Positions 1-64,000 of a DNA stretch of 64,000 nt are shown here, one piece after another. Below the pieces are notes generated by a model. It did no database searches. It saw only the letters and a list, made by a program, of their open reading frames with translations, and was not told the DNA's origin. Origin of the DNA: Amphiscolops sp. MND2022 (Eukaryota); NCBI GenBank assembly GCA_964187785.1, contig OZ076409.1, forward strand, positions 41,170,001-41,234,000, in the 5' to 3' direction. A program made the position numbers and the translations under genes. Every line of letters starts with the position of its first letter. The first letter of the stretch is position 1.

Positions 1-2688
1 AGTATTTCTCCGACAGTTGCCTCTCCAATGGTTTCTAGTAGCTCGTCCGTTTGCGTGGGGGTCAGCGAAAACTCGGAAGTTAGCACTTCAAGGTTCCATC
101 CCAGACCTAGACTGGTACAGAAGGCTTCCAATGGACAATTGAGCTCTCGAGCTACTTCTGCTAGAGTCCTGGTAGCAAACCTAGTCTTGTACCAATAGGC
201 GTGAGTGGTAGCTGCGGCGTCGACCTCGGCCTTCAGATTGGTTGCTTCAATTGCCACGATGCACCGCAGTCCTACAGACAGCTTCACGGGCTCGATTCCT
301 GAGGCGAAGTGGATCTGTGGGATTGTCCTCTCAACGGTGCGCGCTGCAGGCCATGCACCGATTTGTTTTGTCAGTTCGGCTAACTCTGCACGCACTGGGA
401 TTTCTTTGTCCTTTCGCATCAGCCAATTGTACCGACGAACAGCCTCTCGTTCGGTCACATTTGACTCTCGGGCGATGCGGTTGCCTTCAAGGTCGAAGGC
501 CATTCTGCCCATCCGCATTCCATGATCATAGAGGAGAGCGTCGTCAATGGTTAGCTGGGCATTTCCCGAGCGTTCTATAGCAACGAGCGCTCTAGATACA
601 GCGGCAAAGAAGGCTGGATACGATAAGGTATCTGGGCGCAGGTCCTCTCGGTCGACACGCAAGTTTGGTGCACAGATAGCGAATTCGACTCTGCGCGCCT
701 TGCATAACTCCAGCAGGATGTAGACGAACTGCTGCAGACTTCGTGGCCAGTACATAAATCCTGGTGGGGATACAAAGAGCGCGAGCGCTCCCAGACGACC
801 CCAAAGGATCCCTGCGGCACGTTCCATTGCACCGACAACCTCATTTACTAGGGCTGCAATGTCTCCAGGTCGTCGGAAATTGGACATTATGGCGTCTAGG
901 TCACGCAGCAACCCTTCGCAAGCCATGTGATCCAGAAGATTGGCAAGGATCACGCGCTGTGGGGGTGGCTCCTTCTGTGATCCTCTTAGGTTTGGATCGT
1001 ATATGGCTCCAACCATCTTAGCGATCTCAGCGAAGCGAGACAGGGGCATAGTCAGTACCAGCACGTCAGGCATCAAGTTGTCAATAGGCAGATCACTCCG
1101 GCAGGTAGAATCAACCGCCATGCAGTAGCTATGCTTTCCATAGGGGTTTCAGAGATCTCAAGTTGCGGGCGTAGCGGGCGTTCGCTTCCCATGTCTCACC
1201 TTCTCGCAACACATATCGTGCGGGGAATTGCTCGGTAATGTTATGTTGCAGGGGTGCCATGTAATCGTTAGTTGTCGTGGGCAGCTGCTCTCGAGTACGC
1301 TGTTCCCAAGCCTGCTCCGACATATCTGCGTCACGGGGGCGCAGCGAACGTGTAACCTGCGCCGGTATTGTGGTTCGATTGATTTCCTTTTGCTCCGTCT
1401 CAGTGGGAGGGGCCCTTTTCTTTATGGCGCATTGACTGGGGTAGAGATGCTCAGCCGCCATCCAAATGCGTTTGCTATCATTTGCGACTACTGAACCGGA
1501 TACGTCATCAGATGGAGGGAGGAAGGCTGGAGGGCGGGCCTCCTCCACCGTCTCAGGTATCTCCAGGGACATATCTATTGGATTCGTGCCCGAGGGCACA
1601 GAGCTCACTTCCGAGCCTGCGTCCGGATCTCCATACTGCTCGATTGCGTCCGCTAGAGACATCTGAGGCGCGCCTCGGCCTAGATGACCCACTCGGTATG
1701 GAGGCCTAGGGATGACTACTCTTTTCAGCTGGGGTCGAGGTACATCAGCGCGCTTGTCGGGAGGGGGACGACTAGTCGGGCTCTCGGTTACTGAGCCAGC
1801 TGGGGTGACTGAGGCAGTTTCTTCGGTTAGTCGCTTTCTCCCGGCTTCTTCTCATGTGCCAGTAGCAGCGCGTGCGCTGTTGCTTGGTCCAGCAGCAATT
1901 TCCACATCCATAGATGCCGTCTCGACTAAGGGAGCAGGGGGGTCACAGCCCGAGGGCTGAACAGCAGCTTGCAGATAAGTGGCTAGTCCAGGGATTCTCT
2001 GCTCTACGGCACGGACAAAATCGGAGGAATTCGGATAGTTGGCCACTGCTTGTAATGCCACAATTACGGCCTGTTCGCTGGTACTCCTTCCAGTTAGCTC
2101 TGGGTTAGGTATGGGTGGCAACCGGGACCCCGAGGGCTCCCGATCAGAGACTGGTGCACTAGTAGTGGTTTGCAGTACCATGTGTGGCGCTCGGTATGAG
2201 GTCCCAAAGGCAGGTGAACTGGAATAGGTTGGCGTCATTGGTACTGGTTTTGGTGCTGGTGGGGGCAATGCGACCATCTGAGGTGGTGGCATCGTTGCAA
2301 CGCTGACAGGCACCATACACAGGGAGGCTTCTTGCTCGAATCTCGTGCCCTGGCTGGGCCCAAGCATTGTGGTAGAGCGCTCATCCAAGAATTGATGCGT
2401 CAAATCGTGGCCATACCACGCATTGTTTTGGCAGGTTAGCGTGCGACGGTAAGCAGCTACTTCCGTCACCAGAGACACAGATACACCTGGCAGCGTCTGC
2501 ATCGTATCTAGTTGAGTGAGCAGGGCGGCCACGCCCGCTACCGCTAACGATGGAAGGCCGTTCCTCAGTCGTTCTTCTACATATTGGACTTGATTAGTCC
2601 TCTGCGCTCGCGCAGGCAATTCTTGAGACCTATTGCTATGAGGTCCCTTCCTGGGAATAGGCACCGTGTTGTTGGGGTAATAAGCCAT
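1..2688 (-). pseudogene. Extra ORF in env position (>890 codons): Pro-rich N-terminus plus degenerate SGNH-hydrolase-like domain; runs off the left edge
   Basis: ORFs 1852-2688 and 1129-1692 share a frame and are separated only by an in-frame TGA at 1852-1854. A 1-nt frameshift near 1135 leads into a stop-free frame from 1121 to 3 (MAVDSTCRSDLPIDNLMPDVLVLTMPLSR...VILANLLDHM...LFVSPPG...DLRPDTLSY...). Confidence 0.75.
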
Positions 2689-2700
2689 TATATCATAGGT

Positions 2701-2720
2701 CTAAAAAGGATTACCGTTAG
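2701..2720 (-). promoter_or_regulatory. Candidate branch point and splice acceptor for the extra ORF
   Basis: The minus strand reads CTAAC-ggtaat-CCTTTTTAG, 12 nt upstream of the ATG at 2688. Confidence 0.45.
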
Positions 2721-2975
2721 GCTTACCAGGTGCATTGTGGGGAGAGCTTAGGGCTCATCATCCAGTTACAATGGTACAAAGATGGCTCCATAAGGGAACC
2801 GCAACAGGTTTAAATTGTAGTTCAACTAACTAACTAGAACATAAAGATAGGAGTTATTTAACGATACGTTACAAGGTAATCATTCCATGGGATAGTTTAA
2901 GACTTCCTCCCAGACATAACAATTACCGGGGTGGATAAATTAAATAGGGATCAACAGAAAAGAGTTTTGGGCACG

Positions 2976-3450
2976 CTACTCCGGCCCTATGCTCAGAATG
3001 GACACGTACACGCGGTTATGCAGCACCACGTGAATGCCAGTGCCCTCAAGCAAATTCGTTAGGGTATGGTACAGGTTTACCAATGAGAGGGCGGGTCGCT
3101 CTGGATCCAGTATAGGTAGGTGGACCCTCGTGGATCCTTTCTCTATCAAACGCTGTATCAAGTGCGTCATACAACGTAGGTAATCGTCGGTGGGCAGCGG
3201 CGCACGCTGGTTTGCTCTAATTATCAGCAAGTGAATACTCTGATTTGGGTTTGGGTTGATATCAGGGGGAATGGTGAGAATCTCTCCCACCTTGGGGCGT
3301 AGGGAGAACACATTCTCCTTGCCACATTCTCGTAGCACGTACCGTAGGGCGGCTGAGTTGGTCTCTAGGTCAGCGGGACACGCTAACACCATATCACCTT
3401 CTACTTGTAGAAAATCTGTCACATCATATGAGAGGTGCTCTGTTGGGGCT
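2976..3450 (-). CDS. Macrodomain copy 2 (TARG1/OARD1-like), probable frameshifted C-terminus of Pol
   Basis: HLSYDVTDFLQVEGDMVLACPADL...LRPKVGEIL...IHLLIIR...PTDDYLRCMTHL...VHLPIL...LLEGTGIHVVLH follows the order of the TARG1-type macro motifs. Confidence 0.65.
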
Positions 3451-4710
3451 GGATGCAGAATCCCCGGTTAGATAATCTCTCTCCCGGCCCATTGTCGGCA
3501 GGTAAGCATACGCGGGGCGTACGCCCCTGGATTGCAGCCAGGTCTTGCCACACCGAGCGTGGCATCGCTCGATTATCACTGCTCGCCCTGACCCATGTGT
3601 CTAGGGCGCTCAAAGCGGCTTTTGGGGGAAGCGGAATCTCAAAAGTATGAGTCCACTCGTCCAGCAATCTAATGCGAGGATAATTGGTGAAACAAGTGAT
3701 GATTAGTTCCAACGACCACTCGAATTTCACTTTGCCACGATACCAGTCTATAATGTGGAAGCAAAGTATCAAGTCCGCAGTAGTGAGGGTCCTCAGACCT
3801 TCCAAGCAGGACAGTAGGTGCAGTGGTTCCACTATTGCCTCCACTCGTGGAGCAGTAACCAGCAACCACCAGTGCGGTGCTGGGCTGTATACTCCGCCCG
3901 GGTCCACGTGAATTCCGTATTTGTCACAGAGAAGATCAGCGGTGATGCATCGGACCATTTGCACAGGTTCCCGCTCAAAGTTGAAGGGTCCTAACGCAAT
4001 ATTGCTGGGTACTGGGGGCATCACCGTAGCGAGGGTAAACTCTAACCCTTTTCCGTCGCTAGTCCACTCCTTGAATCGAGGACATGGAGCTTTTGCTACT
4101 CCAGGTGATGATAACTTCTCCAGAATAGTATCCACGGGATGGTCTCCGTATCGTTCCAGGGAGGAATAAGTCTTTTCAGCTCTCACCGTAAGGCGATGTA
4201 CTAGATTTTCTCCCCGCTCCGGAGGAACTCCCCGGGCTCCAGTGGGAACCCTCCGGTTCTCATTGACGGCTAGCAAGCAGACACAGTCTCGCAGCCCACA
4301 GGTCCCGCATTTGTAGCGTGGCTGCCGCCTGCTTCTCAACTGGTATCGAGGGACTTCAGAAGTCTCGGTCGGCATTGCTGTTTCCGATGGCATTGTTGTC
4401 ATTGTTTCCTTCTTCCTCGTTCTTGCCTTCGCTCTGACCAGCCGTTTTCGCGTTTCGGGTGGTCTCCCCCTCCCCCTTTTGAGAGAAGGAGCGGTCTCCG
4501 TTCCGGGCAATGTCGTGGGAAGAGTAGGCACATTGGACTGAGCGTCGTCATCCTCGGTGGCGGACTTCGAAGGGAGGGAAGGAGCGGCCGGCCAAATGAG
4601 ATAGTTATTGAGGAAACTCGTCAGTGATGGATTTGTCAGTAATGGGGCCGATGTTCCCAATAATGAGGGCTGTTTTTCGGGAGAAGATATTTGTGGTGAC
4701 GGAGAGCGCG
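3419..4710 (-). CDS. Pol C-terminal extension: low-complexity region, AT-hook, Cys cluster, macrodomain copy 1
   Basis: Continues Pol across a frameshift at the GC run near 4705. KRGRGRPP at ~4457-4480, CGTCGLRDCVC at ~4278-4310, and VRCITADL...WLLVTAPR...LLSCLEGLR...LELIITCF at ~3655-4000. Confidence 0.7.
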
Positions 4711-7595
4711 CGCTCATGGTCTGAGAATAGTTGAGGTAGATGATGGGTAGGTGATATTGATTGATCTGAAGGGGGTTGGGGGACTTCGGGTTCCCCACGA
4801 TCAGCATCAACGGGATCAGGAGGTACCGGTAACATGATTTCGGATAGCTCATCGTCAGTGCCCGAGGTGGAGTAGTCGAACTGCTGGTAGTGCATGCGGG
4901 AACCTCCAGCACGCAACTTTGTGCGCAGACGGGTATCCATCCAATGATGCTTGCGCGAAGGCAAGGATATGTCAGATGCTTCTGAAAGTAGTTGTTCAGT
5001 TTTATATGAAGGCTGAGACTTATCGTCGTCAACCACATCAATAGAACGTTCAGGGTCAGGGACTATGAGTACCACTATTTCGCCGCTGTCCGCTTGCGCG
5101 GTGGTGAGCTCAAGGGGCCCACTGTGATGAGGTTTCAGGCGCTCAAAATGAACCTTTTGGCCTGTGTCCAACACGTAGACACGTCCTTCTTGAAAGACCT
5201 GTACTACTTTGTGCGGGCCACGCCAGGCGCGCATCAGTTTGGGGGAGCCTTTTTGCGGCACATAGCGGCAAAAAACCCAGACAAGCTCTCCTGGCTGGTA
5301 GGCTCGTGCCCGAATAGCACGATCATTATTCAATTTTTGGCGTAATTGGGCCTGGTGCGTATTGCGCCGGACCAAGTCGTGAATTTCTTGTTGGCGAGCC
5401 AACACATGATCCACATATGCCTCATGCGTATCAAAGGACTTGGCTGCAAATTCAGGGTACAAAAAGGTGAGGGGGATTGCTTTCTCAACACCCCTAGTCA
5501 ACATGTAGGGCGAGAAGCCTGTAGTGGCGTGCCTGGTAGAATTATAGGCACCGATCACTTCATCTAAGCATTGGTCCCAGTCGCGCATGCGGCGCGAGCA
5601 AAAGACTCGCAACAAGGTTAAGAGGGTGCGGTTTTGCCGTTCCACCAAACCTTGAGTTGGTGGATGTCCGGCGGTGGAGGTCACTTTAGTGACGTGAGCT
5701 GCCTTTAGGAACTCATTAGAGACTTCAGCAGTGAGGTTTGGAGCATTGTCTGATTGCATGCGAGTGGGGGTGCCGTGGCGGGCAAACCATTTCTGCAGCA
5801 GCAATCGTGAGGTGGTCACTGCGTCATAGTCGTGGTGACTACAAGGGACTGCCTCTGCAAATTTAGAGAAATGGTCTATGATGACCAAAATGCCGGTGTT
5901 GTTATCGTCAGAGGGGCAGATTTTTAAGTGGTCATACTGGACCAACTCGTTGAAATAGCCTCTCTGAATGTTTTTCAGTTGAAATCGTACGTCACCAGGC
6001 TTGTCACGTACTTGTTGGCAGGTGAGGCACTGGCCGACGTATCGACCGACGCTGCGCCGTATGCCGGGCCAAGTGTGGCGCTCTTGAATTCGAGCAACCA
6101 CTTTTGAGATACCTTGGTGTCCCATGGCGTCGTGCGCACGGAACAGAATTTCATGTTGATACAGCTGAGGCATTATGATCATGCACGGACGTTCGTGCAA
6201 TGGGCGTTGGGTGGGTGAGTATTGCACGCAAAGGACATCATTCTTGTTTATGAACAAGAATTCCTTTTTCTGGCGAAAATAGTTACGTGCGAATTCACGC
6301 ACGTTCTCGGGAAACACATCGTTATCTAGGGATTCACACTGCACGAGCTTTTTCAGTGCTAGCACATGGACGTCGCGGTTTTGGGCTAAGACCAAATCCT
6401 TGATCCCATGTACGGTATGAGTGTGTTCATGGAGCTCGGTGTCAATGTCCTTGAGGGCCATGATCGACTCGCGCACGCCACAAGGAGAATTCTGTAGCAT
6501 GGCGTTATTCGTTCCCGCCACAGAATAGATAGTGCGAGAGGGGACATTTACTGCATGCGTTGGCAGCAGGTAATCCTCGCTCGCCTCGGTGGTGACGTCT
6601 ATCCAGTCTTCAGGATAGTCTGGGTAGAAGACCTCATGCTTTTGCAGCACGGGTGGAGGCTTGGGCGGTAGAGGTGCGGCTAGCGCTTTTGCCTGTCGTT
6701 CTCGCTTGTTCGGTCGTTGCACACGGCGAAGCACACGAAGTGCTTGGTCAGGAGCCTTAGGCTCCAAGTTCTGCAGATGTGGTGGTAGGTCAGGATGATT
6801 TGGAATTATTCGACCTTGCAGGTCGAACCAGGGGGCTACGGGGAGGTTGTCGAATTCCTCGGCCGAGAGAAAATTCCAACGCTCTCCTGTAGCTGGCAGC
6901 TGCGCAAGCTGCTTTTCTCGGCATCGATAATCGTTGGGTCGTTTGCTCAAGCCATCAGCATTGCGGTGTTGAGATCGCGGTCTGTGTTCCACACGAAAGT
7001 GATACCTGTCCAGCGTCATGATCCAACGTCCAATCAATGCTTGGTCTGTGGAGTAGGTTTTCAACCAGGATAGGGCTTGATTATCGACTCTCAGGGTGAA
7101 CTTTTGGGGGCAAAGGTAGCTGTGGTATTTCAGGATGAAGTAGTAGGCTGCAAACATTTCCAGTTTGGGTGCCCCATATTTGGCTTGGGTGGTGGTTAAT
7201 TTCTTGCTGCCGTATATGATCGGTCGCAGGCGTCGCTCTCCTGGAGCTCCTTGCCACTGGTGTAGGATACCGGAAATGGCAACGGCGCTGGCATCGGTGT
7301 CCAGCACAAACTCTCCTTCGGAATCAGGCTGCGCGAGCGCAGTCGCCTCGATCATTGCTTTCTTGATCTCGTTGAAGGCCTTTTGTTGTTCAGGGCCCCA
7401 TGCAAACGTGGCATTCAGTCCAATAACGGCGTGGAGGGGCGCAACCAGCTTGGCATTCCATGGGATAAATTCACGATAATATATAGCGAATCACAAAAAA
7501 CTTTGCATCTCTGTCTTGTTGCGAGGGATGTCCCAGTCGCGCAGTTTGGCAACAGCTTTCGGGTCCGGTTTGACACTTTCTGCGGAGACTACGCG
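4605..7595 (-). CDS. pol: Pol: RT thumb (frameshifted), RNase H, integrase
   Basis: RNase H motifs LDTDAS, KLEMFA, VDNQAL and NADGLS. Integrase motifs H-x4-H...CLTC, YDHL, SDNA, GLVERQN and WRGPH (GPY/F). Frameshifts near 7596 and 7495. Confidence 0.95.
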
Positions 7596-10500
7596 TCACA
7601 GATATTTGATTTCTGGTTTCACGAAGTCGCATTTGGCTACGCGCATCTTGAAGCCAGCCTCGCGAAGGCATTCAAAGACCTCGCGCAGACGCGCCATGTG
7701 ATCTTCCACAGTTTCCGTTGCTATAACTATGTCGTCGATGTATGCCATGACCATGCTGCCTTTGCGATTAACCATTTTTTGTAGCGCTCGCGCTATTGCT
7801 CGCTGGAAGATGGCTGATGCATTGCACAAGCCGAATGGCATTCTTCGCCATTCGAAGAGTCCCAACTCACAGGCAAAAGCTGTCTTGTGGCGGTCCGCCT
7901 TTCGCAAAGGAATTTGCCAGAAAGCCCAGGCAAGATCTATGCTAGTATAGATCTTTGCATTGCCCAGTCGCGCCAGGCTTTCGTCGATGCGGGGCAGGGG
8001 GTAGGCATCCTTAATGGTTACTTCATTCAGCGGTCGGAAGTCACAGCAAAAACGCAACTCCCCGCTTTTCTTTTTTACCATTACGATACCACTTGCCCAA
8101 GGGGACAGTGAGGGTTGTATCATCCCTAAGGCCAGTAGGCTCCGAACCTCCTGGTTGGCTCGTTCAGCCTTTTCGGGGGACATTCTGCGAGCACCTTCAC
8201 GGTGCGGTACAGCCCCAGGCTCTACCTCTATCGTGTGTTTAGCAATGGTACAGCGGCCAATATCCGCCTTACGCTTCATGAATAGGTCATCAAACTCGTT
8301 AAGAATGTTGTCCAAGGACTCGCAGGCGCTAGCGCCCCAGAGTTTTTTAACTTCTTGCAATTGAGAATCGGGCCCATGGATCGGGGCCAATAGGTCCGGA
8401 TCGGTGCGCTTAAGAATCTCGCGCTCCGAAAGCCCCGCTTCACTTGGATCCGTCGAAGACAAAAACTCAAATTCAGATGAAGAAGTCAACTCAGAAGCAG
8501 TGGATAGATTCATTTCACTGTACACTTTATAAACAAAATTTGCTCGGCTGTTGTCGGCTTCAGTTTTGTGGTCAGTTTCGGCAGTAGCATCCAGATTTTG
8601 GGGCACAGCCTGGTATACTAAAGACACAGGCACTACCGTGCCCAGGTGGGCACCACATCGTACACGCTGCTGGTTGCTGGTGAGGTTTATAAGACTCACA
8701 TACAATGTTCCTGTCTCACTGACAGTGGCCACGCTGTCCTCTAAAAAGATGGTATTTTGCAATGAGGGATCAGACAACGAGGCGTTAAGCGCCACGGTCT
8801 GGAATATTAATGGTTCAAGCGCGTCGGTGACAAGTTTAGCCTTTGCCACTGTACGCTCGAAAGGCTGTAGGACCAGGTCACTGTCCAGAGCAATGGGAGT
8901 AGTTAGCGAAGCATCACCTACCTGGGTGTGTGCATGATGCCAGACGGGCTTCACTGGTGCTCGCACCACTATCTTCATGGAGGTTAGGTCTACCAGGACT
9001 TGGTAGGAACGGAGGAAGTTTCGACCCAGCAGAAAGTCCTCCACACCCATTGCGTCATCTACCACGACAAAATTGGTTTCGGGTTCGTACCCTCCCAACT
9101 GGGAGCGTACCTGCTCAGCCAACCCGAAAGTCTTTATTGTCTTCCCATTGGCAGCGTACAAATCAATTTGATAGGGTTTCAGGACCGCACCGGTCCGTGC
9201 AGCTACCCGGTTAAAGGCGGAGAAGGTTAGTATGGACACCCCGGAACCAGTATCCACCAAGCCTCGCAGTGGGATAGGTGCCGCATGGGGCACCACAAAG
9301 GAGACAACAAGCGACGCACGCTCATCTATCCGCGCTTCCCCGGTGGGTTCTTGGTGGTTGATATTATAGCATTTCAGCTCTTGAGGTCCCAAGCATAAGC
9401 CGGGTGGGAATACATCTACCACCACACAGGCCTCGAACTTCACGTCCACGCCGTCCATCGTTGCACAAACTGGTACTGGCGAGTATGTAGTCAGGGTCTC
9501 CGACTCTCCAGGGACGTACCACTGTTTTGGGCGGGGCAACTCCATCCGGTTATAGAGGACAGATAGCTCAACCCAGAGTTTCGCAAAGGTTAGCGTTGGT
9601 CTACGCACCTGCTCGGCTGCCAGCATCAGATGAATCGAGATCAACGTTCTCCCTTGCGGATCGAACGTGGTGGGCTCCAAGCACGTTTGAATCTGCTTTG
9701 TTCCGCATGTGACTATCAGTGGGGGATGAAACGCTGGAGGTTCCGCTGGGTGCAGCATTAACACGCGATCATCCTCCAGGGCTACAGTGTGGGCGGCCAC
9801 ACCAGCGGATTCCACCTCGGCCCATCGATTGTAGGCCAATTCATCGTTAGGCCTTGGAGCTTGAGAATGCTCACCGCAGGGGACATCCACATGGTCATAG
9901 ACTCCACAGTGCGCACACTGATGAATGCCTGGATAATTCTCCAACACGCCATCAGTTACGTCTTCAGCAGTGACTTTCACGCCTTCTGGCTCGGGAGCTG
10001 CTACTGGTTTGCGAGCCTGATCGCGGGTGGGACAGTCCCGGGCAAAATGCCCAGCTTGACCGCAATTGAAGCATGCGCCAACGGGTAGGCGTGCCGCAGG
10101 CTGCGCTGCTGCCTGATTTGGCGGGGCATTGCTCGCCGGTGGGGGAGGCAATACTCCTTGTGGTAACACCATTTTGTTGGGAGGTAGTGGCGCGAAGGGA
10201 TGAAGTCTAGACCTCATTGCTAGCCTGGGGTCATAGCGTTGAGGGAATTGGTTGGGTTTGGGACGATTGCGCTGCAATTGGCGGGTGGTGAAGCGAAGGG
10301 ATTCCACCGTAGGTGGTTCGGTCAGGAAGACTTCCGAGGCATACACTATAGCAAGTTCCCGCCTCAGCGCTGGGTCTCGTACGCCTTCCATGAAGCGCTG
10401 GAGGATTTCGTAGCGCTTGGTATTGATTGTCTCTTGCGGGAATCCTTGACTTCTAAGACCCTCTAGAGCGTCTAAAAACTGCATCCAGTCTTCTTTCTCA

Positions 10501-12344
10501 TGTTGAATGCGGCTCTGGAAAGCTTGTCGTACTTGCATACGATTTCCTCCAGCACCAAAGCGGCTGGATAACAATTCAAACGCCTTCTCGGGGGTGTCGC
10601 GTTCGGATTCTGCTTTGTTAATGATGTAGTTGCGAGCTTCACCTTCAAGGTGACCGATGATGCTCCAGGCCTGGTCCTCGGCTGAGACCTTGGTTTGCGT
10701 TCTCTTCAGGTATCTCTGCATAATAAGGATCCACCCATCAATGGATCCGTCTTTGGAGCCGCGATAAACATTGGGTCTCGCCTGAGCTAAGTCTCTACCG
10801 GCGAGTAAAGGCGCCAACTCTTTTGACATCGCCTTTGATATGGCGGCCGTGAATCTCAGCTGCTCAGGGGATATGGCTTCTCCTTCTTCGACCTTAGCTT
10901 CCCCCTCACGCGTCCTGTCATGACTACCAAGAGTGGCTTGTATTGACAGGTCAGCGATTTCGTCCTTCTTGCGAGTGTTGCTAGCACAGGGAGTGCCCGA
11001 GGGCAGTCCATGATCGGCTGACAAGTCTGCGGTCAAGTATAAGGAGTCTGGTCCTGACATCGAAATAGGGGCAGTTGCAAACGTTGCTCCCTCGGTTTGA
11101 GAACCTAGGATTGCCTTGGTGTTGGATAAGTCGACTTCAACCGAAGAATCAAGATAGATTGTTGACATCGGATCCACGCCTTGATCACGAGTAGTGCTCT
11201 GGGTTGCAGAGGGCATTGATGACTCTGCTGAGTCGTGATGTCCTCTCATCTGCACTCGTGCAGGCTTGCGCTCTGCATCAGGCGTGGCTATCACCAAATT
11301 TCCGGCTACTCCTTCATCTTTCCGGGGCGCAGGTACTGCCGGCGGTACTGCCGGCCTGGAAGTGCTAGGCTTCAACGCACTTGGCAGTTCCGGTTTCACT
11401 ACTTGGCTCGGGTACGTCGGCTCCGAGACACGGACTGAGCCTCCGTTCCGCACACCTCCACTTGCACTGGGCTGCCGCGGGAGTGACCTCTCACGCCTCA
11501 TGACATCAATGGCATTGAGTACTGTGTGCATCTGATTGCTTAAGTCGTTGATCTGCGTTTCCACGCGCAACTCGCGAGCCATCAACATGTCATTCATCTC
11601 TCCCATCCGGTGACCCAATGTGTCCACTCGAGCATTTTGTACGTTCTGCGCGGTACGCAATTGATCGCTGACTTGCAGGCCCTCACGCATCGTCGTCTGC
11701 ATCACTTTAATATTTTCCACGATGGCAAGATGTTGCTCATTGCACTCAGCACGAGTGCTGGCCAGACCTGCTAGAGCCCGTTGGGTTTCGGCTTGGGCGT
11801 CCAATAGCGCTGCCTTGTATACCGAAGACCGTTGCGATGAGGCCAATGAACCTGTCATACTCCTAACACGGGATGCCTCCTGACGTGGTTCGCCTACATG
11901 CAGTGTGGGTGGTCGCACCTTCTTGTGCTTTCCGTAGGCACAGACCCGAGTAGGTCCTCGGGTAGTCCCGAGTCCTCGCGGTCTCGCGTAACTCATGCCT
12001 CCCACATAAGTGAGATCCTGCTCCATGTCGGTCTGTGAGCCGAGTTGTGCCTCTCCAGCCGGGGGTGCGCGCGAGCACCCTTCCTCAGCCACCAATTCAT
12101 CGGTTGCATTCGAATTGGGCCAGCCCTCCTCCACTTCATTGGTTCTATCGCGGCAGGTTTCGTCGACCCACTGCTCGGTTCGACGCGAATTCTCGGAAAC
12201 ACTTGATTTCTCGGAGGGAGGAACCATAGCGGCCAACTCCTCTTTTCGCAGTTGTTCGATAGTGACTTCATCAGACATGTCGTCTGAAAAACGCGAACCA
12301 TCTATCGTGACCCACGATTGTGAACATGTATGGGGCACCGCCAT
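7596..12344 (-). CDS. gag-pol: Gag-protease-RT polyprotein in a single frame
   Basis: Zinc knuckles CFNCGQAGHFARDC (10032-10073) and CAHCGVYDHVDVPC (9876-9917). Protease LVDTGSG (9246-9254) and FLLGRNFL. RT motifs LRFCCDFRPLN, YPLPRID, MPFGLCNA and YIDD (7731-7742). Confidence 0.96.
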   Translation of the reverse strand: MAVPHTCSQSWVTIDGSRFSDDMSDEVTIEQLRKEELAAMVPPSEKSSVSENSRRTEQWVDETCRDRTNEVEEGWPNSNATDELVAEEGCSRAPPAGEAQLGSQTDMEQDLTYVGGMSYARPRGLGTTRGPTRVCAYGKHKKVRPPTLHVGEPRQEASRVRSMTGSLASSQRSSVYKAALLDAQAETQRALAGLASTRAECNEQHLAIVENIKVMQTTMREGLQVSDQLRTAQNVQNARVDTLGHRMGEMNDMLMARELRVETQINDLSNQMHTVLNAIDVMRRERSLPRQPSASGGVRNGGSVRVSEPTYPSQVVKPELPSALKPSTSRPAVPPAVPAPRKDEGVAGNLVIATPDAERKPARVQMRGHHDSAESSMPSATQSTTRDQGVDPMSTIYLDSSVEVDLSNTKAILGSQTEGATFATAPISMSGPDSLYLTADLSADHGLPSGTPCASNTRKKDEIADLSIQATLGSHDRTREGEAKVEEGEAISPEQLRFTAAISKAMSKELAPLLAGRDLAQARPNVYRGSKDGSIDGWILIMQRYLKRTQTKVSAEDQAWSIIGHLEGEARNYIINKAESERDTPEKAFELLSSRFGAGGNRMQVRQAFQSRIQHEKEDWMQFLDALEGLRSQGFPQETINTKRYEILQRFMEGVRDPALRRELAIVYASEVFLTEPPTVESLRFTTRQLQRNRPKPNQFPQRYDPRLAMRSRLHPFAPLPPNKMVLPQGVLPPPPASNAPPNQAAAQPAARLPVGACFNCGQAGHFARDCPTRDQARKPVAAPEPEGVKVTAEDVTDGVLENYPGIHQCAHCGVYDHVDVPCGEHSQAPRPNDELAYNRWAEVESAGVAAHTVALEDDRVLMLHPAEPPAFHPPLIVTCGTKQIQTCLEPTTFDPQGRTLISIHLMLAAEQVRRPTLTFAKLWVELSVLYNRMELPRPKQWYVPGESETLTTYSPVPVCATMDGVDVKFEACVVVDVFPPGLCLGPQELKCYNINHQEPTGEARIDERASLVVSFVVPHAAPIPLRGLVDTGSGVSILTFSAFNRVAARTGAVLKPYQIDLYAANGKTIKTFGLAEQVRSQLGGYEPETNFVVVDDAMGVEDFLLGRNFLRSYQVLVDLTSMKIVVRAPVKPVWHHAHTQVGDASLTTPIALDSDLVLQPFERTVAKAKLVTDALEPLIFQTVALNASLSDPSLQNTIFLEDSVATVSETGTLYVSLINLTSNQQRVRCGAHLGTVVPVSLVYQAVPQNLDATAETDHKTEADNSRANFVYKVYSEMNLSTASELTSSSEFEFLSSTDPSEAGLSEREILKRTDPDLLAPIHGPDSQLQEVKKLWGASACESLDNILNEFDDLFMKRKADIGRCTIAKHTIEVEPGAVPHREGARRMSPEKAERANQEVRSLLALGMIQPSLSPWASGIVMVKKKSGELRFCCDFRPLNEVTIKDAYPLPRIDESLARLGNAKIYTSIDLAWAFWQIPLRKADRHKTAFACELGLFEWRRMPFGLCNASAIFQRAIARALQKMVNRKGSMVMAYIDDIVIATETVEDHMARLREVFECLREAGFKMRVAKCDFVKPEIKYL

Positions 12345-13576
12345 CAGTTCGGTGGCCAACGCGTTTTATTAATAGCGATCGAGTTACCGCTCACGATTAC
12401 TCGGAAGACTCAAATTGGGTCGCCGAACGCACCAGGGTCTTCAATTCGAGGCTGATCCCTTGGTCGTCCCGGTGAGCACTTAAGAAATTTAATGTTACTC
12501 AATGTCCTAGATTTTTCGAAACACGCTCTAGAGCTTGTAGGCTGTTCAAATTTGCACAGCGTTTTCCCACAAGCACACTGGGCCAGAAAATCAACCTGGT
12601 TTGGGGCAAAAAGTCTCCAGTCACTCACAGGAAGAATTTCAAAGAATTTTAGGATTTTTCAAAATTCGCACGACAACACTCAAGAGGCTCGTGTGTGCGC
12701 TAGAAGCGCTGTATCAAGCCCAAAATTGACCAGCAGATCTCAGGTACACGTAGGTTTACGAAAATGAACACAGTTTTCAGCTGCGCCCCTCCTACACAGT
12801 TTCACCTAGGTACAGACGTGCGGTACCACTACGTACCGAACTACACTGTTTTTCACGTCTTTTTCAAGATTGCGGTCCACTGGAAAGAGCTAGCAAGCTC
12901 AAATTCTCTGCAGCAACGTAGGAACTAGCACAGGTTACGATGGTGGGCTGCAATATAGCTCCACCCGTCGGCTAAGGTGCCTGGGTTACTCGGAAAAATT
13001 AAGAAAAAAACTGCCTTTTTGGACACCTTTTTGGGTGCCTCGTTTTTCCTATTTTCTCGACAAGTATCACACAGATCGGCACCAAACTTGGTAGTTTATG
13101 CCAGTGGGCACCTACAATGCCACTGATAAGGTCGAATTGAAGCGCGAGCGCTTACTTGAGGTTTCGACCTACTATGTACGTTGTACACGAAAAAACACAG
13201 TTTTTGACGACCTTTTTTCACAAATTGACCAAGAGGATCACCTCAGAAAATGATACGGCGGGCTAAATGGGACCAACGTGTTGCCCCACTATCCGTAGCA
13301 CTGGGATAAACCCTCAATTGGTGGTGCCCACTAGGTGTAAGGCACTGACAGTCCAGCAGTTTTGGGTTTTTTTGGCTTTTATGCTTTTCTGAAGTCGAAA
13401 CGTCAGAGAGCTTTTCTCGACTTTGGTGAGCGATACGCTCACCAAATTTTCGGCACTAACGTTAATTTTTGTGGTGGTTACGAAAATGCAACCAATTTTT
13501 GGCTAGGGTTCAGGAATCGATGACCCAACCCTAGCTCAGAGACAGTCCAGTTTTGTGGAAAATTGATCAAATTCAG

Positions 13577-13860
13577 TGCGTTTTTCCACTTTTCTCAGCA
13601 CTGAAAAGGAATTTTTGCACGCGGTTTTCACCACAATGCGTTATTTTTACTATAAAAACAGGAAAGGAGAGCGCGCGGGCTCCCAGGTCTCGAAAACAAT
13701 GGGTGTCCCAGAGGCTTTAATGATGCACTCTGGCACTCCTGAAACTGGCCAAAAATCAAGGTTTTTCAACTTTTCTCAACACTGAAAAGGAATTTTTACA
13801 CGCGGTTTTCACCACGATGCGTTGTCTTTGCTGCTAAAATCGAAAATGAGAGCGCTCAAG
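13577..13860. repeat. Diverged direct duplication inside the retrotransposon leader
   Basis: tttttccactttt ctcagcactgaaaaggaatttttgcacgcggttttcaccacaatgcgtt recurs ~183 nt downstream. Confidence 0.75.
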
Positions 13861-15034
13861 CCCGCTCTCTTCGAATAAGCTTCGCTCTGGGTGTTTTCGG
13901 TTAATGCACTTTCTCTGCCCGAAAATGCCAAAAATCACAAGTTTTTCGCACTGTATCAGCCCCAGGCTGCCTGAGTCCGCTACAAAAGTTGCAATTAGTA
14001 TCCTGAGGGTCAACTACACTTGGGTCAGTGCCGTACACTGTCGTTTTGCACTTCCATACTCGCGTACGTTCACATTTTAGGTGCCTTTTTGGCCAAATAT
14101 CCACTTTTTCCACATTTTCGGCATCAAATTGGCACTTTCATCACAATCAAAGGCTTCAACTTCACCTTTCGTGCCTCGTGCCGGCTTTCTCGAGCCTTGC
14201 AGCTGCTTTTTCAAAACTTTCCACCAAGCTTTCCTGGTTTCTTTGAGCACTAGTGCTCGAAACCAAGAAAAACACCAAAAAAAACGCAAAAATGAGGTTT
14301 TTTTCTCCAAGTGCTATCTTTTTCACAGAAAAGCACTTCGTAGGGTGTCGTTACATTTATAGTAGAACGTCACTGACCTGCACCAACGATTCTCCATCGA
14401 AAAAGGTGTATTTTCAAATTTTTCGCCAACCATACTCCATCTGAGCGACACATCTGGTCATAGGGGGTGCATCTTCACCACGTTATTTCTCCACATCTAG
14501 ACCAGGCAGAAACACGCGGGTAGGACCATTAGCACCGTCTGTCGTTGCACTTGCTGTCCACCAAAAACCATGCCTTTAGGACGTCTCCACGAGAAATGGG
14601 AATAGGAAGTAGGCAACACCAGATTTGTCCCCTCCTTCGCCTCGCTGGAGTATGGTCAACCATCCATCCGTTACCATCTTGCATGGCATAAAATGGCTGA
14701 AAATAGCTCAAAAAACCTGTTAGACACCCGTAGCCACGTGCTACGGTCCTCTGCACCTGCAAAAAGGTACCCGCTGATGGGTACACAACACATCACACAT
14801 AAAGAGCGATTTCCTTCTAAAATGCCCAAAAATACCATTTTCACACCTGAAAACACGTTTTCTTCGGCATTTTCTCTGATTCAACGCCTCTCCCAGTTCC
14901 AGTAAGACGTAATACGACTAAAAAAATGGTAAAAATCTGCTTCTCTCTCCTGTCCAGAGTCGAAAACGGGCTTGGCGCTGATCACCAGGGGGCCAGATCT
15001 TTTAAAAACCGCTAGGGAAAGCTTCCCAAGACGA

Positions 15035-15051
15035 TCCCTCTGTGGTCGCCA
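15035..15051 (-). promoter_or_regulatory. Primer-binding site, tRNA-Arg(TCG)-like
   Basis: The minus strand reads TGGCGACCACAGAGGGA, close to the complement of the 3' end of animal tRNA-Arg(TCG) (recalled, not searched). Confidence 0.65.
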
Positions 15052-15066
15052 AAAAATGAGTTTCTA

Positions 15067-15796
15067 TGTAACGATAAGCGCTGGCGCTTGAACCGCAACG
15101 TAGAGTGGAGGAACTAGAACAGCGAATATAATCTGGGACCTAGATCTCCGCGGCTCTAGCTCATATTCCCTCCGAAGGAGCCAGTCCCAAGGTGGGGGAA
15201 CCGTCTTGTAGGATACTCTCTGACCTGGTCCTAGTCTGTAACTGCTAAAAGTAACAGGCATCTTGCAAGACTCAAGACCACTGCTCAACTAGCCTTTAAA
15301 AATCGGGCTGAAAATCGATGAAGGTTGAACCGTAATATTGGAGAATCTGATAAAATCGCCAAATTGGATAAACTGATGTTAAATAACAGCTCTCGAGCAC
15401 ATTAATTTATCACATCGAAAAATACAACAAGAAATCAAGAGTTCAGAGTCATTTGATGGAAATTGACCTCAGCTTCCCAGCGCTAGCGCTAGTTGCCACA
15501 CAGTATACCGCAGGGATACTCAGGCGAACATCTGGAACACTGGTTTTCTCTACATGTAGTAATGGATATCTCCTAGAGATGGACACAATACCGTGCTCTG
15601 TATGCGTTGGGGACGTCTTTTTAGTCGTCTCCGGTGCTTGTTCGTCGCGAGCGGCGATTTCTGCTTTTCTGGGGTGCTTTTTCTGGCAGGTACTTCGTCT
15701 TGAGCATGTTTGAGTGCCACGTCAAATTTGAACGAATTTTTGACAAAATTTCTAAACATGTCGGTTGATATTGCTGTACCAGAGCTTGCCGTTACA
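15067..15796 (-). repeat. Putative 5' LTR (~730 bp)
   Basis: Bounded by the perfect inverted termini TGTAACG...CGTTACA and adjacent to the PBS. The partner LTR is not in the window. Confidence 0.6.
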
Positions 15797-16079
15797 GTGC
15801 TTTATCTCGTCCTCGGTGGTCAACCGGAGTTGTCCCAGAAATTCAGAGGCTCAATGCGTCTCCTGTCGTGGTAATTCAAGGCTAACATCTAAAGGCTTTC
15901 TTCCTAGGGTAGATGTTTGCGTTGTCACCGGATCTCAATTTACCGGTGCTTCCATTTCTTCCGTCTGTGGTGCAAATGCGGGCAATATTATAAACCTTAA
16001 ACTTATAAACCTCAAACTTATTAAGTTTGGTTAGAAGTATATCTGTTTGGATATGAGTCCTTCATGTAACTTCCTGCTC

Positions 16080-17000
16080 TTTTAGGTCATCAATTTTTGC
16101 AACACCGATGAGGTAATATGCTTACAGGAAATAGGGTGCTCTCCGGGTTCTTTATTCTTTGGCGACTGGTACGGAAAGTTTCTTCGATATTGTTTTATAA
16201 TCCACCTCTGCATCGGTCTCACCAAATGCCGCCTATGCGTAGCATGTATCTGGATTCGTTGAAACATTATTTGTTGTTAACCATTCTTACGCTCCTCCGA
16301 TGTTTCTCAGTAAATTTTGTGGAGTCTCGTTTCGTGGTTTCTACCAAACTATAACCGGAGCGGCAAATTCCCAATTTTGGTCTGAATTGACTCGTGGATC
16401 TAAAAGTTAACTATACAATTTTCATCAGATTTTTTGTATCTTTCTTTTTGGCTCCATTTTAAATTTATAAAGACTCGACAGTTGATTCTACAAGGCCTGT
16501 CGCAGCCTGTCTAAAATTGGCAATTCATGTATTAGTTTTATTTTGTAGTCGTCGCAGAACTCTCCAAGTATACTCCCCATAAATTCCGATCATTTTTGAT
16601 GCTTCTCTCCTTTCTGATACCATTAATTGTAAACTTCTAAAGCTTCAATTGCCGTCTCCGCCATTCAACTGTTACTCATTTTTGGCATTAGTCGTTTGCC
16701 ATGGCAACCAACTGAGACTAATATGCTAATGTTTCTATAGCACAGTAATTTTCCCAAAAAATCTAAATGCATTTCTCCTTTTGGAGCCGTTACCGGTTCT
16801 AGTTTCTTTTTTTCTTGGTGAGTGGATTTGAATGCACCGCACGGCTTGCACGTTTTCTCATTCTTACCAATGTGTATTGCCTGTCTTACCAATGAACTAG
16901 CTTTACCTCGGCTAGCATTTCTGAGTAACTGATTTGTTCTGTGCGTAGGACAGCCCAAACTGTCTGGCATCAGTACCAGCTTTTTTCGTTTCTGGTGACA
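16080..17000 (-). pseudogene. Decayed integrase of an older Gypsy element
   Basis: Fragments CKPC...LEPVTAPKGEMHLDFLGKL...ILVSV and FCDDYKIKLIH...ATGLVESTVESL, with many stops and frameshifts. Confidence 0.7.
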
Positions 17001-18684
17001 TTTAACAAGTGTTCAAATCAGAGTGACCTTTTCTTTCATTACCCGGATGTTTACTATTCCGTTTTGTGTTCCGTCTAATCAATAACGTGTCAACGTTATT
17101 TGCTTTGTCTTTACACAGTAGACGATACTTTTCACCACTTAAGTATAAACTAGAATTGACGTCTGCGATAAAATTGTTCGATTCAGCTAAGTCCGACTTG
17201 ATCTCTTACAACGATTTTTGCTACGTTTTACTTTTGGTCGAATATATTCTAAGATCCACCCAACAAAAACCAACCATCACAAATCTGCAAAGGTTTTCCT
17301 CGAAGACTATCAATCGTAAAGGCCTGAAAATTGGCACACGTATACCTGAGCTGTTATGCTACTTGTCTATAAAAATCGAATCGATTTGGGCCCCTAGTCC
17401 CAAACTATTAGCACCGGAAGAGCACTAGGTCGACCCCCATACGGACGGGTCGTTGTAAGTGGGAATAAGTAACATTATAAGGAAATTGATAGCCTATAGG
17501 TTATTAGGCCGTTTGCGTATACTTTCGAAACCCTTCGAAGAGCGTAGAAGGAGCACCGATCCTATGTGAACAATCCACGAATGTTATGTACATCGTCATC
17601 AGTCTATTCGAGGATCACAAAACTTACCTGAGAGGTTCACCTACCAACACTGAGTATTGTTTGTTCAAGGCAAGCGGGACCGGACGCGCTTTTTGTAACC
17701 TCTGACTTGTATTACCTCAAACAAACCGTGATAACGAGTGTAGTCGATCACTAACGTGAATGAACCTATATTTGTGACCCATTCGGGGGTGATCGCCTAA
17801 AGTAAACAAATCATACGCAATTCATGTTACTCGGGAACCATCTACCCTAGAATCATATAACTTGACATGTAGCAACTTTGGACGAGTATAACTAACTTCG
17901 AGGTCACCGGGGTACCTGAAGGTCATGTCAGAAGCGACTTCCGAAAAGATAGGAAAATTTATTATAAACCATAGAAATCAGTGATAATTTATGCACATCA
18001 GTCAGGCGAAAATTTTCGAAATGCATCGCACTTGGAACGACTGAAAAGTACTGCTCACACGTAGCGAACATGTTAACCATGTGATTGAAGGTCATTGAGC
18101 ACTTCTACCGACATTAGAAACGTCTTGGGCAGTTTAAATTTTTTTAGAATGAGGACTTTTGACATGGTGGTGAATTATTTGCCGTTGGCGGCAAAGAATC
18201 TTTGGTCAACGTTTAACTAGTGTAATGACATCAACTTGGGTCAATTCACTCAATCCTCTCGTCTAGATGTAGAGGCCATATTCTCAGGATTTGTTTCATT
18301 TGTTTCCGAAACCGTATTCCCAGGTACTCTGTCAGACAGCTTATCAATTTTGGAAGATAGGTTTTCTATCATCTTGAGAATCTCTCTTTGATTTGTTTCG
18401 TTTTCTTTTTTATGCTGGCAGATTTCTCAACCTTTTCACAGATCTCGCAAAAATCTTTGTCTGAAACGCTCGCAACGTTTCCAGGTCTCAAACCCGCAGC
18501 CTCAGTCTAGCGAACTAGTTGGAGAATCCTTTCTGGCTTTCCTTTTGGATGATCTTTCAGGCATTTTAGTTTTACAGTATGTGACTTTGTACTGGAAAAA
18601 TTAGCTTGAAGATTTCTGTTAGAATGTGAAGAAAATTGAGAGTTTAAAAGGTTTTTTGATTACCAATAACGGATCAAAAAGCAA

Positions 18685-19340
18685 ATGTTTCGCAAAAAGT
18701 ATCAGCTGAAATCTATTCCAAACCAACAGATATCTATACTTTCAGCTCGCCTGAGCGGGGGAAATTGCACACACCATTCACGCCTCGTTCAGCCCGGCGT
18801 CCTTCCGAGGCAGGGAAACCGGAAGTTCAGTTCCACTTTGTCGATTTCAGATTCTCAGTGTGTTCATCCTTTGCTAGGAAAGGAAGCTTCCACTTCCTTT
18901 CTGAGTTGCGACTCCGCTTCCCTTTGCCTCGAATTCCCGTCTTTTCGAGACGCCGAAGCTGAACGTGACAATGAAAGGATATGGATGAATCACAAAATTA
19001 CACCTGACAAGGAAAAGAAAACAAAATAATGACACTCAAAATTTACAGAGCGCAAAATGTCTCTTGATTTAATTAGAAAATCTTCGAAACACTGCACAAT
19101 TTTAAGATTAACTCGAAACACTGGATTTTTAAAGCTTTACGTAGCAGAATTGATGAGTACTGAAATCCTAGTCCCAGGCTGTGGTCTGGGACGTCCACTA
19201 AATTAAACATTGCTTACATTGAAAATGGGACTTAGAATTGCATGTAACTCACGATCGTCATATACAAATACGCGTATTAAACTATACTTTCATTTGGAAA
19301 AAAAAAGAAATCATTCGTATCACTAACATTAAATATTCGT
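18685..19340 (+). repeat. Diverged dispersed partial copy of the 1.1-kb tandem unit
   Basis: Shares gcagggaaaccggaagttcagttcc, ctgagttgcgactcc and gtcccaggctgtgg blocks with 21.9-23.6 kb. Confidence 0.9.
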
Positions 19341-19922
19341 TTGGCCTGGGATGTATCCCCTGGCCGAATTATTTGATCACTGCATTTTCCACAGTATTCT
19401 TGTAATATTTGCAACAGCTACATATTCGACATTGTTTCAACAATTGTTTGAACGGAACAAATTAGTTTACATGAATTCGATAGAAACACATTTTGGATTG
19501 AATTAGAATGAAGTAAATATAGCTCGTTGAGGCCGCTTTCCAGACCGGCGTCTCGCAGTGTTCATTTGAGGCCGGCTGCCAGACCGCAGTTTTGCTGTTA
19601 AATTTTTCGGGGCGCTTGCTAGGCCGCATATTTCCATTGTTATTTATTATATAGCACTGTATTAAATACTATTAACTGTACGGTATCTTCATATAGGTTG
19701 GTACATGATATGTATATAAAACTGTATGTAATTATACGAATACTGGTGAGTGATTTCTTTGATTATTATATTACTTTAGCGCCGTTATTTTAGGTTATTA
19801 TTAAAAGATAGCACAACGAACAGTTACATATTGATTTTTTGTTGTTTTTTCTTCAATTGTTTTCCATTACTTCACTTCCCATTTTGTCCTCTGTAAGCTG
19901 GGTTTTTTGTGTTACAATACTT

Positions 19923-19951
19923 ACAGCTCAGCTGGGGCTGTGGCAACTAGT
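19923..19951 (+). mobile_element. Possible Helitron-type 3' terminus
   Basis: Hairpin ACAGCTC-agctg-GGGCTGT, followed 5 nt later by CTAG|T. Confidence 0.3.
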
Positions 19952-21470
19952 GGTGTTCGCCATGCCATAAAAGGAACATATAAACATCAAAGTAAATGCA
20001 TGCAAACTTAAGATACCGACGCCTAATATTGCAAATGCCCATTATGATAGTAAGTGAAGATGTAACCATCAGAAACACGTGCGATGAATAAACAAATTTG
20101 AGGCGGAATCGAAAGAGTATTTAATAGACAGTTTCGAGTTAGAGAGCTAGCAGAAAGTTGAGCATCGGGACGGGGGCAAGAAATTTGACATAGCTGAAAG
20201 AAATTGTCGTCGTAAGCTCCGGGAGTGAAAGTCCGGCACTTGTGCTTGAGCCATATTTGGCTGAATTGGACATTGCTTCTTCGATTGATGCATATTAGTA
20301 AGTTTGACTGATTTGAATTACTTAGTGTTATTTCTGTGATAAAGTGTTTTTATAATTCCATTACTTGAAGTTTTTGGAAAACGCGAGCTGATAGAGCAAA
20401 TCTGGCGAGAGAAATTGACAATAACTACAAAAGAGTTGGCTAACTCACCAAAACCTTTTTTCTTTTGAACTTCCAATTGGAACTTCCAAGCCCTCGAATT
20501 TGATTTTCTTAGACACCCCTATCATACACTGTTCAGGTCAATTGGTGGTATGACATCACTGCTTATCTTTATTTAGACGTCCTCGAGTCAACCACAGCTG
20601 TCATTCCACTACACTCTATCACCTTTTGCATGCATCTCTGCTTATCATTCGCGTTATATGAAGACGTAATTTAGGCTCCAGCGGCAAGTCGGCGAGCACT
20701 AGTTACGTCGAAGGAAAAACGCGAAAACGCAAAATGGGAAGAACGTCTAAAGCAAAGTCATATCTATTCCCTATCTTAAGACATTCAATTCTAGATGTTA
20801 TTTCTTTTGACAATTTTCCCAAAACACTTCTAATCATTCTTCCTTAGAAGGTATTAGTGCTCCTAATTCAGTCTACAGACGAAACTGCCTGCATTTGCGC
20901 CTATCGGTGCTTCTAAGAAACCTTTTAGTGCAACAAGATGGGAGTGGCATGAAGCTAAAGATGCGCGAAGTGCATTAATTGTTTGATAATTTTTCAAACT
21001 CACAGTTGAAAAGAAACGCAAAAATTTTTCAAAGAGTCAAGGATTCATTTTCGAAAAAATCTCAGTTTAACAATTCTGGTTTTTGGGCTTTAAAAGCTTT
21101 TTTCACTGAAAACATCAAAAAAGCGAAAACATTTTTGTGATAACAGTCATTCCCCGAAAAACACACAAACTTTCCATAAGTAACTTGCAAAGACAACAAA
21201 ACACTTAATCTGCAAAACATTATAATTTCAATGTCAAAAGTTAAAAAAAGAAATGTTGTAGTTTAGTAGTTATAACGTAATTATAACATCAGGACGATAG
21301 TAAAACCAACTATGGCTAGAATTTTTACGCATCCTCTTCGGTTTTAAAAATCAAAAGTGACACCTCCAAAAAATACGCTCATATACGTCGAATTTCATCA
21401 CAAAGTATCGAAAAATGCTATTCTTTAGATCTTTTCAGGCAAATTGACATAAATTTATGTCATTTGTCTT

Positions 21471-24120
21471 ATTAGGGTTTTTTGAAGAGGTCACCCTAGT
21501 TGAAATTTAGAATAATTTAGAATAAATGGTCACCCATTTAGAATAATTTTGGGAGTTTGATAGAAAATGCTAAATTATTTCCTTGATGCAATGCTATTTC
21601 TTCAGGTACTTACTAGGATTCTTATACAACTTGGCGGGTTTTCAGAGCAACATCAACGAAATTCAAGAGAAATTTCCCCACAAAAATTTTCCATGTATTA
21701 GACTACAGGGTCTTTTTTTCAAAGCGCATAAAAAAGCTTCCAAGGTTTTTCAAGATACAGGAAAATTATACAAAATTTTTCATGCAGGGTCCCTGAAGTT
21801 TCTAAACTTCATCAAAAAGGATCCCTGCATGCATGCCTGCGCGCAAAAAAAATTAAACTCCTGCAATCTCAGCCCGGGCACTACTATAGGCAAAAGTTCA
21901 ATCATAGAACAATACACCCACTAATGAAAAAGTTTCGCAAAAATTATCAACTGAAATCTTTTCCAAACCCACAGATATCTATACTGTCAGCTCGCAAGAG
22001 CGGAGGAAATTGCACACACCCTTCACGCCTCGTTCAACCCGGCGTCCTTTCGAGGCAGGGAAACCGGAAGTTCAGTTCCGCTTTGTCGAACTCAGACTCT
22101 CAGTTTATTCATGCTTTTTAAAGAAAAAAAGCTTCCACATCCTGTCTGAGTTGCGACTCCTCTTTCCTTTGCCTCCAATTCCCGCTTTTGTCAAAATAAT
22201 GACACTCAAATTTTACAGAGGACAAAATGTCTGTTTGGTCAATTAGAAAATCTTCGAAACACTGCAAATAATTTGGATTAACTACAAACACTGGATTTTT
22301 AAGGCGTTACGTAGCAAAATTATTGAGTGATGAAATCCTGGTCCCAGGCTGTGGTTAATTAGACATTGCTTACATAGAATATGGTACTATAAAGTGCATC
22401 TAATTAAAGGTCGTCATTTACAAATACGCGTATTAAAATTTACTTTCATTAGGAAGAAGGAAATCATTCATATCACTAACAATAATCATCCATTTGTCAG
22501 ATTAGGGTCCCTTAAAGAGGTCACTTTAGTTGAAACTGCTTGAAATGTTTGCATGATTTCATAAGCTGCCTTTTATGCAAACTTTTAGCATAATTTTGCG
22601 AGTTTCATAGAAAATCTTTAATGCTAAATTATTTCCCTGATGCAATGCTATTTCTTCAGGTATTTACAAGGATTCCTATACAACTTGGCGGGTTTTCAGA
22701 GCAATATCAAGGAAATTCAAGAGAAATTTCCCCACAAAAATTTTCCATGTACTAGACTGCAGGGTGTTTTTTTCAAAGCGCATAAAAAAGCTTCCAAGGT
22801 TTTTCAAGATACAGGAAAATTATACAAAATTTTTCATGCAGGGTCCCTGAAGTTTCTAAACTTCATCAAAAAGGATCCCTGCATGCATGCCTGCGCGCAA
22901 AAAAATTAAACTCCTGCAATCTCAGCCCGGGCACTACTATAGGCAAAAGTTCAATCATAGAACAATACACCCACTAATGAAAAAGTTTCGCAAAAATTAT
23001 CAACTGAAATCTTTTCCAAACCCACAGATATCTATACTGTCAGCTCGCAAGAGCGGAGGAAATTGCACACACCCTTCACGCCTCGTTCAACCCGGCGTCC
23101 TTTCGAGGCAGGGAAACCGGAAGTTCAGTTCCGCTTTGTCGAACTTAGACTCTCAGTTTATTCATGCTTTCCAAAGAAAGCAAGCTTCCACATCCTGTCT
23201 GAGTTGCGACTCCTCTTCCCTTTGCCTCCAATTCCCGCCTTTTCGAGACGCCGAAGCTGAACTTGGCAATGAAAGAATATGGATGAATCACAAAATTACA
23301 TCTTACAAAGAAAATAAACCAAAATAATGACACTCAAATTTTACAGAGGACAAAATGTCTCTTTGGTCAATTAGAAAATCTTCGAAACACTGCAAATATT
23401 TAGGATTAACTACAAACACTGGATTTTTAAGGCGTTACGTAGCAAAATTAATGAGTGATGAAACCCTGGTCCCAGGCTGTGGTTAATTAGACATTGCTTA
23501 CATAGAAAATGGTACTATAAATTGCATCTAATTAAAGGTCGTTATTTACAAATACGCGTATTAAACTTTACTTTCATTAGGAAAAAGGAAATCATTCATA
23601 TCACTAACAATAATCATCCGTTTGTCAGATTAGGGTCCCTTAAAGAGGTCACCCTAGTTGAAACTGCTTGAAATGTTTGCATGATTCCATAAGCTGCCTT
23701 TTATGCAAACTTTTAGCATAATTTTGCGAGTTTCATAGAAAATCTTTAATGCTAAATTATTTCCCTGATGCAATGCTATTTCTTCAGGTATTTACTAGGA
23801 TTCCTATACAACTTGGCGGGTTTTCAGAGCAACATCAAGGAAATTCAAGAGAAATTTCCCCACAAAAATTTTCCATGTACTAGACTGCAGGGTGTTTTTT
23901 TTTCAAAGCGTATAAAAATGCTTTCGAGGTTTTTCAAGATACAGGAAATTTTTACAAAATTTTTCATGCAGGGTCCCTGAAGTTTCTTAACTTCATCAAA
24001 AATGATCCCTGCATGCATGCCTGCGCGCAAAAAAAATTAAATTCCTGCAAAAAAATTAAATCTCAGCCCGGGCACTACTATATGCAAAAGTTCAATCATA
24101 GAACTATACACGCACTAATG
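21471..24120 (+). repeat. Tandem array of a ~1.1-kb unit (~2.4 copies)
   Basis: atgcaatgctatttcttcagg occurs at ~21586, 22640 and 23768. Copy 1 has an internal deletion near 22188. Confidence 0.95.
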
Positions 24121-26855
24121 ACATATACCCTTTGGGTTTGAAAAAGCATTTTTATAGCTAGAAGTATGAAAAACCCAATGGGGGATCCTTTTGGTAATTT
24201 GAAACATTTTCGAAACAGTCTCACATAATTTCTTTTTTATTCAAATAATTTGTCAAAATATAAACGGGAGGACCCTTTCCGAACAGTTTGCCAAAATGTA
24301 GAATTTTTGCAGACTTTGGTTTTCGGCATGAAGAGGTCACTTCGACCTGATTGAAACAAAACTAGGAAAAAAAAGCCACTAGGGTCTTAGCACGCCGGAA
24401 ATAGGTTTTTTTCCTACCCGTGGAGCATTTTGTTTGTGTGCCAATTTTGAAAGCAGCCCAACATGCCCTTTTTGTGGTACCAAGCTGGGGAAGGTCGGAC
24501 TTTTCGACAAATCTTTCATCTTTTTTCGACGATGCGCCATAATTTTGATTTCGAGCAAATTTAAAACTTAAGATTGAGCGAGCTCAAGTTGCATCAGTTT
24601 TGATTTCGATCATGTTTACTGTCTTTCAAACAGCTCCATTTGCTTTTCTGACACTGATCTTCTTCGATTTTAACACGAATGTTCGCAAGGGGATACTAAT
24701 TCAACATCAGCAACTCTCTTCTAATTGATCGAGTCTCTTTAAATTTTCTCGAGCGTCGAATCACAATCGCTTACAGAGAAAATTTTCCAACAAATTCGTT
24801 TCTGGTAATGTTCTTACTTTTTCATCTTCACTTTTTACTCTTTGATTTCTCAACGAATAGATATCCTTTAAATTTAATCGAGAACTGTAAGAAAACACAC
24901 CATGACGTAATATTATCGCACGGCTTTATTGTAACTCACATTTATCGTCGTGAATTTCACCAAAAATCAAAGTTCAATATTACTTAATGGAAGTTTGCCC
25001 TTTTGTGATTGTCCCTCCCAAATTTCAATATCATCTGCGAGCAGTTTTCCGCGGTCAACTGCTAATTCAATTGATAACAAAGTGAATTTTACTTTAAAAA
25101 TGTTCACTTTTACTGGAACAGCGTCACATCGCTGGAGTTCACATAATTTTTTCATGATTATCGAATGCTTGTTTCTTGGTATCTCCAACAACATACCTTG
25201 AAGGATGAGGCTTGTTTATGAAGCTGAATTTTTTGAGGAAAGTATTTCGGGGGAAATCAAAGCTTTTTGGATACTCGACATAGCTAGCTAAGGATGCTAT
25301 TTTGATTTCCTTTGCTTTAGTATTCCCTTTTGCCTCGCCCTTTTTAAAAGGGTTTTTCTGAACATCCATAATTGCAAAGCCACGTGTGATAATCGCTGGA
25401 AAAGAAGAAGAAACTATTTTATGATAACGGTCATCTATTTGACTAGAAATTGTGCTTTCTTGGAGAAAACAAATATTTCCGAAGGCGGGAAGCGCAGAAC
25501 TATGATGAACTCTGAATGTGTTTCTCATCCTGGGACCAAATACAGCAGAGCGGAAGGAAAAAAGATGGTATTACGGATGTGCTGTATTTCATTTCGTTTA
25601 CACTGACCAGAAATGAAAACGGGATACTTATGTAGTTATAAGTGTTGTTAAAGCTTCAGAATCTTGAATAATATATCATTTTGTCAATTTGAAAATAACG
25701 TCAAACGCTGAATATGTCTATCAGAGACAGCTGGGGAATTGAAAAAATAAATTGGCAACAGTAGAGTTTTCTCCCATATCTAAAGAATAAAAGAATAAAA
25801 GCAATGCATCCATTGTCAAAAAGACAGATATATATCGCCATAAGACATGGATTCTTCCTCAAGAGTTGCAGGTTGCGCAACTAGTCTTCCGCTACCCTCG
25901 CCATTGCAGCAAGCACGACTCGAGAGACGGGCGGCTGCTGATTTCGACAAGGCAGCACAGACAGCAAGCAATCTACGCTAAGCTACTACTACTATTCCTT
26001 CATATTTCACTATTGCGATTATTGCGCAACTCTTGTAGTTCTACGCATCTCGCTTTATATTTTTTCAACTTCGTGGCATCATACCACTTCCGCTTCTCTC
26101 CGGTAGTCTTGGCGACTAGCCAGTGTGGCTCCCTTCCCTAAAATCCAGAACCCCTCCCCTGCTTACAGCCTCAGTACCTGATCTAAATCCTTCCAGGAAG
26201 TAACAACTGTAGTTGCACAGTGTTCTAATTCCAGTCACATCAAACAAGACACCCGCTCCTCGTGTTGTAAAAAGCCCCCACGCTGAGATCTGCGAGGGCT
26301 GAGGAAGACCTTCTGGGTTCGCAGCAACAAAGCGAATAATGGCGAACAATTAGCGCAAATTTGCAGACTTTGTTGCTAACTTGCGTCTCCTTTGATTTAT
26401 GAATGTTAACAAAACCTCGATAATATGGTTAGCGCTTTCTAATCAATTTAATCCAAAACGCCACAGAGCGCTTCTAAATATAGAAATTTACGCACTGCCA
26501 AAATTGTGCCAGATTTGGTGCACCCTCAAATGAACAGCATTCTTTTACCTTTTTCACAAATAAAATTCAACTGGCCTAACAAAGCAGCTCTTCCTCTTTT
26601 TTATTCTATCTAACGTCTTTGTATATATTTCTCTTTTTTCAGCGCTCCCGCTCCGAAATCCTTCCCAGAAAAAATCCTCATTACTCCACTACCAAGCACT
26701 CTATATCTCGCAGAAAACGCAACAGTCAAGTGGCCGAGCAAGTTCCCCTGACAAATGTTGAGAAATCCCAAATAACGGGGGCGGGCCAGGTAATAACAGG
26801 CGAGCCCTTTAATCATACTTCTCCCACCATTTGCCGCAATTTTTCCTCCCCCATT

Positions 26856-27065
26856 ATGCCTTTCAATTTTGATTCCAAGTTTGGATCCACTCGACAAAAA
26901 AGACGCGCGACTATGTATGTGGCACAGCACAGTCAGCCCCCTAGCGCCGAAATGCAGAGAAACAGCAAGATATTCAGACCCGTGCTAAGGATCTTACCCA
27001 TCAACCAGCTGCTTAAACAGGAGAAGATATTTCTAGAAGCCGCAAACAGAGGCGACAAGTCAACT
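26856..27065 (+). CDS. TRPC: TRPC coding exon 1 (start codon uncertain; acceptor at 26642 and frame open upstream)
   Basis: MPFNF...EKIFLEAANRGDKST, then donor gttagt (phase 0). Confidence 0.8.
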
Positions 27066-27744
27066 GTTAGTCAACACATGTTCTCTTGTAACCCTATGGT
27101 CTTTTCATTTTTTAACTTGGACCAAAATGTGTTTGAAAAATCAAATTGCGAGGAATTTCTGAACAATTGAAAATTTGTGACTGTAGATTAATTATTTTTC
27201 AATTTATTATACCAGTGAAAACGGAAACAAATGCGAACTTCCATGCCTCATTCTCCAGTTTCTTTTTTTAAAAAATTATCATTGAATCCTGAGATTCAAA
27301 CAAAGCACTTGCTGATTAGTTAGTAATAATCACAAAATTCATCAAACTTGAAATTCCTAGGTGAAAACATTTATAGTCACGCTCTTTTTTATACGTTTGG
27401 TGAAAAAGTCGGATGAAGTTTAGTTCTTTTTACTAACACCCCTACATGTTATATCAAGCTGGGAACGGCCCAAATCGGAGCCCCGCTCAAGATTCACAAA
27501 GGGCAAAGTGTTTTGAATATGTGAAGGGACACTCAAACATCAAAAAACCCAATTTGCCGATAAAAAGTCATTTTTTAACCAAAAAGTCAAAGTGTTCAAA
27601 AACTGAAAAAGAGACCAGAGACAGAAACGTTTCAAAAGTGAAGAGGGTACCCTTTGACCAAATGAAATTTATCTCTGAAAAAATGTTGTACAGTGTCCAA
27701 AGAACTTGTTTTATATTTATTGAGAACTCTCATCAGTCACATAT

Positions 27745-28188
27745 GAATCTAGGAAAACTCGTCGAAAACAACTCGCCGAAAACAACTGGTCGAAAATACT
27801 AGGCGGAAAACTCGTCGAAAAGCAACTCGCCGAAAATTCTCCGACGGAAAACTCGTCGCAAGAACAGAAAATAGTCTCAGACAAATATAGCGCTAACTTC
27901 GTGATCTTACTGTGTTATTAAGTTCCACCTTATTATGAAGTATTACACTGTTAACTATAAAAGTGAAATATTTCCAGCAATTTTATAACTAGAAAACGCG
28001 AAACCCTAAATCAACTAAAAAAAATTAATCCATAATTAGCACTGAATAATCCTTGTTTGTAATCTGTAATTATTCGACGAGTTTGCACTCAATTATTATT
28101 CGACGAGTTAATTTTCGACCAGTTTTCCGCCCTTTATTTTCGACGAGTTGCATTCGGCAAATTGTTTTCGACGAGTTTTCCGCATACC
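27745..28188. mobile_element. Mutator-like foldback MITE
   Basis: Inverted arms built from aactcgtcgaaa/ttcgacgagtt repeats. 9-bp TSD GTCACATAT at 27736-27744 and 28189-28197. Confidence 0.85.
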
Positions 28189-28905
28189 GTCACATATGAC
28201 CAAAAAATGACCAAAGAGGTCACCCTCAAGACTCGGGAAACGGTTTTCCTTGACACGAAAGTATAAAATACAAATGGCGACACTGCGTGAAAAAGTCGCA
28301 TAATGCCGAAAAACCACCCTTTGGTCTCCTTTCTGCGTTTGCGAGCACAAAGTTTGCCGGTCTTGAAAAAACCACTGCTATAGTTGGTTCTTTTCTTTTA
28401 ACCTTTTCTTTTAAAAGCGCCAACTAAAAACTAAATTTTATACTGAAATTTTTCAAATAAAGATTATATCAAAGTTATTTTTTTTAAAATCCTAAAGTAC
28501 TATATTTCTCTCTATTTTGATCACGTCGCATAAATCCAAAAGCAAAATGTCAACTTTTTGTTTTCCTCGCGTAAATGAAGCATGAAGATATTGGATATTA
28601 TTATCAGTGGACGTTTTAAAAATTTCTTCTGTTTTAGCTTGAAAAGTCGTTACGCCCTATCTAATAAGCATATAATTCAATGAAAATGTCGTCGCTCTAA
28701 TCAAAAATTATTTTCTTAAGTTGGAAATTGAAACGTGGTGTAAAGGAGACAATCGAACTCTTGAAACTTTTACTAAAATGCTCACATAGTCTTGCAATTG
28801 TAGATCATTAACTTGTCGAGATTGATATTAAGGTGCCCACGAATTTACAGAATCTTGGAAGATTGTGTCTTTTTCTGGTGACTCCTGACAAGACTTATAG
28901 CAGAG

Positions 28906-29720
28906 CCCATGTTGAGCACTCCCTGCGAATCTGTACAGATCTGTACAGATCCTGACAGATATTCCAGGATTTTTCGAAAATTATCTAGTCAAAAAACAGT
29001 TTTGAAATTGAAATTAGTTGAATAAAAAGTGCTCTACAAGATACACACGCCTCCTAGTTAAAGTTTTGAAAAAAGTTTTTGTGCGAATCTGTACAGATCT
29101 GTACAGATCCTGACAGATATTCCAGGATTGGTCGTAAATTAACCATACAAAAATGACCAATAAATTACTATAACGTATTCCAAGTTTCCAGCAATTACTA
29201 AAACTACTCCAGCTAACCATGTTCCCGAAATATTACAACCACATTCCTTTATCAACACCTCTACCAACCCAGACGGTACCCACATGTATATTTACATCCA
29301 CCAAATCGAAGTCAATATAGCAAACGAGCCGCTCAAAGTTGAACAGCAACTTCTGGAAAGTTCGAGTGAAATAGATAAATTACCGTGCAAAACATATACC
29401 AAACATTCCCAAGACACCAAAATAACCTTGATGGGGACAAGTTTTCCAGCTCAAGAATTTTGAGTGATCGAGATTTTCAACTGACTGAGCCTTGGTCAGC
29501 AAAAATACTTGTTGAAGAAGCCCAAAAATGCAATACATTGTTTCCCAGAAGCTCCGCGAAAAAATGTCCTGAACAATCTGTACAGAAAATCCTTGAACAT
29601 CCTTAAAGATCCTTGCAGATCTGCAGTTGTCCTTACGTAGCAGTGGCACGATCTTTACAGATCCTCAAGGAAAAAAGGCTCACAGATCTGTACAGATTCT
29701 CAAGGAAAGCTCAACATGGG
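28906..29720. mobile_element. CCC-ended non-autonomous DNA transposon (EnSpm/CMC-like)
   Basis: TIR CCCATGTTGAGC / GCTCAACATGGG, 2-bp TSD AG, subterminal ATCTGTACAGAT repeats. Confidence 0.85.
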
Positions 29721-29826
29721 AGTGCCGATAAGTTCAAGAGTTTACGTGAAGCAAAACAAACTAGACCGCATCAAGGATTCTTAAAACAAATATGAATATG
29801 CTACAATACGTCATGTTTTTGTCACG

Positions 29827-30622
29827 CCCGTACTGAGATCCCATCGTAGTTCATCGATGGCCATCGTAGTCCCATGGGGCCCATCGATGGCCATCAATGG
29901 TCCATCGATGGGCATCGATGAGGTTTTTCTAACAATGATCCCATCGATGGGTGATCGATGGACCATCGATGATCCATCGATAGGTATCGAAATTTTCGAT
30001 CACAAAAAGTCGTTCGACTTGTCCATGTTCAAAATTTCAACAAAACTCTCGCCATTTAAGTTTTTCAGTCTATTTAAGCTTTGTTTAGGATTTCGAGGAT
30101 GCCCAAATATTTTATTCGGAAATGAAGATATACATAGTTATCCATATTATTTATCTTTGTGAGAAACCGGATTCTGTTGATTTTCCAAGGAAAAAACACC
30201 AAATTTTTAGATACAAAAACGTATTTTAAGAGTCAAATTTCTGCATATTTTAAATATTTTTTTCTTCTTACAAGCAGATGGTTTTCTCAGCAATTGAAGC
30301 TCGATTCCGTCGCATTTTCATGCGAATAATGGCAATTTTGCCAGGTTTTTCATTTTTTTTCAAACAATTCAAGGGCAAGGCTCCGAAATAAGTGATTTTC
30401 AGGCTCGAGAAAGCTTACTCAGGCTCAAAAGGAAATGAGAGTAGGTTAAAATTAGATATATTTAACTCTAAATGCTCCACAAGTGCCCCCATGCGCTGGG
30501 CGATAATTCAAATTCCATCGATGGCCATTGTTGGTCCATCGATGGCCATTGTTGGTCCATCGATGCCCATCGGAAAAAGTTACGACGGCCATCGATGGGA
30601 TTGAATGGAGTCTCAGTACGGG
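29827..30622. mobile_element. CCC-ended non-autonomous DNA transposon (EnSpm/CMC-like), second family
   Basis: TIR CCCGTACTGAGA / TCTCAGTACGGG, 2-bp TSD CG, subterminal CCATCGATGG palindromes at both ends. Confidence 0.88.
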
Positions 30623-30781
30623 CGGGCTTTAAAATTCTTGCTCTGGGTAATTTTTCAATGTGTGAAGCAGCAAAACGCAAAAAAGCATTTCTGAAAAAAA
30701 GCGTGTTTAAATAAGACCCCCTCAGAGTCGTCTGTTGTAAAACCTATCCTAGTTTCTATTCCAGTTCTTTTTTATTTTCAG

Positions 30782-30976
30782 GTGCTAGCATGTCTGCAAC
30801 CCCCGAATGCAGTGGACGTCAATTGCAGGGATGGATTGGGGCGAACAGCTATTCAAATTGCAGCAGACAACGAGAATCTGGAACTCATTGAAATCTTATT
30901 GGCTCAAAGAGACGTGCATATTGGCAACGCATTGCTATGTGCCATCATTGAAGGGGTCCTACCAATTGTCGAAAAA
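30782..30976 (+). CDS. TRPC: TRPC exon 2 (ankyrin repeats)
   Basis: VLACLQPPNAVDVNCRDGLGRTAIQIAADNENLELIEILL...NALLCAI, with AG/GT boundaries. Confidence 0.95.
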
Positions 30977-32354
30977 GTTAGATTCCTAGATTAAATACTA
31001 TTTGATAAACACTAGAAAATAAGGGGATTATTCAAAAGAAACCAATACACATGTCAAATAACTAACTTACATCAAGGTCAATCCGTTACCTTAAGTGACT
31101 CTCATGAGTATTGTTCTTTCAGCTCAAAGATCGTCGCCGTAAAAATACTTTCACAATTTTTCCCTCAAATGTTTCAAAATAATAAGGACTTCACCACGAA
31201 GACTTGAAACTACTGGGTATCGATTATTTGTTATACAGTTTTCTTCACAAAAATGCATTTATAAGCTTTTGTGATCTCAAAAAATCTAGCAACACAGCTT
31301 CAAGTCGGCCTTTGCTTGATCATTTGGCCGCAATAATGGTATCATAGCTCGCTATGGGGATATAGTAACCAAAAAGACGCTGGATTATAAAAGCAGGTGC
31401 TTAATCAGCGTCCACTGGTTAATTGGGTCAACAGTATTTTATTCTCCTTTCTGAAAACGTTTTCTGTTTTTGAACTTCACAAAGAGGCATACGGTAAAAA
31501 ACTATAAATCGTCACAGTAGACTTCATTTCTTAAAAAGCACTCTGATTTAAATCCCTGAGAATTAGAAACAACCTCGGGCAACCCATGGTCACATTTTCA
31601 CTAGGACTTCTTCAAAAATCATTCTGACTTCGCATCAGAATGAACTGTTTGGTTGGTTAAATGATGTTGAACTTACGTACACGTGCAGTGATATATAAGT
31701 GTTGACAATTCGCCCTTTGAGTGCTCTATGCCTTCAGGCTTTTTGAATGCAGCAGAAGAGATTGACAGGTCGCCTACTGTGTTCAAGTCAACAACAGTCA
31801 ACAAATCGCTCAACAGTGTACTTTTGGGACACTGGTGCTAAAAATAAAAAGAGCCGCAGGCTGTCGAAAGAATTAGGTGGTCACTTAAAAATCTACAATT
31901 GAATAATTACCTGTGACTGCACTTAGCATACAGGCATAAATAACCATTTCCCCCTGGCATGGATAACCATTTAACCCTGGCATGGCTAACCCTTAAATTA
32001 GAAAACCACTAATTTTTAACTGTCCCGGGTTGTCCTATCACGCAAATCATACTATGTTTCCATATATGGAAAGTAGCTGTCATACAAAAAACTTTTCATG
32101 TTCATGACATGACTTTAATGTTTTCAATTATGATCATCGTATTGATTGCCTGATTTCATATAACTAACTGTATGGCCCTTTTATGGAATACATGCTTTTT
32201 CAGTATGGCCCCTTCTATGAAACTCATGTTTACCAGTATGGCACTTCTATGGAACTCAAGTTTTTAGGAGTCGGAAAAAATTTTCGACTAATTATGCAAT
32301 CGTGCTGTTTTTTTTTGTTTTTTTTTCTCCCGACCTTTTCATGAAAATTTCAAA

Positions 32355-33065
32355 TTTCTCAAAAACTGTCCATACGATTTTCACGAAATTTTGCACAGTC
32401 ATTCTACACACAAAGGGGCCCCTGCGTGTGCAAAGGCATCAAAATCGTATGGCCTGGATGTGAGAAACATAGCCAAAATTAGCCCAAAAGTGGCCAAAAA
32501 ACAGCCATTTTTCGACTTTTTTCGATTTTTTCAAAAACTGTCCATACGATTCGAACGAAATTTTCTACAGTTATTCTACACCATATTAGAGTCCTATACG
32601 TGCAATGGCATCAAAATCGTATGGCTGGGATGTGAGAAACATAGCCAAAATTAGCCCAAAAATGGCCAAAAAACAGCCATTTTTCGACTTTTTTCGATTT
32701 TCTCAAGACTGACCATACGATTCGAATGAAATTTTCTACAGTTATTCTACACCATATTAGAGTCCTATATGTGCAGTGGCATCAAAATCGTATGGCTGGG
32801 ATGTGAGAAACATAGCCATAATTAGCCCAAAAATGGCCAAAAAACAGTCATTTTTCGATTTTTTTCGATTTTCTCAAAAACTGTCCATACGATTCGAACG
32901 AAATTTTCTACAGTCATTCTACACCATATTATGGTCCTTTATGTGCAATTTCATTAAATTCGTATGGCTGAGATGTGAGAAACATAGCCAAATTTAGCCC
33001 AAAAATGGCCAAAAAAACAGTCATTTCTCGATTTTTTCACAAACTGTTCATACGATTCGAACGAA
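32355..33065. repeat. Tandem repeat, ~172-bp unit, ~4 copies
   Basis: gatgtgagaaacatagcc recurs at ~172-nt spacing. The array is flanked by short gtatggccc/ttatggaa repeats. Confidence 0.95.
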
Positions 33066-36000
33066 AGCGAGTCAGATGGAAAAAGACTTAAGCCGACTCC
33101 TTTACCGCATATGCGGCTCTGGTTAAAGTATGGTCCTTTTATGGAACCCATGTTTTTGAAGTATGGCTCTTTTACGGAACTAATGCTCTTCTAGTCCTAT
33201 CATCACAAAATTCAATTCAATTTAGGAATAATAAAAAAAAAACATTTTTGTTGGAAGCTCATCTTAGCTTTAATACAAAAATGAAACATCAGAAAATGAA
33301 ATTAAAAAGGAACAAAAACCAATAGATTCATAGAAAAGGACTTCAAAGGAGGATATTGATTCAATCAAGAATATTTACAATTGATTTACAGCGGACGGAT
33401 AAGATATGAAACTTCAAAAATATCACTATCGGAAAACGTTAGGAAAAGCAGACAAACAGCGCAAGGACAACTAAAATCAAGTTTCGAATGATTTCGAGCT
33501 CCATCAAAAACCGTGATGAGACACCTAAAAAGTTCCATTTTTGTGAACAATGTTCGCCAACAGAAATCCAGCTGAACCTGACATCACTAAACAAAAGCAT
33601 ATGCAGAGGAAACGAAGTAAATTCAACAAGACGCCCTCTAAGCACGGGATCTTTTCCGCCTTCTTAGTTGACTAATTTACTTACTTGACTATTTTATTTT
33701 AGTTACTTGACCATTTTAGTTACTAGTAATAAACTACTAGTAACTACTTGACTATTTTAGTTACCAGTAACTAATATCAAGTAGTGGGTTGAGATCATGG
33801 ACATTTGGCAGAATTTGGAAAAAAAACGCAAGACAGATCATAATTTTTCCCCCATTATATGTGGGCGGAAAATAACAAATAACGAAAAATCACTCAAAAT
33901 ACCGTTTATTTTCCCGCGATTCGTCTAATAATTTTGCAAGGATCAACGAAGGAGTTCTGATTTCCGCTCATTATGTCTTCACTGGAAATTGTGCTCGAAA
34001 AACAGGTTTTTGATGACATGAGCAGAATATGGAAACCTTTCGTTTCATAGAGGAACGTAGTATGGAAATCGTGTTTATCATAAAATGACCATAGTATGAT
34101 CATTTTATGACTCGGATTTGCTGTTTTGTATGACCCTTGTATGACTGAACTGTCTCCATAAACAACCATATATGAATTTGTATGATTTGAATTTTTTTTG
34201 TATAGAGGTCAACTATTGTTGGCTTTTCAATCGCTTCGGCTCAAAAAAGTGTCGAATAAAAATCCACCGTACGTACATGAGCCAACAGAAGCTATTTAGT
34301 TTCAATTTAATGAAAAATGCCAAAAGTTGAAGAAACATTGGGAGATTCAACAACAGCATGAAACTTGAATTTTTAGCAATTTTTGAAAAAAAATTGTTGT
34401 TGAAATGTATGATGGAAAAAGATCTGAAAACACTGTGTTCCCGTGGAACAAGGCCTGAAATTACTCTGTCCTGTTGAATAAGATATAAAATAAACGTCAT
34501 GGAAAAAGTGCCAATCCTTGTGAGAAGCCCGATGACGATGATTTCATGACTGTTGATCCAAATTCATACTGACAGGACACAGCATGTGTTTATGGGAATT
34601 CCTAGAGGCATTTTAGAATTTAGAAAACTGGCCACTTAGCATTTTTGTCGCTTTTTTCGTCGATATTGTATATGTTTTTCATTACATAAAACTGTTAGTT
34701 TACTTTTTAGTTTTTTGGCTACCCTTTTAACTCGTATGTCTAATTTTTATTGAAGCCCTACAATCTTGTGCTTCATTGGGGTTATCTAGGTTTATCATAC
34801 TCTTTAATACAAGTAACTCTACATTATTTGAACTTTATTGGCTGTCTCTGGATATTGATACTCTGATTGAGCATTTGGAGTCATATTTCTCCGATACAAA
34901 GGAAATTGAAATTTGCCCTATAAGTTAAATCTCGCTGGTAATCTATTCTAACACTGTAGGTCTTTAAGAAGCCAGGAACAACCCAAGTTGGTGCCCTTCT
35001 CAAGGTTCAAAACGTCTTTTAAATATTCTAAGGGACACTATTGTGGAAAAAATTACAGCGCCAAAAATACTCGAAACTTTGAAAAACACAATTTTTAAAA
35101 CAAAATATCGAAATGTTTCCGTCCGGAAAAGGTCTCAAAACGCCGAAAAATCCAACAAAGTCTCGAAGTTCGCAGAACGTTTTTTCCAAGCCATTTTTGT
35201 AACAATCGAAGTTTTTAAAAATCATGTATTCTGACAAAATAAATTTTTCTAAATAGAAAAAGTCGCACAGAACCACAAAAACCGTATGTCTTTTCCACAG
35301 ATTTTGAAAAAATTCTGATCAGTCCCACAGAACCTGAAGAATAACGAAAGATATCACCCGTAAGGGTCGGAAAACGATTCTCTCCTTAAAGGAAAAGCTC
35401 AATTGAAAGGAGCTTCGGTAAAAATATTCAGAAAAAAATTCAAGGCGAGCGATTTCATGTATCCGGAATAACTTCAATCAGAACTTCCACCCTCTTCAAA
35501 ACTACATGAAATTTTTACATTGAAGCATGCACGCTACGTAAAAAAATCAGGTACTCTTCTTTTGAAAGTCTTTGTAAAACGTCCTTGCAGTTTGGAAAAT
35601 CCTGGCAGATTTACCTATGTTTCGAAAATAATCCAAGCAGCCTAAAGAATTATTGCCAAAAAATCCATGTAAATTCCTCAAAAAATTATTTAGCTAGTGT
35701 GAACCTCCACGTAATCATATGAAAAAACCTGTCCTTTATCACTGACAATAATGCTGCTAAGCATGCATAAATCTCCCTAACAGCTGAAGAAATCGCAAAA
35801 CAAGAACTTTCAATTAAGATTTGAGAAAAATACCAGTAAAAATATGGCAACTAATTGATAACATAACTTAGGCATTTAGTCTCATAAATCTTCTGAAATC
35901 ATCGGTAAAAGGCGACAGCTTGAAACTTCGGTTCACGCTTTTCCTGGGTTCGGCACTTCAAAATCAGCTCCATGACTTTGATAACGTCATCGATTGCATT

Positions 36001-39000
36001 CACCAGCTCAGACACTGATTCACAGCAGCCTCCTCGCAGAATCTCTGTTCTCCAAGAGCGATCTGAAACAAAAAAGGAACAACCGAACGGAAACAAAGCC
36101 AGAGAAAAACAAAAACTCAAAATTTCACAAAATACAGTGATTTCATGCCTCATTCCACCAATATAGTGGTTTTACTGGAATAATGGCAAAAATCGTGAAA
36201 AAACTTCCAAACACAAGAATAACGACTTAAATCAATGAAAAAACTCCAAACATTGCAATAACAACAAAAACTGACGAATACAAGAAACTGTATGCCTTAT
36301 TCCTCTAAAATACAGCAATTCCAGGCATTATTCGACCAATGCGAACGTATAAAGGAATAACATCTAAAATTCAACGTTGTTGGGACAAAGAATGATTGTG
36401 ACTTAGTTTCAGACGTTATTTCAGTTCCACATTCAGATGTTTTTCATTAGACTCTATTCTCGCTCACCCAAACTTACAAATGCTATTCTGACTTCAAGGT
36501 CGAGGAATAACGTCTAAATTTTGCCCCCACATGATGACCATCAAGACACCAGAATAATGACGACGAGTTGTCAGAGACCATCTTCATTAATCTGTTGTTA
36601 GATCGGGCATCATGTTACGCATCAGAGATTAAAAAAAAAGAACAATGGCAATTTATGCATTTTTCAATTTAGATATCACAAACCCAAAATCAACTCTTGG
36701 ATGTACTTAAAAGTATGAAATTAGACTGTATTCCTCAATTCCTCAACTAGGACAACGACTTAAATTCAGAATCGTTGAACGGCATTATGGTAAACGGTCG
36801 TATTCTACCAGAATAATCTAATTTCAGAGTTGGGAAAGAGCGTGAGATTTTTCTGACGAAGGGTGACCTGAATGGGCGCGAAGCCCCAGGGAATGAGTAG
36901 GAGCGAGTTATACAACCAGTATGACGAATAACGAGTATCGTCTGAAAGTGCTTCGGGAACGACTTCCCGTTTTATATTTAGAGGTTATTCCTTTGATGTT
37001 ATTCCCGCTCACAAGCGATCAGAAATAAACTCCGGAATTCCAGAAAGTCATACTTTTGTTGAATTTGCTTTTTTTGTGAAATATTGGAGGACTTTTATCA
37101 TCAAAAATACCAAGTGATCTTTTTCCGCAAGAAATTCAAACCAAAAATTGAAAGCAAAGTCGAAGTTTCACACAATCAAAACCGCTGATTCGGATATTCC
37201 GCGGAGTCCTTCAAAAAACCGTTAGGCGGTTTTCCAACACCGGAAAGAGATAAATATTTAATTTTTCAACAGTTTGCATGCAGGAAAAAATTTTCCCACT
37301 GAAATAACTTCCAGTTTCACGAATTTGTTTGTCGGGCTTGCCGCCGCAGACTATTGTTCACGTCACAATGTAGCGACTGCACGTACAAAAACTAGATTTA
37401 ACACGCGGAAACTTGCTATTTTTTTCGGGGAAGCTTTCTTCTGTTCCGGCGATTTTGCTCTCAAAACCCACCAAATTGTATTCGAATCCTAGTAAATACC
37501 TGAAAAAAAGCACTGAACAGGGAAATATTTAGCATTGATGATTCTCTATGAAACTCGCAAACTCATGCTAAAAGTGCTTGGCAGCATATGAAATCATGTA
37601 AAAATTTCAAGCAGTATAATTTCAAGCAGAAAAAAAAAGACCAAAGTTTTTTTCCTCAAACAACTTGAACGAGAAGTGGATACACCCGAGTACGGTAAAA
37701 AATGTTGGAGGGATTATCAATTTAGATGAATGTTCTTTTTAATTTCGACCTCAATATTTTTAAATTGTATTTGTACACTACTTTTTTACTGAATCTTTCA
37801 TGATTTTAGTAACAAAGATCAATACAGTGTTTTTTTTTAAACTAGGGCAGCTGATGAGTCATCAACCGCCTGTAGTTTTTAATACCTGAGCGGTTCTCAA
37901 GTAGTTCAAGCTATTTTTAACCCATTTGTAGGTAATTGCAAGTCTCGGTCAAAACTCTGCTTGATCAAGTAATGCTAGATCAAGTAATCGATACATTGCG
38001 GAAAAGGCTCTCAGACGAAAATAAGACTTGGAAAAAAAAGACACTAAGCACGGTATTATTGAACAAGAGAGAGCGTCATTGAACCAATATCAAACATAAA
38101 TCGCGCAATACTAAATTTGCAATGACCAGCAACACTTGATTTTTCCTATGGGGCGCACAGACAAAAGGTTGAAAATAATGAAAGGCCAAAAATTCATTGG
38201 AGATGTCCAAAAATCTTGCAAAATCGGCTTTATGTCCTTAAAGAGCGGCCTTTACCTTACAATTTTTCATTGTTCGAAAAGATAGTTAAGGTTTTGAATA
38301 ACCAAAGTATAGATAATTTAAAATGCAGTACTATTTTACAGTACTAATTTAAGATACAGTATGTGCATTATAAAAGATCAAAGAAACAGTAGGAATCAAC
38401 TTTTTGCCGCAATTTCAAAGAAAAGAAAAGAAAAATTGATTGAAGTCCAAGGTTATCGAACACAGGTCATAACTTCACAGAGGACTTTCTTTTTGATTCT
38501 TAGAAAAAAATCATCCTTTCAGCTTTGTTTTTTCCTCCGCACTGAATTAACCACCGGATACAGATTTAAAAGAATATGTCAAAACAATTTGTTCATTTGA
38601 ATTTATATTGCAACGCAAGAAATGGCATCCAGAAAGCTTTGTATTCGTTTCCCTGCTGGGCTTTTTCTGACACTTTAATCGATTTGTTGGAAATTTCTGA
38701 ACACATTTGGCATAGATAAAATATGACAAAGCGTCTTAAATTATTTATCTGACAAACTTAAAGTTCCAGCAAAGAGTGATTGACGTGGTGCATCTCTATA
38801 TATGGCACAAACAAAGCTTAATACAAATCTGGAAGGCTATTTCGGGAGAAAAGTAGTCGCAGGCGGAACTTTTACTTTATACAAATTTGAACAGATGAAA
38901 TGAAATGCCTAACTTAAAAAGACCCAAAATGTGATGTCCTAGTTTTTGCTTGAGCATAGAAAGTATCCAAGCATTTCTCTGGTCGACACTTTCCGATTGA

Positions 39001-39169
39001 AAGAACGGATACTGTAGTATAGTAGTTTCAAGACGTTCATGTTTTAAGACCTCTGACAAAAAGCACATTAGGAAGCTTAGTAGCAGTACGATATTTTTCG
39101 TCCATAGTTCTGAACGCTTTAGGAAAAAACGAACACTTACTTATCTCATTTGTTTGACCAAAAAAACAT

Positions 39170-41210
39170 AGGCGCGACGGCATGTTGCGCTTGGCTTCGA
39201 ACAGAAACTTTCAATGGTCTGCAGAAGGTGATACAAATTGTGTCTATTCCAGGGACCACCAAAACCATGTGAACTTATCATGACTCAGATCAGGAAATTT
39301 TGATGAAAACCCTAGGTTACAAAAATCACAACTCTTGCAAAATTCTTACAAGAATTCTTGTAAGATCTTGTAAGAAAATGCATTTTTAGAATCTAACTCT
39401 TCCAAAAATCTTGCAAGAATGGAATTTTCTGCTCAGAATGTTACAAAAAATGCATAAATCTGACAAAATGCTTACAAAAATTGCATTTCGTGCCTCAAAA
39501 AACTTCGAACGGCTGCAGAAAAAAAACATAGAAAAATGTTACAAACGCCCATTATATAGCTAATCTATTCTAGAGGAACAACTCTCCCTTCTCGGAAAGG
39601 AAGGAATTCCTTAAATTGAAGGAATTTTTGGATATTTTAGATCTTTCGTCTTCAACGAATTTTAGGTCGAAATTACACATTGCAAATTTTGTAAGAATTG
39701 TTTAACGCAAAAATGCTGTTTTTGCAAAAATGTTATCAGAATCTTGTAAGAAATGTTCGACATTGTAACAAATTTGCGATTCTTGTACAAACATGTAAGA
39801 TTCTTGTAAGAAATGCAAAGTTGGCAAGAATTTCGGAAGAATTTTGCAAGATTTGTGATTCCTGTAACCTAGGGGAACTAAAAAGATGGGAAAATGAAAA
39901 TCGGAATTTTACCAGAAACACGAGGGCGTCATACTTCATGACGGAAACTTAGATGGTAAAAAAACTAGACCACATCCTTGTCGTACTTTCTGAAGGAGAA
40001 AGGTTCCCGTTTACAGTTCTGAAAAAAATTATCTACCAATTGGAAAAAACTCCAAAATTGGTTTCCATTTCTATTTTCTGTTTCAGACATTTTTTCATCA
40101 CTTCATTTGTCCACAAAAAGCGAGCGGAAAAACATCACTTTTAGAACATCACCGAGAACTCTTTAGTATTTAGTTTGAGTCATGGGATATAGAAGCTCAG
40201 GTATAAAAGAAGGTATAAAATTCAAAATCGGCAAAAGTTTTGGCAGAAAAACGAAGGCGTCATACTTGATGACGGAAACTTTGTTGGTACAAAAACTAGC
40301 CTACATCATTTCTCTAGTTATTGAAGGATATGTTTTCTGTATCTCTTATCAGTTTTGAGAAACATAAACTTCAAAAGTGAAAAAATTTCAGATATTTTTC
40401 TCATTACTTTTTTGTCTAAAAAAACAAGCAGGAAATGAACGTTGACGTCATTTTTAGGCCAAAATGTAGCCTATAAAATGCTTGTACAATTTACGAAACC
40501 ATGGACTCTGCATTCGGTCTCAGATCTGAGATACATTAGATCAAAGATTTAAAAACTGCTTCACAAAAAAACATCAAGTCGAAGTTTTATGAATTTTTCG
40601 GCGAAAATGTAGCCTAGGATCTTGTGCAACTTTTAGCGAAAACATTGTGTCCATATCTCTTGTGGGTTTTGAGTAATTTGCCTCACAAGTTTTAAAGGTG
40701 GGCGCATGCCACCAAATTTGCGGAAAAACTCCATCACATGGGCACCTCGCAGAGCTGGAGCGCCAAAAACTAAAGCGCGACAACATGGCACGCTTGGCAT
40801 CTCGCAGAAATGTTCAATGGTCTGCAGAAGGTGCTGCAAATTGTGTATTTTAGCCTAAAACGGAGCCCACAGAACCCTCGTACAATTTACTCCGTAAGTT
40901 GTCTTGGTTCTGAGCTATAGGTGATCAAAGATGAAAAAGACTCAAAAATTGCGATTTTTCAAAACCTCTTCGCAATAAAACCATGAAGCCGAAATTTTTG
41001 ACACTTTTTTAGATCTAGGATCTTGCGCAACTATTAGCGAAAACATAGTTTTCATATCTGTTCTAGGTTTTGAGAAATTTACCTCACAAGTTTGAATATT
41101 AGGCACAAAATCTGCGAAAGAAACTCCACCATATGGGGATTCTCGCAAAGCTCGCAGCTCCAAAATTAAAACTCGACAATATGGGCATCTCGCAAAGCTG
41201 GAGCCCCCAA
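39170..41210. repeat. Old diverged local duplications, interrupted by the 39310 MITE
   Basis: ttcaatggtctgcagaaggtg at ~39212 and ~40813; gcgtcatactt.atgacggaaactt at ~39926 and ~40257; ctaggatcttg.gcaact at ~40614 and ~41015. Confidence 0.7.
39310..39874. mobile_element. CCC-ended MITE, third family
   Basis: ~38-bp imperfect TIR CCCTAGGTTACA..AATCACAA.TCTTGCAAAATTCTT with tcttgtaaga subterminal repeats. TSD imperfect (AA/GA). Confidence 0.8.
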
Positions 41211-41636
41211 AAGTCCCGAGTGGAAAAATCCTTGGAAAGAGATCTGAGATCTTGAGAAAGATTTTCTATGCAAATAGCGTTCCAAAGTATTCATCTAAAA
41301 CTGAATATTTCCCTCATTCTAGCTTATCCTTGGCAAGACTTGTTTCGGAAGAAAAGTCAGTGTTTTGGATATTTTTCCAATTTATTCGCTATATCAGAAA
41401 ACAGTAAAAGTTTAGTTCAATTTGAAAAAATCCAAAAATTTAGAAACTATTGACGTCAAACCCCGCTTTGTTTTGTTGCAGGCGTGACCTGATAGTTCAT
41501 AGCATCAGTAATTCGAATGGACCACATCCATTAAAGCTGAAAAGTGGCGCTATTGAAGTTCATTTGATAGATACGATAGTTCGACACCGAACAGATGCGA
41601 ATTCCAGCCAATTGACAAAATGAACATGTTACTGAC

Positions 41637-41855
41637 TGTTATACGGTTCAATCGTCCCTTTGACTTTTACCGAGTTTCGGTTAACTAACTTTAGTCTGAA
41701 GAATATACGAGTTGTTAGTAAATAAACTCAAAAACAACTTAGAATAAATACATTCATTTGTGAAACGTTTGTATTGAAATAAAGTTACGAGAATAGAAAC
41801 CTTACATTTTATACTTATTACTCTTTTTTAGCTACTTAGTCTTAGAATACCAACA
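41637..41855 (+). repeat. 5' LTR
   Basis: TGTTATACGG...CAACA, homologous to 45855-46073. Confidence 0.92.
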
Positions 41856-44800
41856 TGGCCCAGTCAGCTAACTTTCGAACAAATTGAACCGAAAATTTTA
41901 TGAGAAAAAATAGTGTACCGAAACTGGAAGCAAAGTCTTCGGATAGAAATGCGGTATTCACACCGAGACAGTGGTTAGAACGATTTCGACAGTTTACGAA
42001 GTGAGAACATAAAATAGCATTTCTCCACTAATGAAAGGACAAAATTTCACGGAGACCGGATGCACCAGAAAAGAACAACTTATCCAACAAGATTTCAGCT
42101 GGGGAGTGGGACCGGAAGCCTGGTTTCAGATAACCCGAGCCGAGTACAAAACAGAACCGGACAGCAGAAAAATAAAAGACTTGATCCGGTTGTTCACCGA
42201 GCACTACTGACCAAAACGCAACACATACCACAACCGCGGAGACTTTTTCTGTGACAAACAAACGGAAAATGAAATACCCCAAGAATTTTGGAGAAGACTG
42301 TTCGAAAGGAATGCAATTTTAACACAATTTCAGCTAAAGAAATACTGTTATCCAAATACACGACAGCAATCAACGACAAAAAATACGGAACAAGATGATG
42401 ATAAAATACATTGGAACAGAAAAAAACAAATGTGGTAAGAAAGGCCACTATGCTAAAGCTTGTACACAAAAATTCGCCAACTACTGAACAGTGTAAAGGT
42501 TACCCGAAAAAGAAACTGAAGGCCTACACGAAACATAATGTGAGTCGGACGAAAGTATACACCACAAAAAAAAAAGAAGAAAAGGCAATCGAAGAAAACA
42601 CTATACGGCAATTGTAACAAAAAAAACGCGATAAAGAAAGATTTTATGATCGACACCGGATCACCGATAACGTTAATGCCACAGGATCAAAAGATATTGA
42701 AATAAACCTATTTACAGAAATTAACAAATAGATACCATTGTAAGAACAAAATCAAAGTGCGATTCCGGGGAGAAAAATTTCCGGTAAACATGGAATACGA
42801 AAATAACAAAAATGGAAGTTTAAATACCCAAAAGAACAGACATAACACCTTTACTCGGGATGGACTGGATGAAGAAATTCAAACTAACGATAGGAAGAAT
42901 ACAATTGGGCAAGAACAGCCACTCAGAACGCCAGATATTATTCAATAGATTCCCCGAACTGTTTGAAAATAAGAAAACGATAAAAAGACACCGCGGTAAA
43001 CATGCAGTTAAAACCGGGACACTACACGGTAGAACAAAAAACCAGACCGGTTACACTACATCTACAAGAAGACGTAGGATGCGAACTGGAGAGATTGGTA
43101 AAATCCGGGAATTGAGAAAATTTCAACGACGTGTATGAAGATTGTTTTGTATCGCTAGTGATAACAACCGTAAAAACGAAAAATCAGTGAAGATAGCATT
43201 AGACTCATGGAAATTGAATGAAAGGTGGTTCAGATTGAGACCTCACATGCCGAACATAGAAAAACGAAGAACTACTAAATCAAATTTTGGCAGGCATTGC
43301 TCGAGACCGAACCGTACAACTATTTATTTCAAATATAGAGCTGGACTATGCAAACGGACAAATGAAACTATCCGAAAAGACAAGCCAACATTGCGTATTC
43401 GCACTTACCGTGGGGATGGTGGATTTTACTGATTCAAAAAGGTATGTATCTGTATGGCATCGTGGTCCGGATTTCTTTCACAGGAATAGAATATTCGAGA
43501 ACAAATGCAGCGTGAACAAAACCGAACAGAACGAAAAAACCACATCCGGGCAGTTTGATATTCACACTGTACAATCCAGTCGCAAATTGCAAAACGAAAC
43601 AACAAAAATATGGACCGACAAAATTTCTACCACTGGGAAGCGACCCGTGAAAATATAGATATCATTAGACGCCGAAACAAAAGTCCGGGAAGCAGAAGAT
43701 TAGTGGAGCAGAGAATTGCTTTGTTTTCGACCCGCCACCCTGAGACGCCGCAATGACCACCGAAGCCAAAGAACGATATTTGCGCCCTCCAGCCCAAATA
43801 AAAGAAACCGAGACGAAATTGCTGAGAGTGACTGTGAACTCTTGAAAAGAGCAAGTTTTCTGGGTGGAGGATGCCAAGATAACCTACCTATAGTTGACTT
43901 GAACAAGTAAAACACTGACGGGAAGGAAACCAGGTAGATCCAGGTAAACTATATTGTGGGAAACCTGACGGGGAACAAGTAAGTGACCGAAGAAATTATC
44001 AAAAAAGCGGAATTCGAATTTATGTTGGATCTAAAGACTCTCAGTTCAGAAACCGCGATAGATCCGGAACCTACCCATCAGAATTGGCTTTGCAGGGAGA
44101 AGACCGCGAAACTGCACAAGACAGATAAAAGCAGGCGTTTGATACACTATCAACCACATGGGGCCTTGGCTTTGTGTTCGTCGACGATAAGATAATAGTA
44201 TCCAATGATCTCAGAAGACGATTATTCGATATTCTGCACCTCGGCCATTCCGGAATGACAAAGATGGAGACCGAGGCCAAAATATTCTAACGGACAGAGA
44301 CAAAGAGTGGGAATTCCTCGCATCCGGTGAAATCGTAAAATACCACACAAAAAACGACGGAAAATGAGGGAAACAAACCGAACCCCGGCAAGAAGTACAA
44401 ATAGACTTTACGGGGAAACTACACGACAAAAATAATCACGGACACGTACAAAAAATAATTGTCGTGAACAGATTCAGTAAATGGCCAACCGCATAATTTA
44501 GTAAAACATCGGGAACAAAAGAAGTGTTCAATTTTTTATCAAGCAGCATTAATCTACACGGAATACCGAAAAAAGTCAAATATTATAAAAGGGGGGCCTT
44601 TATCTCAAAAGAATACCAGGAATATTGCAGAAACCGAAACATAGAAATTGAATAATGTACACCCCAAATACATACGGGGAAACAGAGTAGTAGTACACAC
44701 AAACCAGTCTTTAAAGACACTTGTATTAGCAAATATGGAAGACGGTGAGAAACTAACCGAGAGTGTCAGCCGAGCATCACGAGTAATGCGATTTACCGTA

Positions 44801-45854
44801 CACAAAGTGGTTGAAAAGAACACCTTTCCAAATGCACCACGGAAGTGAACCGAGAACGGAAATAAAAAATAACGTTAAAGACGGTAAAACCTATTTATCT
44901 GATTGGTCAGAATTTTTTCTTTCAGCACCAATCAGGCTAAAAATACCCATTTATGTGGAGGGTTAAATTACGAGCCACATCGTGATTGCACGCACAAAAA
45001 CCGAAGAAAAACAATCATTGGATGGACCGAAATCACCTGCTATGCCTTCAAACTTGTAGAAAGAACCATGACAAGAAATCCTCTCAAGGAAAAGCTCAGG
45101 ACAACATACAAACCGCAATGAGCGGAATTGAAAACACTGTTAAAACAGATACCACATTAATTTGCCGAAACTTTAATTCGAGTTCATTGTTTCAGACCGA
45201 GAAGAAAACTATCCGGAAACATGTACGACTAACAAGCGGTGAAATACAGACGGTGAGAACAGACACTGTACGTAAAAGTACTGGACGGAAAAGTAAGGCC
45301 GATGGGATGGAATCTTTCGGGACATACTCAACGGTAAACTAAAGATAAAGTGCAAAAGAACGGAAACTAAAGAAGTGCAATTTCGTAAAAAGGCAGATAC
45401 TGATACAGAAGATGATGACGATGACGACGCTGATGAATAAACGCCGGAATCGACCAGGAGATCCGCATATGACACTTCTAAGCGAAAGGGTGGACTCATT
45501 CCGATACTAACAAATCCGGACGACGATACCATACAGATACAAACGATGGAGAATTATCGGGTCAGAACATTGAACCTATAATTCAGCGCTCAAACCGAAA
45601 TGTAACTAAACCGAGTAGATACCGCTGTGTACAGGATTTTTTGGGGGCTAAAGAATGGACAAAGTAATTTTTCATCTGTTACAGGTACAACGTGGAACCG
45701 ACATAAAGAAACGCCCAACCGGAGATTGTACAGAACCCAGCAGTCTTTCTTCCAATTGATCCGGTCTTGGCACCACCGAGACTACGATCTGCATCCGCAT
45801 CCAAAACACTCTTCCACTAAACAAAGAAAGCCGAGAAGGAGAGAGAAGGGGAAA

Positions 45855-46073
45855 TGTTATACGGTGCATCTGTCTCTTTGAACTTTACCGAGTTTCGGTT
45901 CACTAACATTAGTCAGAAGACTATCCGAGTTGTTAGTGAACAAACTCAAGAACAACTTATATTAAGTACATTCATTTGTGATATGTTCGTTTTGAGATAA
46001 AGGTACGAGAATAGAAACCTTTTATTTTATACTTTTTTTCTCTTTTTGAACTTCTTGGTCTTGAAATACAACA
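45855..46073 (+). repeat. 3' LTR
   Basis: TGTTATACGG...CAACA, preceded by the PPT and followed by TSD CTGAC. Confidence 0.92.
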
Positions 46074-46496
46074 CTGACTAGTTCTAATTATAAATAAGGA
46101 TGAAAAGTCGATAATTCGGAATAATGCATGAGCTACTATAGATTCATTTTTCATCGAAATAAACGTTATACCCGAAACGGAATTTGCCAAAAAAGGAAAA
46201 AAAACTTCGAAGTTCTGTAATTTAACTTTCGGTTTAAATTGGTACTACTAATAAGACATTTGTTTATATTTCAAGATTCGTTTTGATTACAGACTTTGTT
46301 TTCGAACTCTGGAGGCGCTCATGCTGGCCAAAACTTTCCAAAACTGACCTTAACAAGATTTTATAAAACAAAACCTTGCAAACATGCAGCACTACTAAAC
46401 TTAGGCGCTTTATTTAAAAAAAACTCAGGTATTTTAAACTCATTTGCTACGCGTATTGTTTGTTGTTGATTTCAGTCGTAGAAACGTTACTGTTCC

Positions 46497-47334
46497 AGTA
46501 AGCCGGGAACGTTCCAAGTCGGTGTCCCACTCAATGCTGAAAAAGCGACAAGAATAAGGTTTTGAAAAGCTTTTGTGCTACTCATTGTTTTTCTTGAGCT
46601 GAAAATTTAGATTAGGTACTGTAAGACTCTGCTCTGATTTATAAAAACGCCGACTAAAATCAGACTAGATAAAAATTTAATGCAAAAGCGTGGGCTAAAA
46701 ATTTTTTTCCTTTACCTTCTCATCGATGCTTTCTTTTTTGTCGGTGTTCTTCGTGCTTAAATTGATTGTTGAAGAAAAATCAACTATCTCCGATTTTTAG
46801 TCGACGCTTTTCGTGGAACACGCAGACTAAAGCAGTGACTTTTCTTTTATTTTTTAAAGATCAACGAAGTGACAGATTTTATAAGCTTTATAAGCTGGCT
46901 CTCACTAACGCTAACTGCCACACTGAACTGTTACTTCTACTGGCACTTGGCATAGAGGTTAATTAGGATTTTTTGAGGTCTGCCAAGCAGTAGAACATAG
47001 GTTCGAGTCTCGCCCTTGACCAAATTTTTTTGTGCATGTTATTTCGGTTTGTGAGAATTTTCTTTCGCATTTTTTTAATGCGTCCAAAGGGTCCCCCTTC
47101 AATTTGTTCCTATTTTGCAACAGAATGGATGTTCAAAAAATCCCAAATCGTCCCCCTTTTTACATTTTTCGGCACTACGCGACTTACCGGAGACTTCAGA
47201 AAATTTCGAGAGAAAATTTTGGAATTTTTTCTCCTCATTCGAGTACTGTAGAAGAAAGTACTTGACACTTTGAAGTCCTTCTGCTATTTTTGAGCCTTAG
47301 ATATGGCGCCGACTTGAGCCGTTCTGGGCTTGTT
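46497..47334. mobile_element. Non-autonomous TIR element carrying a tRNA-like Pol III promoter relic
   Basis: Left end aagccgggaacgttccaagtcgg and right end ccgacttgagccgttctgggcttgtt. Related ends at ~27454 and ~57828. Confidence 0.65.
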
Positions 47335-49586
47335 TGCTCTACAAGTACAAAAATCTGATAAACGTAAACTCTATTCGTTGGTAAATTATATAAAATGGTC
47401 TGAATCTCGATTCAACTTTTAGTAAATAAAAATGTGGAACTTTCACAACTCACTTGTAAAAGTGGGTTTTCATGGCACCCACCTTGTTAGTCCATTGACT
47501 GGCTCTAGTGTTGGTTATAACAGAATATGTCGTCTACGAAGGCTAAATATGATCACAACAATGAAAACCAAACAAGTAGTAAGTTCCTTTGGGTCATAAA
47601 AACAAATTTCGGAAGAATTTTGATTGGTTTACCGACACCGCTTCTAAGCATTGAATTATGGGGATCAGTGTCGCAACCTATTTTACTATCTTGGTAGTCT
47701 ACTGCAGTAGATTCCCAAAATAGTGCTTATGAGCACTCCTTTCTAATGCAAGCTGAATTACTTTGATTAAAATCCGTCTTCGATCGATTTTCCAGTGTTT
47801 TGCGGTTTGTTCCGACTTCGTGGTTCCTGTGTAGCGCGGTGGACCGGAGGTCCATTTTTCCATTTAAACCTTTTTCTAGCATTCCTAGACTATTCTGTAA
47901 CTCCGCGAGGACTTTCTCAGCAATTGCTGAGTCTATTGCTTGTAAAATCTGGGACTTAAGGTATAATTTTTTCTCATTTAGTTTCCTTGACGTTTGACTA
48001 GCTAGCTCAGAATTTATCATTCTTGCCGTTCCCGCAGTCATCTCACTACTCTCTCTACTATTGGTTTTTAATAGGGACCTGAAATTTTTTGGTGACAAAA
48101 AACTTCAAAAAAGTCATATATAGTCAAAAAAATTCAAAGGGGGACCCAGCAGTCTCTTCCGGTTTTGTATCTTGCGTTAAAAATTGAATACTTAAAAAGA
48201 CGCACCCCCGATGGGTCTTCGCTTGCCGGTTTTGTAGTTTAGTTCTGTAATAAGTGTCCACTACACATACATTCGGTTATCTAACGAAAGAAAAAGAAAA
48301 AAATTACCACTGTAATAGTCGGGCTTTTTTCTTTAAATGGAAAATGTACCGACTAAAAAAACATGCAATTCTACGATGTTGTTCGTTTTTGGTCACGAAG
48401 CAGTTTCTGAGAGTAAATTTATGTGCATACAACCCTTTGTGCCAACTTTGTTTGGTTGTGCCATATCTTCTTTCAGAACAAGACTTCTTTAATCTAGATT
48501 CTAAGAGAAAGTTTGTGAGAGATTTTATGTTCCGCGTAATGTAGAAATCAAGCATTGATTTAGTCCAAATAGGATCTTGTTTCTTTGTAAATGCACCTGC
48601 TGATGCGTTGCCGGAGTTCATTTGATTAGCATTTTCTGTGTTCATTTGTTTTTGTTCGTTTTATGTGTTTGATTTTACAATCGTATCGTGATGCCAGTAT
48701 AAGGGTACTAAGAACAGTGAAACAGTCGTTGCAACGGTTTATCCGGTTTCTATCATCATCGTGCTAAGATCTTAACACTACATCCTTGGAGCACCAACAG
48801 AAGAACGCAAAGAACCATCTTGGACATTTCTGATTTTGTTTTTCTGTGATTGATTGGACTGTTCTAAGCTCTTCGATTATTATTCAGAACCAACTTTTCA
48901 ATTCAACCATTCAAACGATAGCGGCACAAAAAACCTCTAAAGAAGAACGTCTAAAGGTGTTTTCTAAAATTTAATTGAACAAAATTCTTCATCATGTCGA
49001 AAATCTTGTAAGTAGATGGTCAGACGAATACAACTCTTGAATGCTATCCACAGCAACCGTGGAGTGCCGATGACATTTTGAAGGCTATCGCCATGGGTGC
49101 TAGTCTTCTATGAACAAGGATCCCGTCATTCAGCGCCGTAGGGTCTGTGGGTTGAAGGAAAATGTGAAAAAACGGGCTTATAAAATATCACCGTGTGCAC
49201 CAATTAAAATTGAAGCAAGTTACTAAGTGATGAATTTGTATTCCAGAACAAATTGGTATGGTCTGATCTAGAGCTTCAGAATAATATCTACGGAAGTTGA
49301 TGTGTGAATTGAATTACAATTTAACTCCCAAAACAATTGATTGCTAATTGAACGTTAAGAATATTGCTTACATTTAACTGTTTCCAACTTTGAATCAAAT
49401 AACTGCAAAGTTTTCGTCAGAGGTTTCAAAGTCAACGTTTCTGTGAAATTTTAAAAAGAAACTCTTTAAAAAGAAAAACTTTTAAAAAGAATGAAGTTCC
49501 ATTTGTTATCTATGGCAACAAAACAAGACTTGACAAACCTTGAATCTCTTATTTAGTTTTTTGATTTGGTTCCATTTTTATTTCAG

Positions 49587-49741
49587 ATCATCTCTCACCC
49601 CACAATAACAACCCATATTCTGTCTAACGGGTGGAGGGAATACAACAGTCAGTCGCCCTCTAGCGAATTTTCCCCTGACATTTCTCCTATCATCCTCGCC
49701 GCCCATTGCAACCAGTTCGAGATACTACAATTGTTTCTCAG
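49587..49741 (+). CDS. TRPC: TRPC exon 3
   Basis: IISHP...SEFSPDISPIILAAHCNQFEILQLFL; phase 0 to 2. Confidence 0.95.
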
Positions 49742-51037
49742 GTGGGTTAAATCTCTATTAATTCCACAAAAAAATGAAGTTTTCTTCAACACATTAGCTT
49801 GCTTGTATTTGTTATTTGTCGCCTTATGAAGCATAGGCCCCTAAAGTTGCACCTTCTGAAAAACAGGCCCCCAAGCATAAATGGGATGGGGCTGTCAGTC
49901 ATAAGATCCAAAATTTTTTCTCTTTTGAAGAAAGGTCCACGACTATAATAGTGCTCTACTAAGACATGGAACCTTGCTAAGATCCATGGAAAACAATAGC
50001 AAGCCTTGCCAAGATCAAAGGAACAACAAACAAGCATTGTCAAAATCTTTCTACAATCATGCCATGTCTTCCATATTTCATGAATTTGGCAAGGACTCGA
50101 TGTATTTCGAATCTGGGGTAATGCTATGCGTAATCACTAGATGCGCAAAATAAACAGCTCCAAATCAAACCGGCTCAGCATCTAATCGACGACTCAGCTA
50201 AAGTGTTTAGAACTGTTCACATGATACTAGGTCTACTAAGTCTGAACTTCTTGTAGCTCGACTCACAATTTTTGCATTTAATTTCTTGAGAAACCTTGTC
50301 CGATGCAAAACTTCAAATATTCAAGCTCTGATGATCCGTAAGTTCAATTATTCAGTCTCAATTTAACAAGGGTAGCAAATTTGAGGACAAAAAAGTAAAA
50401 ATTTAGTGCAGAACTAGCAGAAATGCTCTAAAATTTCTTGCTTTTATAGAAAATGCTTTCTGAATAAAAGACAAACAACGACTGGAAACCTTATACATTT
50501 TTATTTGACGTTTTATTTTGTAGTTGAATTGTAGACAATTGAAAATCAAAATGGACAATGTTCAAATTCCACGTTTCCTTGACTTTATTCCTCCATTTCC
50601 GTAAACGAAGCTTTTTTGCGAACCGAAACAATCCAAATAATTGACGTGGGACAGTGACATTTCAAAGTAGACTTATTGCAGAAACGGCGTCCAGACTCCC
50701 GGATGTCCAGACTAAAAAGATGAAAAGCGTTTTTTCTGCTTCAAATTTGCTGCTCCTGGAACTAAAATTTTCTAAATTCTAACCTTGAATATAATGGAAC
50801 AAATTATATTCTCCATTATAAACGAAAAACACTTTTCAAAAAATTGGGGTTAGGGAGTTCAATTTTCCACTTCGCATGTTGCATAATTTTCCAAAAAACT
50901 GGAACTGGTTTTCTCATTTCTTTAGATATGATATTCATTAATTCTGAATGATTCAAAATGCTTCTAAAAAAATTGGTCAAGTCTAAACTTGAATTGGCCC
51001 AGACTCTAGATCAAATAGTTATTTTATTTTGTTGCAG

Positions 51038-51309
51038 CCGTGGTGCCTTCATCAGCAAACCTCACTCGTCGACATGTGTGTGCACGTCTTGCAGTCGACG
51101 TCACGGACATAATCAAGGAGTGGGGGAGGGGCCGGACAGTCTGAGACAGTCCTTAATCAGGATCAACACGTACAAGGCACTTGCCAGTCCTGCTTGGCTG
51201 TGTCTCACCACTCAGGACCCCATACACGCTGCATTCAAACTCAGCTGGGAGCTCAGTTGTCTCGCCCGCAAGGAGAACGAGTTCAAAAAGATATACCTCT
51301 CCCTTTCTG
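51038..51309 (+). CDS. TRPC: TRPC exon 4 (TRP_2 domain, H-x3-C-x-C-x2-C site)
   Basis: RGAFISKPHSSTCVCTSC...DSLRQSLIRINTYKALASP...DPIHAAFKLSWEL...ENEFK. Confidence 0.96.
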
Positions 51310-51886
51310 GTATGTGCCTCGCACACGTCGAGAAACCAATATTAATTTATTCGAAGCACAAAATTTATTTACAATGTTTACAGCTGATCTATATAAATGT
51401 TGGTATTTATCTACATTTGCATGGATCAGTCATCCATATTATAAATAAATTGAGTATTTTTAATCATTTTGGGTGAGATTTCATTTTTAAAAGGTGAATC
51501 AATTTCATTATACGCATAGCTGTTTCATTTTTCATTTTTTAAAAGAAAAATACTGTGCGGCTTTGTGTTTATATTTGACAAAATATCGAGAAAAAAGTCA
51601 AGAATTCTAGAAAATCGAAAAGTCTCGAAATGTTTTGTTTAGAAAGGAGCATGATTTTATTGATGATTATGTATAAAATGCCCCCTGTTAATATACACTC
51701 GGTTTAAAATTTTCTTTGATTTTCAAAAATCAATGTATTTGCAACTAGATCAAATTTTTCATTTTTTTCATTCATTCCATTTCTTACTTGATTCATTTCA
51801 AATATCGCAGCAGGCAACTATAGTTTGAAAAATGGAGAAAGTCTAAAAATTTTGAAATCTTCCCATTTTTCATCATTTCTAACCAG

Positions 51887-52119
51887 ACCAATGTGAGAAG
51901 TACGCGGTGGGTCTGCTGGAACAGTGCAGAAGCACAGAAGAGGTCATGTCACTGCTCAGTAAAGGCTCTTCATTTTTCTCCAACTCTACTCAAAGTCACG
52001 TGGATTACACCACAGCTGCCCTCAAGGACGATCTCGAGTACCTGGGCAACATTGCACCCGGCAAACTCATTCCAGATCTGCCTCGACTGGAAATGGCACT
52101 CAAGTATCAACAACGCAAG
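51887..52119 (+). CDS. TRPC: TRPC exon 5
   Basis: QCEKYAVGLLEQCRSTEEV...LPRLEMALKYQQRK, donor gtaaag. Confidence 0.95.
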
Positions 52120-52652
52120 GTAAAGTTGTCATTGGTGGTTTGAGATATATCTATTTTAGTAATTATTTGCAGTATTCAAAATCCGTATATATTCTAGCTA
52201 GTTGCCTATTAAATTAATTATGGCTAATACGTATTATGGAGTTAATTATTTCAAGAGGTTTGTGAGGATATGTTATTTTCTACCAAACTTTTCTCCAAAA
52301 GTTTGGTACCGCCGCTGTAAATTTCTTGTATCATTTTTAATCGGAGCTTGATGGAATAAAACGCGATTAATACACAAAAAAATGTATTTCCTCAATAGCG
52401 CGGAGGGGACATCGAACAAGTATTTCTGCTTTTCTAAGTCGGTACCCTTTCGAGGTGACCATAAGAATTCTTGAAAAGTTCTTCATTGCGCCTAAGATCG
52501 GACGAGGGTCGAAATGGCCCAAAAACCCCTTCCCTTTTATTCGTAACACTTTCAGTTAGTACAAAGTTTTTCAAAACCCGAAAGGTCTTCTCTGCGAGTT
52601 TTTCCCAGCTGAGTTTCTCCGAACATGCCTCATGAAGGAGTGTCGTGTTTAG

Positions 52653-52841
52653 TTCGTGTCTCACCCACACTGCCAGCAGTTGCTGACATCTATCTGGTAC
52701 GACCACGGGCTGCCAGGCTGGAGGACGTGGCGTTTTGCCATGAAGTTCCTTGTTGTGTTCACCATCGTCATCTTGCTGCCCATCCACGCTCTCATCTACT
52801 ACTTCGCCCCTGACACCAAATATGGCCGCATCCTCCGACAG
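52653..52841 (+). CDS. TRPC: TRPC exon 6
   Basis: FVSHPHCQQLLTSIWYDHGLPGWR...YGRILRQ. Confidence 0.96.
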
Positions 52842-53144
52842 GTATCATTTTTTAAGTTTTGAAACGAAATCGGCGAAAAGACGTTAATCCAAATTCCACA
52901 GTCCTAAATTTGAAGCAATTGCATTAGATTGGAAGTCCGCATTGAAAAAACTCTGTGACTTATCGAATAGTTGAATGGTTTTTCTTTGATTCTTTGATTA
53001 AGGTAAAAGATAATTATGAAGCCATTCGAATTATGTCATATTTTTTAAATTTTCAATTCTTCCCGTACCCCAATTTCGGTAAGACTAAGATCATTCAGAC
53101 TGTTATCCACTATCAAATGAATAATAATCAGGTTTTCGTTCCAG

Positions 53145-53310
53145 CCTTTTATGAAATTCATCAACCACACAGCCTCTTTCGCAGTGTTCCTTGCGTTGTT
53201 AGTTGCAGCCAACAAGTCCTTCTTCTACGAGACCGACAGAAGTGTCTCTAGGAACAACAGAGGTCCCTATCCCACAGCACTGGAGGTCGCAATCAGTTTG
53301 TGGGTCATAG
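53145..53310 (+). CDS. TRPC: TRPC exon 7 (S1-S2)
   Basis: PFMKFINHTASFAVFLALL...RGPYPTALEVAISLWVI. Confidence 0.95.
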
Positions 53311-54151
53311 GTCAGTTGAAACAAGTTACAATTTAAATTAGTTATTCAAACCATATGTGTTTGATCAACGTGGTTGTGTAACGTAAAGCTAGCGGCGTAC
53401 ATACTAGAGCCGGGATGGAATAATGTCTAGGTTGCCTTGACAGGAGACCGTGGTCTTACTACAACTCTAGACATCAGTTTTTCTCTCAAAAGTGGTCTCC
53501 TAGGTGACTTTTCAAACGACAAGGAGGCTCTGCATTTAGAGCTGCGAAACTGTCCATGGGTAGGTTGCACCTTCCTTCTGGGCTACGGAGGTGTTCGCAT
53601 ATCTGCAAAACTCTCGGACGGGATGTTCTGGAAGGAAAGGCACAACACCGGGCATTTTGGTGATATTCCGTCAGTATTTTTTCGTCGTGCTTCGTCATCT
53701 CAACTGATTTCTGATACCTGCTAGGTCACAATTCGAATTTTTCAAAATTTTGAACAAATTTCGGTCCACCAAACTGGTGGACGTTACGTTAGATGTTATT
53801 TCCTTGTACTAAAAAAGACAGAAATGTCGCAATCAATCCGTGTTGAGGTATGCATTTCCATGAATGACCAAAATAATGCCATGCTAGCCAAGGTACATGA
53901 ATATCTGAAGCATGAATATAGGAAATCCGCCTATTTGAGATTCGAGCTTTTTTGAACTTTTCTTCTTTAACCATTCCAGAAGTTTTTTCTTACTCTGGTT
54001 ACGTATATTTTGTTCCATTTTGATTTCAGCATCCATTTTGATTTCAGCAAGGTTTTAAGTATCCTTCACGTTCCTTAGGGATTTACGTATTGATGACGTC
54101 GACTGAGATGTTGATGTAGACAAGTGCTAGCAGTTGTTGTTTATTTGTCAG

Positions 54152-54272
54152 GGATGGTGTGGGCAGAGTGCAAGCAGCTGTGGGAAGAGGGTCTTGATGA
54201 CTACATTCGTCAGTGGTGGAACTGGCTTGATTTCATTATGCTATCTCTCTACCTTTGTGCCATCTCTGCGAG
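54152..54272 (+). CDS. TRPC: TRPC exon 8 (S2-S3; absent from the ORF track)
   Basis: GMVWAECKQLWEEGLDDYIRQWWNWLDFIMLSLYLCAISAR. Confidence 0.96.
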
Positions 54273-54557
54273 GTAATGACATAAATTATAACCCAATTAT
54301 TATAACTTAATTGTCAACAATGCAACATCTGGAAGCCTAAGTCAAAACATTTGTTTTACATGCCAACTCCTTCCTCGCCAAAACAGGGAAGGAATAATAA
54401 TATATACCATATACGCTATAATGCTGGTCTTGAAACTTTCTTTTTTCCGATCTGTCTTCTAAATTGTAAGGGCCGAAAACTTTACAAAAGGATTGGAATG
54501 TTTTGAAGGAAATGTTAAGTCCACATGCTGTTTTTGTCACTCAAACTGTCATTTCAG

Positions 54558-54723
54558 AACGTGCGCAATTTACCGAGTCCGAATCAGCAATACTAATCAC
54601 AAGAACGGGCCTGTTGAAATTGAACGACGCTTCTGGCCTCCCGACGACCCCGTCCTAATCTCAGAAAGCATCTTCGCTGTAGCGATGGTCTTCAGCTTTT
54701 TTCGAATTATTTACTTGTTTCAG
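54558..54723 (+). CDS. TRPC: TRPC exon 9 (S4)
   Basis: RRFWPPDDPVLISESIFAVAMVFSFFRIIYLFQ. Confidence 0.95.
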
Positions 54724-55194
54724 GTTAATACCAACACCACACTTTGGAATCATTTGATGATTATTCAAGCCTTGTGGGGGTCAATATATACTTAATGTAC
54801 CCGTGAATGTATCGTTTCAATAAACTATCAAGCCAAACTTATCGAAACAACTTTTGAAAAAAATTTCAACTGAAATCTTACTTGATACAACGGCTATGGG
54901 TGGAATTCAAATACAGATTTTTTTGCTCTCGAGTAAAGCTCTTCAATAAAAAGTATCATGTAGCATTTACTGTAATTTAGTTCCAGCTGAAGGCTCACTT
55001 TCCGTAAATTTGGTTTCAAATAGAAAGTTTGGATTGTCATGCGAACTAAAAGCTTTTGAAATTATAGTTTTTGGAAAATTTTTAATTGTTTCGAACTTCA
55101 AAATAATCAAAGCTACTATGGCGGTAGAGTATTTATTCCTACAACAAATATCAATTCATCAAAATTAACTGCCTCCAATATCACTCCATTTCAG

Positions 55195-55412
55195 ATCAGC
55201 CCATATTTGGGTCCCCTGCAAATCTCTTTGGGGAAGATGCTGATTGACATCGCCAAATTCATGCTCATTTTTTTCCTTGTCATGATCTCCTTCACCTGCG
55301 GCATCAGTCAACTGTACGAACGCTATGACACGCCCCCCGTCAAGATTCAAGTCGGGGAGAAATGCGGAAGACCAGAATTCCAATATCAAGAAAACTATCC
55401 CTACTACGTCGA
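55195..55412 (+). CDS. TRPC: TRPC exon 10 (S5)
   Basis: ISPYLGPLQISLGKMLIDIAKFMLIFFLVMISFTCGISQLY, donor gtaagt. Confidence 0.96.
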
Positions 55413-56072
55413 GTAAGTGCTCCATTACAAATGTAAAAGCTTGAAAGTAACTCCCTCACTCAATCACCCCTGAGGTAAAATAACAATGTCATAGCCCCAC
55501 CCCTGGTGATAAGGTACCGCCCACTTTGTGGTGTGAGGTCACAATGCGGAACTGATTGCCAAATTTCAAAGTTGCTGTTTTTCAAGAAATGGTCGCTTCA
55601 TGACATTCTGATGTGACATAAAAGTATAGAGTTTCTCGCATTTCACTATCTCCAGAAACTGCACCTTAAAAACAGTGTCCAAAGATTCATGCTCCTGAAA
55701 TTCTTGATTGCAAAATGAATGTTTTGTACGAAATGCATCAACTTTTCTGAGCGAATAGAGATCACAAACGGAATTCTTGAAATTGACTTTCAGCTCACAA
55801 ACCGGAATAGTCAAGTTTAATGCTGCAAAATTTCACGTCTCTCAAATCAGCTCAAGAGTTGTTCTTGAGAAAGTTTCAAAACTTCTCAGTGCCTGGAGAA
55901 AACTAAAAGGAGAACATTGTTTTCCTTCTAGCCATAGACACCCACACCCTAGTTGATGAAGCATTGAAACATTGAAAGAGTAGATATAAGTTTGTTTGGA
56001 AATCCACAATATCTCCAACTTTTCAGTTTGCTATGAACTTAAATTGATTCTGTGAATTGGTCGTGGTTTCAG

Positions 56073-56280
56073 CGTAGGTCAAGCTGGCGTGAACTTGTTT
56101 TTCGCGTTGTTCGGTCTGAACCCAGACGGGATCAAGGGCTTCGAACTGAACATAGAGAAGCAACACTACTTTGTGTACGCCACCGGACTGTTCCTCTTCG
56201 CCTCCTATTGCATCGCCTCTGCACTTGTTCTCATCAACATGCTCATCGCCATGATGAGTCAATCTTACCAAGTCATAGAG
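56073..56280 (+). CDS. TRPC: TRPC exon 11 (pore helix, S6)
   Basis: NLFFALFGL...LVLINMLIAMMSQSYQVIE. Confidence 0.95.
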
Positions 56281-57691
56281 GTCGGCCATTCTTTGCATCT
56301 AATTTACGTTCAACTGACCATTTCAAATTTTGTGAAATAAGGCTGAAGTAGGACAGTCAGTTTCATCTATTGACATTACTGTTGTTTTCAAAAAGATTGG
56401 GTACGAGATGTCTTACATTGCAACCATGCCGTAGTAACATTTCACCGACTTTAAACTCTTTGACTGCCAAAAAGTTTTAACTGTAAACTAGGAACTTGAA
56501 AAATTCCAATATGTACAGTAGGGTACCAAAAGTTTATACGCACACATAGTACTATAAAGATTTCTCACATTTTTAGCAAGAAAAACAACATTTTGTAGAT
56601 ATTTCATGGTTCTTTGTCTGTTTCTCAAGCATTTTCGCTCCCAGAACTATACCATGGGAATTTTATTTTAATAAATTTGAGTTAAATGCGTCGTTTTTTG
56701 CATGTTTACAATTCTTAGTTTGATCAAAATCACAAAATTTTTCTATTAAAAAGGTCTCAAAAACAGCAATTCAGATGCCACTAGCGTCGTCTCGATCACA
56801 AATGTCGAACAAGTGCGGAAACAGCCAAAAAATTGAGTTTCTACTTCCAAACATGGGAAATCCTACTATTATCAGATGGCCTTTTAGATCATCATTCTAT
56901 CCGTTGCATCAATCTATTCGTTGTAAATCCTGGGCAAATGAGGTTTGAAATAAGGTCACAAAACGAGGGCATGTAAGTTGGTTCTAACACGGTTGTCAGA
57001 ACGAGCCGATAATCCTTGAAAAACTTATAACTGGGAAGATATTCTGTTGAACTCAAAAATAAACATAAAATTGATATGTAAAAATCAATTAATTTAGATA
57101 TATAAAAATTATGGAAAAATCGATGACCATAAATTGGTTGTTTCCATCTGACTGATCTTCTTAAAATCCAGCTTTGGGAGACTTTACTTTAAACATGGCG
57201 TCTCGTGTTTACTGCATTGATCGAAAAGAAATTACGGTGCTTAAACTTTTGGAAGCCCACTGTATGTCAATCGATTGAGATCGATATCCAATTGTACAGT
57301 GGAGGTTCCCGAACAGGACAACTTTAATATCCATTTGAAAGGACCTAAAATTTCAACCAATCTTTTGATGCGGGAGGATGATGAAATAAGTTTGACCGGA
57401 ATGCCCATGATTGATTGACACGTCTGATTTTAATTTACAATTGTACACAGTTTTTAAAGTTCAGCCAGTGGTTAAAAATTCTCGGCATTTTAATGTTTCA
57501 ACTGCCATCATAGACTCTTCTTGTCTTTAAGCCGGCTGGAATTTTTAGTCAATACACCGTGCTCTGAGGAAGTGCAATGTTATTTCAATGCATTGCAATT
57601 GAAAGTTTTTGAATGACCTATTTTCGAACAAAGAACCTTAAAATATTCAGTATGAACTATTATAAAGTTAGAATAATAGTTTCAGCATTTG

Positions 57692-60649
57692 ATTTTTATT
57701 TTCCGCCCATATTTCACAAAACGTGAAAGGAAAATGTTTTTCTCAGCCGGATTTTATTTTCATCCAATTTTAAAAATTGGCAAATGTGCCGTTGAAGTAT
57801 AGCTTTTCCCCATAGAATTTAGGAACAAACAAGCCGGGAACTGTCCAAATTGGCGCCCCGCGTATTGCTCAGAAAACGAGGAGTCTTTTAAATATGCAAA
57901 AGGGCAACTATCGTGAAAAGTTTAACGATCTAAGTGCGAAAAATTTTCGGTTCCTTCGATACGTTCGATACATTTGATACTCGAAAACTGTTTTTTCCCT
58001 ATTTGAAAATATTAAAAAACTCAAGTTTAAATTCTCAAAAAAAGTCGCTAAGGCCCGAAAAACCTAAGAAAAGACCTTTCAGGATCACAAAACGATTTTT
58101 GCAGACTAAAAACCTCAAAAAAAACGACATTTTGGTGAAATGAAAAATTTTTGTAGAATTTATGAATGCTTTATTAGACATGAAGATTCATAAAGCTCAA
58201 TCCTAAAATAATTTGCTCCTTAGCATACTTTTTATCTGAAGTATTTCAATTTTTTTTTCATAGACAATGCCTAAAATTAGAGTAAAAAGTGTCCAGTTTT
58301 CCAAAATTTAGATTTTTTTGTACATTATTTAAACATTCTATTATAGAAAATTCGAAATGATTTGAAACAAGACGCCCGCTGAGCAGCGAGATATTTTCCG
58401 CCCGAACTGTTCTACAACTACATAAATTTGAGGCTCAAGGATAACTAATGCACTATAAAAACGCTAAGAAGTTCGAAGAAAAGAAAACTTCGATTTATCT
58501 TTGCCCAGTTAAGAAGGAAACACCTTTATTTTAGTATTTCTGCGAAAGCTGGCCAGTTTTCGTAATTTCGACACTATGCGACTTACCGAGTGAATAGTTT
58601 CATTTTTTTTCGAGAACAATTTTCGAAGAATATTTTTTTGCAATTTTTAGTTTTTGAGGTTTTCTGTGAAAGAAATAAGTTTCCCGAGTCTTACGGGTGA
58701 CCTTTCCGTTACTTTTAATCATGTGGAACTGATGGAGTCTCTTATTGACTGTTGAAAATACATCATTTCAGTTTTTTTCGTCTCCTAGCCTCTTCCCGAA
58801 ATTTTCATTTGGTCAAAGCGTAGCCCCTTGATTTCATAGCTGATTTCGGCATAAAAAAGGTAGATTGTGAGCTGAAACTTGTTCCGCCTTCATAGGATTT
58901 TACCGAAAAAAAAAATCAAAAATATGGCGTTCTGAAAATCCTGTTGGGAAAAAAATGGTTTCAGAGTCTCAGGAGAATTTATTGGGATTATTTTTGGCAC
59001 TGAGAAAATGGTTTAGGCTTAAAACTAGGTCATTTGCAAGTTTAGGGAACTTGAGCGGTCCCTGGTTGGTATATTTTTGCACATAGTTCCATCAAAGGTG
59101 TCAAAAATTAGAAATTTTTCTGACAACTTTGGGATCAATTTGAGGAACTTTTCTAACATGAATCTACAGATGTCTTTTCACAAATAGGCCTGCTGGACAC
59201 CGAGTTTAGTTGTTGTTTATTGCTTACACCATTCTAACCCACGATATAGCTTGAAACATATTCCTTTGGAAGGTGTTCTCCATAGCTATTGAAAATAGGA
59301 AAATTTTGGGTTTTTTGTCGTTTTTGGTGCCAACTTGAGATTTTCTTCATCTAGAAAACTGCATTAAATTCTTCGGAAAAACGTTTTGGACCAATACTGT
59401 TCCTTGCTTACGCTTGGCAACATTCTGATCTACGAAGTCTGTCGAAAATGTGACAAAAATTGCATAAAAATTCGAAAAATAGAAAGTTTTGGGTTTTTTG
59501 TCACTTTCGGTTTCAATTTGAGACCTTTTTCATTTAGAAAATAGAAATATTCATTTCGGAAAGCCTACTGGACAGCTAATACGGGCCACTTTGACCGTTT
59601 TCAACATTATAATCAACGAAGTCCCACTAAAATTCGACAAAAATTGAATAAAATCGTTAAAAATCGGGAAATGTTTGGAATTTTGGTCGTTTATTGGGTC
59701 AATTTTCTCTGACAAAACTGCATTTATCTCTTCCTAGAAAACTATTGGACAAAAACATCGTGCCTTGTTGAACGTTTGCAACATTCTAATTTGCGATGTT
59801 TATCAGTAAATTGAAAAAAAACGCATGAAAACGGTAAAAAATGAGAAATTTTGGAGTTTCTGTTTTTTTTCGGGGCTAATTTGAGATATTTTTCATTAAG
59901 AAAACTGCAATAAATTCTTTAGAAAAGCCTACTGGACTATGACGTTTTCCTTGCTGACGCTTCTCAACATTCTAATCTACGAAGTCTGTCGAAAATTTGA
60001 CAAAAATGAATTTAAAAGTTTGAAAAATGGAAAGTTTTGTTTTTTTTTGTTATTTTCGGTATCAATTTGAGACCTTTTTCATTTACCTTTTCTGAAAAGC
60101 CTACCTGACAGCAAATGCGTGCCATGTTGAGCGTTCTCAACATTTTAATTAACGAAGTATGTCGAAAATTTGACAAAAATTGCTTGAAATTGTTAAAAAT
60201 CAGAAAATTTTGGAATTTTTGTCATTTTTGGGGTCAATTTTCTGGTACAAAATCGCATTTATCTCTTCATAGAAGACTATTGGAGAATGAATTCGTGCCC
60301 TGTTGAGCGTTTTCAACATTCTAATTTGCGGTGTCTCTAAAAAAATGACAAAAATTGCATAAAAACGTTAAAAAATTGAGAAATTTGAGAATTTTCTGGG
60401 TACATTTTCGGGTCATTTCGTCATTAAGGGGTCATTTCGTCATTAAGGGGTCATTTTCGTGATTTTAAAAAACTCCAAAAATCTCTACAATTACATATCG
60501 CACGAAGCGAAATTTATGTGAGTTAAATTCTATGGGTAACACCCTTAAAGTTGAACATAAATAAATTCTTGGCAAATTTTGTAAAAAAAACCCGTTTGAT
60601 TTAAATATTTTCCTTTCCCATATATGAAATATGGGCGGAAAATAAAAAT
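57692..60649. mobile_element. ~3-kb composite TIR element in TRPC intron 11
   Basis: 25-bp perfect inverted repeat ATTTTTATTTTCCGCCCATATTTCA at 57692-57716 and 60625-60649. A similar right end lies at ~33860. Confidence 0.7.
59285..60410. repeat. Diverged ~180-bp satellite-like array, ~6 units
   Basis: caacatt anchor at ~59418, 59603, 59779, 59965, 60138 and 60314. Confidence 0.9.
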
Positions 60650-60713
60650 AATAGTCACCATATAGTTAGATGAACCAATATAAAGGTTGTTTCGTTATGG
60701 GATCTTATTCTAG

Positions 60714-61040
<327 letters not shown>

Positions 61041-61261
61041 TGACAATTAACGAAGTCTTCATGGAATTTAATGAAATTTGAACTAAAGATATGGGTTGAT
61101 AAGGGTAAATTGTAGACCATCCAAATTCAATTATTCGAGAGCTGAAAATTACACTTTTAGTCTCGAAATTTCCTTATGATCTCAAGCAGAAAACTTGACT
61201 GACCAACTTTATCAACTGCTTACTTTGAAATGCTGATGAAATTACAATTTATGACTTTCAG

Positions 61262-61345
61262 GGAAACCGTCCTGTCAAACAAGCGAGCAGTGACGAAAGC
61301 ACGTGCAGTAGCATTTTGAATCCTCCAGTCAACTCGCACTACCAA
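61262..61345 (+). CDS. TRPC: TRPC exon 13
   Basis: Acceptor tttcag, GNRPVK...NSHYQ, donor gtaaga. It supplies the YQ that precedes DVMQRLV. Confidence 0.8.
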
Positions 61346-62614
61346 GTAAGACCGAGATTAAGTGGATTTTTTAACGATGATTAAGTTTTCCCCAAACCCG
61401 TGGTATTTGTTCTCTCGTTTGCTTGTATACGTCATAATTGTTATTCACTAATTGCAACAATATATTCCAAACGTTCCCAAGTTTTGGCAGGAGATGGTCA
61501 AGGGAATCAAATGAATCATAGTTGCATTGTTCGAAAAAAGCAGAAGTTCAAAGGTCAGATCTACCATGGCCTACTCGAGTGGGATCTTCACCATAAATCC
61601 CCCACCCTATAAATTTAATACCCCTTTTAATTATTCATTATGTCATTCTGTGACTAAAAACTATGAAATAATCCAGATATATTGGTTGGGGGGATAATTT
61701 CAGGTCAGTCATCTAACTGATTTTGGAATTTCAGATGATCAAACTTCAATCGATTAACTATGCCTACTGATGGCGTAATTACGCTGTGCAAAATAAGGGT
61801 ATCGACAAAGACTCCGTCCTCAATTTCGGACAAACATGTTTTTACCGCCAACAGCTGATTTATTACCAAATGCGGAGTCACACAGATGTGTTTTTGTCGA
61901 AAATATGGTAAAAATCTCGTAAAACGTGAAAAAAGAGACAAATATCAAAAGCATGTTAATCGCTACATCAAACCCCAAAGCAATATTTCACCAAGTATTT
62001 TAGCAATTTCACAACAATGTACGCAAATTGTTCATATTATAGACCAATGGAGAGATTTGTTAAGAAAGTTGAATTGAAACTGTATCGTAATAAAATAAAG
62101 GTAAGTGTATCGTAATTCAACGTAATCGTATTGCATGCTAGCACACTTCATGGTAACACTGAAGAGTGTTGTCTTTTCAGGCAGGTACTAGTAAATATGT
62201 CTAGCCGAGGCTGACCTTTTCTCCTCAACAATTCACCACTTGAAACTCTCCTCATAACCTCATTGGCGGAGACCTCAAAAACTCTTAGATAAAATCTGAA
62301 AATTAAAATTTTTTAGTATGGAAAAGGATTATAACACATCAAAAGATTAAAAAAAAGAAATTCACTGAAACTAAAGAACAGAAAATAATTTATTTTGTCA
62401 AAAACCCTCATTGAAACTGCACATCATGACATCAGCGATGGGCGACATCTGGGTACACTCTGGCAGAGATGATTCTCACTGTTGTGTGAATGGCTGTCGT
62501 GTCCCCGCTCATGTTCCACACATGTTCTCCAGACTAGGATGGGGCTTTTTTGGATGTTGATATAATGGAAAAGCAGTAATAGTATCTGAATTGCTTTTGT
62601 GGAGTCTGTGCGAC

Positions 62615-62817
62615 TCTGTACAGTTCTGTACATATTCGCACAGAAACTGTTTTCCAAAACGTCAATCAGGAGGCTTGTTTATCTTGTAGAGCCCTTTTCA
62701 TCACCTAATTTGATTTTCAAAGCAGTATTGACGACTTGTTAATTTTCGATAAATCCTGGCACATCTGTCAGGATCTGTAAAGATCTGTACAGATTCGCAG
62801 GGAGGGCTCAACATGGG
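62615..62817 (-). mobile_element. Partial inverted copy of the 28906-29720 element
   Basis: gatctgtacagattcgcagggagggctcaacatggg is the diverged reverse complement of the 28906 left end. Confidence 0.8.
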
Positions 62818-63323
62818 ATGTCATCAAAAAGTATGCCCAAATAAATAAGCAATTACTGATGACAAAAATACCGTGAAATTTTTCTGATGGGAAAGTTCCA
62901 CAAAAGGTTTAGCGCTTAATGTCACGCCGCAAGCTGTTTCAGTTGCATTTTGTATTCATCTAAAAGACTATGACGGCGAGCGGGAATAACGCCTAATTAA
63001 TCACATCTATTTGCTAAACGGGAATAACGTCCAAAGTCATGCCAATTTCCTATCTTAAAACATCGAATTTTAGACGTTATCCCGAAACACTTTTAGACGC
63101 TATTCACACCCCTAGCCCCTAGACAATGAATAGTACTCTTGAATTCTGAGAGCCAATTTGAGATACGACTCTCTTGGTAAAAAGCTGCATTTGAAACTTT
63201 TTTGTTTTCCAAAATTTCTTGTTTCAATTTGTACTATTGACAGGTTTTGACAGGTTTCGATTGTGTATTCAAGGTCCTACAAAACTTCCTCGTAGAATCA
63301 AATTCCACAATTTCGTGTTTCAG

Positions 63324-63440
63324 GATGTTATGCAGCGTCTTGTGAACAGATACATACATGAGTACAAAGCAGTCCAAGAAACAAAAAGGTGTGAATGAAG
63401 ACGACTTGAATGAAATTAAAATGGACATCTCCAGTCTCAG
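63324..63440 (+). CDS. TRPC: TRPC exon 14 (rib helix / coiled coil) with a 1-nt frameshift
   Basis: DVMQRLVNRYIHEY is in one frame and GVNEDDLNEIKMDISSLR is in the +1 frame. Confidence 0.88.
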
Positions 63441-64000
63441 GTTTCCATCATTGCTTCATTCATATTTTATGACTATCAAACCAAATACATTTTTTCTCTT
63501 CTTCCGCATTCAGGAATTTTCCCAGTGGAAACTTTGAACGATAATGGTAATAGCGTATGATTTAGATAGCTGCGTTTTCTTATATTCTATTCAACTTTTT
63601 TGGTTTTTCCACCTATATAAATATATTTGTTTCAATCAGTGGTTAACCACACCTCTTTATAATTGATCTTTTCTTTATTTTTGTAGAAATTTTAATATTG
63701 TTACTATTATTGATCATCATTGATTCATGATTCATCAAACTCTATTCGGGTGTTTTCAAAAGTTTTCTTCCTATTGATATTTTTTTTTCAAAAAAGCAAT
63801 TTTACCCAACTCTTTAAAAAAATCTTGGTCAGCATGCGTTCCGGCACTATTTCTGTACCGGAACTTAGTAGAGATCATGACGGATGAATCGTACAACACA
63901 TAGGGCCTCATCTAAGGAAAATTCAGTCAGTGAACAAAAAGCATATGAGCTAGAGTCAAGTTCGCAATTCCGAAATGACATTTTCGGTCTGTTTTTTTCC

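Follow-up and report, generated by a model that had tools for sequence, protein, structure and literature searches.

A giant Ty3/Gypsy-type retrotransposon lineage of Amphiscolops sp. MND2022 with 3-bp target duplications and macrodomain and SGNH-fold modules

The element, its termini and its copies

The window analysed here is a stretch of 64,000 nucleotides from Amphiscolops sp. MND2022 (GCA_964187785.1 OZ076409.1:41170001-41234000), which opens inside a long minus-strand retrotransposon (Table 1). A preliminary description had recognised an element of more than 15.8 kb and proposed extending it leftwards; the 3' LTR was found there, giving a copy of 18,889 bp on the minus strand (window -3092..15796) with LTRs identical at 723 of 730 positions (99.0%) and a 3-bp target duplication (TSD), CAC/CAC.

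Table 1. Features of the element, in window coordinates; negative positions lie to the left of the window.
Feature	Position	Strand	Remarks
5' LTR	15067..15796	-	730 bp, TGTAA..TTACA ends
LTR-PBS spacer	15052..15066	-	15 nt
PBS	15034..15051	-	18 nt, complementary to 3' end of host tRNA-Arg(TCG)
Non-coding leader	12345..15033	-	2.7 kb, 24 upstream ATGs
Structured leader block	13334..13640	-	folding z -6.0; conserved
Gag	9800..12344	-	long N-terminal region, PNMA-like capsid region, knuckle
Gag knuckle	10032-10073	-	motif CX2CX4HX4C
PR1, possible degenerate retropepsin-like repeat	9336..9776	-	DPQG at 9651-9662
PR2, canonical aspartic protease	8946..9335	-	DTGS at 9243-9254
Possible degenerate dUTPase-like domain	8595..8945	-	weak profile match
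Reverse transcriptase (RT), Ty3-like	7401..8285	-	YIDD at 7731-7742
RNase H (RH)	7002..7400	-	domain search
Integrase (IN)	5205..6170	-	H2C2 finger, rve core, GPY/F-like GPH motif
GPH motif, GPY/F-like	5205-5219	-	end of integrase
Pol extension	4020..5200	-	variable linker, Cys cluster, beta-rich unit
CxxCx4CxC cluster	4277-4309	-	conserved; within Pol extension
M1, alpha/beta unit	3570..4012	-	possibly second degenerate macrodomain
M2, TARG1/DarG-type macrodomain	2976..3430	-	closes Pol; predicted fold
Splice-acceptor-like motif	2701..2721	-	CTAAC..TTTTAG, 12 nt before ORF2 ATG
ORF2	1..2688, on to about -1600	-	N-terminal third disordered; SGNH fold; helical part
SGNH-fold domain	550..1148	-	predicted fold, motif blocks
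SGNH block DS	1104-1115	-	motif
SGNH block NxxDH	927-941	-	motif
SGNH block R-P for H-P	630-644	-	motif
3' LTR	-3092..-2363 (G000:C1:41166908-41167637)	-	3.1 kb left of window

A TSD of 3 bp was found in 30 of 35 copies overall, comprising 21 of 25 in family A (0/25 at 4, 5 or 6 bp) and nine of the ten sister-family copies with both ends found, which were drawn from 19 stretches. The 4-6 bp typical of Ty3/Gypsy occurred in 0/35; this length is a typical trait of the Metaviridae, yet stands outside the ICTV profile. A control Gypsy family in the same genome has a 5-bp TSD in all five readable copies (out of seven), and a cause acting throughout the host is therefore rejected for the 3-bp TSD. 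The PBS directly abuts the LTR (0 nt) in the control family, and is separated from it by 15-16 nt in 15/15 sister-family stretches holding a PBS. The short TSD and the distant PBS are the most distinctive traits of the element, and both were absent from the preliminary description. LTRs, an 18-nt tRNA PBS and a PPT, which together characterize the Metaviridae, are all present.

From the PBS to the first Met there are 2,708 nt, in agreement with the 2.7-kb leader first reported, and the longest ATG-initiated ORF within the leader is at most 55 aa. The structured block is invariant at 168 of 311 alignment columns (nine copies, five families), with 6 of 64 pairs changed on both sides, and is likely to be a packaging or translation signal; an Rfam search of window positions 1-16000 returned no match. 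Four donor-like sites are kept in the leader, no single one standing out. An AG-ending pyrimidine tract lies at a position similar to that of the acceptor-like motif in families B, C and D, and family F has no acceptor close to the first Met; family E was left out of this comparison.

At least six families, together present in high copy number in this genome, have one common layout: a leader of 2.4-3.2 kb, a single Gag-Pol of ~3,200 aa and a separate ORF2. In open copies one frame runs through Gag, PR1, PR2, the dUTPase-like region, RT, RH, IN, the Cys cluster and the macrodomain, measuring 3,193 aa in two of three family B copies, and 3,283 and 3,294 aa in two of five family F stretches. The window copy is more decayed than the 'few lesions' of the preliminary description implied: it is divided among six frames by at least seven breaks, tblastn registering five stops (one of them in the overhang of a frameshift) and three frameshifts, and in family A no copy is intact (0/25; median 11 frame breaks, minimum 4). 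Recent activity, which had been read from those lesions, is supported for the group by LTR identities of 97.4-99.9% within family A copies and 99.3-100% in nine of the ten measurable sister-family copies.

Coding modules and their predicted functions

Gag provides CA and NC, the capsid assignment depending on a PNMA-like Pfam match below the cut-off (E 0.005), and pol follows the order PR-RT-RH-IN. The protease had been described as apparently doubled. PR1, with a dN/dS of about 0.03, matches PR2 at E=0.012 over 40 profile columns (six control pairs gave E 0.11-0.84) and keeps the Asp in 11/11 rows, but has lost the T-G that follows; it is a possible repeat. Much the same applies to the dUTPase-like fold of that description, which is suggested by a profile match (E about 0.01 to a mixed reference, 0.35 to the host dUTPase) but has no Pfam match. 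In the window copy, stops near 7597 and near 7492 break the RT; its best PDB match is Ty3 (E 1e-43), and similarity scores, which are not a tree, run from 152 bits for Ty3 to 98 for caulimovirus and 72 for foamy virus. YIDD is present in the RT of all six families.

Between the GPH motif and a stop at 2976-2978, Pol continues beyond integrase for about 740 codons, somewhat further than the ~600 aa originally noted. This extension is split over three frames in the window copy, with breaks near 4620-4730 in the linker and near 3470, immediately before M2. A Pfam search of the Pol tail found no match, a profile search of PDB sequences gave one chance-level match only, and Atlas leads were all below 0.9, among them a Macro cluster at 0.85. 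The predicted fold of M2 is that of a macrodomain, as had been proposed, with a Foldseek E of 3.9e-8 to TARG1 (Z 16.6, rmsd 2.7, 141 residues) and Z 14.0-16.6 to TARG1 (C6orf130), DarG and Poa1p at 11-13% identity. Coronavirus macrodomains reach Z 9.9 or less; the suggested link to RNA viruses is not supported, the closest folds being cellular and bacterial. M1 is possibly a second, degenerate macrodomain, given a profile E of 0.018 to M2 and its place inside a tandem PARP14 macrodomain alignment (rmsd 17).

ORF2 is ~1,430-1,440 aa long where open, and ~1,400-1,530 aa across families, bearing out an extra ORF of more than 890 codons; in the window copy the frame shifts near 1130-1148, and stops fall at 1852-1854 and, prematurely, near -1444. 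Pfam and PDB-sequence profile searches with ORF2 returned nothing, Foldseek found no match in PDB or BFVD at E 0.001 or better, and an Atlas search with the SGNH region gave no usable match. Structure prediction upholds the SGNH module (Z 11.1, rmsd 3.5, 181 residues). The 50 matches listed for the ORF2 model are SGNH/GDSL-type hydrolase folds, including Oskar OSK (Z 7.6), and because these filled the list the helical and C-terminal parts are barely covered; pLDDT falls below 50 at about 180 positions of the model.

Both folds appear to have altered active sites, their registers being taken from motifs and aligned ranges rather than residue-level superposition. The catalytic residues of TARG1 are Lys84 and Asp125 (PMC5087735). 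In M2 the site of Lys84, located from structure-aligned ranges, is Arg in 23/23 sequences; that of Asp125, by the same register, is Pro or Ser in 22/22 and sits inside a DPER loop whose residues are kept in 21-22 of 22; the position of the Gly-rich phosphate loop is acidic (DPE). By motif register, M2 is thus without the key catalytic residues. In the SGNH domain the Ser is kept in 40/46 and an NxxDH motif is conserved (His 44/51), so that Ser, Asn, Asp and His are present in 40/46 to 49/51 sequences; Gly of block II occurs in 2/53, His of block V in 1/48, with Arg there in 42, and block III has a hydrophobic residue before the Asp. Set against Table 2 of PMC10792757, these motifs leave only the Ser of S-G-N-H, three of the four residues being replaced, and Ser with NxxDH could form a rearranged active site.

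An alternative view takes the macrodomain(s) and the SGNH domain to be working enzymes whose catalytic sites have changed, and which would erase host ADP-ribose marks, or deacylate a host factor, in counter-defence. Missing residues are no proof of a dead domain, because the bacterial TARG1-class protein SCO6735 also lacks Lys84 and Asp125 and has been argued to use another mechanism (PMC5087735). The confirmed folds and the invariance of the alternative residues also favour activity, as does strong purifying selection: dN/dS between families A and B is 0.01-0.21 for every module, although the ratios are rough, as dS lies close to saturation at 1.2-3.2 and has no defined value for four modules. 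ORF2, moreover, diverges far faster between families (30-83% identity) than RT (82-99%). Against this stand the acidic phosphate-loop position, the replaced S-G-N-H residues, and nearest folds that are cellular or bacterial, not viral. We consider enzymatic activity unlikely, and the counter-defence toolkit envisaged in the preliminary description is not supported.

ORF2 might instead be a non-env protein of cell-to-cell transmission that carries particles through membranes. Its place is that of env, preceded by an acceptor-like motif; near residues 900-1140 there are one or two moderate hydrophobic peaks (KD 1.7-2.3) that could touch membranes; and SGNH esterases of non-LTR elements are believed to function in membrane transport (PMC5408684). 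However, five of the six frames profiled have no N-terminal hydrophobic stretch, the sixth (family E) having one in a stop-to-stop frame that begins before the Met; a motif scan found no conserved furin-like site; and there is no viral fold match at the threshold given above. By hydropathy and motif scan, ORF2 does not show the errantivirus-type env traits (signal peptide, SU/TM, furin site), as its unlikeness to env had first indicated, and we find a transmission role improbable.

Relationship to known elements

The element resembles Ty3 in its PR-RT-RH-IN order, CX2CX4HX4C knuckle, GPY/F-like motif, TG..CA LTRs, 18-nt PBS and PPT, and the ICTV profile of the Metaviridae admits internal regions over 15 kb (PMC7879559). 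It departs from Ty3/Gypsy, in which TSDs range from 4 to 6 bp (PMC12440569), in its 3-bp TSD, a PBS 15-16 nt from the LTR, a ~3,200-aa polyprotein with a macrodomain end and a 1,400-aa non-env ORF2.

The group could already stand in Repbase or Dfam as an unpublished Gypsy family, or could belong to Troyka, the only group with a 3-bp TSD that we found in print and of which that TSD is a hallmark (PMC12440569); Troyka and Kuafuorterviruses also share a single Gag-Pol (PMC12440569, PMC11673190). In Troyka, however, the ends are CG..CG, the LTRs span 100-400 bp, the internal region does not exceed 7.7 kb, the knuckle is CX2CX8-10HX4C, GPY/F is absent and RT reads I/V/L-ADD (PMC12440569, PMC11673190), whereas the new element has TG..CA ends (TGTA..ACA), ~730-bp LTRs, 17.4 kb of internal sequence, a CX2CX4HX4C knuckle, a GPH motif and YIDD. 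Membership of Troyka is ruled out by these traits. No named close homologue appeared among 25, 58 and 51 matches, and a catalogue entry would leave the undescribed traits standing, so that we give this possibility little credence.

Some of the modules have precedents. A dUTPase between PR and RT is found in the bdelloid rotifer LTR elements Vesta, Juno and TelKA, and some Vesta families carry a GDSL/SGNH ORF3 behind pol, so that both features have a retrotransposon precedent (PMC5408684). The rotifer GDSL ORF3s keep the invariant residues, and neither a macrodomain nor target sites are mentioned for these elements in the passages compared (PMC5408684). In the new element the SGNH fold, with three of its four residues replaced, forms a single domain within a 1,400-aa protein, and Pol has a macrodomain tail. 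The fold of M2 is shared with TARG1, DarG and Poa1p, but here it is fused to integrase. Epsilon-like endogenous retroviruses of fish likewise carry macrodomain ORFs, although as additional ORFs of retroviruses and not as a Gypsy Pol fusion (PMC4977317), and the planarian Burro, at over 30 kb, is another giant retroelement (PMC11410931). Among the top-ranked papers listed in literature searches, none described this architecture or a TG..CA element whose TSD is 3 bp, in line with the undescribed lineage first suggested; the Troyka and Kuafuorter supplements may hold relatives, and PMC13524379 makes no mention of macrodomain, dUTPase, SGNH or TSD.

That the extra parts are nested insertions missing from other copies, or an assembly artefact, as the six broken frames of the window copy might suggest, has practically no chance of being right, since the modules recur in unchanged order across six families, each in 22-24 of 24 further copies, within open frames and under purifying selection.

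A proposed life cycle and its significance

The preliminary view of one giant Ty3/Gypsy-type element is thus sustained, its extra parts being stable and selected across a multi-family lineage. The reading we regard as probable is that the window holds a decayed 19-kb Ty3/Gypsy-type copy from a lineage with 3-bp TSDs, whose macrodomain and SGNH modules are likely non-enzymatic adaptors. The structured leader block would direct packaging of genomic RNA, and tRNA-Arg would prime its reverse transcription; the cDNA end would then carry about 15 extra bases needing trimming, and integrase would cut target DNA with a 3-base stagger. It is likely that the Cys/macrodomain tail anchors the integration complex, either on chromatin or through a host factor; in chromoviruses the position behind integrase is occupied by a chromodomain. 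ORF2, probably expressed like env from a spliced RNA, would act intracellularly as an adaptor that binds RNA or membranes, for which the non-catalytic SGNH domain of Oskar and the esterase of some non-LTR ORF1 proteins offer analogues.

A more far-reaching version, which we offer tentatively as possible rather than expected, is an undescribed giant Gypsy clade combining a 3-bp-stagger integrase independent of Troyka, processing of ~15 bases at the cDNA end, a new SGNH and helical accessory protein shared with elements of other hosts, and a macrodomain tail that steers integration.

The 3-bp footprint is currently taken as a marker of Troyka (PMC12440569). Its occurrence in a Gypsy group with TG..CA ends offers a natural comparison for what sets integrase stagger, and the distant primer site leads to a testable prediction on the processing of cDNA ends. 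A group with 3-bp TSDs would escape LTR finders whose defaults demand duplications of 4-6 bp. Since an abundant lineage keeps apparent pseudo-enzyme modules under selection, it can be used to test whether enzyme folds are recruited as adaptors by retroelements.

Extent, copies and families of the element

The leftward extension proposed in the preliminary description recovered the 3' LTR, giving a window copy of 18,889 bp with LTRs of 730 bp each (TGTAA..TTACA), identical at 723 of 730 positions. First-look DNA searches returned 903 candidates for a piece of ORF2, the separate frame behind Gag-Pol, and 2,212 for the LTR, which are not copy numbers; family A, to which the window copy belongs, was sampled as the best 25 copies by score, window copy included. 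These measure 16.9–21.3 kb, have LTR identities of 97.4–99.9% and are 95.3–97.3% identical to the window copy. Of the 24 other copies, 22–24, depending on the module, retain 80% or more of its length, so the extra parts are not nested insertions missing from other copies. Frame breaks occur in all 25 (median 11, minimum 4), the window copy having three frameshifts and five stops, one of them at a frameshift overhang.

Relatives found by protein search were all ENA entries, matching at 42–97% (ORF2), 37–95% (Pol tail, the extension after integrase) and 39–98% (protease region). Genome searches located families C, D, E and F in the same assembly at best identities of 98–100%, and family-B copies surfaced in the same searches. 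The families share a layout of 18.5–20.1 kb with LTRs of 714–746 bp, a single Gag-Pol frame of 3,193–3,294 aa where open, and an ORF2 of about 1,400–1,530 aa. The architecture first described from one copy is real and lineage-wide. Naturally occurring copies of families A and B, compared with each other, give dN/dS values of 0.01–0.21 in all modules whose dS is defined; dS itself is near saturation.

Identity between families is 82–99% in RT and falls to 30% in ORF2. The pairs B/D and C/E are 98–99% identical in RT, yet about 52% and 80% respectively in ORF2, a contrast which suggests that 3' modules were swapped between families by recombination. Between A and B, the LTR and leader are 84–85% alike versus 74.5% for the coding region. 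A profile search with an E cut-off of 0.001 gave 636 clusters, and because one divergent cluster matches the Amphiscolops genome at just 27–30%, ORF2 relatives likely exist in further hosts. One ORF2 homolog (P0209) is filed as a hypothetical protein on an 816-bp contig of a Bacteroidota MAG, likely host DNA sorted into a bacterial bin.

A second large Gypsy family (L133–L153, several contigs) measures 15.9 kb, with 1.5-kb LTRs about 100% identical, a 5-bp TSD, a Gag of 604 aa, a Pol of about 1,730 aa with PR-dUTPase-like-RT, and about 6.5 kb behind pol with no ORF of 300 aa or more.

Coordinates of the element and of other features (window positions unless a contig is named; negative values lie left of the window start; the window itself is G000:C1:41170001-41234000)
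Feature	Position	Remarks
Window copy	15796 to -3092	minus strand
LTR and leader compared between A and B	12464-15742	
Conserved leader block	13334-13640	
Direct repeat in leader	13580-13674, 13761-13855	95 nt, 85% identical; overlaps start of structured block
Repeated units, right of element	18678-24121	~1.05-1.13 kb
Tandem repeat, right of element	32348-33038	172 bp, 4 copies
Strongly AT-skewed stretch (0.25-0.41)	42001-46000	4 kb; 183-nt direct repeat on both sides, spaced 4,218 bp; may be a further mobile element
Repeat array, right of element	59291-60395	~180 bp
Tandem tRNA-Arg(TCG) gene array (L080-L081)	G000:C9 from about 57,537,000	spacing about 173 bp

Predicted folds of the accessory modules

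The predicted model of the Pol tail (28 sequences, pLDDT 69) best matches TARG1 (Foldseek E 3.9e-8; Z 16.6, rmsd 2.7, 141 residues), followed by DarG (Z 15.3) and Poa1p (Z 14.0), as against Z 11.0–11.3 for alphavirus and 9.9 or less for coronavirus macrodomains. With the residue register taken from the aligned ranges of the structural comparison, the sites of TARG1 Lys84 and Asp125 (positions from PMC5087735) are taken by Arg (23 of 23) and by Pro or Ser, the latter site lying in a DPER loop that hardly varies. According to the same paper, another mechanism may operate in a bacterial relative without these residues, so the macrodomain here is probably rather than certainly inactive. The preceding alpha/beta unit (profile E 0.018) may be a second macrodomain, and a CxxCx4CxC cluster is kept in 26–28 of 28 rows. 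The Pol tail invites analogy with a chromodomain. The chromovirus chromodomain is mentioned in PMC12440569.

The region before the canonical protease weakly resembles that protease by profile comparison (E 0.012 across 40 aligned columns, against 0.11–0.84 for six control pairs), keeping the Asp in 11 of 11 rows and not the T-G, with dN/dS of 0.03. That after it weakly resembles dUTPase (E about 0.01), and is not novel, because another Gypsy family of this genome (above the Pfam cut-off) and rotifer elements (PMC5408684) have a PR-dUTPase-like-RT arrangement.

In the predicted ORF2 model (residues 400–1310, 124 sequences, pLDDT 67), model residues 98–319 match SGNH hydrolases, best PAF acetylhydrolase (Z 11.1), with Oskar OSK at Z 7.6; Foldseek alone gave no match reaching E 0.001. 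Checked against the block table of PMC10792757, the Ser is kept in 40 of 46 and the block II Gly in just 2 of 53; a hydrophobic residue stands where block III has its Asn, and Arg replaces the block V His in 42 of 48. A conserved NxxDH is also present. A signal-like N-terminus was absent from five of six ORF2 frames profiled, and no conserved furin-like site occurred in those scanned. Ahead of the ORF2 ATG, families A, B and D have a motif resembling a branch point and splice acceptor, and family C has a weaker version; ORF2 would be made from spliced RNA.

Integration footprint, priming and leader

In 21 of 25 family-A copies the two flanks share exactly 3 bases, and no copy shows a match of 4, 5 or 6; the four misses are two tandem junctions and two altered ends, and one 3-base match (copy C6a), inside a tandem array, may be chance. 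Both ends were found in 10 of 19 sister-family stretches, nine of them with a 3-bp TSD. A control Gypsy family of the same genome has a 5-bp TSD in all five readable copies of seven (four script-trimmed, one read by eye). LTR-finding programs whose defaults require TSDs of 4–6 bp would miss such a lineage. LTR elements other than the Troyka group have 4–6-bp TSDs according to Kojima 2025 (PMC12440569), where Troyka is defined by CG..CG ends, 100–400-bp LTRs, a CX2CX8-10HX4C knuckle and absence of GPY/F. None of these holds in the present lineage, and Troyka membership as there defined was rejected.

Host tRNA-Arg(TCG) is complementary to the 18-nt PBS, which in family A starts after a 15-nt gap from the LTR and in all 15 PBS-bearing sister stretches after one of 15–16 nt; the PBS of the control family abuts the LTR. 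Because of this distance, reverse transcription by the standard mechanism would yield a cDNA end carrying about 15 extra bases. The complementary tRNA 3' end has 256 matches across the genome.

The 2.7-kb leader contains 24 upstream ATGs and a block conserved in five families, with strong folding (z -6.0, 0/200 shuffles) and modest covariation (6 of 64 pairs). On contig C6 (L003–L004) a full element is preceded by three tandem 2.66-kb units, each made of an LTR and the leader's first 1.8 kb, suggesting recombination inside the leader.

Precedents and standing of the lineage

Searches of literature listings turned up no match for the module combination, for a macro tail fused to integrase, for a 3-bp TSD with TG..CA ends or for the distant PBS. 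Every module type has some retroelement precedent: dUTPase and GDSL (PMC5408684) and macro ORFs in fish ERVs (PMC4977317), and a Metaviridae profile allowing sizes over 15 kb (PMC7879559). The element is classed as a variant of Ty3/Gypsy whose macrodomain and SGNH modules are likely pseudo-enzyme adaptors.

What the first reader, a model, noticed from the sequence alone, without database searches (positions are those of the whole stretch)
1..1135. Hidden open frame with a degenerate SGNH-hydrolase-like domain in the env slot
Seen: a stop-free minus frame from 1121 to 3 (373 codons), missed by the ORF track. Its blocks resemble SGNH blocks I/II/III/V in order: YCMAVDS (cf. GDS), LTMPLSR, ILANLLDHM (cf. 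GxND), FVSPPG and DLRP (cf. DxxHP, His lost). Known: SGNH esterases occur in ORF1p of some CR1/L2 LINEs and in viral hemagglutinin-esterases. Inference: a lipid- or membrane-interacting pseudo-esterase replacing Env. No signal peptide or clear TM segment is visible in the part shown.
Basis: partly seen in the sequence, partly recalled or inferred. Interest (0 to 1): 0.72.

Follow-up and report, generated by a model that had tools for sequence, protein, structure and literature searches.

The report
Disabled esterase fold in Gypsy ORF3
This is the middle of a broken extra gene of a jumping gene; its protein is predicted to fold like a fat-splitting esterase but has arginine where the catalytic histidine should sit, so it likely binds a molecule rather than cutting it, a new variant of an accessory gene already known from rotifer elements.

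Summary
The open minus frame is real (1148-3, 382 codons; 373 from ATG 1121) but is not a gene of its own. It is residues 526-900 of a ~1,435-aa ORF3 that starts at 2688, downstream of Gypsy gag-pol, and is broken in this copy (stop at 1852-1854, frame change near 1126-1133). Intact natural copies exist (94% identical), in a high-copy family of at least seven lineages. An AlphaFold model of a 95%-identical copy matches SGNH hydrolases (best Z 11.6; no other fold named in the top 50 rows), mapping to window 1127-567. The nucleophile Ser is kept (30 of 31 long copies), the catalytic His position holds Arg (31 of 31), and the triad Asp and oxyanion Gly/Asn are mostly lost: a probable pseudo-esterase. 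'Replacing Env' is unsupported: no conserved signal peptide, C-terminal anchor or internal furin site. Best guess: a cytosolic accessory protein whose pocket binds an anionic lipid-like ligand; Oskar-like RNA binding is the main rival. SGNH ORF3s are published for rotifer Vesta elements, with intact catalytic residues. The scan found this same family before on other DNA of this genome (e1-9076048, e1-9389583). Linkage of all homologues to pol could not be tested.

The parts
3..1127 (-).
   Evidence: tblastn 94% identity over 375 aa
567..1127 (-). SGNH-fold domain (predicted)
   Evidence: model of P0008, 177 of 187 residues identical to the window frame here; fold searches
1107..1109 (-). Block I Ser, at the place of the TesA nucleophile Ser10
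   Evidence: range end-points and register; 30 of 31 long copies
1041..1043 (-). Block II: Leu at the oxyanion Gly position (Leu 16, Cys 15 of 31; Gly kept in the most distant lineage P0380/P0384)
   Evidence: register inferred from that lineage's MPGST motif
927..941 (-). Block III N-x-x-D-H: Asp kept, oxyanion Asn position hydrophobic, conserved Asn at the Gly position, His after the Asp
   Evidence: register inferred from strand and helix positions
633..647 (-). Block V EDLRP: Arg (638-636) at the catalytic His position; triad Asp position not conserved
   Evidence: Arg 31 of 31, Asp position N14 G8 T4 E3 L2
3..566 (-). Linker and start of a conserved, mostly helical downstream domain of no assigned family
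   Evidence: Atlas blank; not folded alone
1126..2688 (-). First 521 residues of ORF3 (ATG 2688): short conserved N-terminal block, long Pro/Ser/Thr-rich stretch; in-frame stop at 1852-1854 and a stop plus frame change near 1126-1133
   Evidence: 93% identity to P0144 residues 1-521; composition
2701..2720 (-). Candidate splice acceptor (CTAAC, pyrimidine tract, TAG) 12 nt before the ORF3 ATG, at the end of an AT-rich 287-nt spacer
   Evidence: 2 such motifs in 12.5 kb; 12 of 5000 shuffled spacers have one in the last 40 nt; pattern chosen after seeing it
2976..3467 (-). 163-codon frame, macrodomain-like by eye (recalled motif); probably the end of a frameshifted Pol
   Evidence: no Pfam hit, no meaningful PDB sequence hit
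3419..5062 (-). 547-codon frame after integrase, probably a long Pol tail
   Evidence: no Pfam hit
4605..7490 (-). Pol: RNase H, H2C2 zinc finger, integrase core
   Evidence: Pfam PF17919, PF17917, PF17921, PF00665
7596..12365 (-). Gag (PNMA-like, CCHC knuckle), protease, reverse transcriptase
   Evidence: Pfam PF14893 (weak), PF00098, PF13975 (below cut-off), PF00078

Best explanation
The frame is the middle of a broken copy of a ~1,435-residue ORF3 downstream of Gypsy gag-pol, whose central domain is predicted to have the SGNH esterase fold with arginine at the catalytic histidine position, so it is likely a non-catalytic binding module in a probably cytosolic accessory protein. Shown: the frame, its place, the intact natural relatives and the motif tallies. 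Predicted: the fold and the residue register. Inferred: ORF3 is made from a spliced subgenomic RNA; the old active-site pocket (Asp-Ser, block III Asn and Asp, Arg) is kept to grip an anionic ligand such as a phospholipid head group or acyl compound; and through it the protein tethers the element's RNP or particle to intracellular membranes, as proposed for the ZfL2-1 ORF1p esterase, without acting as a fusogen. About 0.9 for the identity, 0.8 for 'no canonical catalysis', 0.4 for the lipid-tether role.
For: Gag-PR-RT-RH-IN order on the same strand and the same high GC (0.52-0.56 against 0.37 beyond 16 kb). Intact copies of 1,361-1,493 aa; 90% clusters of 581, 491, 657, 342, 210 and 172 members, fragments included. 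Model pLDDT 76-98 over residues 41-240. VIA against 48,161 chains: 3p94 Z 11.6, rmsd 3.8, 177 aligned; 1bwp 10.9; Oskar OSK 5a4a 8.3. TesA 1ivn aligns 47-235 to 1-179, putting Ser on Ser10, Arg on His157, Glu on Asp154 if the end segments are ungapped; a weak unforced HHalign gives the same EDLRP/DGIHP register (P 0.043). D531 31/31, S532 30/31, N588 30/31, D591 30/31, R689 31/31, S694 31/31 although lineages share only 31-44% identity in the domain; the C-terminal tail is 12-30% identical in the same distant pairs. ZfL2-1 esterase binds liposomes even with active-site mutations (PMC3905857, passages).
Against: No ligand, membrane or RNA data at all. The domain's net charge is -1 to +3 in 7 of 7 representatives, unlike the positively charged membrane face described for ZfL2-1. 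Foldseek never reached E 0.001 (best 6.7e-3 PDB, 2.0e-3 viral); structural identity is only 6-18%. No residue-by-residue superposition was available. The Ser and a block III His (31 of 31 long copies) leave a rewired catalytic site open. The 31 copies fall in few clusters and are not independent. Linkage of the relatives to pol was not tested.
Confidence: 0.5

Rival explanations
1. Oskar-like RNA scaffold: the dead SGNH domain binds RNA, and the long disordered stretch drives condensates that gather the element's RNA in germ cells or shield it from silencing.
For: OSK (5a4a) is among the matches, Z 8.3. Oskar is a small folded domain, a disordered linker and an RNA-binding SGNH-like domain (PMC12005264, passages); ORF3 has a short conserved N-terminal block, ~280 low-complexity residues and then the SGNH fold. 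Conserved Arg residues (R525, R682, R689); flanking segments 401-523 and 1051-1290 are basic (+6, +9).
Against: OSK ranks 37th, below active hydrolases; the domain's net charge is neutral; conservation centres on the old pocket; the N-terminal block was not folded and has no Pfam hit.
Confidence: 0.22
2. Rewired enzyme: the kept Ser is still the nucleophile, activated by the His after the block III Asp, with the conserved Asn as oxyanion donor and Arg gripping an anionic substrate (an esterase or acyltransferase of new geometry).
For: S532 30/31, H592 31/31, N588 30/31, R689 31/31.
Against: The most distant lineage (P0380, P0384) has Asp in place of that His yet keeps Ser and Arg; Leu or Cys fills the oxyanion Gly site in 31 of 31; Ser-His distance could not be measured (no coordinates given).
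Confidence: 0.14
3. Env substitute: a surface or fusion protein that makes particles infectious.
For: ORF3 position and a candidate splice acceptor. One conserved, moderately hydrophobic Pro-containing segment near residue 1,000 (KD19 1.73-2.28). 3 of 31 long copies have a hydrophobic N-terminal extension. A spliced leader could add a signal peptide.
Against: The extension lies ahead of the conserved start and is absent from other lineages; in the window an in-frame TAG sits five codons before the ATG. No C-terminal anchor; RxK/RR motifs only at the extreme C-terminus in 2 of 5 checked; 5-20 Cys, poorly conserved. No viral glycoprotein among the listed matches of the SGNH model. Vesta GDSL ORF3s were judged non-env on the same grounds (PMC5408684).
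Confidence: 0.06
4. ORF3 is a separate mobile or host gene that only lies next to this Gypsy element.
For: Linkage of relatives to pol was not testable here (no genome held; no loci found); the 3' LTR is outside the window.
Against: Starts 288 nt after the Pol-tail frame, same strand and GC; hundreds of mostly broken copies, no introns, as for a retroelement gene; earlier scan notes report the same pairing on other pieces (unchecked leads).
Confidence: 0.04

Closest known systems
GDSL/SGNH ORF3 of bdelloid rotifer Vesta LTR retrotransposons (PMC5408684; read: parts 1-2 of 5 and passages)
   Same: SGNH-fold ORF3 downstream of pol in a Gypsy-like element, without env features
   Different: There the S, G, N, H residues are reported intact; here His is Arg and the triad Asp, Gly and Asn sites are mostly lost. 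Here the domain sits in a ~1,400-aa multidomain protein. Vesta carries dUTPase; no dUTPase hit here. Direct sequence comparison with Vesta ORF3 was not possible.
GDSL derivatives of Athena-L Penelope-like elements (PMC5408684, passage)
   Same: Retroelement-borne SGNH derivative lacking catalytic residues
   Different: Different retroelement class; the paper groups them with PC-esterases; the substitutions were not seen by me
ZfL2-1 ORF1p esterase, PDB 4c1b (PMC3905857, passages)
   Same: Retrotransposon SGNH domain; Foldseek rank 29, E 0.057, 16% identity; binds anionic lipids without needing catalysis
   Different: Active triad S143/D279/H282, LINE ORF1 (gag-like position), coiled-coil dimer, basic surface
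Oskar OSK domain, PDB 5a4a (PMC12005264, PMC3905857, passages)
   Same: Non-catalytic SGNH fold behind a disordered linker; Z 8.3, rmsd 4.0, 161 aligned
   Different: Host germ-plasm protein that binds RNA; 8% identity; no sign of descent
Active SGNH hydrolases: GDSL lipase 3p94, PAF-AH 1bwp, E. coli TesA 1ivn
   Same: Best structural matches, nearly whole domain (Z 11.6, 10.9, 9.8)
   Different: Intact Ser-Asp-His triad and oxyanion hole; 10-14% identity

Membership tests
SGNH/GDSL fold superfamily | alpha/beta/alpha sandwich matching the whole SGNH domain | tested here: met
   Predicted model; Z up to 11.6, 44 chains at Z 8 or more; 11 of the top 50 titles say GDSL or SGNH, the rest are esterases, acetyltransferases and structural-genomics targets I recall as SGNH. 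Foldseek E values not significant.
SGNH/GDSL fold superfamily | Sequence match to Pfam SGNH profiles | tested here: not met
   No SGNH family for the window frame, 98 aligned members or long copies; HHalign to a 7-sequence SGNH profile probability 1.2%
Active SGNH hydrolases | Block I nucleophile Ser (GDS) | tested here: met
   D-S kept, Gly replaced; S 30 of 31
Active SGNH hydrolases | Block II oxyanion Gly | tested here: not met
   Leu 16, Cys 15 of 31; Gly only in P0380/P0384
Active SGNH hydrolases | Block III oxyanion Asn (GxND) | tested here: not met
   Ile 21, Phe 5, Leu 4, Ser 1 of 31 at that site; an Asn two residues earlier might stand in; register inferred
Active SGNH hydrolases | Block V Asp and His (DxxH) | tested here: not met
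   Arg 31 of 31 at the His site; no Asp in 31 at the Asp site
Active SGNH hydrolases | Ester hydrolysis | not testable with these tools
   needs an assay
Ty3/Gypsy LTR retrotransposon | gag, PR, RT, RNase H, integrase in that order | tested here: met
Ty3/Gypsy LTR retrotransposon | Two LTRs enclosing ORF3 | not testable with these tools
   3' end lies outside the window; no genome held; no second LTR copy in the window
Env glycoproteins of LTR elements | N-terminal signal peptide | tested here: inconclusive
   Hydropathy only: polar N-terminus in the window's lineage; hydrophobic extension in 3 of 31 copies; a spliced leader is possible
Env glycoproteins of LTR elements | C-terminal transmembrane anchor and internal furin site with fusion peptide | tested here: not met
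   C-terminal 145 residues polar and acidic; strongest 19-residue window 1.73-2.28, about 400 residues from the end, with two Pro; no internal RxK/RR in 5 of 5 checked. No trained TM predictor was run.
Vesta-type GDSL ORF3 | SGNH ORF3 downstream of pol | tested here: met
Vesta-type GDSL ORF3 | Intact S, G, N, H residues | tested here: not met
   against PMC5408684 section 3.3
Vesta-type GDSL ORF3 | Common descent of ORF3 or RT with Vesta | not tested
   no Vesta sequence was fetched
Oskar OSK-type RNA-binding pseudo-hydrolase | RNA binding through a basic surface | tested here: inconclusive
   net charge -1 to +3; surface not inspectable

The most novel reading that the evidence does not exclude
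An old family of Gypsy elements has turned a captured SGNH esterase into something new: either an enzyme with a rewired site (Ser, block III His and Asn, Arg clamp) or an Oskar-like RNA-binding scaffold that builds the element's own germ-line granules, carried in a 1,400-residue protein whose C-terminal 500 residues match no known family.
Probability: 0.3. Interest if true: 0.75.

Novelty: new variant of a known kind. Interest (0 to 1): 0.42.

Why it matters
SGNH domains have been captured by LINEs, Penelope-like and LTR elements, and why is still open. Here the pocket is kept across lineages only about one third identical while the catalytic machinery is lost, which argues that binding, not hydrolysis, is what the element needs. 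The isolated domain makes the lipid-versus-RNA question testable. It also warns against annotating such ORF3s as env. The broken window copy itself is a fossil.

Tried and rejected
Sequence searches gave no SGNH signal: Pfam, PDB phmmer and profile searches, Atlas (best 0.81, unrelated; blank), HHalign to TesA alone (probability 0.3%); global HHalign failed. The helical region after the SGNH domain was not folded alone, so its lack of matches says nothing. No genome held. No sequencing run was listed. No relative in metagenome contigs (0 of 14 and 0 of 29 pattern matches) or viral contigs (0 of 18); alignments A2 and A3 had no stretch conserved enough to scan with. No tRNA or Rfam match in the window. 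No second ORF3 copy in the window. Macrodomain reading of 3467-2976 not confirmed. P0309 was dropped from the tallies because it lacks most of the SGNH domain and repeats the C-terminal half. Literature searches for a His-to-Arg SGNH ORF3 returned no paper describing it; the library lacks most subscription papers, and no supplements or Repbase entries were seen, so the alignments in PMC5408684 could hold similar cases.

Full report
Observation. The minus strand has a stop-free frame from 1148 to 3, 382 codons, running off the window; from ATG 1121 it is the 373 codons reported. The five motifs lie in order at 1127-1107, 1055-1035, 950-924, 776-759 and 647-633. None of 1000 shuffles of bases 1-1200 gave a frame that long (longest 225).

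Context. Upstream on the same strand are gag (weak PNMA hit, CCHC knuckle), protease and RT at 12365-7596, then RNase H and integrase at 7490-4605: the Ty3/Gypsy order. Two further frames (5062-3419, 3467-2976) have no Pfam hit; the second looks macrodomain-like by eye only. Coding parts have GC 0.52-0.56, the DNA beyond 16 kb 0.37. A TRP_2 exon at 50955-51473 (E 1e-22) points to an animal host. No genome is held, so the 3' end was not seen.

The frame is part of a longer gene. The homologue search gave 142 hits among 7,998 scored candidates; the 120 listed are all ENA, unnamed, without Pfam domains. Two more searches gave 24 and 10 longer proteins, all ENA. The natural copy P0144 (1,435 aa) matches the window in two pieces: residues 1-521 at 2688-1126 (93%) and 526-900 at 1127-3 (94%). 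This copy has an in-frame stop at 1852-1854 and a stop plus frame change near 1126-1133, so it is broken. Clusters at 90% identity hold 581, 491, 657, 342, 210 and 172 members, fragments included, with several full-length copies among the 15 listed for each. A profile search found 643 representatives at E 0.001 or better, of which I saw 150. A tree of 20 chosen rows shows at least seven lineages, with weak deep branches. The most distant relatives come from short contigs (0.8-23 kb); one is an NCBI record, MEO1519123.1, on an 816-base contig of a Bacteroidota MAG, which I infer is carried-over eukaryotic DNA. This suggests the family is not confined to one assembly.

Fold. Sequence methods show no SGNH signal. 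A first 866-residue model was poor and ambiguous. A second, of natural copy P0008 with 98 aligned sequences, has pLDDT 76-98 in every 10-residue block from 41 to 240; P0008 and the window frame share 177 of 187 residues there. Against 48,161 chains, 44 reach Z 8 or more; the best are GDSL lipase 3p94 (Z 11.6, rmsd 3.8, 177 aligned), PAF-AH 1bwp (10.9) and sialic acid esterase 7pzg (10.6), and the list includes Oskar OSK (8.3). Eleven of the 50 titles say GDSL or SGNH; that the others are SGNH is my recall; none names another fold. Foldseek ranks the same proteins first but stays above E 0.001. The domain maps to window 1127-567.

Active site. TesA 1ivn aligns over model 47-235 to chain 1-179. 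With the fetched TesA sequence, ungapped ends put Ser on Ser10, Arg on His157 and Glu on Asp154. A weak, unforced HHalign against seven bacterial SGNH sequences gives the same EDLRP/DGIHP pairing (P 0.043). The tools gave no residue-level superposition. Among the 31 stored copies of 1,340 aa or more (P0309 dropped; the copies fall in few clusters): D531 31, S532 30, N588 30, D591 30, H592 31, R689 31, P690 31, S694 31; Leu 16 or Cys 15 at the oxyanion Gly; no Asn at the oxyanion Asn site; no Asp at the triad site. In the 98-row alignment the Arg is in 67 of 80 rows with a residue there, the Ser in 49 of 56. The most distant lineage (P0380, P0384) keeps the block II Gly, the Ser and the Arg, but has Asp instead of H592, which fixes the block II register and weakens the idea of a relocated catalytic His. 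Distant lineages share 31-44% identity in the domain against 12-30% in the C-terminal tail, so the pocket is under constraint.

Not Env. Full-length copies begin with polar sequence; 3 of 31 have a hydrophobic extension ahead of the conserved start. The strongest hydrophobic window (1.73-2.28) is mostly a Pro-containing segment about 400 residues from the end; the tail is polar; furin-type motifs occur only at the extreme end in 2 of 5 checked. These are simple scans, not trained predictors. A branch-site, pyrimidine-tract, AG motif ends 12 nt before the ATG (2720-2701), consistent with the spliced messages typical of ORF3s (PMC5408684); the pattern was chosen after seeing it and no RNA data were available.

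Mechanism. Best reading: a cytosolic accessory protein, made from a subgenomic RNA, whose dead SGNH pocket grips an anionic ligand and tethers the element's RNP or particle to membranes. The precedent is ZfL2-1, whose esterase binds liposomes without its catalytic residues (PMC3905857, passages). Against this, the domain's net charge is near zero. The main rival is Oskar-like RNA binding and condensate formation (PMC12005264, passages), then a rewired enzyme. None of these is shown.

Known and new. SGNH ORF3s downstream of pol are published for rotifer Vesta elements, with intact catalytic residues, and catalytically stripped GDSL derivatives for Athena-L elements (PMC5408684: parts 1-2 of 5 and passages; PMC5718144, one passage). 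PMC7250577 (passages) was consulted on OSK origin and adds nothing here. Six searches found no paper on a His-to-Arg SGNH inside a 1,400-residue Gypsy ORF3; supplements and Repbase were not seen. The scan noted the same family on other pieces of this genome (e1-9076048, e1-9389583); I had the fold hint before that look-up and tested fold and substitution myself. Whether all homologues sit behind pol could not be tested.

Verdict. Observation confirmed; SGNH pseudo-esterase supported; Env replacement not supported. New variant of a known kind; interest 0.42.

Noticed in passing
window 2701-2720 (-): Branch-site, pyrimidine-tract and AG motif 12 nt before the ORF3 ATG; a donor-like GGTAAG lies just upstream at 2727, too close for an intron.
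   Followed up: partly
window 2976-3467 (-): 163-codon frame that looks like a TARG1-type macrodomain by eye, probably the end of Pol; no sequence hit confirmed it. An earlier scan note (e1-9091616) reports such a domain on Pol elsewhere in this genome.
   Followed up: partly
window 3419-5062 (-): Long post-integrase frame with a CxxCxxxxCxC motif near 4300-4270 and a further globular-looking stretch; no Pfam hit.
   Followed up: no
window 2400-2620 (-): A roughly 80-residue N-terminal block of ORF3 (motif W-x-G-x-D-L-T-H) is conserved across distant lineages, ahead of the low-complexity stretch; not folded.
   Followed up: no
beyond the window; P0144 residues 800-1130: Conserved helical region with a P-I-F-G-x5-R-Y-P motif shared by all lineages; no Pfam or Atlas match.
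   Followed up: partly
window 12421-12434 (-): TGG-starting stretch 70 nt before the gag frame that may be a primer-binding site (tRNA-Gly-like, from recall); not preceded by CA.
   Followed up: no
window 13580-13674 and 13761-13855: 96-nt direct repeat, 86% identical, in the presumed 5' LTR or leader region.
   Followed up: no
window 50955-51473 (+) and 26580-27170 (+): Host gene exons: a TRP_2 domain hit (E 1e-22) and an ankyrin-like stretch by eye, suggesting a TRPC-type channel gene spread over the window.
   Followed up: partly
window 32348-33038, 59100-60400, 18678-24121: A 172-bp tandem array (4 copies), a ~180-bp degenerate array and ~1.1-kb duplicated segments in the host DNA.
   Followed up: no
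protein P0309: A natural 1,402-aa copy that repeats the C-terminal half of ORF3 and lacks most of the SGNH domain.
   Followed up: partly
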